Part shown: piece by piece, positions 1-36,169 of the stretch
Layout: every line of letters starts with the position of its first letter
How positions within the stretch are numbered: the first letter of the stretch is position 1
Assembly: GCA_021806355.1 (NCBI GenBank)
Contig: JAJZXT010000050.1
Span: 1-36,169 of the forward strand
DNA from: Thermoplasmata archaeon
GTDB lineage: Archaea > Thermoplasmatota > Thermoplasmata > Thermoplasmatales > Thermoplasmataceae
Direction of reading: 5' to 3'
DNA length: 36,169 nucleotides
Made by a program: the position numbers and the translations under genes
Notes under the pieces: model-generated
Database searches by the model: none
What the model was told of the DNA's origin: nothing
The model's input: only the letters and a program-made list of their open reading frames with translations

Positions 1-91
1 TTTTTCAGTAATTTAATTAAATATTTAAATTATTTAAATTATTTTGTTATTTTTTCTTTTTTTATTTTTTTAATTTTTAATTTTAAGAGGT

Positions 92-751
92 ATGATCATG
101 AATAATGGAAATAAATCATTTAAACAAGCAAAAGTGGGAAGGCCAAACAAAGGGTACGAGAAGCACATTATGAGATCTGTCGTTTCCGATCTAACGATAG
201 AAGAATATCTGAAGGAGCATCCTGATGTGAATGCAAGCGAGGTTTTCAGGTTAGCTGTCTATTCGCTGATGCCAAAAGGTGATACAAAAATTAGGCTGGA
301 CAGGCTTGAAAAGGAGATTAAAGATAAGAAAATCAATATCAGGATAAAGGAACTGGAAGCTCAGGAACTTAGAAATAAGATTGAGTTTGAGGAATCCATC
401 AAGTTAGACATTAGGCTTGAAGAGGACTGCGGAGCATGGTATCTAAGAGATCTAATTGTTAAGAAGAAATTAAGCGTGTATTTTTCACCATTTCACAAAA
501 GAAACATACTTGCTGAAGACAGTAGTGAAATGATGCGAAAACACCATCTTATGCTTAATTTAGATTCGTTCGTAGAGAAATCAGAGATAGAAAATGAAAG
601 AATGAAAATTATGCCTGTTGAATGGTATAAACAATTCAAACCTATTTTTACGTTGCCAGAGTTGAAGGAAACTATCAAGAACAGAATGAGGCCGGAATAC
701 CTGAAGCAGGAAGTCCGGGTTGAAATGATTCCTAAGGAGGAAGAGCAGTAA
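92..751 (+). CDS. hypothetical protein with basic N-terminus
   Basis: 219-aa ORF with GAGG just upstream (aagaggtATGatcATG), preceded by a roughly 90% AT leader. Its stop overlaps the next start (TAATG). No motif recognised. Confidence 0.5.
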   Translation: MIMNNGNKSFKQAKVGRPNKGYEKHIMRSVVSDLTIEEYLKEHPDVNASEVFRLAVYSLMPKGDTKIRLDRLEKEIKDKKINIRIKELEAQELRNKIEFEESIKLDIRLEEDCGAWYLRDLIVKKKLSVYFSPFHKRNILAEDSSEMMRKHHLMLNLDSFVEKSEIENERMKIMPVEWYKQFKPIFTLPELKETIKNRMRPEYLKQEVRVEMIPKEEEQ

Positions 752-951
752 TGTCAGTTAGTGATGAATCTGCCCTGTTGGAAGAATACATCCAGGAAGA
801 ATGGGAAGCCTTCAAAGTATCCTCTGTAAATAATGGGCTGAGAATCGACCAAAGGAACGAAGGCGAAGCATTCACCCTATTCATGTGCGGCGTTCTGTCC
901 GGTGTCAATTATCCCGTACCTAAGCCAAAAAAGGAAAAGGAGAGTGATTAA
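751..951 (+). CDS. hypothetical small acidic protein
   Basis: 66-aa ORF coupled to the upstream gene. It ends at TAA 949-951 and is in the same frame as the Hjc-like ORF that follows. Confidence 0.4.
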   Translation: MSVSDESALLEEYIQEEWEAFKVSSVNNGLRIDQRNEGEAFTLFMCGVLSGVNYPVPKPKKEKESD

Positions 952-1413
952 ATTACATCAAAAGGCACTGCAGCTGAGGGAATATTCCTGAAGCTCCTAC
1001 TCAACAATGGGATAGAAGCAGAGCATGGCTCTCCGACAAGACCGGGAGACATTATCGTGCCACCCAACGTAATTATTGAGATCAAGGATCCAAAGGAAAA
1101 ATCGTTTTCATTCAAGCGGCATTCAGGAAAGGGAGAAGAGCAGTGGAAGGTCCTGAAGGCAAAGGTCGAATCATTTCCCTGGCTTGAGATATTTTATGTT
1201 GTAAGATTTGCCCGGAAGGAATGGCGATACTATCAGATGCCAGTAGAAGCAAAAACCCTGAAAATTTCTAATGGAAGTGATGTTGGTAATTTAATCAATC
1301 TCCTGAAGGAAAGACAGAATCTTATGCCAAGGCAGAATCTCATGCTCACAGATCCTATGGAGATGGCCCAACACATAGGAGGAAGAAATTCAGAAAAGGG
1401 GGCCCTAAAATGA
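952..1413 (+). CDS. hjc: Holliday junction resolvase, Hjc-like PD-(D/E)XK nuclease; start codon unresolved
   Basis: The frame-1 translation directly after TAA 949-951 reads ITSKGTAAEGIFLKLLLNNGIEAEHGSPTRPGDIIVPPNVIIEIKDPKEK...FYVVRF. This matches the Hjc pattern KGxxxE ... D ... ExK. The track's GTG start at 1057 would remove the KGxxxE and D motifs. A GGAGAGTGA Shine-Dalgarno-like element lies at 939-947. Confidence 0.6.
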   Translation: MTSKGTAAEGIFLKLLLNNGIEAEHGSPTRPGDIIVPPNVIIEIKDPKEKSFSFKRHSGKGEEQWKVLKAKVESFPWLEIFYVVRFARKEWRYYQMPVEAKTLKISNGSDVGNLINLLKERQNLMPRQNLMLTDPMEMAQHIGGRNSEKGALK

Positions 1414-1832
1414 CACAGAATAAACAGAGGCATGCGATCTATGTTGCAGTCAGAAGGAAGCATCCCGATTGGCCCCCGGAATTGGTCAAGAAAGAAGTGG
1501 ATAAACTCCAGGGTTCACATAAAGGTTCACAAATAGATTCACAGGTTCACATTCCAAGGAAACCTGAAAGTCCAGAGAATACGCTGATTAGAAATAAAAA
1601 AGGTTCACATGATGGTTCACAAACAGGTTCACAATCTGACCTTGTCCTGGAAAAAAAGCAAGAGCACTATCTTCTTTCTTACAGCCGGAACAAATACCAG
1701 TTTGTGCTGTATTCAGTGGATACTTCCGGGAGAAAAAGTTTGATTAAGAGCTGCAGGAAGAATGACATTCTGAAATTAGGCCCCTGTGAAATTCAACTTA
1801 CCTGGGGCCCTGATATGGAGGTGAAGGAATGA
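1410..1832 (+). CDS. hypothetical protein with GS(H/Q) peptide repeats; carries the GGTTCACA DNA repeats
   Basis: 140-aa ORF with an ATGA overlap to the upstream gene. It has repeated GSHKGSQIDSQ / GSHDGSQTGSQ segments. Confidence 0.5.
   Translation: MTQNKQRHAIYVAVRRKHPDWPPELVKKEVDKLQGSHKGSQIDSQVHIPRKPESPENTLIRNKKGSHDGSQTGSQSDLVLEKKQEHYLLSYSRNKYQFVLYSVDTSGRKSLIKSCRKNDILKLGPCEIQLTWGPDMEVKE
1512..1633 (+). repeat. Seven copies of GGTTCACA (one is GATTCACA) in two clusters, mostly at 12-nt spacing
   Basis: Copies lie at 1512, 1524, 1536, 1544, 1602, 1614 and 1626. The two clusters are 90 nt apart. The 1544 copy is in a different reading frame from the others. Confidence 0.8.
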
Positions 1833-2110
1833 TCCAGATGCATTTCGGAGTTGATGACTGGACGGATCTATCCACAGAATCTCCAACTGAGTTCATTCGG
1901 GAAGTGGAGAGGAGATATCCGGACATGCCCGGGATATTCAGAAAATTCATTTCCCTGGTGAAGGAGGGAAGAGTGGCAGGAAAAGAATTCTCAAGGAAAG
2001 CTTATCCATCCTTGGAATCCATAAGGCCCGGGGACTGGATTATACGGCCATATCAACAAAACATGATAGATGTGCTGAAAGATTGTATAAAAAGAGGTAG
2101 GTTAAAATGA
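1829..2110 (+). CDS. hypothetical protein
   Basis: 93-aa ORF with ATGA overlaps on both sides. Confidence 0.45.
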   Translation: MIQMHFGVDDWTDLSTESPTEFIREVERRYPDMPGIFRKFISLVKEGRVAGKEFSRKAYPSLESIRPGDWIIRPYQQNMIDVLKDCIKRGRLK

Positions 2111-2409
2111 AATCTGTTACTGAAGTAACAAAAATCAATAATGAAAGACAGTTGAAGCTCATGGATGAGGATATCTTGCTTCCAACTATCCAAGTCAATC
2201 TTGATCATATAGATAGGGTAATTTTGGACATATTCCTAAGACACCCTTCTTGGCGTTATAAAGTTCAGCAAATCAATTATATTTTAGAATATCAGAATAT
2301 ATCTATAAAACCGATGGAAATAGCAAAAAGGCTTGATTTTTTTGTGAGAATAAGCGTATTAAAAAAAGAAAAAGGTTCTAGGGTTTATATCTATTCTATG
2401 ATAAAATAA
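2107..2409 (+). CDS. hypothetical protein (AT-rich segment)
   Basis: 100-aa ORF with an ATGA overlap upstream. Composition drops sharply to AT-rich from about 2100. Confidence 0.4.
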   Translation: MKSVTEVTKINNERQLKLMDEDILLPTIQVNLDHIDRVILDIFLRHPSWRYKVQQINYILEYQNISIKPMEIAKRLDFFVRISVLKKEKGSRVYIYSMIK

Positions 2410-2420
2410 AAGAAATATGA

Positions 2421-3398
2421 TTACAAATTGTCATTTTTTATTGAACTATATATCGCATTTACAAGTATTTTTGAAGGGTATTCCATCCTAAGCGACGATG
2501 TTCTTACAAAATCTTCTATCTCACCTTTGGTAATTCTTTGCCCTTCAGGAATAATACGTCTCCTAGCCTTTAAAAAATCCTTCTTCAATTTAGAGATTAC
2601 CTCAGGTGTTAAACCCTTCTGTCTTTCTGATTCTAAATAAGCGGATGTTGCGATATCGATATCTTCAAATTTTTTCACCAATTGATTTCTTTCTTTCTTC
2701 GTGAGATTATCTGGTAAATTCGATAGTATAAACGATAATAATTTATCCGAACCAAACAAATATGAGTCAAAATCTTCTTGTTCTTTTTCCTCGTCAGAAT
2801 TTATAATAATACCAAGTTCTTCCTCACTAAGTTCACACATTTCTAATACCCAATCTCTAAAAAGTTTTTCAAAATTTAAAAATCTCATATTATATCCATT
2901 TTCCTCGATTAAAGGAACAAAAATTTCTTTTATGAAAGCCTCGGGTTCAATGTCCTTTAATAAAAATTGATCTTTGATAAAATTGATAAGAATAATTTTT
3001 CTTTTATCAATTAGGTCTTCATTTTCTTCTTCCTCCACGTCGTCATATTCTAAATCACACCATTCTTTGGAATTTAATTCCAAAGATATGTCAAGATCAT
3101 TTTGAATGATGTGCAAATCAACACTGTATGCCTTTTTGTTTTCATCGTCAATGGTTTGTGATTCTATAAAAATTACTTTTTCATCATAAATCCGTGCTAA
3201 ATTGAAAAAATTATCCAAATATGGTACTGAATCTTCAATAATTTCAATATTTTCTAAACTCTTTAAAAATATGATTATGCCATCTTTTCCATCAATAGAG
3301 TCAATCTCAACAAGTCTCATTTGCCCATCGAAAGAGCTTAGTCTCTCTTTGATGAATCTTATTAGGCTTTCAACATCGTTCGCTTTTTTATTTTCCAT
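2421..3398 (-). CDS. hypothetical strongly acidic protein
   Basis: 325-aa ORF with very high D/E content (for example DDVEEEENEDLID and SDEEKEQEDFD). It is convergent with 2107..2409 and lies in an AT-rich patch of about 1.3 kb. Confidence 0.55.
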   Translation of the reverse strand: MENKKANDVESLIRFIKERLSSFDGQMRLVEIDSIDGKDGIIIFLKSLENIEIIEDSVPYLDNFFNLARIYDEKVIFIESQTIDDENKKAYSVDLHIIQNDLDISLELNSKEWCDLEYDDVEEEENEDLIDKRKIILINFIKDQFLLKDIEPEAFIKEIFVPLIEENGYNMRFLNFEKLFRDWVLEMCELSEEELGIIINSDEEKEQEDFDSYLFGSDKLLSFILSNLPDNLTKKERNQLVKKFEDIDIATSAYLESERQKGLTPEVISKLKKDFLKARRRIIPEGQRITKGEIEDFVRTSSLRMEYPSKILVNAIYSSIKNDNL

Positions 3399-3514
3399 TA
3401 TTGATCAAAATTCTATATTTATTAAATACTTAAAGTTATGATTAACTTTTGATAAGGTGAATCAGACGGCTGAATCATCTGATCCGTTAATAATTATTTT
3501 TCAGTATATAATCA

Positions 3515-4921
3515 ATGGCAACCACAAGTCGAGCAAACAAGTTTCAAAAGTTGGCCCTCAACAGGAGCTACATGGGGATGGGGCTGGCCACAATCATTCT
3601 GGCCTCCATACTCTCCCTGCTTTTTGTTGTATCTCTTTTCGCAAGGCCCACTATAGTCATAGCACATGGAAAGATCCTATACCTTGATGGGATCATCGCA
3701 TCCGCAATCATCCTCGGGGCCATGGTGTGGGCCCTCATAGAAGCCCTAACTCCCCCTGGAGGAATTGTTTCACTCATATGGAGGGCAGGCCTCGGGATCA
3801 TTATAGGCGGAGCTGCAGGAGCATACATCGGATACATCTTCGACTTCTCCCAGTATATCATCATCCCCTTATACCACGGAAATTTCTATGCTCAGGCATA
3901 TGCCTTTTGTATTCTGATATTTGGCTTTGCGGTTATATGGGATGCTGCATGGTCCCACAGGCACGGATACCTCGGGCAGAAAGCAAAGAATGCAAAGAAG
4001 GCAGGATACAAGGAGTCCGGAAGGGCCAAGGGATACAGGAAAATGATCGGCCTGATCCTGGGCCTCATATTCGTATTCCTCATGATCCCTGCATCTGGAT
4101 ATGTGGGGACTGCGTTCGCATCCCTGAATGATCACAATGGCCTTTCCTTCCCGGTCACATCCTTCACAGGAACGAGTCCCTCTGGAAATGTGTCCACATC
4201 ATCATTTACAAATTTTGCAAGTGGAACTGAAATGGTTTCTAACACATCTCTCAGCAGCTCCTATTCCTCTCCCAGTGCACCGGTCTACTTCACGGGATAC
4301 TTCCGGGGATATCTTCCCACATACATCTCGAAGAATTCCACAGGGGCGAATGTTACGAACTACATCCAGACGTTCTACCTCACCACGAACCTGACCATTG
4401 GGGAACTTTCATCCAATGTATACCAGAACATCTACCTGTCCATGGGATATCCCGGAGAATACAACATTTCACTGGGAACAGGAAATGCATCCACTTTCAT
4501 GCCTATTGCCTCCCTTGACCAGAACCAGACTATGAATATTACCTATGATTTCAGAGGAGGTTCATCAACTCTGGCAGTTGCATATCCATCTACCACTGCT
4601 TCTCCAGATGGTGGGATAATAATATCACGTTCGCCGCCTGAAACACTCGCTTCGTACAATTTCGCAATCTCTCCCTCAATGCTGACAGGAAACCAGTCCC
4701 ATAAGATAACATTCGAAGTGCAGACGCATAATCAGACTGAATTCGGGATGTATTACTTCGCTGTTGGCGCAACCTCGCCCACTCTTGCGGGGCCCATACA
4801 ACTGGAGGATGTTGGATATGTAATCGGATCAGTCCTGACAATCGTGGCAGCATCTCTTGAGATCCCCTGGATAGATCTCAGGCCCCTGCCAGGCGTCAGG
4901 AAAAGGAGGTCAAGAGCATGA
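3515..4921 (+). CDS. polytopic membrane protein with Ser/Thr/Asn-rich extracellular domain and C-terminal anchor (putative glycoprotein)
   Basis: 468 aa. It has several N-terminal hydrophobic helices and at least 12 N-x-S/T sequons in the C-terminal half. It ends with a C-terminal hydrophobic segment followed by RKRRSRA. Confidence 0.7.
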   Translation: MATTSRANKFQKLALNRSYMGMGLATIILASILSLLFVVSLFARPTIVIAHGKILYLDGIIASAIILGAMVWALIEALTPPGGIVSLIWRAGLGIIIGGAAGAYIGYIFDFSQYIIIPLYHGNFYAQAYAFCILIFGFAVIWDAAWSHRHGYLGQKAKNAKKAGYKESGRAKGYRKMIGLILGLIFVFLMIPASGYVGTAFASLNDHNGLSFPVTSFTGTSPSGNVSTSSFTNFASGTEMVSNTSLSSSYSSPSAPVYFTGYFRGYLPTYISKNSTGANVTNYIQTFYLTTNLTIGELSSNVYQNIYLSMGYPGEYNISLGTGNASTFMPIASLDQNQTMNITYDFRGGSSTLAVAYPSTTASPDGGIIISRSPPETLASYNFAISPSMLTGNQSHKITFEVQTHNQTEFGMYYFAVGATSPTLAGPIQLEDVGYVIGSVLTIVAASLEIPWIDLRPLPGVRKRRSRA

Positions 4922-5208
4922 ACTCCTTCAACATTAACTCAATACTCAACCCCATTTTTTCCTCATTCACATCATTCCTGGGCATCATAGTGGGGGCATT
5001 CTCAAACCTCTTCGTGATCATATTCGGTTCCTTCGGGGACGCAGTGGCAGTCATGTTCGTGTCCTTCGGAGCTTCAACTGCCTCGTACGGGGTAGCAGCA
5101 CCCATAGTGTTCGTGGCATCACTGGGCGGTGCAATCATAGTGGCCTTCGGAGTGTTCATGATCGTCGGCCCTGAGAAGGACATAACAGAAGCGGAGGATG
5201 ATCTCTGA
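4918..5208 (+). CDS. small membrane protein
   Basis: 96 aa with Gly/Ala/Phe-rich hydrophobic helices, an acidic tail, and an ATGA overlap upstream. Confidence 0.6.
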   Translation: MNSFNINSILNPIFSSFTSFLGIIVGAFSNLFVIIFGSFGDAVAVMFVSFGASTASYGVAAPIVFVASLGGAIIVAFGVFMIVGPEKDITEAEDDL

Positions 5209-5463
5209 ATGGGATTCACGGAGGAGATCTTCGGAGAGATTGAGGGTTTTGTTCTGGCACTCCTGCCTATGTTCTCCTCATTCATTTCTTCCATCCTTGA
5301 TTCCACAGGGATGGCATTCTCCTCTATCATTTTCTCTTCCATCATGCCTGCGGGCCTCTTTGGCCCCGCCATCATGGTATTTTCCTTTGGGATGACGTTC
5401 GCACTCGCCATGGGGGCCTTCTCCTTTGTTAAGGGCATATCTGACGTGACAGGTGGGGCCTGA
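5209..5463 (+). CDS. small membrane protein
   Basis: 84 aa and hydrophobic. It starts immediately after the previous stop (TGAATG). Confidence 0.6.
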   Translation: MGFTEEIFGEIEGFVLALLPMFSSFISSILDSTGMAFSSIIFSSIMPAGLFGPAIMVFSFGMTFALAMGAFSFVKGISDVTGGA

Positions 5464-5780
5464 TGTCCTGGATATCCAATCCGTATCTTCCATGGAACTG
5501 GCCTTCGGATCTTTCCCATTCCTTTGTCACACAGCTTGAATCTGGCATAGAATACCTGCTCCATGTATTCCTTTTCTCTATCCTGTCAATCATTCAGTCG
5601 ATCCTGTCCTCATTCGAATACATGTTCAGCTCTGTTCTCCTTGGAGTTGTTTATTCTTTCCAGAGCCTTGGGCCCCTTGGCCTTCCCATGTTCACAGCCC
5701 TCTTCATTGTGTCTGCAGGCATTTCCATGGATCTCTTCCACTTTGCCCATGATCTCCCAATTGTAGGTGATTTCGTATGA
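5463..5780 (+). CDS. small membrane protein
   Basis: 105 aa and hydrophobic, with a 1-nt overlap (TGATG) upstream and an ATGA overlap downstream. Confidence 0.6.
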   Translation: MSWISNPYLPWNWPSDLSHSFVTQLESGIEYLLHVFLFSILSIIQSILSSFEYMFSSVLLGVVYSFQSLGPLGLPMFTALFIVSAGISMDLFHFAHDLPIVGDFV

Positions 5781-8299
5781 AAGATAAAATCAATAAAATT
5801 TTGAATAATGAAAAAAACAGAAAATTACTGATAATATTGCTTGCCCTTGCACTTGTTTCCACCGGATCAACCTTCATGCTCCTCCAGCAGGGGCCAGTTC
5901 CGGTAGTGGTCGGAATTCCTCCGGGAGGAACCGTGCCCCCTTCGAACAACACGACTGCAACACCGTCCACTTCAATTACCATTGCACTGACCGGATCGCA
6001 TCCTGGAACATCATCATCCCCTAACCTTCTTCCAGGAGAACCCATCAACCTATCCGTTCAGGCCTCATTGGCTCCTCAGGGATGGCAGATCCATGCAGTC
6101 AACTGGACCGTAAGTTTCTCTCACCTTTCATATTGTCCAAAGTTCCCACTCAATGAAACATTTCGAACCATAGGAACCCGTCTCACTGTTCAAGGAGTTT
6201 GGACGACGGGAATTATGTCTTTCGCAAGTTCCAAAAACATATCTCCGTACAACATTAGTGCAGATCATAACTATATCCACATAAACGTGTCTTCTCCAAT
6301 GTATATCTCTGCGGCAGTTCAATTCACTTATAACGGGGCCATTACAGGAAGCTATGAATCCAACAAACTCATATATGATGCGTACCCGCCCCCGATCAAT
6401 TCACTTTCTCTTTCACCTGATCTGCCCTCTCTCCCTCCACTCCCACTGATCAATGTGAGCACTGATATTGATCACTCCATTCTCTTTTACAATCTCTTTG
6501 AACATCCTCCCATGGCCAACCTGTCCACATCCCTTTCATGGGACATTCATGGAGGATCGTATACCATGACAGTAGGCCCCTCAGGATCCTATAACGGGTT
6601 TCCATACACAAGTGAGTATATCTCCTTCAACAGCATTGGCACCTATTCAGTAACAGCTAATTGCTCCACAACAGTGGGCGGATACACTTTCTCCGATGGA
6701 GGTGAATATGTCAGAACAGCTACCGTCCACTCCGATCCTCCGCCATCCGTTTCAATTTCACCCTCACACAATCCTGCTGATATCGGAGTTCCCATAAAAT
6801 TCAATGCCACGCCATCAGGGGGGACGGGCATCTACTCATACAACTACACACTCTATAACGGCCAGTCTTCATCTTCATCCATCCTTCTCTCAGGGACCTC
6901 TTCAAGATTCACGTACTCATTCTTCTCACAGGGAAATTTCCTACTGTCATGGAAGGTTACAAGCAACAACTTCTCCGGGAGCTCATCCATCATAGAATCC
7001 ATCAACACAGACCCCACGGTATCCATCAATGAGAACAAGACAACCACTGATGTGGGGAATCCCATATCTTTCACATCATCGGTTCAATCCGGTACTTCTC
7101 CATTCTATTATTCCTGGTATGAGAGATCTTCGAACACATCAAATTACTCTCTCTTCTCCACTGCATCAAGCCCATCCTATTCGTTCACGGTTTCTGGTAC
7201 TTATTTCGTGTTCCTTTCCCTGAGGGATTCCTCCTCATATGTCTCAAACTCGTCCATTGTGTCTATCACAGTGAATCCTCCGCTCACAGGAAGCATATCC
7301 CTTTCCCCCTCCATTCTACCCGTTCCTTACACGGACGTGGGTTCTGTGAATCTTCAGGGGGGATCTGGTGTGTCACAGAACAACATTTACTGGACCAATG
7401 GATTTTCTCAGGATTATGGCTCCCCCACGCTTCCAGCTTCTTTCAGCGTGGGAACCCACCTCATAGGCGTCACCATAACGGATAATGCAGGCACAGTCCT
7501 GTTGCTGCACACATACCTGAGAGTCCTGCCAAACAATATAAAGATCACACCCAAGTTTCCCTCGCAGATACCTCAGGATTCTCTCATTCAATTGACAGCA
7601 CATGCATACAGTTTCATCGGGCCCAATGTATCGGTGACAGGATATTCATGGAGCATAAACAACAAATCATTCGGGGGCCAGACAATCTCATACAATTTCA
7701 ATGCCACAGGGACATACCACATCTTCATTTCCGCATGGGGCTCTTATCAGGGTTCCAACGATACTAACACATCAGAATTCAATGTCACTGTGCTGCCTCC
7801 CTCATCCACTCCAAACATAGTCATCATACAGACTCAAACAAAGGTGTCCGGAGGCATTGATTTCTCCTACTGGGCCTCATTCCACAACAACACATCATTC
7901 TCGGCAGCATTCATCACAGTGGGAGGAACCACATATCAGCCAACAAACATGTCCATATATTCCAATGGAACCGTGAGAATTGGAAAAACCATTGATTTTC
8001 AGAACATGCAGGCAGGAACGTACCAGATATCCTTGGAGGTGATAAACAACCAGTCCCAGGAGAAGAGTTCCAATTCCTCTTTCGTTGTGCCACTCTCCCA
8101 GAGCGGGACTTTCTCCATATACTCCATAGCGAACTTCTTCGGTGGTTACTTCAATTTTCTGATCTTCCTTGCCACAATGATAGGACTGGTGATTGCATGG
8201 GCAGGGCTTAGGGATTCGAAGGCCCCTCCAGTGATCAACATAAATGAAAACGGGAAACAGATGAAATACCAGCTGAGCGGAAAGAGAATAGGAAAGTAA
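5777..8299 (+). CDS. large surface/spike-like protein with PKD/Ig-like repeats, N-terminal signal anchor and C-terminal TM anchor
   Basis: 840 aa. The N-terminus has the hydrophobic stretch KLLIILLALALVSTG. PKD-like signatures are present (PSGGTGIYSYNYTLYNG, SVQSGTSPFYYSWYE). There are more than two dozen N-x-S/T sequons. The C-terminus has FLIFLATMIGLVIAWAGL followed by a basic tail. Confidence 0.75.
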   Translation: MKDKINKILNNEKNRKLLIILLALALVSTGSTFMLLQQGPVPVVVGIPPGGTVPPSNNTTATPSTSITIALTGSHPGTSSSPNLLPGEPINLSVQASLAPQGWQIHAVNWTVSFSHLSYCPKFPLNETFRTIGTRLTVQGVWTTGIMSFASSKNISPYNISADHNYIHINVSSPMYISAAVQFTYNGAITGSYESNKLIYDAYPPPINSLSLSPDLPSLPPLPLINVSTDIDHSILFYNLFEHPPMANLSTSLSWDIHGGSYTMTVGPSGSYNGFPYTSEYISFNSIGTYSVTANCSTTVGGYTFSDGGEYVRTATVHSDPPPSVSISPSHNPADIGVPIKFNATPSGGTGIYSYNYTLYNGQSSSSSILLSGTSSRFTYSFFSQGNFLLSWKVTSNNFSGSSSIIESINTDPTVSINENKTTTDVGNPISFTSSVQSGTSPFYYSWYERSSNTSNYSLFSTASSPSYSFTVSGTYFVFLSLRDSSSYVSNSSIVSITVNPPLTGSISLSPSILPVPYTDVGSVNLQGGSGVSQNNIYWTNGFSQDYGSPTLPASFSVGTHLIGVTITDNAGTVLLLHTYLRVLPNNIKITPKFPSQIPQDSLIQLTAHAYSFIGPNVSVTGYSWSINNKSFGGQTISYNFNATGTYHIFISAWGSYQGSNDTNTSEFNVTVLPPSSTPNIVIIQTQTKVSGGIDFSYWASFHNNTSFSAAFITVGGTTYQPTNMSIYSNGTVRIGKTIDFQNMQAGTYQISLEVINNQSQEKSSNSSFVVPLSQSGTFSIYSIANFFGGYFNFLIFLATMIGLVIAWAGLRDSKAPPVININENGKQMKYQLSGKRIGK

Positions 8300-8317
8300 T
8301 AAAGAGGTGAAAAAAAG

Positions 8318-9295
8318 ATGACAGAATTCAGATCGAAAGGAAAAGGAAAGGACAGGAAAGTGTACCCGGTATCAGGAAAGAAGCCATACGGAACATCCAG
8401 GGAGCTCGCATATGAGGATGTAGTTTCAATGAGGAATCAGGGGAAAAAAGCAAGGCTCATACAGACTAACAAGAAGCTTGATCTGTATGCTCCATACGAG
8501 TCTGTTCTTCCTCCTGAGCCTGTTCCGGTATCTGAGGGAACAAAGACACCTGAAGAACCCAAAACACCGGAAGAGGCCCCCACGGTTGCCACATCAGAGA
8601 ATCAGCATCCCAAGGACATGCCGGTAACCATAGATCAGGTCCAGACCATGAAGGCCCAGCTCACAGGAGTCATGGGAAAGGGATGGTCAGAGCCCACAGT
8701 ATATTCCAAGAACGGAAATACATACGCCCTGTCCATTGATGATGCCAGAGTGGCCATGATCTATGAATCCGTGAAGGGGACAACATCCATAGAAGAGGGG
8801 CCCGTGGGACAAAAAGTGAAGCTCCCACTGGTGGATTTCAGCGATTCGGAAAGTGCGAAATTCCTCATTTCGAAAGACGGCAGGCAACAGATCCTGAAGG
8901 AGATACGGGAGAACAAGGATGTGATGGAAGTAGTGTTCCACAAGCCCGAAGGATATAAGAACGAGGCCTATATTTTCCTGATGGGCACAGAAGATCGGGA
9001 ACCCATTATTCTTGGTAACCCCTTGAAATTTGCCATGAAGAACCGAAACAGTGAGAGCTATACGGATCACATTCCTGCGGAGTATTTCAAGAAGCTTTTG
9101 AGGAACATGGGAAAACTCCAGAAGGAGAACGGTGTGTCCGATCTTGAACTGAAATTCAGGAGCGATTATCCCGTTGAACTGTCCGGCTCAAATTCGAAAA
9201 TGGAATTCGGTACATTCATCGCTCCAAGGTTGGTTGATCGGAGAGCTGATTCCATAAGGATACTGAACGAACGCATCGGGAAGGGTGATATCTGA
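8318..9295 (+). CDS. protein with basic/Pro-Glu-rich N-terminus and PCNA-like (sliding clamp) C-terminal region
   Basis: GAGGTG lies upstream. The C-terminal part reads KVKLPLVDFSD ... DLELKFRSDYPVELSGSNSKMEFGTFIAPRLVD. This resembles the archaeal PCNA interdomain linker (FKLPLIDVEE) and C-terminal strands (KFGNEMP...LLAPRVEE) as I recall them. Confidence 0.5.
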   Translation: MTEFRSKGKGKDRKVYPVSGKKPYGTSRELAYEDVVSMRNQGKKARLIQTNKKLDLYAPYESVLPPEPVPVSEGTKTPEEPKTPEEAPTVATSENQHPKDMPVTIDQVQTMKAQLTGVMGKGWSEPTVYSKNGNTYALSIDDARVAMIYESVKGTTSIEEGPVGQKVKLPLVDFSDSESAKFLISKDGRQQILKEIRENKDVMEVVFHKPEGYKNEAYIFLMGTEDREPIILGNPLKFAMKNRNSESYTDHIPAEYFKKLLRNMGKLQKENGVSDLELKFRSDYPVELSGSNSKMEFGTFIAPRLVDRRADSIRILNERIGKGDI

Positions 9296-9555
9296 TGGGA
9301 AAGATCTCTGATGCCGTTCTGGCCCTGATCATACTGATCATAGGCCTGTATGTCCTCACCAAGCTGGGCCTCACTGCAGGGGCCATATGGTCCATGCTCA
9401 AGCAGTTCTTCTCCTCCCCAACGCCCGGAAATACAACATCAGGTGCAATTCTGGGAATAACTACAAATGCGAAAATGAAGGAAAAGATCAGGGAGAAAAG
9501 GGAATGGTTCATCCACATGATCAGGTCAAGGCAGCTGAAGGGGATCAAGCGATGA
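9295..9555 (+). CDS. small membrane protein
   Basis: 86 aa with an N-terminal hydrophobic helix (VLALIILIIGLYVLTKLGL) and a TGATG overlap upstream. Confidence 0.5.
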   Translation: MGKISDAVLALIILIIGLYVLTKLGLTAGAIWSMLKQFFSSPTPGNTTSGAILGITTNAKMKEKIREKREWFIHMIRSRQLKGIKR

Positions 9556-10148
9556 ACAGATCCCTTGTCTTTACACTATTTCTCATTTCCGCAATTGCAT
9601 TTCTCCTGTATTCGCCGGGAACTGCAACTCATGAAGGAATGATATCGGAAAGTCCTCAGGCAACACAAATATCCCAAAATTCCTCAATTGTGTATGTTTT
9701 CATATCATCTTCTCTTCCGGGCCAGTCCCAGTACCTGAGTGTGCCTGCGAACACATCCGGGGCCCTCCTGTATCCAGACCTGTCCATCAAGATCATTTCA
9801 ACAGCAAACACAACATATGACGTATATGTCAGCGGAAAGATCATGTCATCCGGGAATGTGTCAGGCATCAGGGAGATCTCATATGTGATCCCCAACGGAA
9901 CTTCCAGAATATCAATCTCTGTAAGTGTGGGCCATAATGACTGGAACTATCCAAATGAGCTTGTATCATCCCTTCCCGTATCAAAATACTATGGCCCAAG
10001 GCCTCCTGCACTTCAGTACACATATCTCCAGATACAGATGGCAATTGCAAAGGGATTCATTGCAGCCATATTTGGCATTGCCATAGCCATGTTCACCGCT
10101 CGGAAATTCATCCTTGAGAAGGAGAAGAGGGAGGCCATATTCATATGA
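9552..10148 (+). CDS. secreted/membrane-anchored protein (start moved from 9387 to 9552)
   Basis: ATG 9552 overlaps the previous stop (ATGA) and yields a signal-like N-terminus, MNRSLVFTLFLISAIAFLLYSPG. There is a C-terminal TM (IAAIFGIAIAMFTA) and several sequons. Confidence 0.6.
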   Translation: MNRSLVFTLFLISAIAFLLYSPGTATHEGMISESPQATQISQNSSIVYVFISSSLPGQSQYLSVPANTSGALLYPDLSIKIISTANTTYDVYVSGKIMSSGNVSGIREISYVIPNGTSRISISVSVGHNDWNYPNELVSSLPVSKYYGPRPPALQYTYLQIQMAIAKGFIAAIFGIAIAMFTARKFILEKEKREAIFI

Positions 10149-10972
10149 AAGACAGACAGGGGAGAGGGTGGATAGAAAGGCACAGAGAAAAGAGCTTCGA
10201 ATCCGGGTTCCATGATGACTTCAAGGCAGAACTGAAGAAGGCCATGGAAGATAATGGCAACATAGAGGCCCTTAGAAAATTCACATCAAAGAGAAGCCTG
10301 ATAAAGAGCATGATCCCGCAGATCCTTCTGGGAATATTCCTCGCATACATCGAATTCAGGATCATAGGTATGCTGTATACAGTGGTATCCCTTGGCGTAT
10401 TCATTCCCGGCATCACCATGTATTCCCGGAGCCTCAGGACAAGATCAGGAACGTTCCTGATGGTTCCCGAGGATGATGCCATGGACTGGGAGCGAATATT
10501 CGTTTCAGAGGAGATCTGGTCTTTAGTAAAGAAGAAAACGGGCCTCACCCTTGAGCAGGGGAAGATCAATGGAAGGATCACATACTGGTGCACGGAAGTG
10601 AAGTTCCTCCCGGGAACCAATATTCCGTATTACGTGGAAATTGCATGGGCCCATTTCAATCGTGCAAAATACATGATGTTCTCCTCGATCATTGACGATC
10701 TCACGGATATGCTCAAGGAATCTTTGCTGGAAGTGGCGAAATTGAAGAAGACAGGCAAGGTTGAGGCCATTGTAGAAGGGACAAGGCAGACAAGGGAAAT
10801 GATCGATGCCATAGAAATGGCATTCCGATCTGATGTGCATGAGATCATCAGGAAGCAGGAGATAGATGAGCAGCAGGCAGAGATCCAGGAGAAAAAGGTC
10901 AATGAGCTTCTGAACAACCCCACATTTCTCAAAGCATTGATAGAAAAAAGAAAAAAGGAGGATGATCAATGA
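10145..10972 (+). CDS. membrane protein with two TM helices and C-terminal coiled coil
   Basis: 275 aa with an ATGA overlap upstream, hydrophobic segments at about aa 55-95, and a Glu/Lys/Gln-rich C-terminus. Confidence 0.6.
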   Translation: MKDRQGRGWIERHREKSFESGFHDDFKAELKKAMEDNGNIEALRKFTSKRSLIKSMIPQILLGIFLAYIEFRIIGMLYTVVSLGVFIPGITMYSRSLRTRSGTFLMVPEDDAMDWERIFVSEEIWSLVKKKTGLTLEQGKINGRITYWCTEVKFLPGTNIPYYVEIAWAHFNRAKYMMFSSIIDDLTDMLKESLLEVAKLKKTGKVEAIVEGTRQTREMIDAIEMAFRSDVHEIIRKQEIDEQQAEIQEKKVNELLNNPTFLKALIEKRKKEDDQ

Positions 10973-11298
10973 CAAGATCTACAGTTAAAGATTGGAAAGT
11001 GGAAAGCATATTCCGGGACATGAAGCTGAAAGGCATAGAGTTAGACGGGAACCTGTGGCTCAAAACAAAATTCAGGGACTTTCAGGAGAAGGAGGATGAT
11101 GGTATGAGATCTATGCCACTTTCTCCGGATACTGCCGTTGAGGAGACACGTATCCCCGGATTTTATGAATTGTCAATGGATGAATCATACGAAGGCCCTT
11201 CATGCTCAATGCTTGAAAAGATTGTCAGGAGATCCACTCCGGAAGCTGAATCAAATTCTGCTGAAAAAGAAGAGGTGAATCAGGATGCCAATAGATGA
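10969..11298 (+). CDS. hypothetical protein
   Basis: 109 aa with an ATGA overlap upstream. Confidence 0.5.
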   Translation: MTRSTVKDWKVESIFRDMKLKGIELDGNLWLKTKFRDFQEKEDDGMRSMPLSPDTAVEETRIPGFYELSMDESYEGPSCSMLEKIVRRSTPEAESNSAEKEEVNQDANR

Positions 11299-11647
11299 GG
11301 CCACGCCTGAAGGGCTTAGGCTCCTTTATGATCTTCTTGTTAAAGCAAGTGAATTTCCCGGAGACACAGTACATAACCCGAGAAACCTCTACATCTGGGG
11401 TGAAAAACTGAAAGCTCTGCACCATCTCATTTCATCGTATCATGATGATAAATACCTGCAGGAATACAGACTGGCACAGAAGCACATTCAGGAAATTTCA
11501 AAACTCTACCCTTCAGATAGTTACATATCAGGAGGTTTTGAGGCACTCTATGAGTGGCTGGGATCATTATCAAGACTGTATTCAAGGTTAGGCCTAATGA
11601 TACCTGAAAACCTGACTTACACGGAGGGAGGTGAGGATGGCATATGA
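11285..11647 (+). CDS. hypothetical protein
   Basis: 120 aa. It overlaps the upstream gene by 14 nt and the downstream gene by ATGA. Confidence 0.5.
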   Translation: MPIDEATPEGLRLLYDLLVKASEFPGDTVHNPRNLYIWGEKLKALHHLISSYHDDKYLQEYRLAQKHIQEISKLYPSDSYISGGFEALYEWLGSLSRLYSRLGLMIPENLTYTEGGEDGI

Positions 11648-12828
11648 GCGGGGATACTGAAAACATTTCAGAATCAATGAAAAACAGTGTTTGGTTAATG
11701 CAATGGATAAGGAATAGAATCAAGAAGAACAGGAATATTATTGCACTTTTCATTGGAGATACTGGCTCCGGAAAATCAATGGCTTCAATAAGGTTGGCAG
11801 AGAGAGTGGATCCAAACTTCACAGTTGACAGGATAGTGTTTACCGTCAAAGAATTCCTGTCTCTTGTCAACGGAGGGCTTCCTCCAGGTTCTGTCATAAT
11901 ATTTGACGATGCAGGGCTTGGCATCAATGCAAGATTATGGCAGGAAACAAGTGCAAGAGTGTTTGGGATGTTGACTCAGGGGTTCAGGTACAAACAGATA
12001 CTCACATTTATTACTGTTCCTGATGAGACATTCATTGAAAGGCAGTCAAGGAAACTTGTGCATATCAGGTTCGAATCAACTGATGTTCAGGGCCTCATGA
12101 AAATAAAACTGATCTCAAGGAATACCTGGGATCCTGAGCATCCACTGGCCAAATTTCCCAGAATTCACCGGGGAATTTCTGAAATAGTGATCAAAATGGC
12201 AAAATTCCAGTTGCCCAGCAAGGAACTCAGGGAGGCTTATGAAACCAAAAAAAAGGAATATATGGAGTCAAGATTCAAAGAATTTCAGGAGCAGCTCAAC
12301 ATCATGGATGGCGGAAAGCTCCTGCTAAAAAATGGAAATCCGGCAGTGAATATCCAGTGTGATGAGTGCGGCTATGAATGGGACTATACGGGATACAGAA
12401 AAATAGCTCAATGCCCAAGCTGCAATCACAGAATATATATTGCGGACATGGAGGAAAATAGAAATTCTGGCATACAGGTAAAATGCAGGCATTGCAGCTA
12501 TGCGTGGACTTATACAGGGGAAGGAAAACGAACCGTCTGCCCGAACTGCGAACAGCATGTGAATGTTGTCAAGGATGTTGTGGAAGGAGAGAAGGCTGAT
12601 CCATTTGATCCCCTGAACACACCATACAGTCCAGGAATGACTAAGGAGGAACTGTTTGATCTTATGATGGAAAAATTGATTAGAAAAGGGGAGAAGATAA
12701 CGCCTGAAATGAAAAACTTGTGTGAGTATCTGGCTGAGAAGGCAATAAAGCATCAGGAGGAGAAGCGTAAGAATGCATTGGAAGGGAAAAAAGAAGGTAA
12801 GGAGGATGCGGATGATCATAAGAAATAG
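11644..12828 (+). CDS. P-loop NTPase with two C-terminal zinc ribbons (virus/plasmid-type ATPase)
   Basis: Walker A is GDTGSGKS and Walker B is VIIFDDAG. Two CxxC...CxxC ribbons are present (CDECGYEW...CPSCNH and CRHCSYAW...CPNCEQH). Confidence 0.75.
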   Translation: MSGDTENISESMKNSVWLMQWIRNRIKKNRNIIALFIGDTGSGKSMASIRLAERVDPNFTVDRIVFTVKEFLSLVNGGLPPGSVIIFDDAGLGINARLWQETSARVFGMLTQGFRYKQILTFITVPDETFIERQSRKLVHIRFESTDVQGLMKIKLISRNTWDPEHPLAKFPRIHRGISEIVIKMAKFQLPSKELREAYETKKKEYMESRFKEFQEQLNIMDGGKLLLKNGNPAVNIQCDECGYEWDYTGYRKIAQCPSCNHRIYIADMEENRNSGIQVKCRHCSYAWTYTGEGKRTVCPNCEQHVNVVKDVVEGEKADPFDPLNTPYSPGMTKEELFDLMMEKLIRKGEKITPEMKNLCEYLAEKAIKHQEEKRKNALEGKKEGKEDADDHKK

Positions 12829-12834
12829 AAGTAG

Positions 12835-12918
12835 TGGCATGTCAGGTGGCATGTGCCACTCACATGCCAGTGATACAGAACCTGCAACTTCCTGTAAAAA
12901 TAATAGAAAATGGCATGT
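12835..12918. repeat. TGGCATGT motif: three direct copies, one inverted copy, and a 9-bp stem hairpin
   Basis: Direct copies are at 12835-12842, 12847-12854 and 12911-12918, with an inverted copy at 12862-12869. The hairpin is tggcatgtg (12847-12855) / cacatgcca (12861-12869) with a 5-nt loop. It lies immediately downstream of the ATPase stop at 12826-12828. Confidence 0.7.
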
Positions 12919-13075
12919 TGTGATGTTGAACTTCTATTATTATATATACATGAATCAAAAGGCAATCTTTGATCGAATTTTTGGTTGCTTTAAATACTGT
13001 AGACTCACCCGGAGTTTGAAAATATGAATAATCTTGTTAAAAATGAAATAAAGAAGAACGCAGAGGAATGAAAAA

Positions 13076-14077
13076 ATGACACAGAAATGGATAACAAAAG
13101 GAAAAGGAGACGAGAAGAGGAGATTTGCAATTGAGACTGACAGGAAGCAAAGAGAAGTACAGATCAGTACCATAGGGCCATCTGTTAGTGATCTGGAGAA
13201 GGAAGCGTGGGGGATGCTGGGAGATCTCTCCAAAATAACCAGTGTTGATGATCTTCTATTGCAATTAAAAAAGTACTCAGGTACCCTGGGAGACTATTCC
13301 TCGTTCAATTCACTTCTTATAACATTCCAGTTTGAGACTCCTACCATAGTCAGATCCAAGGCTGAATGGGGTTATTTCGGAAGAACAGTTAATGAGGATG
13401 CAACCAGAATTAATGTGCTGTATCCAATAGGAATTCCCAAGAAAGACGGGCCGGGCAAAGTCAAAGAATTCATTGAAAAAAAGAGAAAGGAAGGTCTCAG
13501 CGATGAGGCCATAGATGAACTCTTAAGGGAAAAATTCAATGCTGAAGGTGGAGGATTAACCCATATCTTCAGTGTTGGATCTGTTTATGACATATCCCAA
13601 ACCACTGTGATCCCGGGAAAAGGTAAACCGATGGAGGATAATGCAAAGGCAGAATCCCTCTACAATACCCTTAAGAAGATAGCAAAGCAGCATTATACCG
13701 TCGAGGAAGATACCATAGTAACTGGGGCCAGAGGATATACTGCCCACTCAAACGAAGGCCAGAAGATAGTTGTTATGAAGATACCGGGTGAAGACACAAA
13801 TGTGCTCCATACATTGATTCATGAGATGTCTCACGCCAGACTGGAGCATCTTTACAGAAAAGATCTTCCGAGAGGAATTGCAGAGGTTGAAGCTGAGCTC
13901 TCCTCATACCTGGTAGGCTCGCATTTTGGATTAGATTTCCGTGGGGATTCTTCTATATATATCAAGAATTGGCTCGATAATGCAAGGAGCGAAGGAAAAG
14001 TGCTTGGAAAGGAGAACCTGGACAGGGTGATGAACAATGCAAGATGGCTCATTCAGGAGATATCCCAGAGGCTGTAA
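13076..14077 (+). CDS. ArdC-like protein: ssDNA-binding N-domain plus HExxH metalloprotease (putative anti-restriction)
   Basis: YSSFNSLLITFQ...AEWGYFGRTV...INVLYP resembles the ArdC N-terminal domain. LIHEMSHARLEH is a zincin HExxH motif. Confidence 0.55.
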   Translation: MTQKWITKGKGDEKRRFAIETDRKQREVQISTIGPSVSDLEKEAWGMLGDLSKITSVDDLLLQLKKYSGTLGDYSSFNSLLITFQFETPTIVRSKAEWGYFGRTVNEDATRINVLYPIGIPKKDGPGKVKEFIEKKRKEGLSDEAIDELLREKFNAEGGGLTHIFSVGSVYDISQTTVIPGKGKPMEDNAKAESLYNTLKKIAKQHYTVEEDTIVTGARGYTAHSNEGQKIVVMKIPGEDTNVLHTLIHEMSHARLEHLYRKDLPRGIAEVEAELSSYLVGSHFGLDFRGDSSIYIKNWLDNARSEGKVLGKENLDRVMNNARWLIQEISQRL

Positions 14078-14138
14078 TGGATGGCAGGAAGGAAGAACAC
14101 TAAAGGTGAGACAAAGGGGCATCATGGCAACATTAGTT

Positions 14139-15125
14139 TTACCTTTCGTTTATCCATTCACTATATTCCTTTGTTTTTTTAATTTCATTAAGGAACATAA
14201 ATATAGAATAAATTACAATAATATCAACGATAATATGAATGATGAAAATCAGTAATTTTTGACCATTTGAAAGTCCATATAAAAAGAGGCTGAAAAATAT
14301 AACGGAGAAGAAAAATGTTATCTTTCTAATGCTTGTAACCTTGGGTTCGACCACTGTAAATTTACTCTTTTTCCAATATATCAGTGATATGAAGATTACT
14401 AAAAACGAAATAGCTAAGTTCAAATAATTATTTATAAAAGACAACGTTTGGTTTTTAAAAAATAGAGGATATACCGATATGATAATAAAAACTAAAGAGA
14501 GAGACAGGTCTCTCAACTTTCTATTTCTTTTCATTCTTGCTATAACTCTATATTTTGTCTTTATTATATTCCCTTCGCGCTTAAACTTAAATTTGTGTGA
14601 TAGGTATTGCTCATCGCTCATACTGATGATGTTTCTAAATGAAAATACCATGGATAAAAATAATGTTCCTATTGCAAGAGAAACGATAAAAACACCTATA
14701 GAATTGAATGCCCTAAACCAAAGTTCATAAAGAATTGGCATGAAGACAATCATCATGATTATATCAGCGAAAATTTCTAACCATAGTGGCATTTTTAAAG
14801 CAGAACTAATTTTAAAAAAAAATTTACTGAAACGGTTTAATAACTGAATGGTTTTCTGTTCATCGTGTTTATTTTTCTCAATATTTAGAACAGATATAAT
14901 AAATTCATTCATTTTTTCATTTATTTTATTTTTCTTATTAAGGTCGAGTATTAAGTAGCCTTTCTCTAATCGCCATTCATAACCAAAACCATCAAATATC
15001 CCTTGTAACTCCTTTTCAAAGGCCCCTATTCGATTTTGTTCCATTATGCATACATTCCTTGTGATATACATAAATGTAATCATCAATGATTTTACCTTGC
15101 TAGAAATGATCAAGATAAAAGCCAT
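14139..15125 (-). CDS. multi-pass membrane protein with soluble N-terminal domain (alternative start at 15044)
   Basis: 328-aa ORF with at least six hydrophobic segments. The internal MEQNRIGAFEKEL (ATG at 15042-15044) is a more plausible start. It lies downstream of the AbiV-like gene on the same strand. Confidence 0.5.
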   Translation of the reverse strand: MAFILIISSKVKSLMITFMYITRNVCIMEQNRIGAFEKELQGIFDGFGYEWRLEKGYLILDLNKKNKINEKMNEFIISVLNIEKNKHDEQKTIQLLNRFSKFFFKISSALKMPLWLEIFADIIMMIVFMPILYELWFRAFNSIGVFIVSLAIGTLFLSMVFSFRNIISMSDEQYLSHKFKFKREGNIIKTKYRVIARMKRNRKLRDLSLSLVFIIISVYPLFFKNQTLSFINNYLNLAISFLVIFISLIYWKKSKFTVVEPKVTSIRKITFFFSVIFFSLFLYGLSNGQKLLIFIIHIIVDIIVIYSIFMFLNEIKKTKEYSEWINER

Positions 15126-15286
15126 TTTCTTATTTATTTCTTATATCTTGAATTGATTAGTGCATAATTAACCAGAATTTAATCAATAAATACTTTTATT
15201 TGGTATTCATTTATTGGCATAAGAGATGATGTTCTAAGTTTAAAATAACATTGTTAAATTTAGTTTGGAAGTGGTAGTTTAAATTT

Positions 15287-16045
15287 TTATTTCTTCGAGA
15301 TGCTTCCGCGTTTAAAATCTTCCATCATTGGGCGAGATTGTTTTTTAGCAAACTCTTTAACAATTCTTTTGTATAAAGCTTCAAAACCATTATTTGAAAT
15401 TCCAGCAATTCCACTTCCAAATACCAAGAACAGGGTATCAAAGTGATTTTTTAGCTTTAGATACTCTTCACTTGAAATATCTGTAGGACTTACCACTTTC
15501 CCATTTCTTATGTCGACGTAAAAACCTCTCTCCTTTATTATTTCCATCCGTTTAATTAGTTCCTTAAGTTCTTTTGTTTTCTTTTCGAATTCTTGATTTG
15601 ACTGAAAAAATTTTTTATAATTTTCCTTTAATTTCTTACCTACTTCAGAAGTATTATTAAGGATATCTTTGACCGATAAATTTAAGGACTCATACGAAGA
15701 GACGATTTCATCCATATGTTCTTGATATATCTTATTGAACAGTTCAAAAATAGCTCCAAATCCGAGTAAACTCTGTTTTAATTCATGTTCATAAAGCATT
15801 TTATAGCTAAATACCCATGTTTCACCTAGTTTACTAACATCCGTAGTAGCCAAACCATCCGCAATAGATCGATAGTGTTGACCTTTAGCAAGTTCTTCAC
15901 AAGCAAGTACGAGCAATGCAGATCCTAGGCCCACTTTTCCAGATTTGTAAACCAACTCAGCAGACTCTGAGAGGTTTAATGCATTCCCCACACATCTTAT
16001 TGCTGCTTTATCATAAATTTCATTCTTATTTTCTACACCTTTCAC
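15287..16045 (-). CDS. AbiV-like (HEPN-superfamily) abortive-infection protein
   Basis: The N-terminal stretch AIRCVGNALNLSESAELVYKSGKVGLGSALLVLACEELAKG and the later RGFYVDIRNG match my recollection of the AbiV family signature (A..L..A..L ... A.EE..K ... YVD). Confidence 0.45.
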   Translation of the reverse strand: MKGVENKNEIYDKAAIRCVGNALNLSESAELVYKSGKVGLGSALLVLACEELAKGQHYRSIADGLATTDVSKLGETWVFSYKMLYEHELKQSLLGFGAIFELFNKIYQEHMDEIVSSYESLNLSVKDILNNTSEVGKKLKENYKKFFQSNQEFEKKTKELKELIKRMEIIKERGFYVDIRNGKVVSPTDISSEEYLKLKNHFDTLFLVFGSGIAGISNNGFEALYKRIVKEFAKKQSRPMMEDFKRGSISKK

Positions 16046-16370
16046 AGGTTATCATTTTTTAAGTGATTTTATTCATATAAATGTATTGATATATCGTTTT
16101 TTGTTATATTTAAGTTATAATGAATTTGCATTCTGTAATTATTATTTGGGATATCATTTACCCACTATGATCCAGAGAGATCCGATAAATTCATTATTTC
16201 TTGCGTTTCAGTCGGGAAATCTCTTACGTTCAAACATGACAAAACATAGATTTTGTCATGTCATCCAGTGGGTTCCATTGGCCTCTTTATATACTAACAT
16301 CTTCGATTTTACGAAGAACTTCGCATCCAGGAAGTGAGAACGTATATAAAGTCATACGAATTGTCATGTC

Positions 16371-17003
16371 ATGCCTTTGCCCGTTCCAAGGAACATGATG
16401 ATCCAATCTGGCCAGAAATTGTCCATCGAATTTTTTTCGGATGAAGATCTCGGGAAGATCTTCCATGAGATCTCGTGCAAAATGGAAAAGGACCCATCAA
16501 GAATCGAATACCACCAGAGATATTTTCTCCTAGCTAAATTTCTCCTTCGAACAGGAGGAAGAATAGATGAAGTGCTGCAGCTGAGACCATCAGATATCAA
16601 CCTGTCCACAAACACAGTCCGTCTGATAACGCTGAAACAGGGAAAGGACAAACGCACGGGGCTTCCCATGGAAAAATACAGGATCATCCCGATGCATCCC
16701 GATCTAAGAGATATCTATATGCAGTATCTCCTCACCACAAATATAAGGCAGGATTCCCCTGATCTTTTGTTTCCCATGAAGAGGCAAGTTGTGGATCTTT
16801 ACTTGAAGAAGATCCAGAACAGTATAGGTATTGGTGTTCACGCTCACAAGTTCAGGCATACATTCGCGGTCAAGGCCATAATGGATAATGTTCCCCTGAA
16901 TGTGCTGCAGCAGTGGATGGGCCATTCATCAGTGTTCACAACCTCAATTTATACTCAAATCACTGGCATGGATACCTCAGAGTTTATGGAAAAAATGCGA
17001 TGA
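16371..17003 (+). CDS. tyrosine recombinase, catalytic domain only (N-terminally truncated or minimal)
   Basis: Catalytic motifs are RTGGRIDEVLQLRPSDI (Arg I), HAHKFRHTFA (HxxR) and GHSSVFTTSIYTQ (His/Tyr). Only about 40 aa precede Arg I. An in-frame TAA lies at 16347-16349. A TATATAAA box sits at 16343-16350. Confidence 0.75.
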   Translation: MPLPVPRNMMIQSGQKLSIEFFSDEDLGKIFHEISCKMEKDPSRIEYHQRYFLLAKFLLRTGGRIDEVLQLRPSDINLSTNTVRLITLKQGKDKRTGLPMEKYRIIPMHPDLRDIYMQYLLTTNIRQDSPDLLFPMKRQVVDLYLKKIQNSIGIGVHAHKFRHTFAVKAIMDNVPLNVLQQWMGHSSVFTTSIYTQITGMDTSEFMEKMR

Positions 17004-17656
17004 GGTCGTTTATGAATAATGATATTTGTTTTAATATTAAAATGGGAGATAAAGAGTCTGAACAGTTTACCATGACATGGTTTTATCGAGCAATGGCCTG
17101 CACTAGCAATATTGACACAAATTCACCTCAATATGGTGAGAGACATATAGATTTAGCAGATCGTTTTATATCCTTGTGGATTTGTTATAATTCCATATTG
17201 AGAGAATCTCATGGTGAGAGATTGAATGATAAGCAACTAATTGATGCTGCTGGAAAAGACAAAGATTGGGAAGAAATATTACAGAGAAAAATGGGAGAAC
17301 TGTGTTATTACTTGAATGAGTTAATGAAATACACGGTTAAAGATATGAAAAGTGGAAATAGCATAACGCTAAATTCTAAAGAATTCGAAAAACTAATTCA
17401 GGTGATCTATCAGATTAGATGCAACCTTTTTCACGGTAGGAAACTCCCTTATGAAGATAAGAACTCAATAGACTTCAAACTGATCAAGCTTGCACATTTG
17501 ATATTGGCACCATTGGTTACGGAATACCTTAAATCAAAGGATTTAGTAAAAATAGAGTATTGTCAAGACTATGGGAACGTAGCTGATAGTGATTTTCCAA
17601 AGCCGGTGTTAGAAATTGAAGATTTTGAGGGGGGTTTTATATTTGAATTTCGATAA
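17000..17656 (+). CDS. HEPN-domain protein (Rx4H), putative RNase effector; start moved from 16913 to 17000
   Basis: The ATG at 17000 overlaps the recombinase stop (ATGA). The motif YQIRCNLFHGRK is an R-x4-H HEPN signature in a helical context. Confidence 0.5.
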   Translation: MRSFMNNDICFNIKMGDKESEQFTMTWFYRAMACTSNIDTNSPQYGERHIDLADRFISLWICYNSILRESHGERLNDKQLIDAAGKDKDWEEILQRKMGELCYYLNELMKYTVKDMKSGNSITLNSKEFEKLIQVIYQIRCNLFHGRKLPYEDKNSIDFKLIKLAHLILAPLVTEYLKSKDLVKIEYCQDYGNVADSDFPKPVLEIEDFEGGFIFEFR

Positions 17657-17679
17657 ATACTCAGCTTAAATTATAGACG

Positions 17680-17688
17680 TTTTTTTTT
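17680..17688 (+). terminator. T9 tract, candidate archaeal terminator
   Basis: A run of nine T begins 24 nt after the TAA stop at 17654-17656. Confidence 0.4.
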
Positions 17689-17689
17689 G

Positions 17690-17935
17690 TAACAAAGAAA
17701 AGCATTGACGATGTGAGGAAAAGGCTGGATGAGATGCAGAAGAAGCTTGGAGGTTCCATTCCAAAGCTCCGAAGAGCAGTGATCCCATGAAGGACTTCTT
17801 TGTGGTTGAATTGACCCTGAAAGGGCCCAGAAAGCAGTGAGGAAGGTGGATGACATGCAGGCCATCGTTGGAGAGGATCAGGGACTCGCAGACAAGCTAG
17901 AAAAAATGAAGTTGAGGCTATCTACAATAAAATAG
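17690..17935 (+). pseudogene. decayed coiled-coil gene remnant with backbone-like GC
   Basis: Three frame-shifted pieces read SIDDVRKRLDEMQKKLGGSIPKLRRAVIP*, MKDFFVVELTLKGPRKQ* and AVRKVDDMQAIVGEDQGLADKLEKMKLRLSTIK*. The VRK.DxMQ unit is repeated. Confidence 0.3.
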
Positions 17936-17938
17936 ATT

Positions 17939-20149
17939 TCATAATCTTAAGATATCCCATTTTGATGTATCTTTCATATCTTCAGAGTAAATATGTCCAA
18001 TATTGATCATCCAAATAATTCCATGCCTAGTATCAATGGGCACAACAATTCCACCAAACAAGTTCTTTCCTTTACTATTCTCATCCATAATATATTTCTG
18101 AAGAGCCTCCGCTTTATTTTTTGTATATTTTTCAATTACTGTAATTCCCTTCTTAGTGTCAAAAAGACCAATTTTTCCATCATTGAATTTAACAATAAAG
18201 TCTACATAGAAGCAAGATTTGAAACCATCTTCATCAATATATCCAACTGAGAAATACTTTGATTCGCTTTCCCTATTTTTATACCACCATTCTACATTTT
18301 CGCTACTTTCCAGAAGTTTGATGAATTCTGTCTCAGGACTGCTGGCATTCACGTAATTGAAGAATGGTTTCATTATTGATTTTTTTACTATATTTGAAAA
18401 ATACTTATCATTATAAGATATTAACTTAGGTATTTCCCATTTGTATTCATCTATAAATTTATCCTGAGACTTTAATTTTAGAACAACACTATTTTGATAT
18501 TCTTCCTTACTTTTGAACAAAGCTTCTTCGAAAAATCTAACATTCTTATCCCCTAATATTATTTTTTCGGCGTTTTCGGAATATCTCTTTATACCGAATT
18601 TATTTTCTAAAAAAAGGTAAAGCGCAGTTCGTATTCTACCACTAGAATCTTTCATGGCATATGGGCTTGCATTTTTTCGCACAAACATGTAAAACTTGTC
18701 TGATATATCTTTAGAACTTGATGGGATTGCTATTTGTCCCCCGTATTCTATCTGTCCTAACTGATCAATATTAGATATTGATCCTTCAGCTATTATAAAA
18801 TCAGAAATTGTATTTGGTGAGAGATCTAGTTTTTGGTCAATTAGCATTTTACTTGCAACATCTTGGAAAATTTTCACAAATTCTCCAGAAAGTCTAGTTC
18901 TTTCTCTTTGCCTAATAACACTTTGTGATCGTAGTTTTATTTCACTATATCTGGAGTCGTCCCGCTTTGACTCTAATAACGTAAAATAATCACGAGCTTC
19001 ATCTCCTTCAAGTATTATTTTATCCAAGTTTGTAAAGACATATGCTTTGTTCAATTCTTCATTATTATAATATCTAAATTGAGGCATTCTCATTATGCGG
19101 CCCACAGTCTGAATGGTGAAAGGAAAACTTTTCGTTTCCCTAAAGATAACCAGTATTGATGCCCTGGGACAGTCCCATCCAAGAGCAATTGCCTGTTTAA
19201 ATATCAGTACTTCAACTTCGTTGTCATTTTTTTCTATATTTGCAAGGTTGTTAGACTTATCCTCTGAAAGCCATACTGCCAGTTTATTATTATTTATGTT
19301 TATCTCATATTTCAAATCCAATAGCCCTATTATTTTGTCCTTTTCCAGACCTGATTCACCTCCCTTATTGTCTGGCAATTGTATAAGAATTAATGGGTTA
19401 ATATTACTCCCCTCTGATTTATACAGTTGAGCCAACTCTTTTCTTTTATTTATGGCCTGATCAATAACTATTTCATTAGACGTCACACCCTTTTCAATCA
19501 CAATCGATAAAAATTCTGGATTTATAGAAACCTCGTTCTTTATCATTTTCTCCTCTTTTACATCCGCAATGTTAACAATAACATGTTGATCATATAGTTT
19601 GTTTAAGGGAGTGGCAGAAACCTCTACAGTTAGATGCGGTGAGATTATATCAATTAATTCTCTTGAACTTTCTGTGTTTGCAGTATGATGGCTCTCGTCA
19701 ATGATGAGTAATATTTTTTTACCATCATCTATAGTGTTTTTAACTACACTATTCAGATTGTTGTCCTGTTCATTCTCCCTAATGAGTATATTTGAGTTTT
19801 TTTTATTTATACTCTCCCAGTTGATAAATAAAATTTCATTCTTGTTTATTTTTCTATCGGAAATATCGAAAAAATAACTGCATTTCATCAACTGAAGATC
19901 TTCAAAATATCTCTCAAGTTTTTCTTTGCTCTGCTCATGAAGCATCCTAACTGATATCCAAATCACTGAGATATCTAGGTCGGGAACATTTGCAATATTT
20001 TTAAGGAATTCAGAGACCATTAGGGTTTTTCCTGAGCCAGTAGGGGCCTTGAAAGAAATAACTGCATTTTGAGACTTGTATAAAAAATCACACGCTTTAG
20101 TCGTCAACTCTTCGGTGGCTTTTAGTTGATAATTTCTTAAATTTATCAT
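17939..20149 (-). CDS. res: Type III restriction enzyme, Res subunit (SF2 helicase plus C-terminal PD-(D/E)XK nuclease)
   Basis: Helicase motifs are KAPTGSGKT (motif I), IIDESHH (motif II) and VSATP (motif III). The C-terminal FYVDFIV...GLFDTKKG is nuclease-like. It overlaps mod by ATGA. Confidence 0.85.
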   Translation of the reverse strand: MINLRNYQLKATEELTTKACDFLYKSQNAVISFKAPTGSGKTLMVSEFLKNIANVPDLDISVIWISVRMLHEQSKEKLERYFEDLQLMKCSYFFDISDRKINKNEILFINWESINKKNSNILIRENEQDNNLNSVVKNTIDDGKKILLIIDESHHTANTESSRELIDIISPHLTVEVSATPLNKLYDQHVIVNIADVKEEKMIKNEVSINPEFLSIVIEKGVTSNEIVIDQAINKRKELAQLYKSEGSNINPLILIQLPDNKGGESGLEKDKIIGLLDLKYEININNNKLAVWLSEDKSNNLANIEKNDNEVEVLIFKQAIALGWDCPRASILVIFRETKSFPFTIQTVGRIMRMPQFRYYNNEELNKAYVFTNLDKIILEGDEARDYFTLLESKRDDSRYSEIKLRSQSVIRQRERTRLSGEFVKIFQDVASKMLIDQKLDLSPNTISDFIIAEGSISNIDQLGQIEYGGQIAIPSSSKDISDKFYMFVRKNASPYAMKDSSGRIRTALYLFLENKFGIKRYSENAEKIILGDKNVRFFEEALFKSKEEYQNSVVLKLKSQDKFIDEYKWEIPKLISYNDKYFSNIVKKSIMKPFFNYVNASSPETEFIKLLESSENVEWWYKNRESESKYFSVGYIDEDGFKSCFYVDFIVKFNDGKIGLFDTKKGITVIEKYTKNKAEALQKYIMDENSKGKNLFGGIVVPIDTRHGIIWMINIGHIYSEDMKDTSKWDILRL

Positions 20150-21855
20150 TTGAATATTCTCCTATATACGTTCAAGATAGATGCAGGTATAGGTTTTATT
20201 TCTATCAAATCAATCAAATCTGTAAACTCATCTTCTTTGTTTCCATCATCGAGAGAAAAGACATATACAATAGCTTTTTTACCAATATTTTTTAACTGAA
20301 TTTTAGCTTCCTCAATTCCATCATCATCATATATGATACAAAGCAATTTGTATTCTGCACCATTAAATATTTTATAATATTTACCATTAGATATAAGATT
20401 AAAGCAATATTCCTTGAGACAAAGCATCTCAGTTGAACTGTCAACAAGTTGCTTTTTATTACTATCAGTTTCCAGAGCCTCTACAAAATCTGTTTTAAAA
20501 TATTTCAAACTACTTTCAGAAGATTTCAATTCCTTATTTTCATCATTTCTCAATATTACAGTTTTAATTCTTGGATAGCAAACATTTTCTGCAATTAGGT
20601 TTTCATTATTGGTGCAAAGAATAAATCTCCTGTTTCCACCATCTTCTGAATTGGTTTCAACCACTGCTTGACCAGTCGTTCCAGACCCTGCAAAAAAATC
20701 TAAAACGAGTGAATCTTTTTTTCCGTTTAACCTTATCAAATGTTTAACGAGTTCAACCGGTTTAGGGTAATCAAACACTCTCGATTCTTTTCCAAAAATT
20801 GACTCTAAATCTTTCTTTCCATCTGAGGTCAATACAAAATCTATCAATGATCTTGGGACTAAGCCCTCTTTTTCAGAAAGGAATCTTTTTCTTTTCGGAG
20901 TGGAATTTCCACTCTTCCCAAACCAGACTAAGTTATCTTCTAGTAATTTTTCAAAATTTTCTTTTGTGTAAGACCACCGTTTGAGCCATTCTTTACCAGT
21001 AAGTGGGGAAATAATTTTATACAATCTTTTATTGTCAGTGTCCGACGAGGGGGCTGTTAAATCTGTTTGCGCCCAAGGACCTCGAGGATCATTGTCAGGA
21101 TTTTTATATTCTTTTTTTTGTTTTTTATTCAAAGGCTGATAAAAACGCTCCAGTTTATCCTTATTTTTCGAATAGAACAAAACATAATCATGTTGGATAA
21201 AGATTAACTTAGAATCAGCACCAGCACCAGCCTTCTTTCTCCACACAAATGTACCGATATAGTTCTTTTCATCAAATATATTATCGCATAATAATTTCAA
21301 CTGAGAAAACTCATTCTCATCTATTGAAATAAAAATGATGCCTTCTGGCTTTAACAAACTTTTTGCTAATTTAATCCTTGAGTTCATGAAAGATAACCAT
21401 TTGCTGTGTCTATATGCATCTTCTTTGTCTACTATCTTATCATTGTAGATAAAGTCACCATTGCCTAAATTATACGGAGGATCAATATATATAACATCCA
21501 CTGCACGGTCATGTGTGTAATTCAAAACAGATAAGGAATGATAGTTATCACCTTCTATTAGTATATTTAAATTATCAATATTATGCACACTAATCGATTT
21601 TTCTGTGACTTCTCTAAGAATTGGAAGAAACTCATTGCATTTTTTAACTACTTGTTCATCCTTTTCTTCCCAAACTAAACCATACCTTTTTCTCTTCCTA
21701 AGTTTCTTTATCTCATTAATTAGCTCTTCTTTGGTCCATCCATCGTAGTTATTTTCATATTTATTTGATACGGGTTCAGGTGAAGTCGTTGGGATATTAA
21801 CCTGTTCTGAGGCAATAGTTCCATCTCGTTGGTCCTTCTCCTCTAACATATTCAT
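20146..21855 (-). CDS. mod: Type III R-M Mod DNA methyltransferase (beta-class N6A/N4C)
   Basis: DVIYIDPPYN (motif IV) precedes VLDFFAGSGTTG (motif I). YGLVWEEK is present near the N-terminus. The gene order is mod then res. Confidence 0.85.
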   Translation of the reverse strand: MNMLEEKDQRDGTIASEQVNIPTTSPEPVSNKYENNYDGWTKEELINEIKKLRKRKRYGLVWEEKDEQVVKKCNEFLPILREVTEKSISVHNIDNLNILIEGDNYHSLSVLNYTHDRAVDVIYIDPPYNLGNGDFIYNDKIVDKEDAYRHSKWLSFMNSRIKLAKSLLKPEGIIFISIDENEFSQLKLLCDNIFDEKNYIGTFVWRKKAGAGADSKLIFIQHDYVLFYSKNKDKLERFYQPLNKKQKKEYKNPDNDPRGPWAQTDLTAPSSDTDNKRLYKIISPLTGKEWLKRWSYTKENFEKLLEDNLVWFGKSGNSTPKRKRFLSEKEGLVPRSLIDFVLTSDGKKDLESIFGKESRVFDYPKPVELVKHLIRLNGKKDSLVLDFFAGSGTTGQAVVETNSEDGGNRRFILCTNNENLIAENVCYPRIKTVILRNDENKELKSSESSLKYFKTDFVEALETDSNKKQLVDSSTEMLCLKEYCFNLISNGKYYKIFNGAEYKLLCIIYDDDGIEEAKIQLKNIGKKAIVYVFSLDDGNKEDEFTDLIDLIEIKPIPASILNVYRRIFK

Positions 21856-22075
21856 GCCAATAAACGATTATAGTAAAATGTTTCTATAACGTTTTAAACT
21901 ATTAAAACGACGTGCAATAAATTTTTCATAAATCATCATATCTTTAAAAATATATTAATACATATTTCTAATTTTATCCTTCTGATTTCAAAAGGCCTAT
22001 TTTACTGATAAAAGTTCATTTTTTCATTTGATGTATCTATAGACGGTTTTTTTAATACGTTATATATCAGGAGAA

Positions 22076-22282
22076 ATGGTGAAACGCAATCCATTTACAA
22101 AGGAATACTACACAGGAAGGAAAGACTAGTTTGACGTAGACTATGCAATATTCAGGAAAGCAGTAGATGAGACGGAAACCAGGGATGAAATAATAAAATA
22201 TCTTGAGGAGAAGCTACAGTTTGTCATATCGAAAATAGCTGAGACCAATTCCAGGGAACTGATGGAAGAGCTGGAACTCTGA
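22076..22282 (+). pseudogene. small ORF interrupted by an in-frame TAG
   Basis: The 68-codon frame reads MVKRNPFTKEYYTGRKD*FDVDYAIFRKAVDETETRDEIIKYLEEKLQFVISKIAETNSRELMEELEL, with the TAG at 22127-22129. Confidence 0.25.
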
Positions 22283-22423
22283 TCATCCATTTATTATTTT
22301 TACAATTTCTTTTATTTTTTCTGCTATCTGTTCTCCCTTTTCTGTCAGGGATATGAGATTTCTGTTTGGATATTTTAACTTTAATAGCAAAATAGCTTTG
22401 CACTTAAAAGATGAAAGTTGCAC
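22283..22423 (-). pseudogene. C-terminal remnant of a wHTH regulator
   Basis: The minus-strand frame reads ...ILLLKLKYPNRNLISLTEKGEQIAEKIKEIVKIING*. The wing-plus-helix pattern resembles IFLTDKGHQVAEQL and FVLSEKGEEAYKEI in 32894..33415. Only 46 codons remain after an upstream stop. Confidence 0.3.
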
Positions 22424-22429
22424 CTAAAA
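22385..22429. repeat. TTGCACYTAAA motif locus A (two direct copies 20 nt apart)
   Basis: The elements are tagcaaaat (22385-22393), gctttgcacttaaaag (22395-22410) and ttgcacctaaaa (22418-22429). Confidence 0.8.
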
Positions 22430-22696
22430 CATTATGAACGAGACCGTCAAATTATAGTTGAAATATCCAGAAGGAATGTCCATACTCCTTTGAGACAAGG
22501 TTCCCCGGATATGGTATGGAAAGCACATACCTGAAGATGTGAAAGACAAGAGTGTCAAGTTAGGGATGAAATCCTCTATCGGGAGGCATATGAAATGTGC
22601 ATGACCATCCTCGGCCTACGGGTTCAGACATGGGAGGCTCTTATGAAAACATCATCTTTGTATCATAAGGGATCAACGGAGATTTGACAGTCTCTT

Positions 22697-22894
22697 ATGA
22701 ACAAAAATTTTAAGTACATCTTAGTGAATACTTGTTGGATGGGGTCTGGAGTGGATGATTTCAAGTGCGCCAAGTGTGGATATTATACTGGGTCACCAGA
22801 TGAGGCGCGTAATCACCACAATCCAATCACTGGGCACATTATGCAATATTACTCCATTTCAAAGCAAAAGTGGGAAAATGCATTCATGGACTGA
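22697..22894 (+). CDS. small C2H2-like zinc-finger protein (doubtful)
   Basis: 65 aa with FKCAKCGYYTGSPDEARNHHNPITGH. It is isolated in a degenerate intergenic stretch. Confidence 0.3.
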   Translation: MNKNFKYILVNTCWMGSGVDDFKCAKCGYYTGSPDEARNHHNPITGHIMQYYSISKQKWENAFMD

Positions 22895-22979
22895 ATCTCT
22901 CACTGGTGTTTTGCATCAATATTCTAGTCTGGCTGTCAAGCATTTTACCGATATTGGGTAGCCCAGTAATGGAATCAAC

Positions 22980-25718
22980 TCACTTCATGGAATTCATCAA
23001 TAGTTCTCTTATTCTTTTATGAGGCTCCCCCAGAAGCTCTTCAACAACCTCCAAGTTGTCATAAAATGACACAAATAACTCTTGTTCTTCTATTGGGGGT
23101 ATATCGATTCTTGCCTTATCAAAAAAGTCCGTCATATTCCATGTGCCGTTGTCAGAACTTGAAGAGTATTCAAGAAAGAGATTGCGATACTCGTAAAATA
23201 ACCATTTGAGATTGATCTTGTAATCTACACGTTCACTCTGAGTGACTTCGGAAGACTTCTTGAGAAACAACAGATATGCGTCGTCGTTTATTGTATAATC
23301 TCCTGTTTCAAAGAATGTAGTAAATCCTGCTTTTCCCTTCCTAACTACGTGAATAACTTGTTTTCCCTCTGTCACCGTAATGTATTTCGACGCATCCTTA
23401 GGATGAGGACACTTATGAATATACATAGTTTCATCAAAAACGGTACTTCCGGTTAAAATTAGATACTTTCGTTCTTTGTTAATCTTTATCTGAGAATACC
23501 GATATTCCTCTGTTAAACCAGAATTTCCACTCATGTACCCTAGAACTTCTCCAATGGGGACCTCCAAGCCTTGAAATGCTGAGAAATCCCTATTAGTAAT
23601 CATCACCTTAATTCTTTCTAACTGAGTATGTAACTGGGAGAAATCAACGTTTGAGATCGATTTCATTTGTTTCTCAACTGTATCGAGTTTATTCTTCCAT
23701 TGGTTCATCGGCATAAGTCCTGCTTCAGCAGGGCGCATGTAATACTCTGGAAGAAGACAATAGTTTGCTGCCGGCTCTTGAATGGTTGACATCTTAATGA
23801 ATCCACCTTTTCTGAGTTTTATTCCCTTTCCCTTTTCATCAATCCACTCAGTTCCAGAAGTTAAACTATCATCGAATTTCTTCCATCTTTCCTCAAGGAG
23901 TCCTGGCATTTCTTCTCCATCAGTGCTTACCCATCCTGAAATTTCGTCGTGCATCCAACCATTTCGATTATTCCGTAACTTTGTGGGAAACCTTTTGTCA
24001 GAATTGGCTAGGCCATCATTGTCTAAAATATACATCCAAATTGGTTCGGTTTGCATTCTTGTTTGGTTATCTGCCTTTTTCTTGAAGAACACCGCATACA
24101 TTTTTTCCTTAGTGTAGGGTGCAAATGCAAATTTAGGAAGGGAGATAATTGCTTCTATAGCGCATTTTTCAAGAAAATTACTTCTTAGCTTAACAAAAGA
24201 TGGATTCTCCAACACACCATCAGGGAGTAGGACGCATGCCTTGCCATTCACTTTCAAAAGGTTGATGATTCTATAGAGGAATGCAATCTCGTTGCGAAAG
24301 GATGCTATGGCCGTTGTATCGGCTTTTACAGTCCCAGCGCCTACAGGTGGATTAGTGAGGATATAATCCCATTTTTCATCGTCCTTGAACTTGTGTCTAA
24401 GAGAATCTCTTGAATACATATGTGTATGGCCGTCTCCAACAAGAAACATGTTCAATTTTGTCCGCCAAATGTTTTCCGGCCTAACGTCGAAGCCATAAAA
24501 GCAGCTTTCTTCTAGGAATCTAAGTGCTTCCTCATCCAAGGATAAATTCTTGCTGTAAGCATTGTACAACACTTTGAAACTTTCTGTCAAAAATCCTCCT
24601 GTTCCACACGCTGGGTCTAGAACTTTAAATTCCCTCTTACCGTCATAATATGTCTCATCTTTTAGTAACAGTTTTGCGAAAATATGCGTATAGTGTCTTC
24701 TAGTGAAATACTCACCGAAGTCCTTTTTCTCATTCTTGCTTGCAAACTTTTCATACACAGCCCCGAACAGATCAAACCCACAACCATGTAAAGGTTTCAT
24801 GGAATCGATAATATCGTATATGCTCTTCACATCCTCAGTTGTCACTATAGGCTTTGTCTTTTCTGTTCCCACTATGGCGATTCTGACTTTCTCCATTAGG
24901 GTAGAAAATTCCTCAAATTGGGAATTCTGCTCTAATCTCTGAATGTATTTGGACAAAGATGCCACAACTTCTTCTGATTTCTTGGATTGACAATCAGTCC
25001 AATATATTCTTGTAGCATCTTTGGTACCCCTCAAATTTTCTCTTTCTTCAAAATACTCCAAAGATATGAAACCTATTGTAAAGTCGATCTTTTGAACGCC
25101 ATTTTCGAAACTAATGTTTCTATAGACCTTAGCAAGTTCCCAAAGCCTATTAGCAAAAACCGCCTCAGATATAAGTGCTAGAGAATCAACATTTGTAACT
25201 ATATTCTCAAGCTCTGGTTTTTGGGTGAGTTGATTTTTTACTAGACGGAGCACGTCTATAGTTTGGAAGGTGCGAATTGGGTTTCCGTTTAGCCTAATCT
25301 CATTCCTAGTCTTTACATTGTAAAAAATACTTGTCTTGCAATTGGTTACTATAAAGAATGGTAATTTGAGTTTTGGTGCTTTGTCAAATCCTTGTTTGAT
25401 TGCATCCTTCCAATCAGCATCACCTACAACGCTTTCATCCTTTGCTTCTGCATATGCGACAAGATTCTCTATGAACTGGGTTTCATTCTTTGTGATCTGA
25501 TCATACTCAAATTCAGATACGAGTAAATCAGGCCTCTTGAGGAACGTGTATTTCGAAAAAGTAGTATCGTTCACGATTTGTCTAAGAGGTATACTCAACT
25601 GACTGACCAGAACCTCATTAATGAATCTTTGAACAGTTAGAGCCTCCTCTTTCTTCTTTTTTCGTTTTGGTTCAAATTCTGGCTGCTCAATAAGCCTTTT
25701 CTGAATGGCCAATTCCAT
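22980..25718 (-). CDS. Type IIG-like fused restriction-modification enzyme (N-terminal HsdR_N-type nuclease, gamma-class N6-adenine MTase, C-terminal target-recognition region)
   Basis: The N-terminus has RPDLLV...LVAYAEAKDES...FFIVTNCK (D...ExK). MTase motifs are GEYFTRRHYTHIFAKLL and VLDPACGTGGFL (motif I) and ILTNPPVGAG (motif IV variant). The C-terminal 300 aa are HsdS-like (LEVPIGEVLGYMSGNSGLTE). No helicase motifs are present. Confidence 0.7.
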   Translation of the reverse strand: MELAIQKRLIEQPEFEPKRKKKKEEALTVQRFINEVLVSQLSIPLRQIVNDTTFSKYTFLKRPDLLVSEFEYDQITKNETQFIENLVAYAEAKDESVVGDADWKDAIKQGFDKAPKLKLPFFIVTNCKTSIFYNVKTRNEIRLNGNPIRTFQTIDVLRLVKNQLTQKPELENIVTNVDSLALISEAVFANRLWELAKVYRNISFENGVQKIDFTIGFISLEYFEERENLRGTKDATRIYWTDCQSKKSEEVVASLSKYIQRLEQNSQFEEFSTLMEKVRIAIVGTEKTKPIVTTEDVKSIYDIIDSMKPLHGCGFDLFGAVYEKFASKNEKKDFGEYFTRRHYTHIFAKLLLKDETYYDGKREFKVLDPACGTGGFLTESFKVLYNAYSKNLSLDEEALRFLEESCFYGFDVRPENIWRTKLNMFLVGDGHTHMYSRDSLRHKFKDDEKWDYILTNPPVGAGTVKADTTAIASFRNEIAFLYRIINLLKVNGKACVLLPDGVLENPSFVKLRSNFLEKCAIEAIISLPKFAFAPYTKEKMYAVFFKKKADNQTRMQTEPIWMYILDNDGLANSDKRFPTKLRNNRNGWMHDEISGWVSTDGEEMPGLLEERWKKFDDSLTSGTEWIDEKGKGIKLRKGGFIKMSTIQEPAANYCLLPEYYMRPAEAGLMPMNQWKNKLDTVEKQMKSISNVDFSQLHTQLERIKVMITNRDFSAFQGLEVPIGEVLGYMSGNSGLTEEYRYSQIKINKERKYLILTGSTVFDETMYIHKCPHPKDASKYITVTEGKQVIHVVRKGKAGFTTFFETGDYTINDDAYLLFLKKSSEVTQSERVDYKINLKWLFYEYRNLFLEYSSSSDNGTWNMTDFFDKARIDIPPIEEQELFVSFYDNLEVVEELLGEPHKRIRELLMNSMK

Positions 25719-25924
25719 TATTCCTCCTTGACCTTTTCTAATTCACCCCTTATTACTCTAACAATCAATACTTCTCTTTTCTCGGGGTCAAAATCCCATG
25801 TAAGCATATCATTAGTGGTTAGGTGGAGCGTCTTCACAATAAATGAAGGTACTGTAGTTCTTATTGAGTCGCTCTGTGTTTTTGCCGCTACCAATTTTGT
25901 CGTCTCACCTTTCATTCTTGGCAT
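25718..25924 (-). CDS. AbrB/SpoVT-family DNA-binding protein (possible controller of the R-M gene)
   Basis: 68 aa with IRTTVPSFIVKTLHLTTNDMLTWDFD, typical of the swapped-hairpin domain. Its stop overlaps the R-M start by 1 nt. Confidence 0.6.
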   Translation of the reverse strand: MPRMKGETTKLVAAKTQSDSIRTTVPSFIVKTLHLTTNDMLTWDFDPEKREVLIVRVIRGELEKVKEE

Positions 25925-26056
25925 TCTACCTACATATCGATAACTTGCTTATAAATCTACCTATTTGCATGTCGATTATTATCTCTATTCCATAATATAG
26001 GTAGACATATCAACATATTTATAAGGCAGAAAGTAATAGGTGTATTAAGAGGTAGA
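25924..26056. repeat. TCTACCT(A/C)T motif: two direct and two inverted copies in the divergent intergenic region
   Basis: Copies are at 25924-25930 (+), 25955-25961 (+), 25998-26004 (-) and 26050-26056 (-), with a fifth at 27309-27315 (+). Confidence 0.7.
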
Positions 26057-27317
26057 TAACCAATGAGCATTGATGAAGGGAGAGAGCAAAGAGGCGAAGA
26101 AATCGCCAAGTCTGGAAAACTGAAACAGGAAGGCAATCACTGGATAGTGCCTTCTCAGAGTGGGCATGGGAATTACATTGTTAGCATGAAGGGGAAAGAA
26201 CCGATCTGCACATGCCCTGATTTTGAAAGCAGAAATGTAAGGTGCAAACACATCATAGCGGTTGAACTTACAATAGCGCATAATAAGAATCCAACGGAAA
26301 CACCAGCCATAGAAGGCGTTAAGAAGGTAACATATTCACAGGCATGGTCTGCCTATAATGCAGCACAGAGCGAGGAAGTAAAGCTGTTTGATGCACTTCT
26401 CAGCGACCTAGTATCAGGGGTTGAAGAACCAGAACAGACAAGAGGAAGGCCCAGACTGCCCTTGAAGGATGAACTTTTCTGCGCAATACAGAAAGTGTAT
26501 TCACAGCTTTCAAGCAGGAGATCGGCATCACTTTTTGGATTTGCGGAATCCAGAGATCACATATCACATGCCCCGCATTTCAATGTTTCTTCGAAAGTGC
26601 TGAACAGAGAAGACATAACGCTAATATTACAGAATCTTCTTTCCCAGACCGCATCGCCACTCATGGAGATCGAAACAAAATTTGCAACCGACAGTTCAGG
26701 CTTCAGGACTACCAACTTTAATGAGTACGCTGAAGAGAAATACAACTTAAAAAGGGAGCATGGATGGATCAAGGCGCATATCACCGTCGGGGTTAGAACA
26801 AACATAATCACCGCTCTCAATGTTACAGAGAACAAAGGTAAAGGTTCGGCGGACATTAACCACTTCAAGCCCCTCATTCTAAGGACAAAAGAGCTTGGGT
26901 TTACTGTTGAAGAGGCATCGGCGGACAAGGCGTATCTTTCAAGGTCAAATCTGGCATTGATTGATGAAATGGGTGGCGTTCCATACATACCATTCAAGAG
27001 CAATACTCATGGCAGGCCGATGGGAAATCATATCTGGAGAAAGATGTATGCAATCTTCCTTTACCGCAAGGAAGAATTTGAGGAGCATTACCACCTTCGA
27101 TCCAACGTGGAGACGACATTCTCTGCCTGGAAACTGAAACTTGGAGATTCCTTGAAAAGCAAGAACCTGACTGCACAGAAGAATGAGCTTATCTGTAAAG
27201 CAATTGCTTACAACATAACCGTGCTGATACATGAAATGTTTGAGTTGGGCATTAAGCCGGACTTCATCCCTGAACCCCTAGCTATCTTCCTATAAGTTGG
27301 AGTGGAAATCTACCTCT
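26048..27317 (+). mobile_element. putative IS element (boundaries tentative)
   Basis: A 10-bp inverted repeat agaggtagat (26048-26057) / atctacctct (27308-27317) brackets the transposase gene. No clear target-site duplication is visible. Confidence 0.3.
26063..27295 (+). CDS. transposase with N-terminal SWIM zinc finger and DDE (IS4/IS5-like) catalytic domain
   Basis: The SWIM finger is CTCPDFESRNVRCKH (CxC..CxH). The DDE-like signatures are ATDSSGF, ASADKAY and RSNVETTFSAWKLK. GC is higher than in the flanks. Confidence 0.8.
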   Translation: MSIDEGREQRGEEIAKSGKLKQEGNHWIVPSQSGHGNYIVSMKGKEPICTCPDFESRNVRCKHIIAVELTIAHNKNPTETPAIEGVKKVTYSQAWSAYNAAQSEEVKLFDALLSDLVSGVEEPEQTRGRPRLPLKDELFCAIQKVYSQLSSRRSASLFGFAESRDHISHAPHFNVSSKVLNREDITLILQNLLSQTASPLMEIETKFATDSSGFRTTNFNEYAEEKYNLKREHGWIKAHITVGVRTNIITALNVTENKGKGSADINHFKPLILRTKELGFTVEEASADKAYLSRSNLALIDEMGGVPYIPFKSNTHGRPMGNHIWRKMYAIFLYRKEEFEEHYHLRSNVETTFSAWKLKLGDSLKSKNLTAQKNELICKAIAYNITVLIHEMFELGIKPDFIPEPLAIFL

Positions 27318-27365
27318 CCCTCTCTCCTTATTTTTCGATAACATAGCTCAAAAGAGTTGTCATAG

Positions 27366-27758
27366 CTAGCGTTTTGCTATGAATGTTTTAAGTGTTGTTT
27401 GAATGTCATTTTTTTGCTTGATTACCCATTCTCTGAATCTTGGATTTAACCGATATTCTTGTTTGTCCTTTATAACTTCCACGAGACCAGCTTCAAAAGA
27501 GGAGTTGAGGCCGTATTCAATTGCAGGATCAGTTCCATCGTAGCCCAATTCTCTAGCTTTTGCCACAATTTTCTTCAACTCAACATATCTTTCCTCATCT
27601 TTTGAATCAAAGATTTGAATCAACGAAAGCAGTGAGTAAAGTCTGGAAAACTTAGTTCCTTTAACCCCTTCTCTAAACATGTAGTTGATGATATCATTTG
27701 CGTAGTGTTTCTTGAGTTCTTTTATGTAGCCTGTATCCCAATCTTCTGGATTTGACAT
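27366..27758 (-). CDS. hypothetical protein
   Basis: 130-aa ORF with an AT-rich TATA-like stretch about 22-32 nt upstream of the ATG. The TTGCACYTAAA repeats lie further upstream. Confidence 0.5.
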   Translation of the reverse strand: MSNPEDWDTGYIKELKKHYANDIINYMFREGVKGTKFSRLYSLLSLIQIFDSKDEERYVELKKIVAKARELGYDGTDPAIEYGLNSSFEAGLVEVIKDKQEYRLNPRFREWVIKQKNDIQTTLKTFIAKR

Positions 27759-27806
27759 GCTTCATACATTACATACCTGAAAATAATAATTCGTATCAAT
27801 AGAAAT

Positions 27807-27879
27807 CTGCACCTAAAATATTTTACTTGCACCTAAATTCAATCAAAAAGAGGCTTTTAAGTGCAAAGCCTAGCAAAAT
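27807..27879. repeat. TTGCACYTAAA motif locus B (two direct copies 20 nt apart plus one inverted copy)
   Basis: The elements are ctgcacctaaaa (27807-27818), ttgcacctaaa (27827-27837), cttttaagtgcaaagc (27854-27869, the exact reverse complement of 22395-22410) and tagcaaaat (27871-27879). Confidence 0.8.
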
Positions 27880-27912
27880 GGAAATGAGAAATCACAAAAA
27901 ATTGGCGGAATA

Positions 27913-29166
27913 CTATATGGAACTCATCATTTTATTCTTGAAAACCCAAGTATTATGATACCCTCTTCTCTTATTCCTATTTGTGCCCCGAAAGATCATG
28001 ACATCAATACCATGTTCCTGACAAATTTCACATTCGCAATTTTCCCAAGGTTTATGTTCCAGAGTTTTCCTGTACTTTACTTTAATATTTTCTATATTTT
28101 CAGAATTCCTCATTAATAGTTTGTCATATTCAATTACAGAGGAAAGGGCAGTATCAATGCCAAGTTTTCCGTCAGAGTATCTTAATAAAGAATCATAGGC
28201 CTGCGTTTCCAAATTTTCTAAATCCTGAAGAGAAATATTTGAATCATTTGCATTTTTTATTAGATTTTTATTCCATGAGAATGGAACCCTTATGGCAGAG
28301 TACCAAACACCTTCCTGGGATAGATAATTCTGCCCGGATCTTAACCATGCTTTTCTGAAATATGATGCACTATCAAAACTGGTGACTCCCAATTTTTCGA
28401 AGTTTGTAATGTGTCCTGGACGCATAACACCAAAAAGATGCAGCTTTTTGCCTTCCATGTATGGTGTAACTTTATGAAGAATCTTTAACAATTCAAGGTT
28501 ACTATATTGAACTAAACCACCGAGGGCCAAATATTCATAACCTTGGGAGACCAATGAAATAACACTCTCAATATAGGACTTTGGGCTGTAACCTTGGGCA
28601 ACTCCGATTGCCTTAAAAGAATAATGTTTCTCCTTTACTAAATTTATGAATTCCTCGGAGTTCTGCACAGTCAGCATTCTTCTTCTTTCTCTTTCTTTGG
28701 TTGATAATTTTACATATTTCTTCTTTCCTTCCTCTTTAAAACGGATAAATCCCACAGCAATGTGATCCGGGCTTACTCCAAAATCAAATTTAAATTCATG
28801 GTACATCTCTGCAACGTGATGTACAGAATAAAATGGTGGTGGATTGTGATGGGCAACATAACTGAATGCACCACAGTCACCCATTACCTTCAATCTTGAG
28901 TATTTCTGGATTTTCAAATAATCCCGGATATTTTTTTTATTTCTAATCATGGGCTGGTTTTGTTCATCATATTTTATTTTCAGTTTAGTCTGAAAGTTGC
29001 TTAAGCTAAAGAGTATACCATCATATGGTTGCTTTTTCTTGTATATCTGATGTGCATAATAATCGTTTTCATAAGGACTTATTTCATGAGATTCTGAATA
29101 AGAATCATTTGTGAAATCAAATTCAGGATCTACCCGATCTTCCCAGTTTGGCATATAGAACTTCAT
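27913..29166 (-). CDS. TGT-family (queuine/archaeosine tRNA-ribosyltransferase fold) protein, DpdA-like candidate DNA transglycosylase
   Basis: GDCGAFS corresponds to the DSGGFQ catalytic Asp region, and YEYLALGGL to the GGLxxGE region. LHLFGVMRPGHI...GVTSFDSASYFRKAWLRSG corresponds to HLLGVGxP...GVDxFDxxxPTRxAR. CECEICQEHG...GYHNTW is the CxCxxC...H zinc site. The protein is 417 aa with no C-terminal extension. Confidence 0.8.
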   Translation of the reverse strand: MKFYMPNWEDRVDPEFDFTNDSYSESHEISPYENDYYAHQIYKKKQPYDGILFSLSNFQTKLKIKYDEQNQPMIRNKKNIRDYLKIQKYSRLKVMGDCGAFSYVAHHNPPPFYSVHHVAEMYHEFKFDFGVSPDHIAVGFIRFKEEGKKKYVKLSTKERERRRMLTVQNSEEFINLVKEKHYSFKAIGVAQGYSPKSYIESVISLVSQGYEYLALGGLVQYSNLELLKILHKVTPYMEGKKLHLFGVMRPGHITNFEKLGVTSFDSASYFRKAWLRSGQNYLSQEGVWYSAIRVPFSWNKNLIKNANDSNISLQDLENLETQAYDSLLRYSDGKLGIDTALSSVIEYDKLLMRNSENIENIKVKYRKTLEHKPWENCECEICQEHGIDVMIFRGTNRNKRRGYHNTWVFKNKMMSSI

Positions 29167-29224
29167 TATTATTAGATAAGTGAGCTGAAAATATAATAAA
29201 ATCTTTTTGGTGTTGATTTTGTTG

Positions 29225-29692
29225 TCAGGAAGTGACAGAAGCCAACCACATTTTTAAATTGTGCAACCTCACCCCAATGGTTCCATATCCATATTTAATA
29301 TTCAGCTCTTTGAATAGGGGATTGTCAAAACCTATCGCATTTCTGTACGTTTTTCCAAGTTCTATGTATATTTCACTGTATGTTGAAGATTGTAGAATAC
29401 TTACTAATCTGTCTGTTGTTTGATTCTTCATCTCTTGGGCAATGTGATCATTCATTTTTTGTTCATAAACTGAAATTTTATGATTGGCAAAAATTAATCC
29501 GTATTTTGCAGATAAAATGAGAATATCAATCTTATCTGTAGGATACTTTCTAATGATTCTGTAACTCGGGCCATCATATACCTGCAAGGCTGGCTGATCC
29601 TTAAGATCACGTTTTGTGGCAGAACATGAAATCAGCAATAATTTCCTTGGAGTTATCTTTTCAGATACACTTTCAATTTGAGCCTGCAACAT
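29225..29692 (-). CDS. small uncharacterised protein of the TGT-helicase operon (possibly DUF6884/YaaA-like)
   Basis: 155 aa with the segments LLLISCSATKR, ALQVYDGPSYR and ILILSAKYGLI. The family assignment is from memory only. It is 6 nt from the nuclease gene and 58 nt from the TGT-like gene. Confidence 0.5.
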   Translation of the reverse strand: MLQAQIESVSEKITPRKLLLISCSATKRDLKDQPALQVYDGPSYRIIRKYPTDKIDILILSAKYGLIFANHKISVYEQKMNDHIAQEMKNQTTDRLVSILQSSTYSEIYIELGKTYRNAIGFDNPLFKELNIKYGYGTIGVRLHNLKMWLASVTS

Positions 29693-29698
29693 GATGAA

Positions 29699-30634
29699 TC
29701 ACTTACTGCCGGGTATTCTGTGATGATATTTATTTCGTTCCTTAGGACAACTGGTTCTGAGATCACACGCATCGCAAGTTTCTCTTCCGGCCGTTTCAGC
29801 GCCATTTGATGGGGGTGGCCAGTTGTTCGTGTCCTTTGAAGTTTCAATTTGACTGACAGTGTTATCGAAACTTTGTAATGCCTTATTCATTTCTGCATCG
29901 TCCAGCGGGACTTCTAGTACAGCTGAGGATGGTCGAGAAGTAATAGTCTGTCCCCGCAGTTCTCCAAGGAAATAAATCACCCCTTTTGACGGATAGTATC
30001 CATTTCTCATTTTAAAAAGAGAGGAATATACCAGCATTTGAAATTTGTAATCTTCTAGTATCTTCTTTCCAAAACCAGTAGTCTCTATTGGACGTTTGGT
30101 GCCTTTGTAATCCCAAATTTCGACATCCCTGCTATCGGATCCTGTCGGAGATACTAATACGTCAACAACCCCATGAAGTATATACCTGCCTCTATCGCTC
30201 TGCAATTTGTGTTCAGTATCTTTTACACGAGGGTACAGATCTTTCCCTTCAATTCGATTGAATCTTTGCAAAAGCTTGAGTACATATTCCCCTAGTTCTG
30301 GATTAAAAGGCCTTATTCCATGAGCACGCAGGGCACTGTCAACCTCGTTAAAATAAATCCTAATTTGATCATCGTTAGGTATTTGATTGGCTGTTGCGTT
30401 ACTTATCCTTCCAGAATATTGTAGGTGCGCTCTGTCCAGTACTTGATGTATCATTGAACCCACGTATCTCTGTGATGGCTGAGCAGGAGCAAAACTCCTT
30501 ATCGATTGACTTGCATATAATCTTGGGCATCTTCTGTATGATAGCACATCTGCAGTCACACTGTATTTCCTCTTTAAATCATTCGTTGTAATTTGTCTCA
30601 CGTTTAAATCTTTATATCTATCAAATGAGTCCAT
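29699..30634 (-). CDS. Cas4/RecB-family PD-(D/E)XK nuclease with predicted 4Fe-4S cluster
   Basis: Motifs are RRCPRLY (N-terminal Cys), GSMIHQ, GVVDVLV...VEIWDYKGTK (D...DxK), QMLVYSSLF (QxxxY) and the C-terminal CDACDLRTSC (three Cys). Confidence 0.75.
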   Translation of the reverse strand: MDSFDRYKDLNVRQITTNDLKRKYSVTADVLSYRRCPRLYASQSIRSFAPAQPSQRYVGSMIHQVLDRAHLQYSGRISNATANQIPNDDQIRIYFNEVDSALRAHGIRPFNPELGEYVLKLLQRFNRIEGKDLYPRVKDTEHKLQSDRGRYILHGVVDVLVSPTGSDSRDVEIWDYKGTKRPIETTGFGKKILEDYKFQMLVYSSLFKMRNGYYPSKGVIYFLGELRGQTITSRPSSAVLEVPLDDAEMNKALQSFDNTVSQIETSKDTNNWPPPSNGAETAGRETCDACDLRTSCPKERNKYHHRIPGSK

Positions 30635-30643
30635 ACAATCCCC

Positions 30644-32890
30644 CTAAATTTCAATTGTGTTTCCAAAAACAGTCCAATTGCTGTCTCCACCGAATCCCAC
30701 TCCTGGTCTCGTATACTCCGTTCTTTTTGCCAATAAAATGAGAGCGTATTGTGCTCTGGAATAGGCAACAAAGAACCGCCTAACAAGATCCTGTTTAACT
30801 TTTTGTTCTGTCGTAAATCTTGTTGATGAATTATTCGAATTTCTGGAGAACTTGGCAAAATCGCTTTCCATTTGGACAGATGCCATATCAACTATGGCTG
30901 AAGATAAACCATAGACAAAAACTAAAGGAAATTCCAAGCCTTTTGATTGATGAATGGTCATAATCGGAACTCTTCCTCGTGGGAAATTCTCTATCTCATC
31001 CTCAGCCTCATTGAGACCTTCTGAAGCCAAGAGTCCCAATAAAGAGTAGTAAAAATTTTTCCTCCAAGTGAAACTTATTCCTTGGTTGACATTACTGCTG
31101 GTATACAAAAATCCCAACATATTCTTTGTGTTTTTGGAGTTTGGTACATTCGAATACGCATCAAGCACATTGCACACGACCCCTATTCTCGTAGATCTTT
31201 CGGGATCATCAATCCAATCTGAAAGGGGTGGAAAATTCAGCAGATCGTAAAAAATTTCCAGAAGATTCACTCCGACAGATGTACTTGGGCCCATTCTCAA
31301 TATGGAATTTGCATAACTTGTCACATAATCTCTAAGATCTTTATTATTAGCTGCAACCCTATCAAATTCCCCTCTCCATTCGTCACATATTTCTCTGATT
31401 GCAGGAAATTTTACGGCTCTTTGAGCAGTTGAAGAGGGGTCAATAATTTTAAGCAGACCCCCAAGAATAACTTTGATCTCCTCCTGTTCAAGCAACCCTT
31501 TTGATCTTGGGTTGTAATACGGGATGTTGTGATTTTCCAAAGCGTCCATGAATGGACCAGCTTTATATTTACTTCTCTTAGTACTGTGAAGGAGAAGAAC
31601 ACATTCTGAATAATCATGTATCAACTGTTTGTCAAGCAGATATTCCAACATGTTTGCGAAGAATTCGGCGACCTCATCTGCATTTTTTCCTCTATGAATA
31701 GCTACTGGTGGGTAAGATCCGTTAATGGCAGAACCTGCAGTTAAGGGAGGTTTTCCCCGAACTCTTGCCCCCGGGAGGCTCATTTCTTGGAAAGATCTCA
31801 TATATCCATCATAAAAAGTTATAATTCCGGGATTGGATCTATAGTTTGTAGATAAGAATACACTAGTTATCTCTGGTATTTTCCATTTTTGTTGGCATGA
31901 ATTTTCAAAATTCACCATGCAATCAACGGTACCTCCCCTAAATCTGTAAAGAGCCTGATCATCATCACCTACAACACATAGATTCTTGCTATTCTCTGCA
32001 AGCTTGAAATATATTTCTTCCTGTATTTGGTTTGTGTCTTGATACTCATCAACAAGAACATGCTTGACGCCAGGATACTGATCTGTTCCGTCGCCATACA
32101 GAAAGAGACTTGATTGCTGGCTTTTCAAAAAATCTAGGAATTTAAGTTGGACATGAGCAAAATCGCATCTGTAGTTGTCAAACAATTTATTTCTATATTC
32201 TTCATATGCTTTAACTAAAGTTTCCCAAGACCCTCCCTCTGCATACATTGCATTGGTATCCAATCGGTCTTCTACAATTCTGTTAAAAAGTTTAGAAAGT
32301 CCTTTGGTTTTAATATTTCTGTTTGGTGGTCTGCCGGAGTTTGGATTCCATATACTTGTGGTCAATGGATCGAAAATAGCAAAAACATACGGAAACCCTG
32401 GCCATAAATCATCATAGTTTTGAGACACAGTACTATCTAAACTGGTTGAAGAGGAATGTTCAATTATAAACAATCTCTGTTCGATGTCATCCAGTAATCT
32501 ATAATTTTGATAACCTGTGAATCTAAACTCTTGCATTCTATCATTACACAGACCATGCAGGGTATCAACCCTTATCCTGTTGTATACAATAGTCTCTAAT
32601 GACTTGTCTATAGCAATTAAATACTGCATATATTGGGAAATTCTGGTCTGTAGATTGTTAGCTGCTTTTTCTGTAAAGGTAGTTAATATGATGCTCGCAG
32701 GTGAAACCTTATCAACCACAAGCAATTTCAAACATCGGAATACAATGGAATCGGTTTTACCAGAACCTGGACCTGCGATAACCCATAATGGGCCATCTCC
32801 ATGACTAATGACAATTTTTTGGTTATTGTCCAATCGAAATCCTCTTCCTGGAATGGCCTCAATAGCATTAATAAAGTCGTCAAGATTCAT
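30644..32890 (-). CDS. UvrD/Rep-family SF1 DNA helicase
   Basis: All seven motifs are present: AGPGSGKT (I), TFTEKAANNL (Ia), VLVDEYQDTN (II), VVGDDDQALYRFRGG (III), STNYRSNPG (IV), TIHQSKGLEFPLVF (V) and FVAYSRAQYAL (VI). Confidence 0.9.
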   Translation of the reverse strand: MNLDDFINAIEAIPGRGFRLDNNQKIVISHGDGPLWVIAGPGSGKTDSIVFRCLKLLVVDKVSPASIILTTFTEKAANNLQTRISQYMQYLIAIDKSLETIVYNRIRVDTLHGLCNDRMQEFRFTGYQNYRLLDDIEQRLFIIEHSSSTSLDSTVSQNYDDLWPGFPYVFAIFDPLTTSIWNPNSGRPPNRNIKTKGLSKLFNRIVEDRLDTNAMYAEGGSWETLVKAYEEYRNKLFDNYRCDFAHVQLKFLDFLKSQQSSLFLYGDGTDQYPGVKHVLVDEYQDTNQIQEEIYFKLAENSKNLCVVGDDDQALYRFRGGTVDCMVNFENSCQQKWKIPEITSVFLSTNYRSNPGIITFYDGYMRSFQEMSLPGARVRGKPPLTAGSAINGSYPPVAIHRGKNADEVAEFFANMLEYLLDKQLIHDYSECVLLLHSTKRSKYKAGPFMDALENHNIPYYNPRSKGLLEQEEIKVILGGLLKIIDPSSTAQRAVKFPAIREICDEWRGEFDRVAANNKDLRDYVTSYANSILRMGPSTSVGVNLLEIFYDLLNFPPLSDWIDDPERSTRIGVVCNVLDAYSNVPNSKNTKNMLGFLYTSSNVNQGISFTWRKNFYYSLLGLLASEGLNEAEDEIENFPRGRVPIMTIHQSKGLEFPLVFVYGLSSAIVDMASVQMESDFAKFSRNSNNSSTRFTTEQKVKQDLVRRFFVAYSRAQYALILLAKRTEYTRPGVGFGGDSNWTVFGNTIEI

Positions 32891-32893
32891 TTT

Positions 32894-33415
32894 TCACCTC
32901 TTTATTTTTCCTTCCAATATCCTTATTTCTTTGTATGCTTCCTCTCCTTTCTCGCTTAATACAAAATAGTTCTCAGGAGGATATGACTCGTTGTCAACCT
33001 CTGACCTCACGAGTTTCATTTCTTCAAGCTCCTTGATATCGTCATAGGATCCTGGGATCTCTTCTTTAATTTGGCCCACAGTTAATTTCCCCCTATCTCC
33101 CAGTAGCATTATGATGAGCTGTTGCCTTGAGAAAAAAGACTTCTTAAAAGTCCCCTTCGCTGCGAGTTCTGCATTCAGGAGCTGTTCTGCTACCTGATGG
33201 CCCTTGTCTGTTAAGAAAATATCATAAGTTCTTCTTCCCTTTATTGTCTCTTCTATTGTCAAATATCCCAGTACTGATAACTTATCTATAGATTTTGACC
33301 AAGTAGTCCAGCTATCTTCTTTAGTTATAATATCAGATTTCTTGCCCTTTCCCCCTTTATTTAATAATCTAATTAAAATTGTATTGGCATAAGGAATGTC
33401 AAGAGCATCTCCCAT
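32894..33415 (-). CDS. tandem winged-helix (MarR/TrmB-like) DNA-binding protein, first gene of the operon
   Basis: There are two wHTH-like units (ILIRLLNKGG...LGYLTIEE...YDIFLTDKGHQVAEQL and IIMLLGDRGKLTVGQI...MKLVRSE...YFVLSEKGEEAYKEI). The stop is 3 nt before the helicase start. Confidence 0.6.
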   Translation of the reverse strand: MGDALDIPYANTILIRLLNKGGKGKKSDIITKEDSWTTWSKSIDKLSVLGYLTIEETIKGRRTYDIFLTDKGHQVAEQLLNAELAAKGTFKKSFFSRQQLIIMLLGDRGKLTVGQIKEEIPGSYDDIKELEEMKLVRSEVDNESYPPENYFVLSEKGEEAYKEIRILEGKIKR

Positions 33416-33530
33416 ATTAAAGATAATAGTTAGTTGCTAATTAGATTATACAATTTGTTCAATATACTATATTATAGATTGAATAAACCTTATATACAAT
33501 CTAACGTTTAGTAGAAAGTAGATGATTGAA

Positions 33531-33698
33531 ATGTCGTCAAGAAAATTGATAGTTGTTGATGAAGGAGTGTGGGAAAATCTAACAAAAATTAAGTTTAGGT
33601 TTTCGGTTGAAGAGAATAAAACTGTATCTTACTCTTCAACAATTTTGAGACTCATTGATGAACATGAGAAGGCCCACAATGTGGAGGCCCCTGCATGA
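33531..33698 (+). CDS. small RHH/CopG-like protein (below the ORF-track size cut-off)
   Basis: 55 aa, MSSRKLIVVDEGVWENLTKIKFRFSVEENKTVSYSSTILRLIDEHEKAHNVEAPA. It has an ATGA overlap with 33695..33982 and is divergent from the wHTH gene. Confidence 0.4.
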   Translation: MSSRKLIVVDEGVWENLTKIKFRFSVEENKTVSYSSTILRLIDEHEKAHNVEAPA

Positions 33699-33982
33699 AA
33701 ACCATACAGATATCGGACTATCTGTACAGCCGTCTTGAAGAGGAAGCATCAAGAAGAATAGAGGAAGATTGGATGGAGGGTGCAACTCCTGACAAGGTGG
33801 CCTCTGAATCTATTGCATTTTTCTTTGGATATGACATAATGCCATCATTTTTTGATCTCGATTCAAGGATGGATGCTTTCAGGGATTGCACGCCTCTGGA
33901 CATTAACAAGGAACTTTATGAATCTCTTGCAAGGGTAGACAGAGAGAACAGGATGTTTGAAGAAATGGAAGGTGTAGCATGA
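33695..33982 (+). CDS. hypothetical acidic protein
   Basis: 95 aa, coupled on both sides by ATGA overlaps. Confidence 0.5.
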   Translation: MKTIQISDYLYSRLEEEASRRIEEDWMEGATPDKVASESIAFFFGYDIMPSFFDLDSRMDAFRDCTPLDINKELYESLARVDRENRMFEEMEGVA

Positions 33983-34055
33983 ATTTTGAGGAGTTTAAAT
34001 CGCTTGTGAGCAGGTTCTACAACCATGTTGTGTCGTATGTGAAGAGGTGCCAGAA

Positions 34056-34223
34056 ATGACAAGGAAGCTTTGCAGGAAACATCTGGAAGCATTCCAGGAT
34101 CTGAAGATAGGAATGGAAGTTGTGTGGATCACCGAGGACAGACCCATCTGTTCATACAGCGGATGCAAGATGCCAAGTGCATACGATGTGAAGATCCTCA
34201 CGGATGGAGTTGTGACAGCATGA
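34056..34223 (+). CDS. hypothetical small protein (frame differs from track ORF 34070..34318)
   Basis: 55 aa, MTRKLCRKHLEAFQDLKIGMEVVWITEDRPICSYSGCKMPSAYDVKILTDGVVTA, with ATGA overlaps at both ends. Confidence 0.35.
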   Translation: MTRKLCRKHLEAFQDLKIGMEVVWITEDRPICSYSGCKMPSAYDVKILTDGVVTA

Positions 34224-34318
34224 CGCCAACAACGGACTTTTTGAAGATCATGAAGAAGATGAGGAAGGAGAACGAACAGGCCAGACTGGACGAATACGAA
34301 AACAAAGAGGTGAAATAA
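34220..34318 (+). CDS. hypothetical mini-protein
   Basis: 32 aa, MTPTTDFLKIMKKMRKENEQARLDEYENKEVK. This is the only plausible part of track ORF 34070..34318. Confidence 0.3.
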   Translation: MTPTTDFLKIMKKMRKENEQARLDEYENKEVK

Positions 34319-34477
34319 ATGGATGAAGAGAGAATGGATAGATTTCTGAAAGAAATAAGAAAACAGAGAAAGAATGAGTTTTGCAAGAGAACCGGACACT
34401 ATTTCGAAGATTATGATGGCTGCAGGAATTGTGGGAAACCCCTCAACATAGCACTGAGATGGAGGAATGTTCAATGA
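34319..34477 (+). CDS. hypothetical small Cys/His protein
   Basis: 52 aa with FCKRTGHYFEDYDGCRNCGKP. It starts directly after the previous TAA and has an ATGA overlap downstream. Confidence 0.35.
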   Translation: MDEERMDRFLKEIRKQRKNEFCKRTGHYFEDYDGCRNCGKPLNIALRWRNVQ

Positions 34478-34704
34478 ATTGGTTTGACCAGGACGGAATG
34501 CTGATCCTTCCTCCGGGAACTATTGAAGAATTATCCCTGAACAGGAAGAATCTCATGAACAAGAGAATCAGGACAGGAGAGTATGTCACTTGCCCAAAAT
34601 GTGAATTCTCTTGGGAAAGGGGAAGCACCAAACCCGGAATAATCAGGTGCCACAAGTGCAGGACCAGGATAAGGGTTGAAAAAATTGAAAGGGGTGTAAT
34701 ATGA
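34474..34704 (+). CDS. zinc-ribbon protein (start moved from 34429 to 34474)
   Basis: CPKCEF...CHKCRT. The ATG at 34474 overlaps the previous stop. Confidence 0.5.
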   Translation: MNWFDQDGMLILPPGTIEELSLNRKNLMNKRIRTGEYVTCPKCEFSWERGSTKPGIIRCHKCRTRIRVEKIERGVI

Positions 34705-35117
34705 TCCAGGAGTTCTCCATTGATGAGGAGACTATGAAATATCTCGAGTTCCTCAATATGAAGTATAGGGAAGTGGTACATTTCCTTGGAGAGAAGGATG
34801 GTTCGCTTGACCTTGTAAAAGTCCAGTTGTTCTTTGAGAGAATTGTATCACATTTCGCACCTGATGTCACCAGTCTCAATGAAGTTAATATTGAAAAAAA
34901 GGTGGATGCCCGGGAAATGGCCCCAGACGAGAGGAAAAGCTTCCTTGATGCATTGGTCAGGAACAAAAAATACAGCCTCCAGAAGATGGGGGACGGGTAC
35001 ATCGTGAGGGCTAATCTGGCCGATGATAGGATGAAAGAACTCGTGGAGAAGATGGGACAGGCAGGATTCAAATACGAGACTGGAAAGGGATTTGTGGAGG
35101 TTGGAATAGATGAATAA
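34701..35117 (+). CDS. hypothetical protein
   Basis: 138 aa with an ATGA overlap upstream. It overlaps the integrase start by 8 nt. Confidence 0.55.
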   Translation: MIQEFSIDEETMKYLEFLNMKYREVVHFLGEKDGSLDLVKVQLFFERIVSHFAPDVTSLNEVNIEKKVDAREMAPDERKSFLDALVRNKKYSLQKMGDGYIVRANLADDRMKELVEKMGQAGFKYETGKGFVEVGIDE

Positions 35118-36081
35118 GGATCAGTTGGAAACATACATATCGGAGTTCCAGGAATGGGCCCTTTTCGAAGGGACATATTCCATGAGCACCATTAAGAGGG
35201 ATTCCAGAAAGATAAGAGAACTTTCAGGGAAATTTGATATCATGAACCCCACAATTGAGAATGTAAGGAATTATTTCCTGGACAAGCTCCATGAGGGAAA
35301 GATACAGAGATCCACATTGAATGTCACCAGGAAGGCCCTGATGAAGTGGTTCCGCTTCCTGAAGCAGAGGCATGGCTTTGCAGTTGAGATCAAGATCCCG
35401 AAGCAGCCTGAGAAAAGGAGGGCAATTTCATGGATACCAACCAACGAGGAGGTAAAGAGGATCATTCAGGCTGCTGACACACAATCCAACAGGGAAGTTG
35501 CAGCAAGGGATGGGGCAGTCATGAGGCTTCTGTTCTCCGGGGGCCTGAGGATAGGCGAGGTCGTGAAGCTGAATCTCCAGGACATGAGATCTTCCGGAAT
35601 ATTTGTGCATTCTGAAAAGGGAGGGGAAGATGGCGTCGTGGGCCTTTCTGATGACTGCATTACCAGCATCCAGAAATATCTCCTATACAGGAGAGGGACA
35701 GATCCTTCTGCACTCTTCACATCAGCAGCTGGAAGGGTATCGTATGAGTACCTGAGGCAGCACATATCCAATCTGGGCAAGCAGGTGGCCCCAAGCTGGC
35801 ACCCACATGCTGCAAGGCACTGGGTTGCTACCTTCCTGCTTGCAGGGGATCAGGAGAATGGAATCGAACCTCTGGATATACGTTATGTGCAAACCCAGCT
35901 ACGCCATGCGTCATTATCAAGCACTCAGATATACACCCATGTCAACAGGGATGACCTTGCAAACAGCGTGAATAAGAGGCTCAGCAAATTTTTTCGTGAG
36001 GAAAGAAATATGATAAAAATGATGAACCCGGATAAAATTGAGCGGGTCTGGAGGGGTTCGAACCCCCGGCCTATGGATTAA
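35110..36081 (+). CDS. int: tyrosine integrase (full length, XerC/D-like fold)
   Basis: Catalytic motifs are GGLRIGEVVKL (Arg I), HPHAARHWVAT (HxxR) and LRHASLSSTQIYTH (His, Tyr). An N-terminal core-binding region is present. The last 13 codons are encoded by tRNA-Lys sequence. Confidence 0.85.
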   Translation: MNKDQLETYISEFQEWALFEGTYSMSTIKRDSRKIRELSGKFDIMNPTIENVRNYFLDKLHEGKIQRSTLNVTRKALMKWFRFLKQRHGFAVEIKIPKQPEKRRAISWIPTNEEVKRIIQAADTQSNREVAARDGAVMRLLFSGGLRIGEVVKLNLQDMRSSGIFVHSEKGGEDGVVGLSDDCITSIQKYLLYRRGTDPSALFTSAAGRVSYEYLRQHISNLGKQVAPSWHPHAARHWVATFLLAGDQENGIEPLDIRYVQTQLRHASLSSTQIYTHVNRDDLANSVNKRLSKFFREERNMIKMMNPDKIERVWRGSNPRPMD

Positions 36082-36116
36082 GAGTCCATCGCTCTACCTG
36101 GCTAAGCTACAGACCC
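36043..36116 (-). tRNA. tRNA-Lys (anticodon CUU), CCA not encoded
   Basis: The hand-folded cloverleaf has acceptor GGGTCTG/CAGACCC, D stem GCTT/GAGC, anticodon stem ATGGA/TCCAT with loop CTCTTAA, T stem GGGGG/CCCTC and T loop TTCGAAC. Confidence 0.85.
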
Positions 36117-36141
36117 AGCAAAAGGGAAATGCCATCAACGG

Positions 36142-36147
36142 TTTAAA
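36142..36147 (-). promoter_or_regulatory. TATA box for tRNA-Lys
   Basis: TTTAAA lies on the minus strand 26-31 nt upstream of the tRNA 5' end. Confidence 0.4.
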
Positions 36148-36169
36148 TATTTTTATTTTGATCTCCCAG

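What the first reader, a model, noticed from the sequence alone, without database searches (positions are those of the whole stretch)
27913..33415. Operon coupling a TGT/DpdA-like transglycosylase to a UvrD helicase and a Cas4-like Fe-S nuclease: candidate undescribed archaeal DNA-modification/restriction system
Five minus-strand genes appear to form one unit, with intergenic gaps of only 3, 9, 6 and 58 nt. They encode a double wHTH protein (32894..33415), a UvrD/Rep helicase with all seven SF1 motifs (30644..32890), a PD-(D/E)XK nuclease with the QxxxY motif and a 1+3 cysteine arrangement like Cas4/AddB (29699..30634), a 155-aa unknown protein (29225..29692) and a TGT-fold protein with the catalytic-Asp region and the CxCxxC...H zinc site intact (27913..29166).

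The operon sits in an AT-rich island next to Type III and Type IIG R-M genes, an AbiV-like gene and a HEPN gene.

DNA-acting TGT paralogues (DpdA) are known from bacterial dpd islands and from phages, where they insert 7-deazaguanine bases. There they travel with a ParB-like DpdB, DpdC and SNF2/DEAD-type helicases. Here the partner set is different and much smaller. No ParB-like gene and no queC/queD/queE/folE genes are in the window.

Archaea already make preQ0 for archaeosine, so a substrate pool is plausible. I infer one of two mechanisms. Either the TGT-like enzyme marks self DNA and the helicase-nuclease pair degrades unmarked invader DNA, or the TGT-like enzyme is itself a base-excising effector.
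Basis: partly seen in the sequence, partly recalled or inferred. Interest (0 to 1): 0.9.

Follow-up and report, generated by a model that had tools for sequence, protein, structure and literature searches.

The report
Compact DpdB-less 7-deazaguanine DNA defence module
The operon is real and is one copy of a widespread, apparently undescribed compact relative of the Dpd DNA-modification system, found in archaea and many bacteria, in which a DNA base-swapping enzyme and a small DpdC-like partner always travel with a helicase-nuclease pair.

Summary
All five minus-strand genes exist at the stated coordinates, with gaps of 3, 9, 6 and 58 nt. The 417-aa protein is a true DpdA (NCBIfam equivalog 409 bits, cut-off 200) and keeps every catalytic and zinc residue of the solved Salmonella enzyme. 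The "155-aa unknown" is DUF6884, a half-size YaaA/DpdC-fold protein that shares the DpdC motifs CxxxK and LSAxxG.

In 80 species genomes carrying this DpdA clade, 62 have the same UvrD helicase and 4-Cys PD-(D/E)XK nuclease beside it (10 of 10 archaeal). In a de-duplicated set of 82 loci, DUF6884 is fused to DpdA in 51, in either orientation. HerA-NurA pairs sometimes replace or join the helicase-nuclease pair. preQ0 synthesis or transport genes flank 31 of the 80 loci. DpdB and DpdD-K are absent.

The wHTH gene is not conserved, and the system is not specific to archaea.

Best reading: a DpdB-independent Dpd variant. DpdA plus the mini-DpdC mark host DNA with a 7-deazaguanine, and the motor-nuclease pair destroys unmarked DNA. 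The conserved linkage is shown; the chemistry and the restriction role are inferred. No description was found in the open literature. Verdict: new variant of a known kind.

The parts
27913..29166 (-). DpdA, DNA-guanine transglycosylase (417 aa) of a DpdB-independent clade
   Evidence: NCBIfam DpdA equivalog 409 bits against a cut-off of 200. PADLOC DpdA 386 bits. Full-length match to the S. Montevideo DpdA structure 7UI4, E 3.6e-72. D97, D134 and D265, F101 and the Zn site C377/C379/C382/H404 correspond to Asp95, Asp130, Asp256, Phe99 and the Zn site of 7UI4. His181 is replaced by an invariant Gln191. The protein falls in the clade of DpdAs linked to DUF6884, UvrD and the nuclease.
29225..29692 (-). 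DUF6884 protein (155 aa): a minimal DpdC/YaaA-fold partner of DpdA
   Evidence: PF21818 50 bits, with weak YaaA and DpdC hits. AlphaFold model pLDDT 91.9. The only meaningful PDB fold match is YaaA 5CAJ, probability 1.00, TMq 0.64. hhalign against a canonical DpdC candidate gives 75% probability, E 2.6e-5. The CxxxK and LSAxxG motifs are shared with canonical DpdC candidates (in three of the four the CxxxK lies in an in-frame extension upstream of the annotated start). C23, K27, Y39, S61, A62, Y76 and Y116 are invariant. Fused to DpdA in 51 of 82 loci, at either end.
29699..30634 (-). Fe-S (4-Cys) PD-(D/E)XK nuclease, Cas4/AddB-like (311 aa)
   Evidence: PDDEXK_1 59 bits. Weak Cas4 hits, below cut-off. 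D158, D175-Y-K177, Q199xxxY203 and C36, C287, C290, C296 are invariant in 65 of 65 module homologues. Three of four homologues sampled nuclease-first lie in a full module.
30644..32890 (-). UvrD/Rep-type SF1 helicase (748 aa)
   Evidence: UvrD-helicase 171 bits and UvrD_C 83 bits. Far below the cut-offs of the PcrA, UvrD, Rep and AddA equivalogs. Walker A, DExQD and the other motifs are conserved in 62-65 of 65 sequences. Found next to DpdA in 66 of 82 loci.
32894..33415 (-). wHTH protein (173 aa): first gene of the local operon, not part of the conserved module, probable local regulator
   Evidence: Only sub-threshold PadR, HTH_34 and HTH_27 hits. No homologue next to the module in the other loci, apart from a weak 72-aa PadR-like match in one lineage.
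33416..33694 (-). AT-rich upstream region with TATA-like boxes; presumed promoter of the operon
   Evidence: Read directly from the sequence. A divergent ORF starts at 33695 on the + strand. Function is inferred only.
27851..27871 (-). Terminator-like hairpin followed by a T-run, about 40 nt after the DpdA stop codon
   Evidence: Consensus scan and sequence. The number of such sites is no higher than in shuffled sequence, so this is weak evidence.

Best explanation
The locus is one copy of a conserved, horizontally mobile module with four components: DpdA, a DUF6884 'mini-DpdC', a UvrD-type helicase and a 4-Cys PD-(D/E)XK nuclease. In most bacteria DUF6884 and DpdA are fused, giving three genes. 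The module is a compact relative of the Dpd 7-deazaguanine restriction-modification system that works without DpdB.

Proposed mechanism:
1. DpdA exchanges guanine in host DNA for preQ0. In this archaeon the preQ0 would come from the housekeeping archaeosine pathway. In many bacterial copies it would come from adjacent queC, queD and queE genes or the YhhQ importer.
2. DUF6884, bound or fused to DpdA, processes the inserted base on the DNA. The most likely reaction is DpdC-like hydration of the nitrile to the amide (dADG), using the invariant Cys-Lys pair. Alternatively it holds the flipped-out nucleotide for DpdA.
3. The helicase-nuclease pair is the effector. It loads on DNA and degrades it unless it meets the deazaguanine mark. 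In some lineages HerA-NurA replaces or joins this pair.

Shown: the identity and intact active sites of all four proteins, their conserved linkage and fusion, the absence of DpdB and DpdD-K, the association with preQ0 genes, and the defence-island setting.

Inferred: the base that is inserted, the reaction carried out by DUF6884, and the restriction role of the helicase-nuclease pair.
For: - DpdA identity and catalytic residues.
- DUF6884 has the YaaA/DpdC fold and motifs.
- Rosetta-stone fusions: 48 N-terminal and 3 C-terminal among 82 loci. Fusion proteins also appear among database hits.
- Linkage: UvrD in 66 of 82 loci and the nuclease in 63 of 82 in unbiased ORF clustering. 62 of 80 genome loci have both, with a median span of 4.75 kb, including 10 of 10 archaeal loci. 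Linkage survives three different gene orders.
- Starting from the nuclease, 3 of 4 homologues are in a full module.
- Module-type DpdAs form a clade separate from DpdB-linked DpdAs.
- preQ0 genes (QueC 15, QueD 15, QueE 5, YhhQ/VUT 13) lie beside 31 of 80 loci.
- NurA-HerA takes the same position in L024 and L026, and a HerA/NurA-like pair occurs in 7 further loci.
- Nuclease and helicase active-site motifs are conserved in at least 62 of 65 sequences.
- Defence neighbours: Type III and Type IIG R-M genes and AbiV in the window; GmrSD, SLFN, Type III R-M, HicAB, HEPN, TIR and KwaA in relatives.
- The clade is almost absent from viral contigs: 1 of 2.9 million.
Against: - No experiment shows modified bases or protection for this module.
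- Canonical bacterial DpdA needs the DpdB ATPase (PMC10164549). How this clade would manage without it is unknown.
- DUF6884 is half the size of DpdC and scores only 18 bits on the DpdC models. A B. subtilis DUF6884 protein was reported to bind abasic or RNA-base lesions (PMC11701544), which hints at a different role.
- L093 carries the helicase-nuclease pair with no DpdA within reach. That is awkward for a strict restriction role, unless a marker enzyme lies elsewhere in that genome.
- One Methanoperedens copy sits among housekeeping genes.
- The census is biased towards this clade. The peptide patterns used for the scan came from it, and only the best 80 of 167 hits were kept.
- The tree is neighbour-joining without support values.
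Confidence: 0.55

Rival explanations
1. Modification-only machine. The helicase (ATP-driven DNA opening, replacing DpdB) and the nuclease (strand processing) are needed for DpdA to insert the base. The module then simply marks the DNA of the cell or mobile element, for example to protect it from other restriction systems, and has no restriction arm of its own.
For: Canonical DpdA needs an ATPase partner, DpdB, and DpdB is missing here. UvrD is then the only ATPase in the module. The window copy lies in an integrase-bounded, IS-bearing island.
Against: Phage DpdAs modify DNA without any helicase or nuclease (PMC10516641). A conserved, catalytically intact Fe-S nuclease is hard to justify for a base exchange that leaves the backbone intact. 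Replacement by HerA-NurA is typical of effector modules. The clade is almost absent from viruses.
Confidence: 0.17
2. Damage-and-destroy effector. DpdA acts on invader DNA, excising guanines or forming covalent or abasic intermediates. DUF6884 recognises the lesion, and UvrD plus the nuclease degrade the damaged DNA. There would be no self-marking.
For: A DUF6884 member (B. subtilis YfjM) was reported among proteins that bind abasic or RNA-base lesions, and a model shows a flipped-out base in its pocket (PMC11701544). TGT chemistry passes through a covalent enzyme-nucleic acid intermediate.
Against: preQ0 synthesis and import genes are recurrent neighbours (31 of 80 loci), which argues for insertion of a deazaguanine. 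The base-binding residues and the general base needed to complete the exchange are conserved. No component is evident that would tell invader DNA from self DNA.
Confidence: 0.1
3. A DNA-repair pathway unrelated to defence: a glycosylase-like enzyme, a lesion binder, a helicase and a nuclease.
For: The component types resemble excision and end-processing repair. One copy is flanked by housekeeping genes.
Against: The distribution is patchy across archaea and many bacterial phyla, and partner lineages are swapped between DpdA lineages. Copies sit in defence islands and mobile contexts. preQ0 genes are linked to the module.
Confidence: 0.05
4. The 417-aa protein is a housekeeping tRNA-modifying arcTGT or TGT that happens to lie next to repair genes.
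For: It has the TGT fold (Pfam TGT 39.8 bits).
Against: It scores 24 bits on arcTGT (cut-off 350) and 31 bits on tgt_general (cut-off 47.6), against 409 bits on DpdA. It lacks the PUA and C-terminal domains of arcTGT (417 aa, aligning end to end with DpdA 7UI4). The linkage is conserved.
Confidence: 0.01

Closest known systems
Dpd system of Salmonella Montevideo and other bacteria (dpdA-K; 7-deazaguanine restriction-modification)
   Same: A true DpdA with the same catalytic Asp residues and Zn site. A DpdC-superfamily partner with the CxxxK and LSAxxG motifs. Frequent linkage to queC, queD, queE and yhhQ. Island-like, horizontally mobile distribution.
   Different: No DpdB. No DpdD-K. The DpdC-like protein is half-size and usually fused to DpdA. 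The putative restriction arm is a UvrD and Fe-S PD-(D/E)XK pair, or HerA-NurA, in place of SNF2 and DEAD helicases with a PLD nuclease. The DpdA belongs to a separate clade with His181 changed to Gln. The module also occurs in archaea.
Phage and virus DpdA systems (DpdA1-4)
   Same: DpdA acts without DpdB (PMC10516641).
   Different: Those sit in viral genomes with preQ0 or G+ pathway genes and protect viral DNA. This clade is cellular: 1 hit in 2.9 million viral contigs and 1 weak phage-record hit at 34% identity. It always carries a helicase-nuclease pair.
AddAB / AdnAB and HerA-NurA DNA-end-processing machines
   Same: An SF1 UvrD-type motor paired with a PD-(D/E)XK nuclease that has the 1+3 cysteine Fe-S arrangement of AddB and Cas4. 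HerA-NurA can take its place.
   Different: The helicase scores far below the AddA, RecB, PcrA and UvrD equivalog cut-offs. The nuclease is a stand-alone 311-aa protein and not a large AddB-type subunit. The pair is dedicated to DpdA loci.
Gabija (GajA-GajB) and other defence systems built on a UvrD-type helicase
   Same: The helicase hits the PADLOC GajB models at up to 118 bits.
   Different: There is no OLD-family GajA nuclease. The partner is an Fe-S PD-(D/E)XK nuclease plus a DNA-modification pair.
BREX-related capture (BRC) systems with TGT and GNAT (PMC12839542)
   Same: A TGT/DpdA homologue recruited into a defence operon that lacks both DpdB and DpdC, with a HerA/FtsK motor in the neighbourhood.
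   Different: BRC is defined by PglZ, BrxC-like, STAND, DUF4007 and HerA components. None of these is in the window. Here a DpdC-like protein is present.

Membership tests
Dpd system (canonical dpdA-K) | DpdA DNA-guanine transglycosylase with catalytic Asp95, Asp130, Asp256 and a Zn site | tested here: met
   NF041059 409 bits against 200. 7UI4 alignment with D97, D134, D265 and C377/C379/C382/H404.
Dpd system (canonical dpdA-K) | DpdB, a ParB/DGQHR ATPase required for insertion | tested here: not met
   tblastn with canonical DpdB gave no hit. A 7-sequence DpdB HMM gave a best score of 15.9 bits in the window plus about 92 loci, while controls scored above 520 bits.
Dpd system (canonical dpdA-K) | DpdC (DUF328/YaaA family, about 300 aa) converting dPreQ0 to dADG | tested here: inconclusive
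   A 155-aa DUF6884 protein is present. It has the YaaA fold, shares CxxxK and LSAxxG with DpdC candidates (the CxxxK of three of the four lies in an extension upstream of the annotated start), and hhalign gives 75% probability. But it is half-length and scores only 18 bits on the DpdC models. Its activity is untested.
Dpd system (canonical dpdA-K) | DpdD-K restriction genes (SNF2 and DEAD helicases, PLD nuclease, DpdD, DpdG, DpdH) | tested here: not met
   None of the six proteins scanned (the five operon proteins and the neighbouring 130-aa ORF) matched a DpdD-K model (for UvrD only the best 25 of 49 families are listed). No strong Dpd match among the other 28 window ORFs. DpdD, DpdG and DpdK tblastn found nothing in the window or in loci that carry the helicase-nuclease pair; the only hits were in the long-DpdA loci L053 and L081.
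Dpd system (canonical dpdA-K) | dPreQ0 or dADG present in genomic DNA, and restriction of unmodified DNA | not testable with these tools
   Needs LC-MS/MS and transformation or plaque assays.
Housekeeping tRNA-guanine transglycosylases (arcTGT / bacterial TGT) | Score above the family cut-off; PUA and C-terminal domains in arcTGT | tested here: not met
   TIGR00432 24.4 bits against 350. TIGR00449 30.9 bits against 47.6.
Cas4 (CRISPR adaptation nuclease) | TIGR00372 match above cut-off and CRISPR-cas context | tested here: not met
   25.6 bits against a cut-off of 65. No cas genes were found among the window ORFs scanned. It shares only the Fe-S PD-(D/E)XK architecture.
UvrD/Rep/PcrA SF1A helicase superfamily | UvrD N- and C-terminal domains with intact ATPase motifs | tested here: met
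   PF00580 171 bits and PF13361 83 bits. Motifs are conserved. It is not an orthologue of PcrA, UvrD, Rep or AddA: 176 bits or less against cut-offs of 650 or more.
Gabija | GajA OLD-family nuclease together with a GajB helicase | tested here: not met
   Only GajB-like hits for the helicase. No GajA hit in the six proteins scanned.
DUF6884 (PF21818) | Pfam match above cut-off, with the CxxxK and LSAxxG motifs | tested here: met
   50.2 bits against a cut-off of 30. CSATK and LSAKYG are present and invariant. The motifs are as defined in PMC11701544.

The most novel reading that the evidence does not exclude
The DUF6884::DpdA pair with an end-processing motor-nuclease is a self-contained three- or four-gene 7-deazaguanine restriction-modification system that needs no DpdB-type ATPase. 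Its self/non-self logic would be new: sparse deazaguanine marks act as stop or attenuation signals, in the manner of Chi sites, for a processive AddAB-like (or HerA-NurA) degradation machine, in place of a site-specific endonuclease being blocked at its own site. The mark itself could also be a derivative other than dPreQ0 or dADG, given the His181-to-Gln change in DpdA and the cut-down DpdC-like enzyme.
Probability: 0.2. Interest if true: 0.85.

Novelty: new variant of a known kind. Interest (0 to 1): 0.7.

Why it matters
Dpd is the only cellular defence system known to mark DNA with 7-deazaguanines, and its roughly 20-kb, 11-gene form is hard to dissect.

- **A minimal version to work with.** This module has three or four genes and no DpdB, so it can be tested directly by heterologous expression and mass spectrometry.
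- **Wider reach of the modification.** It would extend DNA deazaguanine modification to archaeal chromosomes, where preQ0 is already made for archaeosine, and to many little-studied bacterial phyla.
- **A role for DUF6884.** It would give this widespread domain of unknown function a job.
- **Better annotation.** Current defence-annotation HMM sets would label only the DpdA gene here, so these loci are probably being missed or recorded as incomplete Dpd systems.

Tried and rejected
- Housekeeping TGT: rejected on family scores.
- Canonical Dpd membership: rejected because DpdB and DpdD-K are absent.
- Cas4, Gabija and AddAB membership: rejected on cut-offs and missing partners.
- A sequence search of the PDB with the 155-aa protein found nothing meaningful. 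Only the fold search found YaaA.
I rebuilt the alignment from database hits.
- No direct repeat of the tRNA-Lys 3' end was found that would mark the far end of the island.
- The promoter and terminator scans were no better than shuffled sequence.
- The look-up of the Methanocaldococcus homologue P0025 was not on record.
- The founding papers (PNAS 2016, PMC4801273; Mol Microbiol 2018, PMC6207457) are not held. I could not check whether their supplements already list this cluster type.
- Literature searches for DpdA with UvrD, Cas4, YaaA, DUF6884 or PDC-M57 found no description of the module.
- PADLOC candidate PDC-M57A weakly matches the DUF6884 gene (41 bits). None of the other scanned proteins matched a listed PDC-M57 component, and that candidate's composition could not be retrieved.
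- The 313-aa gene beside the DpdA-less helicase-nuclease pair in L093 has no Pfam match.
Full report
**1. Observation**

Profile scans give these assignments:

| Coordinates | Size | Assignment | Evidence |
|---|---|---|---|
| 32894-33415 | 173 aa | wHTH-like | Only sub-threshold PadR, HTH_34 and HTH_27 hits |
| 30644-32890 | 748 aa | UvrD/Rep SF1 helicase | PF00580 171 bits, PF13361 83 bits |
| 29699-30634 | 311 aa | PD-(D/E)XK nuclease | PF12705 59 bits; weak Cas4 hits below cut-off |
| 29225-29692 | 155 aa | DUF6884 | PF21818 50 bits against a cut-off of 30; weak YaaA and DpdC hits |
| 27913-29166 | 417 aa | DpdA | NCBIfam equivalog NF041059 409 bits against 200; PADLOC DpdA 386 bits |

The arcTGT and general TGT models score only 24 and 31 bits on the 417-aa protein, both below their cut-offs. 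So the 'TGT-like' protein is a genuine DNA-type DpdA, and the 'unknown' protein has a family.

The surroundings are as described:
- Type III mod and res genes, a Type IIG-like methylase-nuclease and an AbiV gene.
- An IS element at 26063-27295.
- An integrase whose 3' end overlaps a tRNA-Lys gene at the right edge.
- GC content of 0.36 across 14-34 kb, against 0.43-0.46 in the flanks.

**2. The proteins are intact enzymes**

The window's DpdA aligns end to end with the crystallised S. Montevideo DpdA (7UI4, E 3.6e-72). I mapped the residues that paper identifies (PMC10164549):

| Role | 7UI4 | Window |
|---|---|---|
| General acid/base | Asp95 | D97 |
| Gate | Phe99 | F101 |
| Base recognition | Asp130 | D134 |
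| Nucleophile | Asp256 | D265 |
| Zn site | CxCxxC...H | C377/C379/C382/H404 |

All of these are invariant in an alignment of 12 relatives. The one difference is His181, which is an invariant Gln (Q191) in this clade.

In the nuclease, D158, D175-Y-K177, Q199xxxY203 and the four cysteines C36, C287, C290 and C296 are invariant in 65 of 65 module homologues. In the helicase, the Walker A motif, DExQD and the other SF1 motifs are conserved in 62-65 of 65.

**3. The 155-aa protein is a minimal DpdC-like partner**

- Pfam's curators describe DUF6884 as a distant YaaA relative with CxxxK and LSAxxG motifs (PMC11701544). The window protein has CSATK and LSAKYG.
- C23, K27, A35, Y39, S61, A62, Y76 and Y116 are invariant across 34 module sequences that share only 29% mean column identity.
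- An AlphaFold model built on 23 database homologues is confident (pLDDT 91.9).
- Its only meaningful PDB match is E. coli YaaA, 5CAJ (probability 1.00, query TM 0.64). YaaA is the DUF328 fold to which DpdC belongs.
- A profile comparison with the DpdC candidate of a canonical dpd cluster gives 75% probability, E 2.6e-5.
- CxxxK is present in one canonical DpdC candidate as annotated (L097). In the other three it appears only in the in-frame extension upstream of the annotated start, so it depends on those starts being too short. (L/I)SAGxG aligns in three of the four. Both motifs also occur in the N-terminal domains of the 'long' DpdA proteins.
- A genome-mining paper independently lists DUF6884 as the Pfam domain hit by DpdC.

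**4. Conserved linkage**

Close and distant DpdA homologues show the same partners in different orders:
- UvrD, nuclease, DUF6884, DpdA (the window and L001).
- DUF6884, UvrD, nuclease, DpdA (Thermoplasmata and Methanoperedens).
- UvrD, nuclease, then a DpdA::DUF6884 fusion (L008).

A scan of one genome per GTDB species returned 167 relatives, of which the best 80 were kept. They come from Thermoplasmata, Methanoperedens, Methanothermococcus, Methanobacterium, Methanoregula and Pyrohabitans. They also come from Planctomycetota, Chloroflexota, Acidobacteriota, Bacillota, Latescibacterota, Nitrospira, Bacteroidota, Poribacteria, Cyanobacteriota and gammaproteobacterial symbionts.

| Census result | Count |
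|---|---|
| Genome loci with both UvrD and the nuclease beside DpdA (median span 4.75 kb) | 62 of 80 |
| The same, among archaeal loci | 10 of 10 |
| UvrD family, in unbiased ORF clustering of 82 de-duplicated loci | 66 of 82 |
| Nuclease family, same clustering | 63 of 82 |
| DUF6884 fused to the N-terminus of DpdA | 48 loci |
| DUF6884 fused to the C-terminus of DpdA | 3 loci |
| DUF6884 as a separate adjacent gene | about 20 loci |

Fusion in both orientations is strong evidence for a physical partnership.

Starting from the nuclease instead, three of four homologues at 43-47% identity lie in a full module. The fourth (L093) has the helicase-nuclease pair with no DpdA within reach.

The wHTH gene and the 130-aa ORF downstream of DpdA are not conserved.

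**5. What else travels with it**

The next most frequent neighbour families are QueC, QueD (PTPS), QueE and the YhhQ/VUT preQ0 transporter. At least one of them lies within the flank of 31 of 80 loci, but of 0 of 10 archaeal loci, and none is in the window. This fits archaea already making preQ0 for archaeosine. That last point rests on established knowledge of the pathway and was not tested here.

In L024 and L026 a NurA-HerA pair directly precedes DpdA-DUF6884 in place of UvrD and the nuclease. In seven more loci a HerA/NurA-like pair replaces or joins them. Interchangeable motor-nuclease pairs are what one expects of an effector arm.

**6. What is missing**

- Canonical DpdB is absent. tblastn found nothing. 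A 7-sequence DpdB HMM scored at most 15.9 bits in the window and about 92 related loci, while positive controls scored above 520 bits.
- No recurrent neighbour family resembles ParB.
- DpdD, DpdG and DpdK are absent from the window and from loci that carry the helicase-nuclease pair.
- The other 28 window ORFs give no strong match to any Dpd model.

A midpoint-rooted neighbour-joining tree of 92 DpdA domains, without support values, separates three groups:
1. DpdB-linked canonical DpdAs.
2. A 'long DpdA' group linked to STAND-like NTPases, DEAD helicases and a second truncated TGT paralogue.
3. A large clade, containing the window, in which almost every member has DUF6884, UvrD and the nuclease.

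**7. Setting**

Neighbours in the window and in relatives are often defence genes:
- Type III and Type IIG R-M genes and AbiV in the window.
- Type III R-M beside the closest relative.
- AAA_15/HNH and KwaA.
- GmrSD, SLFN/AlbA and Type III R-M.
- GmrSD, HicAB and HEPN.
- TIR proteins.

One Methanoperedens copy sits among housekeeping genes. The clade is nearly absent from viruses: 1 of 2.9 million IMG/VR contigs, at a contig edge and with the full module, plus one weak hit among phage records.

**8. Mechanism**

The best-supported reading is a DpdB-independent variant of Dpd.
- DpdA exchanges guanine for preQ0 in host DNA.
- The attached DUF6884 works on the same nucleotide. Most likely it hydrates the nitrile to the amide as DpdC does, possibly through the invariant Cys. 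That chemical detail is my inference.
- The UvrD and Fe-S nuclease pair degrades DNA that lacks the mark.

Shown: the identities, the intact active sites, the linkage, the fusions, the preQ0 association and the absence of DpdB and DpdD-K. Inferred: the base inserted, the reaction carried out by DUF6884, and the restriction role.

Three main rivals remain.
- The helicase and nuclease may serve the modification step, standing in for the DpdB ATPase.
- DpdA may damage invader DNA, with DUF6884 acting as the lesion reader.
- The module may be a repair pathway.

The preQ0 gene linkage, the HerA-NurA swaps, the patchy distribution and the defence-island settings argue against the last two. Only experiments can separate the first rival from the favoured model.

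**9. Comparison and novelty**

The module shares DpdA, a DpdC-superfamily protein and the preQ0 linkage with Dpd. It fails the DpdB and DpdD-K membership tests, so it is not a canonical Dpd system. It is also not Cas4, Gabija or AddAB by family cut-offs and partner content.

Nine open-literature searches and targeted reading of the main 7-deazaguanine papers found no description of a DpdA, DUF6884, UvrD and PD-(D/E)XK module. A 2016 review notes that DpdB is found in 92% of dpdA genomes, so DpdB-less clusters were known to exist.

The 2016 PNAS and 2018 Mol Microbiol papers could not be read, so earlier mention in their supplements cannot be excluded.

I rate it a new variant of a known kind.

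**10. Caveats**

- The census is biased towards this clade, because the peptide patterns used to scan were derived from it.
- The source organism of the window is not identified. Its closest relatives are Thermoplasmata MAGs, so an archaeal origin is likely but not proven.
- No modification or protection data exist.

Noticed in passing
L093:3835-7975: A UvrD helicase (52% identity) and a Cas4-like nuclease (50% identity) of the module family occur with no DpdA or DUF6884 within -7 kb or +2.9 kb. The 313-aa gene immediately upstream has no Pfam match and might be an alternative marking enzyme.
   Followed up: partly
L024:6907-11729 and L026:6430-11729: The order here is NurA, HerA, DpdA, DUF6884. 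A HerA-NurA pair takes the place of UvrD and the nuclease. Seven further loci (for example L056, L062, L072, L085) carry a HerA/NurA-like pair, sometimes in addition to UvrD and the nuclease.
   Followed up: partly
L037, L053, L079, L081, L091, L092, L100 (for example L092:9158-17012): A third DpdA architecture. A 670-720-aa DpdA with a DpdC-like N-terminal domain sits with a second, truncated TGT paralogue of about 300 aa, a STAND-like P-loop NTPase of about 1000 aa or DEAD-box helicases, and sometimes DpdJ or an SNF2-PLD protein. There is no DpdB. Some copies are on cyanobacterial and Paenibacillus plasmids.
   Followed up: partly
window 22980-27295: In the closest relative (L001), a Type III R-M pair lies about 0.8 kb downstream of DpdA, after a single 194-aa gene. 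In the window, a 130-aa ORF, an IS element (DDE_Tnp_1 + SWIM, 26063-27295) and a 912-aa Type IIG-like gene with a 68-aa upstream ORF (22980-25924) lie between them. This suggests recent insertions into a conserved defence island.
   Followed up: partly
window 35110-36116: The 3' end of a tyrosine-recombinase gene (35110-36081, + strand) overlaps a tRNA-Lys(CTT) gene (36042-36116, - strand). A second, shorter integrase-family ORF lies at 16371-17003. No repeat of the tRNA end was found inside the window, so the other boundary of the element is undefined.
   Followed up: partly
window 1-14000: The left part has higher GC (0.43). It encodes mostly proteins with no family match, plus a PKD-domain protein (5777-8299), a multi-zinc-ribbon protein with a weak ResIII-like match (11644-12828) and a weak (sub-threshold) PolyVal-type metallopeptidase match (13076-14077). 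It may be another mobile element or provirus remnant.
   Followed up: no
genome loci L010-L089: None of the 10 archaeal module loci carries preQ0 synthesis or transport genes within 10 kb, against 31 of 80 loci overall. This is consistent with reliance on the archaeosine pathway.
   Followed up: yes
window 27913-29166, residue 191: The base-recognition residue His181 of S. Montevideo DpdA is an invariant Gln in this clade. From my own recollection (not checked here), tRNA TGTs also carry a Gln at this position. This might mean a different substrate base or a different recognition geometry.
   Followed up: no
window 29225-29692: The PADLOC candidate model PDC-M57A matches the DUF6884 protein (41 bits), so a candidate defence system containing a DUF6884-like gene already exists in PADLOC-DB. 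Its other components could not be identified here, and none of the other scanned proteins matched a listed PDC-M57 component.
   Followed up: partly

What the first reader, a model, noticed from the sequence alone, without database searches (positions are those of the whole stretch)
27913..29166. The TGT-like protein is a stand-alone catalytic barrel with no room for tRNA-recognition domains
The ORF ends about 35 aa after the zinc-site histidine (CECEICQEHG...GYHNTWVFKNKMMSSI). Archaeal tRNA-guanine transglycosylase carries large C-terminal domains, including a PUA domain, that bind tRNA. The Pyrococcus enzyme is roughly 580 aa. There is no space for such domains here.

Instead there is an N-terminal stretch of about 95 aa (MKFYMPNWEDRVDPEFDF...) before the GDCGAF catalytic region, with no motif I recognise. 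A housekeeping arcTGT would also not be expected on an AT-rich accessory island inside a mobile element.
Basis: partly seen in the sequence, partly recalled or inferred. Interest (0 to 1): 0.6.

Follow-up and report, generated by a model that had tools for sequence, protein, structure and literature searches.

The report
Archaeal DpdA in DpdB-less cassette
The gene encodes a complete member of the known DpdA family, enzymes that swap guanine in DNA (not tRNA) for a 7-deazaguanine base. The protein is ordinary, but it sits in a compact four-gene cassette that lacks the usual helper DpdB, and I could not find that cassette described.

Summary

Both catalytic aspartates (D97, D265) and the zinc site (C377, C379, C382, H404) are conserved. 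No PUA or C1-C3 domains are present.

- The zinc histidine is H404, 13 residues from the end, not H385.
- The N-terminal 95 residues are strands 1-3 of the barrel plus the DpdA-specific insertions Ins1 and Ins2, not an extra domain.

The host, a Thermoplasmataceae MAG, has its own 623-aa arcTGT with C2 and PUA domains, plus QueC, QueD and an ArcS-like gene.

DpdB is absent from the assembly. DpdA sits in an operon with a short DUF6884 (DpdC/ArcS-like) protein, a Cas4-like nuclease and a UvrD helicase. This cassette recurs in about 70 archaeal and bacterial loci, often with DUF6884 fused to DpdA. I found no paper describing it.

This scan had already met the same cassette type in three other genomes.

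The parts
27913..29166 (-). dpdA: DNA-guanine transglycosylase (preQ0 insertase), 417 aa. Catalytic D97 (acid/base) and D265 (nucleophile); D134, Q191 and W274 in the pocket; zinc site C377/C379/C382/H404.
29225..29692 (-). Short DUF6884 protein (155 aa) with the CxxxK (CSATK, residue 23) and LSAxxG (LSAKYG, residue 60) motifs. It is a distant relative of DpdC, YaaA and the ArcS core domain, and the constant partner of this DpdA clade.
   Evidence: Pfam DUF6884 E 3.7e-13. PADLOC PDC-M57A 5e-11, DpdC 2e-4. hhalign to two bona fide DpdC sequences: probability 87%, E 4e-6. AF2 pLDDT 95. Foldseek hits 2Q07 and YaaA 5CAJ. DUF5591 matches in 9 of 26 orthologues. Present in 70 of 76 related loci, fused to DpdA in 42. 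Motifs as in PMC11701544.
29699..30634 (-). PD-(D/E)XK, Cas4-like nuclease (311 aa)
   Evidence: Pfam PDDEXK_1 E 7.7e-16. Weak Cas4 matches. Found next to UvrD in 43 of 76 related loci.
30644..32890 (-). UvrD/Rep-family helicase (748 aa)
   Evidence: Pfam UvrD-helicase E 4.2e-50 and UvrD_C. Found in 59 of 76 related loci.
32894..33415 (-). Weak winged-helix protein (173 aa), first gene of the operon, 3 nt from UvrD. Possible regulator; not part of the conserved core.
   Evidence: Sub-threshold PadR/HTH_34 hits. Homologues in only 5 ORFs of the related loci. Gene gaps of 3, 9, 6 and 58 nt.
27366..27758 (-). 130-aa ORF downstream of dpdA, no family match, not conserved. Probably not part of the system.
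   Evidence: No Pfam hit. No homologue in any related locus.

Best explanation
The ORF encodes a bacterial-type DpdA, a monomeric TIM-barrel DNA-guanine transglycosylase.

By homology with Salmonella DpdA, it binds duplex DNA on the surface built by its insertions Ins1 and Ins8 and flips out a target guanine. [quoted passage not shown] The intermediate is then resolved with free preQ0 (7-cyano-7-deazaguanine), leaving dPreQ0 in the DNA. The preQ0 comes from the host's own archaeosine pathway; QueC, QueD, arcTGT and an ArcS-like gene are present elsewhere in the genome.

I infer that the adjacent short DUF6884 protein, a relative of DpdC and of the ArcS core, acts on the inserted base. The most likely reaction is conversion of its nitrile to an amide (dADG) or a related derivative.

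I infer that the co-transcribed UvrD helicase and Cas4-like nuclease form the effector that attacks DNA lacking the mark. That would make the four genes a stripped-down Dpd-type restriction-modification cassette that works without DpdB.

Status of each step:
- Shown here: family membership, fold, catalytic and zinc residues, absence of tRNA domains, a separate housekeeping arcTGT, and conserved gene linkage.
- Inferred: DNA as the substrate, preQ0 as the base, the partner's chemistry, and the defence role.
For: Family and fold:
- NF041059 scores 409 bits against a cut-off of 200, over residues 1-414.

Residues:
- D97, D134, D265, W274, C377, C379, C382 and H404 align to Sm D95, D130, D256, F265, C368, C370, C373 and H395. 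All eight window residues are invariant in 30 homologues.
- The roles of the Salmonella residues are from PMC10164549.

Host supply:
- arcTGT 623 aa, QueC, QueD and an ArcS-like DUF5591 gene.

7-deazaguanine link for this clade:
- QueC lies next to DpdA in 12 related loci, and the Vut_1-family transporter (YhhQ-type preQ0 transporter) in 10.

Linkage:
- The cassette is seen in five metagenomic loci in three gene orders and different flanks.
- Among 76 loci, 70 have DUF6884, 59 have UvrD, and 42 have all three partners.
- DUF6884 is fused to DpdA at either end in 42 loci.

Partner:
- hhalign to DpdC gives probability 87%.
- DUF5591 (ArcS core) matches occur in 9 of 26 members.
- Stand-alone DUF5591 proteins of viruses (ArcS2) are reported to accompany dG+ or dCDG in viral DNA (PMC10516641).
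Against: - No biochemical or modification data exist for this clade.
- In Salmonella, DpdA needs the ATPase DpdB to insert preQ0 (PMC10164549). No DpdB or DndB homologue is found in this assembly, which is 88% complete, so activity without a helper is assumed rather than shown.
- The partner is only a distant relative of DpdC (PADLOC E 2e-4) and half its length, so its chemistry is uncertain.
- Q191 replaces Salmonella H181 in the pocket.
- The related loci were retrieved with peptide patterns taken from this clade and annotated with a crude ORF caller, so the tallies describe this clade only.
I can report only an overall pI of 9.0 and basic clusters in Ins2, the 140-155 hairpin and the last helix.
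Confidence: 0.7

Rival explanations
1. Anti-restriction for the mobile element. As in phages, DpdA would modify the element's own DNA so that it escapes the restriction enzymes of new hosts, rather than marking host DNA for a defence system.
For: The gene lies in a low-GC stretch of a contig that ends in an integrase overlapping tRNA-Lys. Phage DpdAs protect phage DNA from restriction (PMC6884629). A relative in a Thermoplasmatales contig also lies near an integrase (L012).
Against: The constant partners are a helicase and a nuclease (UvrD with PD-(D/E)XK, or HerA with NurA), which is the signature of an effector module. In a Methanoperedens contig the cassette lies between metabolic genes such as UbiD and AcnX, with no viral genes. 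Only one of 50,697 phage records holds a homologue, at 34% identity. The neighbours here are other defence genes: AbiV, Type III and Type IIG R-M.
Confidence: 0.12
2. The helicase stands in for DpdB. UvrD (or HerA in sister cassettes) would be the ATP-driven partner that opens DNA for DpdA, so the four genes would form a modification machine and restriction would lie elsewhere or be absent.
For: DpdB's ATPase is essential in Salmonella but is absent here. It is also absent from 3 of 5 complete genomes that carry the cassette, and lies more than 60 kb away in the other two. An ATPase-nuclease pair is nearly always present, and the two alternative pairs both contain a translocase.
Against: Phage DpdAs, which have no DpdB, are reported as essential for inserting the base into phage DNA (PMC6884629). 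Some loci of this clade show neither helicase within five genes (4 of the 79 rows in the tree). A nuclease has no obvious role in a pure modification machine.
Confidence: 0.12
3. A second tRNA-guanine transglycosylase that modifies tRNA at another position. Thermoplasma tRNAs carry archaeosine at position 13 as well as at the usual position 15.
For: The protein belongs to the TGT superfamily (Pfam TGT E 3.8e-10). The host is a Thermoplasmataceae archaeon, and archaeosine at position 13 is reported in Thermoplasma acidophilum (PMC5699537).
Against: There are no PUA, C1 or C2 domains. The arcTGT model scores 24 bits against a cut-off of 350. The match to the DNA enzyme 7UI4 is far better than to any tRNA TGT. 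The gene is missing from 400 other genomes sampled from the phylum, including the same genus and family. It sits in an operon with DNA enzymes.
Confidence: 0.03
4. A DNA repair module. DpdA and DUF6884 would recognise damaged bases, and UvrD with the nuclease would excise them.
For: The DUF6884 member YfjM of B. subtilis was found among proteins that interact with DNA lesions and was proposed as a repair factor (PMC11701544). UvrD and Cas4-like nucleases are repair-type enzymes.
Against: Distribution is sporadic and island-borne. The cassette is linked to QueC and the preQ0 transporter. It lies in a defence island. The transglycosylase active site, including the covalent nucleophile, is fully conserved.
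Confidence: 0.03

Closest known systems
Salmonella enterica serovar Montevideo DpdA (PDB 7UI4) and the Dpd system (dpdA-K)
   Different: About 31-34% identity. No DpdB anywhere in the assembly. No DpdD-K; the linked effector genes are a UvrD helicase and a Cas4-like nuclease. The DpdC-like partner is half the size and only distantly related. Gln replaces His181. The host is an archaeon. In a tree, 71 cassette-type DpdAs group apart from three DpdB-linked plasmid DpdAs (SH-aLRT 92). That tree includes only six reference sequences (three DpdB-linked, three long cyanobacterial/Paenibacillus), and the root was set on the three DpdB-linked ones.
Archaeal tRNA-guanine transglycosylase (arcTGT/TgtA), for example Pyrococcus horikoshii 1IT8 and the host's own copy at L001:622-2493
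   Same: TIM-barrel transglycosylase core, zinc site, and preQ0 as substrate.
   Different: arcTGT has C1, C2 and PUA domains (623 aa in this host) and an N-terminal beta-sheet lid, and it acts on tRNA G15. The window protein lacks all of these and scores 24 bits against a cut-off of 350 on TIGR00432.
Bacterial TGT (Zymomonas mobilis, for example 1P0B)
   Different: 14-15% identity. The superposition starts at bTGT residue 42, so its N-terminal region has no counterpart here. [quoted passage not shown] The insertions differ, it acts as a homodimer (PMC5699537), and it targets tRNA position 34 with preQ1.
Phage and virus DpdA1-DpdA4
   Same: DNA transglycosylases that work without DpdB.
   Different: They belong to different subfamilies. 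Only one phage record matched at E below 1e-5, at 34% identity. Phage enzymes serve to evade restriction and are not linked to helicase-nuclease pairs.
DpdC (DUF328-like) and ArcS2 (stand-alone DUF5591), the nearest known relatives of the DUF6884 partner
   Same: Shared fold and the LSAxxG-type motif. Both known enzymes act on the nitrile of preQ0 that is already in a nucleic acid.
   Different: The partner is 155 aa against about 300 for DpdC. It matches DpdC models only at E 2e-4. Which product it makes, if any, is unknown.

Membership tests
DpdA (NCBIfam NF041059, DNA-guanine transglycosylase) | Full-length match to the family model above the curated cut-off | tested here: met
   409.2 bits against a cut-off of 200; residues 1-414 on model positions 1-404 of 406. 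PADLOC DpdA E 4e-116.
DpdA (NCBIfam NF041059, DNA-guanine transglycosylase) | TIM barrel with the DpdA-specific insertions Ins1, Ins2 and the enlarged Ins8, and no N-terminal lid, as in 7UI4 | tested here: met
DpdA (NCBIfam NF041059, DNA-guanine transglycosylase) | Catalytic aspartates (Sm D95 acid/base, D256 nucleophile) | tested here: met
   D97 and D265 align to them and are invariant in 30 homologues.
DpdA (NCBIfam NF041059, DNA-guanine transglycosylase) | Structural zinc site CXCX2C...H | tested here: met
   C377, C379, C382 and H404, with the same spacing as Sm C368/C370/C373/H395. All are invariant.
DpdA (NCBIfam NF041059, DNA-guanine transglycosylase) | Inserts preQ0 into DNA rather than tRNA | not testable with these tools
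   Inferred only from homology and from linkage to DNA enzymes, QueC and the Vut_1-family (YhhQ-type) transporter.
Canonical Dpd system (dpdA-K) | DpdB (ParB/DndB-like ATPase) encoded with DpdA | tested here: not met
   No NF041060 or PF14072 match in the whole assembly, which is 88% complete. None beside DpdA in the related loci. Absent from 3 of 5 complete genomes that carry the cassette.
Canonical Dpd system (dpdA-K) | DpdC (about 300 aa) that converts dPreQ0 to dADG | tested here: inconclusive
   The 155-aa DUF6884 neighbour matches DpdC models at only E 2e-4. hhalign to two true DpdC sequences gives probability 87%, E 4e-6, over 93 columns.
Canonical Dpd system (dpdA-K) | Restriction genes dpdD-K | tested here: inconclusive
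   The PADLOC scan of the neighbours listed no DpdD-K models. The nuclease matched only Cas4 and DruK (all six hits shown). For the helicase, only the best 25 of its 48 matching families were shown (RTasHel, GajB), so a weak DpdE/F/J match cannot be excluded.
Archaeal tRNA-guanine transglycosylase (TIGR00432) | Match above the curated cut-off, plus C1, C2 and PUA domains | tested here: not met
   24.4 bits against a cut-off of 350. No TGT_C2 or PUA in Pfam. The host's real arcTGT has both.

The most novel reading that the evidence does not exclude
The DpdA clade that includes this gene would define a distinct, undescribed minimal 7-deazaguanine restriction-modification system. It consists of DpdA plus an obligatory DUF6884 finishing enzyme (separate or fused), no DpdB, and an interchangeable translocase-nuclease effector (UvrD with a Cas4-like nuclease, or HerA with NurA). 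The system is spread by horizontal transfer across archaea and bacteria. If it is active here, the chromosomal DNA of an archaeon would carry 7-deazaguanine marks drawn from its own archaeosine pathway.
Probability: 0.45. Interest if true: 0.6.

Novelty: new variant of a known kind. Interest (0 to 1): 0.4.

Why it matters
The protein adds nothing new. The stand-alone barrel, the DNA-binding insertions and the missing PUA domain were described for DpdA with the 7UI4 structure, and NCBIfam's curated DpdA model (NF041059) scores it far above its cut-off.

The context is what is of some value:
- A four-gene, DpdB-free cassette would be a much simpler model than the eleven-gene Salmonella island. 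It could be used to ask how a TIM-barrel enzyme reaches a base inside duplex DNA without a helper ATPase.
- It could show what the DUF6884 family does.
- It could show how a deazaguanine mark is read by a helicase-nuclease pair.
- In none of the papers I could search did I find 7-deazaguanine reported in the chromosomal DNA of an archaeon, so it offers a way to test for that.

Tried and rejected
- A hidden tRNA-binding or PUA domain in the N-terminus: rejected (Pfam; full alignment to DpdA).
- This gene as the housekeeping arcTGT: rejected, because a canonical copy exists.
- DpdB elsewhere in the genome: not found. The NF041060 search had no positive control genome. The PF14072 search did ring in two controls.
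- SSU rRNA for taxonomy: not in the assembly. Taxonomy was taken instead from the name carried by the arcTGT cluster.
- Look-up of the Methanocaldococcus homologue P0025: not on record.
- NCBIfam has no DpdC model, so one search gave nothing. PADLOC was used instead.
- A profile of the DUF6884 partner against PDB sequences: nothing significant.
- Literature searches covered DpdA with DUF6884, UvrD, HerA, Cas4 or archaea, and PDC-M57. None found a description of this cassette. The 2016 PNAS paper and the 2018 Mol Microbiol paper on Dpd are not held, so an earlier mention there cannot be excluded. One review states that DpdB is present in 92% of genomes with dpdA, and a 2026 paper notes that DpdB may be dispensable in some clusters.
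- Electrostatics and groove width of the model: not done, because coordinates are not exposed to scripts. Only the charge distribution along the sequence was examined.

Full report
**Observation.** The ORF is exactly as stated: 27913..29166 on the minus strand, 417 aa, ATG start. Pfam sees a single TGT domain at residues 157-385 and nothing else. The motif GDCGAF begins at residue 96, so 95 residues precede it. The protein ends 13 residues after H404.

**What it is.** The protein matches the NCBIfam equivalog model for DpdA (NF041059) at 409.2 bits against a cut-off of 200. The match runs from residue 1 to 414. The arcTGT equivalog TIGR00432 scores only 24.4 bits against a cut-off of 350. PADLOC's DpdA model gives E 4e-116.

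Among solved structures, the one strong sequence match is 7UI4, the Salmonella Montevideo 'DNA-guanine transglycosylase', at E 3.6e-72 over residues 1-414. An AlphaFold2 model built on 30 homologues (mean pLDDT 88.8, pTM 0.85) finds 7UI4 as the top Foldseek hit (TM 0.83/0.84, E 3.5e-33). tRNA TGTs reach TM of about 0.42.

**Residues.** From the printed alignment and the residue numbering in PMC10164549:

| Window residue | Salmonella residue | Role |
|---|---|---|
| D97 | D95 | general acid/base |
| D265 | D256 | nucleophile |
| D134 | D130 | pocket |
| W274 | F265 | pocket |
| C377, C379, C382, H404 | C368, C370, C373, H395 | zinc ligands |

All of these window residues are invariant in an alignment of 30 homologues. 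The positions were checked by script.

That residue is not invariant, and the true ligand is H404.

One difference from Salmonella is Q191 in place of H181. Bacterial TGT also has Gln at that position.

**The N-terminal 95 residues.** They are not an extra domain. In the Salmonella structure this region is strand 1, Ins1 (residues 16-36), strand 2, Ins2 (54-68) and strand 3. [quoted passage not shown]

The window protein aligns through this whole region. It has 16 invariant residues there. The model places strands at 2-5, 50-54 and 93-97.

I could not compute an electrostatic surface. The protein has a pI of 9.0, with basic clusters in the Ins2 region, a hairpin at 140-155 and the last helix.

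**The host and its own enzyme.** The window is a whole contig (C180) of a 1.75-Mb assembly that is 88% complete. Contig C133 carries a 623-aa protein with TGT, TGT_C2 and PUA domains. It scores 500.8 bits on TIGR00432. Its 90%-identity cluster includes a record named Thermoplasmataceae archaeon.

QueC and QueD lie together on contig C32, and an ArcS-like DUF5591 gene lies on C8. The host therefore appears to make preQ0 for archaeosine, which would give DpdA its substrate.

DpdA was found in none of 400 other genomes sampled from the phylum, including the same genus and family.

**Surroundings.** The gene is the fifth of six co-directional genes, separated by gaps of 3, 9, 6, 58 and 154 nt:

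1. A weak winged-helix protein.
2. A UvrD helicase.
3. A PD-(D/E)XK, Cas4-like nuclease.
4. A 155-aa DUF6884 protein.
5. DpdA.
6. An unconserved 130-aa ORF.

Around the operon lie an IS element, a Type IIG-like methylase-nuclease, a Type III R-M pair and an AbiV protein. GC content is low across this stretch. The contig ends in an integrase that overlaps tRNA-Lys.

No DpdB was found: NF041060 and the DndB Pfam model find nothing in the assembly.

**Is the linkage real?** Close and distant homologues from metagenomes carry the same four genes in three different orders and with different flanks. One sits between metabolic genes in a Methanoperedens contig.

A scan of species-representative genomes returned 80 loci from many archaeal and bacterial phyla. 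I called ORFs crudely and classified them with profiles built from the window's proteins. Among 76 non-redundant loci:

- 70 had DUF6884: 30 with a separate gene and 42 with a fusion to DpdA (two loci have both). In the fusions the domain lies at the DpdA N-terminus in 38 and at the C-terminus in 4.
- 59 had UvrD.
- 43 had the nuclease.
- 42 had all three partners.

A HerA-like ATPase in 16 loci, and with it a NurA-like nuclease in 12, accompanies or replaces the UvrD pair. QueC lies beside DpdA in 12 loci and the Vut_1-family (YhhQ-type) preQ0 transporter in 10.

In 3 of 5 complete genomes with the cassette there is no DndB-family gene at all. In the other two it lies more than 60 kb away.

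A quick maximum-likelihood tree groups 71 cassette-type DpdAs together (SH-aLRT 92). They separate from three DpdB-linked plasmid DpdAs and from three long cyanobacterial and Paenibacillus ones. The window falls in a mostly archaeal group of 18 (SH-aLRT 96).

Caveats:
- The loci were fished with peptide patterns from this clade.
- Only six reference sequences (three DpdB-linked, three long forms) were included in the tree.
- The root was set by choice.

**The partner.** The 155-aa protein carries both DUF6884 signature motifs, CSATK and LSAKYG (motifs from PMC11701544). True DpdC proteins from Enterobacter and Agrobacterium plasmids match PADLOC DpdC models strongly and PDC-M57A weakly. The window protein does the reverse.

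A profile comparison links the two at probability 87%, E 4e-6, across the LSAxxG region. The model (pLDDT 95) hits AF0587 (2Q07) and E. coli YaaA (5CAJ) at borderline E-values.

Nine of 26 orthologues also match DUF5591. That domain is called the catalytic core of archaeosine synthase and is found alone in viruses as ArcS2 (PMC10516641).

DpdC converts preQ0 in DNA to the amide. ArcS acts on preQ0 in tRNA, and the virus form ArcS2 is proposed to do so in DNA. I therefore infer that the partner finishes the inserted base, without being able to say which product it makes.

**Mechanism and rivals.** The best reading is a stripped-down Dpd-type system:

1. DpdA inserts host-made preQ0 into DNA.
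2. The DUF6884 protein modifies it.
3. UvrD and the Cas4-like nuclease act on unmarked DNA.

The main uncertainty is how DpdA works without DpdB, whose ATPase is essential in Salmonella. Phage DpdAs are the precedent for working without it. Alternatively, the helicase could supply that role.

The other rivals are self-protection of the mobile element, a second tRNA enzyme, and a repair module. Each fits the data less well, as set out in the rivals section.

**Novelty.** The protein and its architecture are already known. The cassette is a variant of the Dpd kind that fails the DpdB test; I also saw no DpdD-K genes, although only the best 25 of the helicase's 48 PADLOC matches were listed. I found no description of it in the papers I could search, but two key Dpd papers are not held.

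Earlier follow-ups in this scan reached the same reading for three other genomes. I saw them only after forming mine.

Noticed in passing
window 26063-27295 (+); compare L004:5412-8459: A SWIM plus DDE transposase gene, and the 912-aa Type IIG-like gene at 22980-25718, lie between the DpdA operon and the Type III R-M pair. In the 89%-identical relative L004, DpdA is followed by a 194-aa ORF and then directly by the Type III res and mod genes. The IS and Type IIG segment therefore looks like a later insertion.
   Followed up: partly
L028:5531-7306, L032:6430-8052 and about 14 other loci: In some bacterial members of this DpdA clade, mostly Poribacteria and Aquificota, a HerA-like ATPase and a NurA-like nuclease sit upstream of DpdA. 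They occur instead of, or together with, the UvrD and PD-(D/E)XK pair, which suggests an exchangeable effector module.
   Followed up: partly
window 29225-29692 (-) and alignment A2: The DUF6884 partner family gives weak but repeated matches to DUF5591, the core domain of archaeosine synthase (9 of 26 members, best E 2.6e-6). Its model's top Foldseek hit is AF0587 (2Q07). DUF6884, DUF328/YaaA/DpdC and DUF5591/ArcS may be one superfamily of enzymes that act on bases in nucleic acids.
   Followed up: partly
L099:1074-3149, L100:8158-10227, L104:753-2849: Plasmid DpdAs of about 690 aa in Picosynechococcus, Paenibacillus and Allocoleopsis carry an N-terminal DUF6884/DpdC-like domain (residues about 35-170). 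In L099 and L100 a second, short TGT-like gene lies downstream (L099:6159-7082, L100:11209-12132). I did not examine its role.
   Followed up: no
window 27913-29166, residue 191: Gln replaces the active-site His181 of Salmonella DpdA and is invariant in this clade. Bacterial tRNA TGT also has Gln at the aligned position. This might bear on base specificity.
   Followed up: no
window 35110-36116: A tyrosine-recombinase gene (35110-36081, +) overlaps a tRNA-Lys(CTT) gene (36042-36116, -) at the contig end. This is consistent with an integrated element whose attachment site is in the tRNA.
   Followed up: partly
window 14100-25800: Several other defence-type genes lie upstream: an AbiV-type HEPN protein (15287-16045), a Type III restriction subunit (17939-20149) and methylase (20146-21855), and a 912-aa N6-methylase fusion (22980-25718). 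Together they form a multi-system defence island.
   Followed up: partly
phage record MT835580.1, 34181-35437: A single unannotated 'Bacteriophage sp.' record from human faecal samples encodes a full-length homologue at 34% identity. It was the only hit in 50,697 phage records.
   Followed up: no
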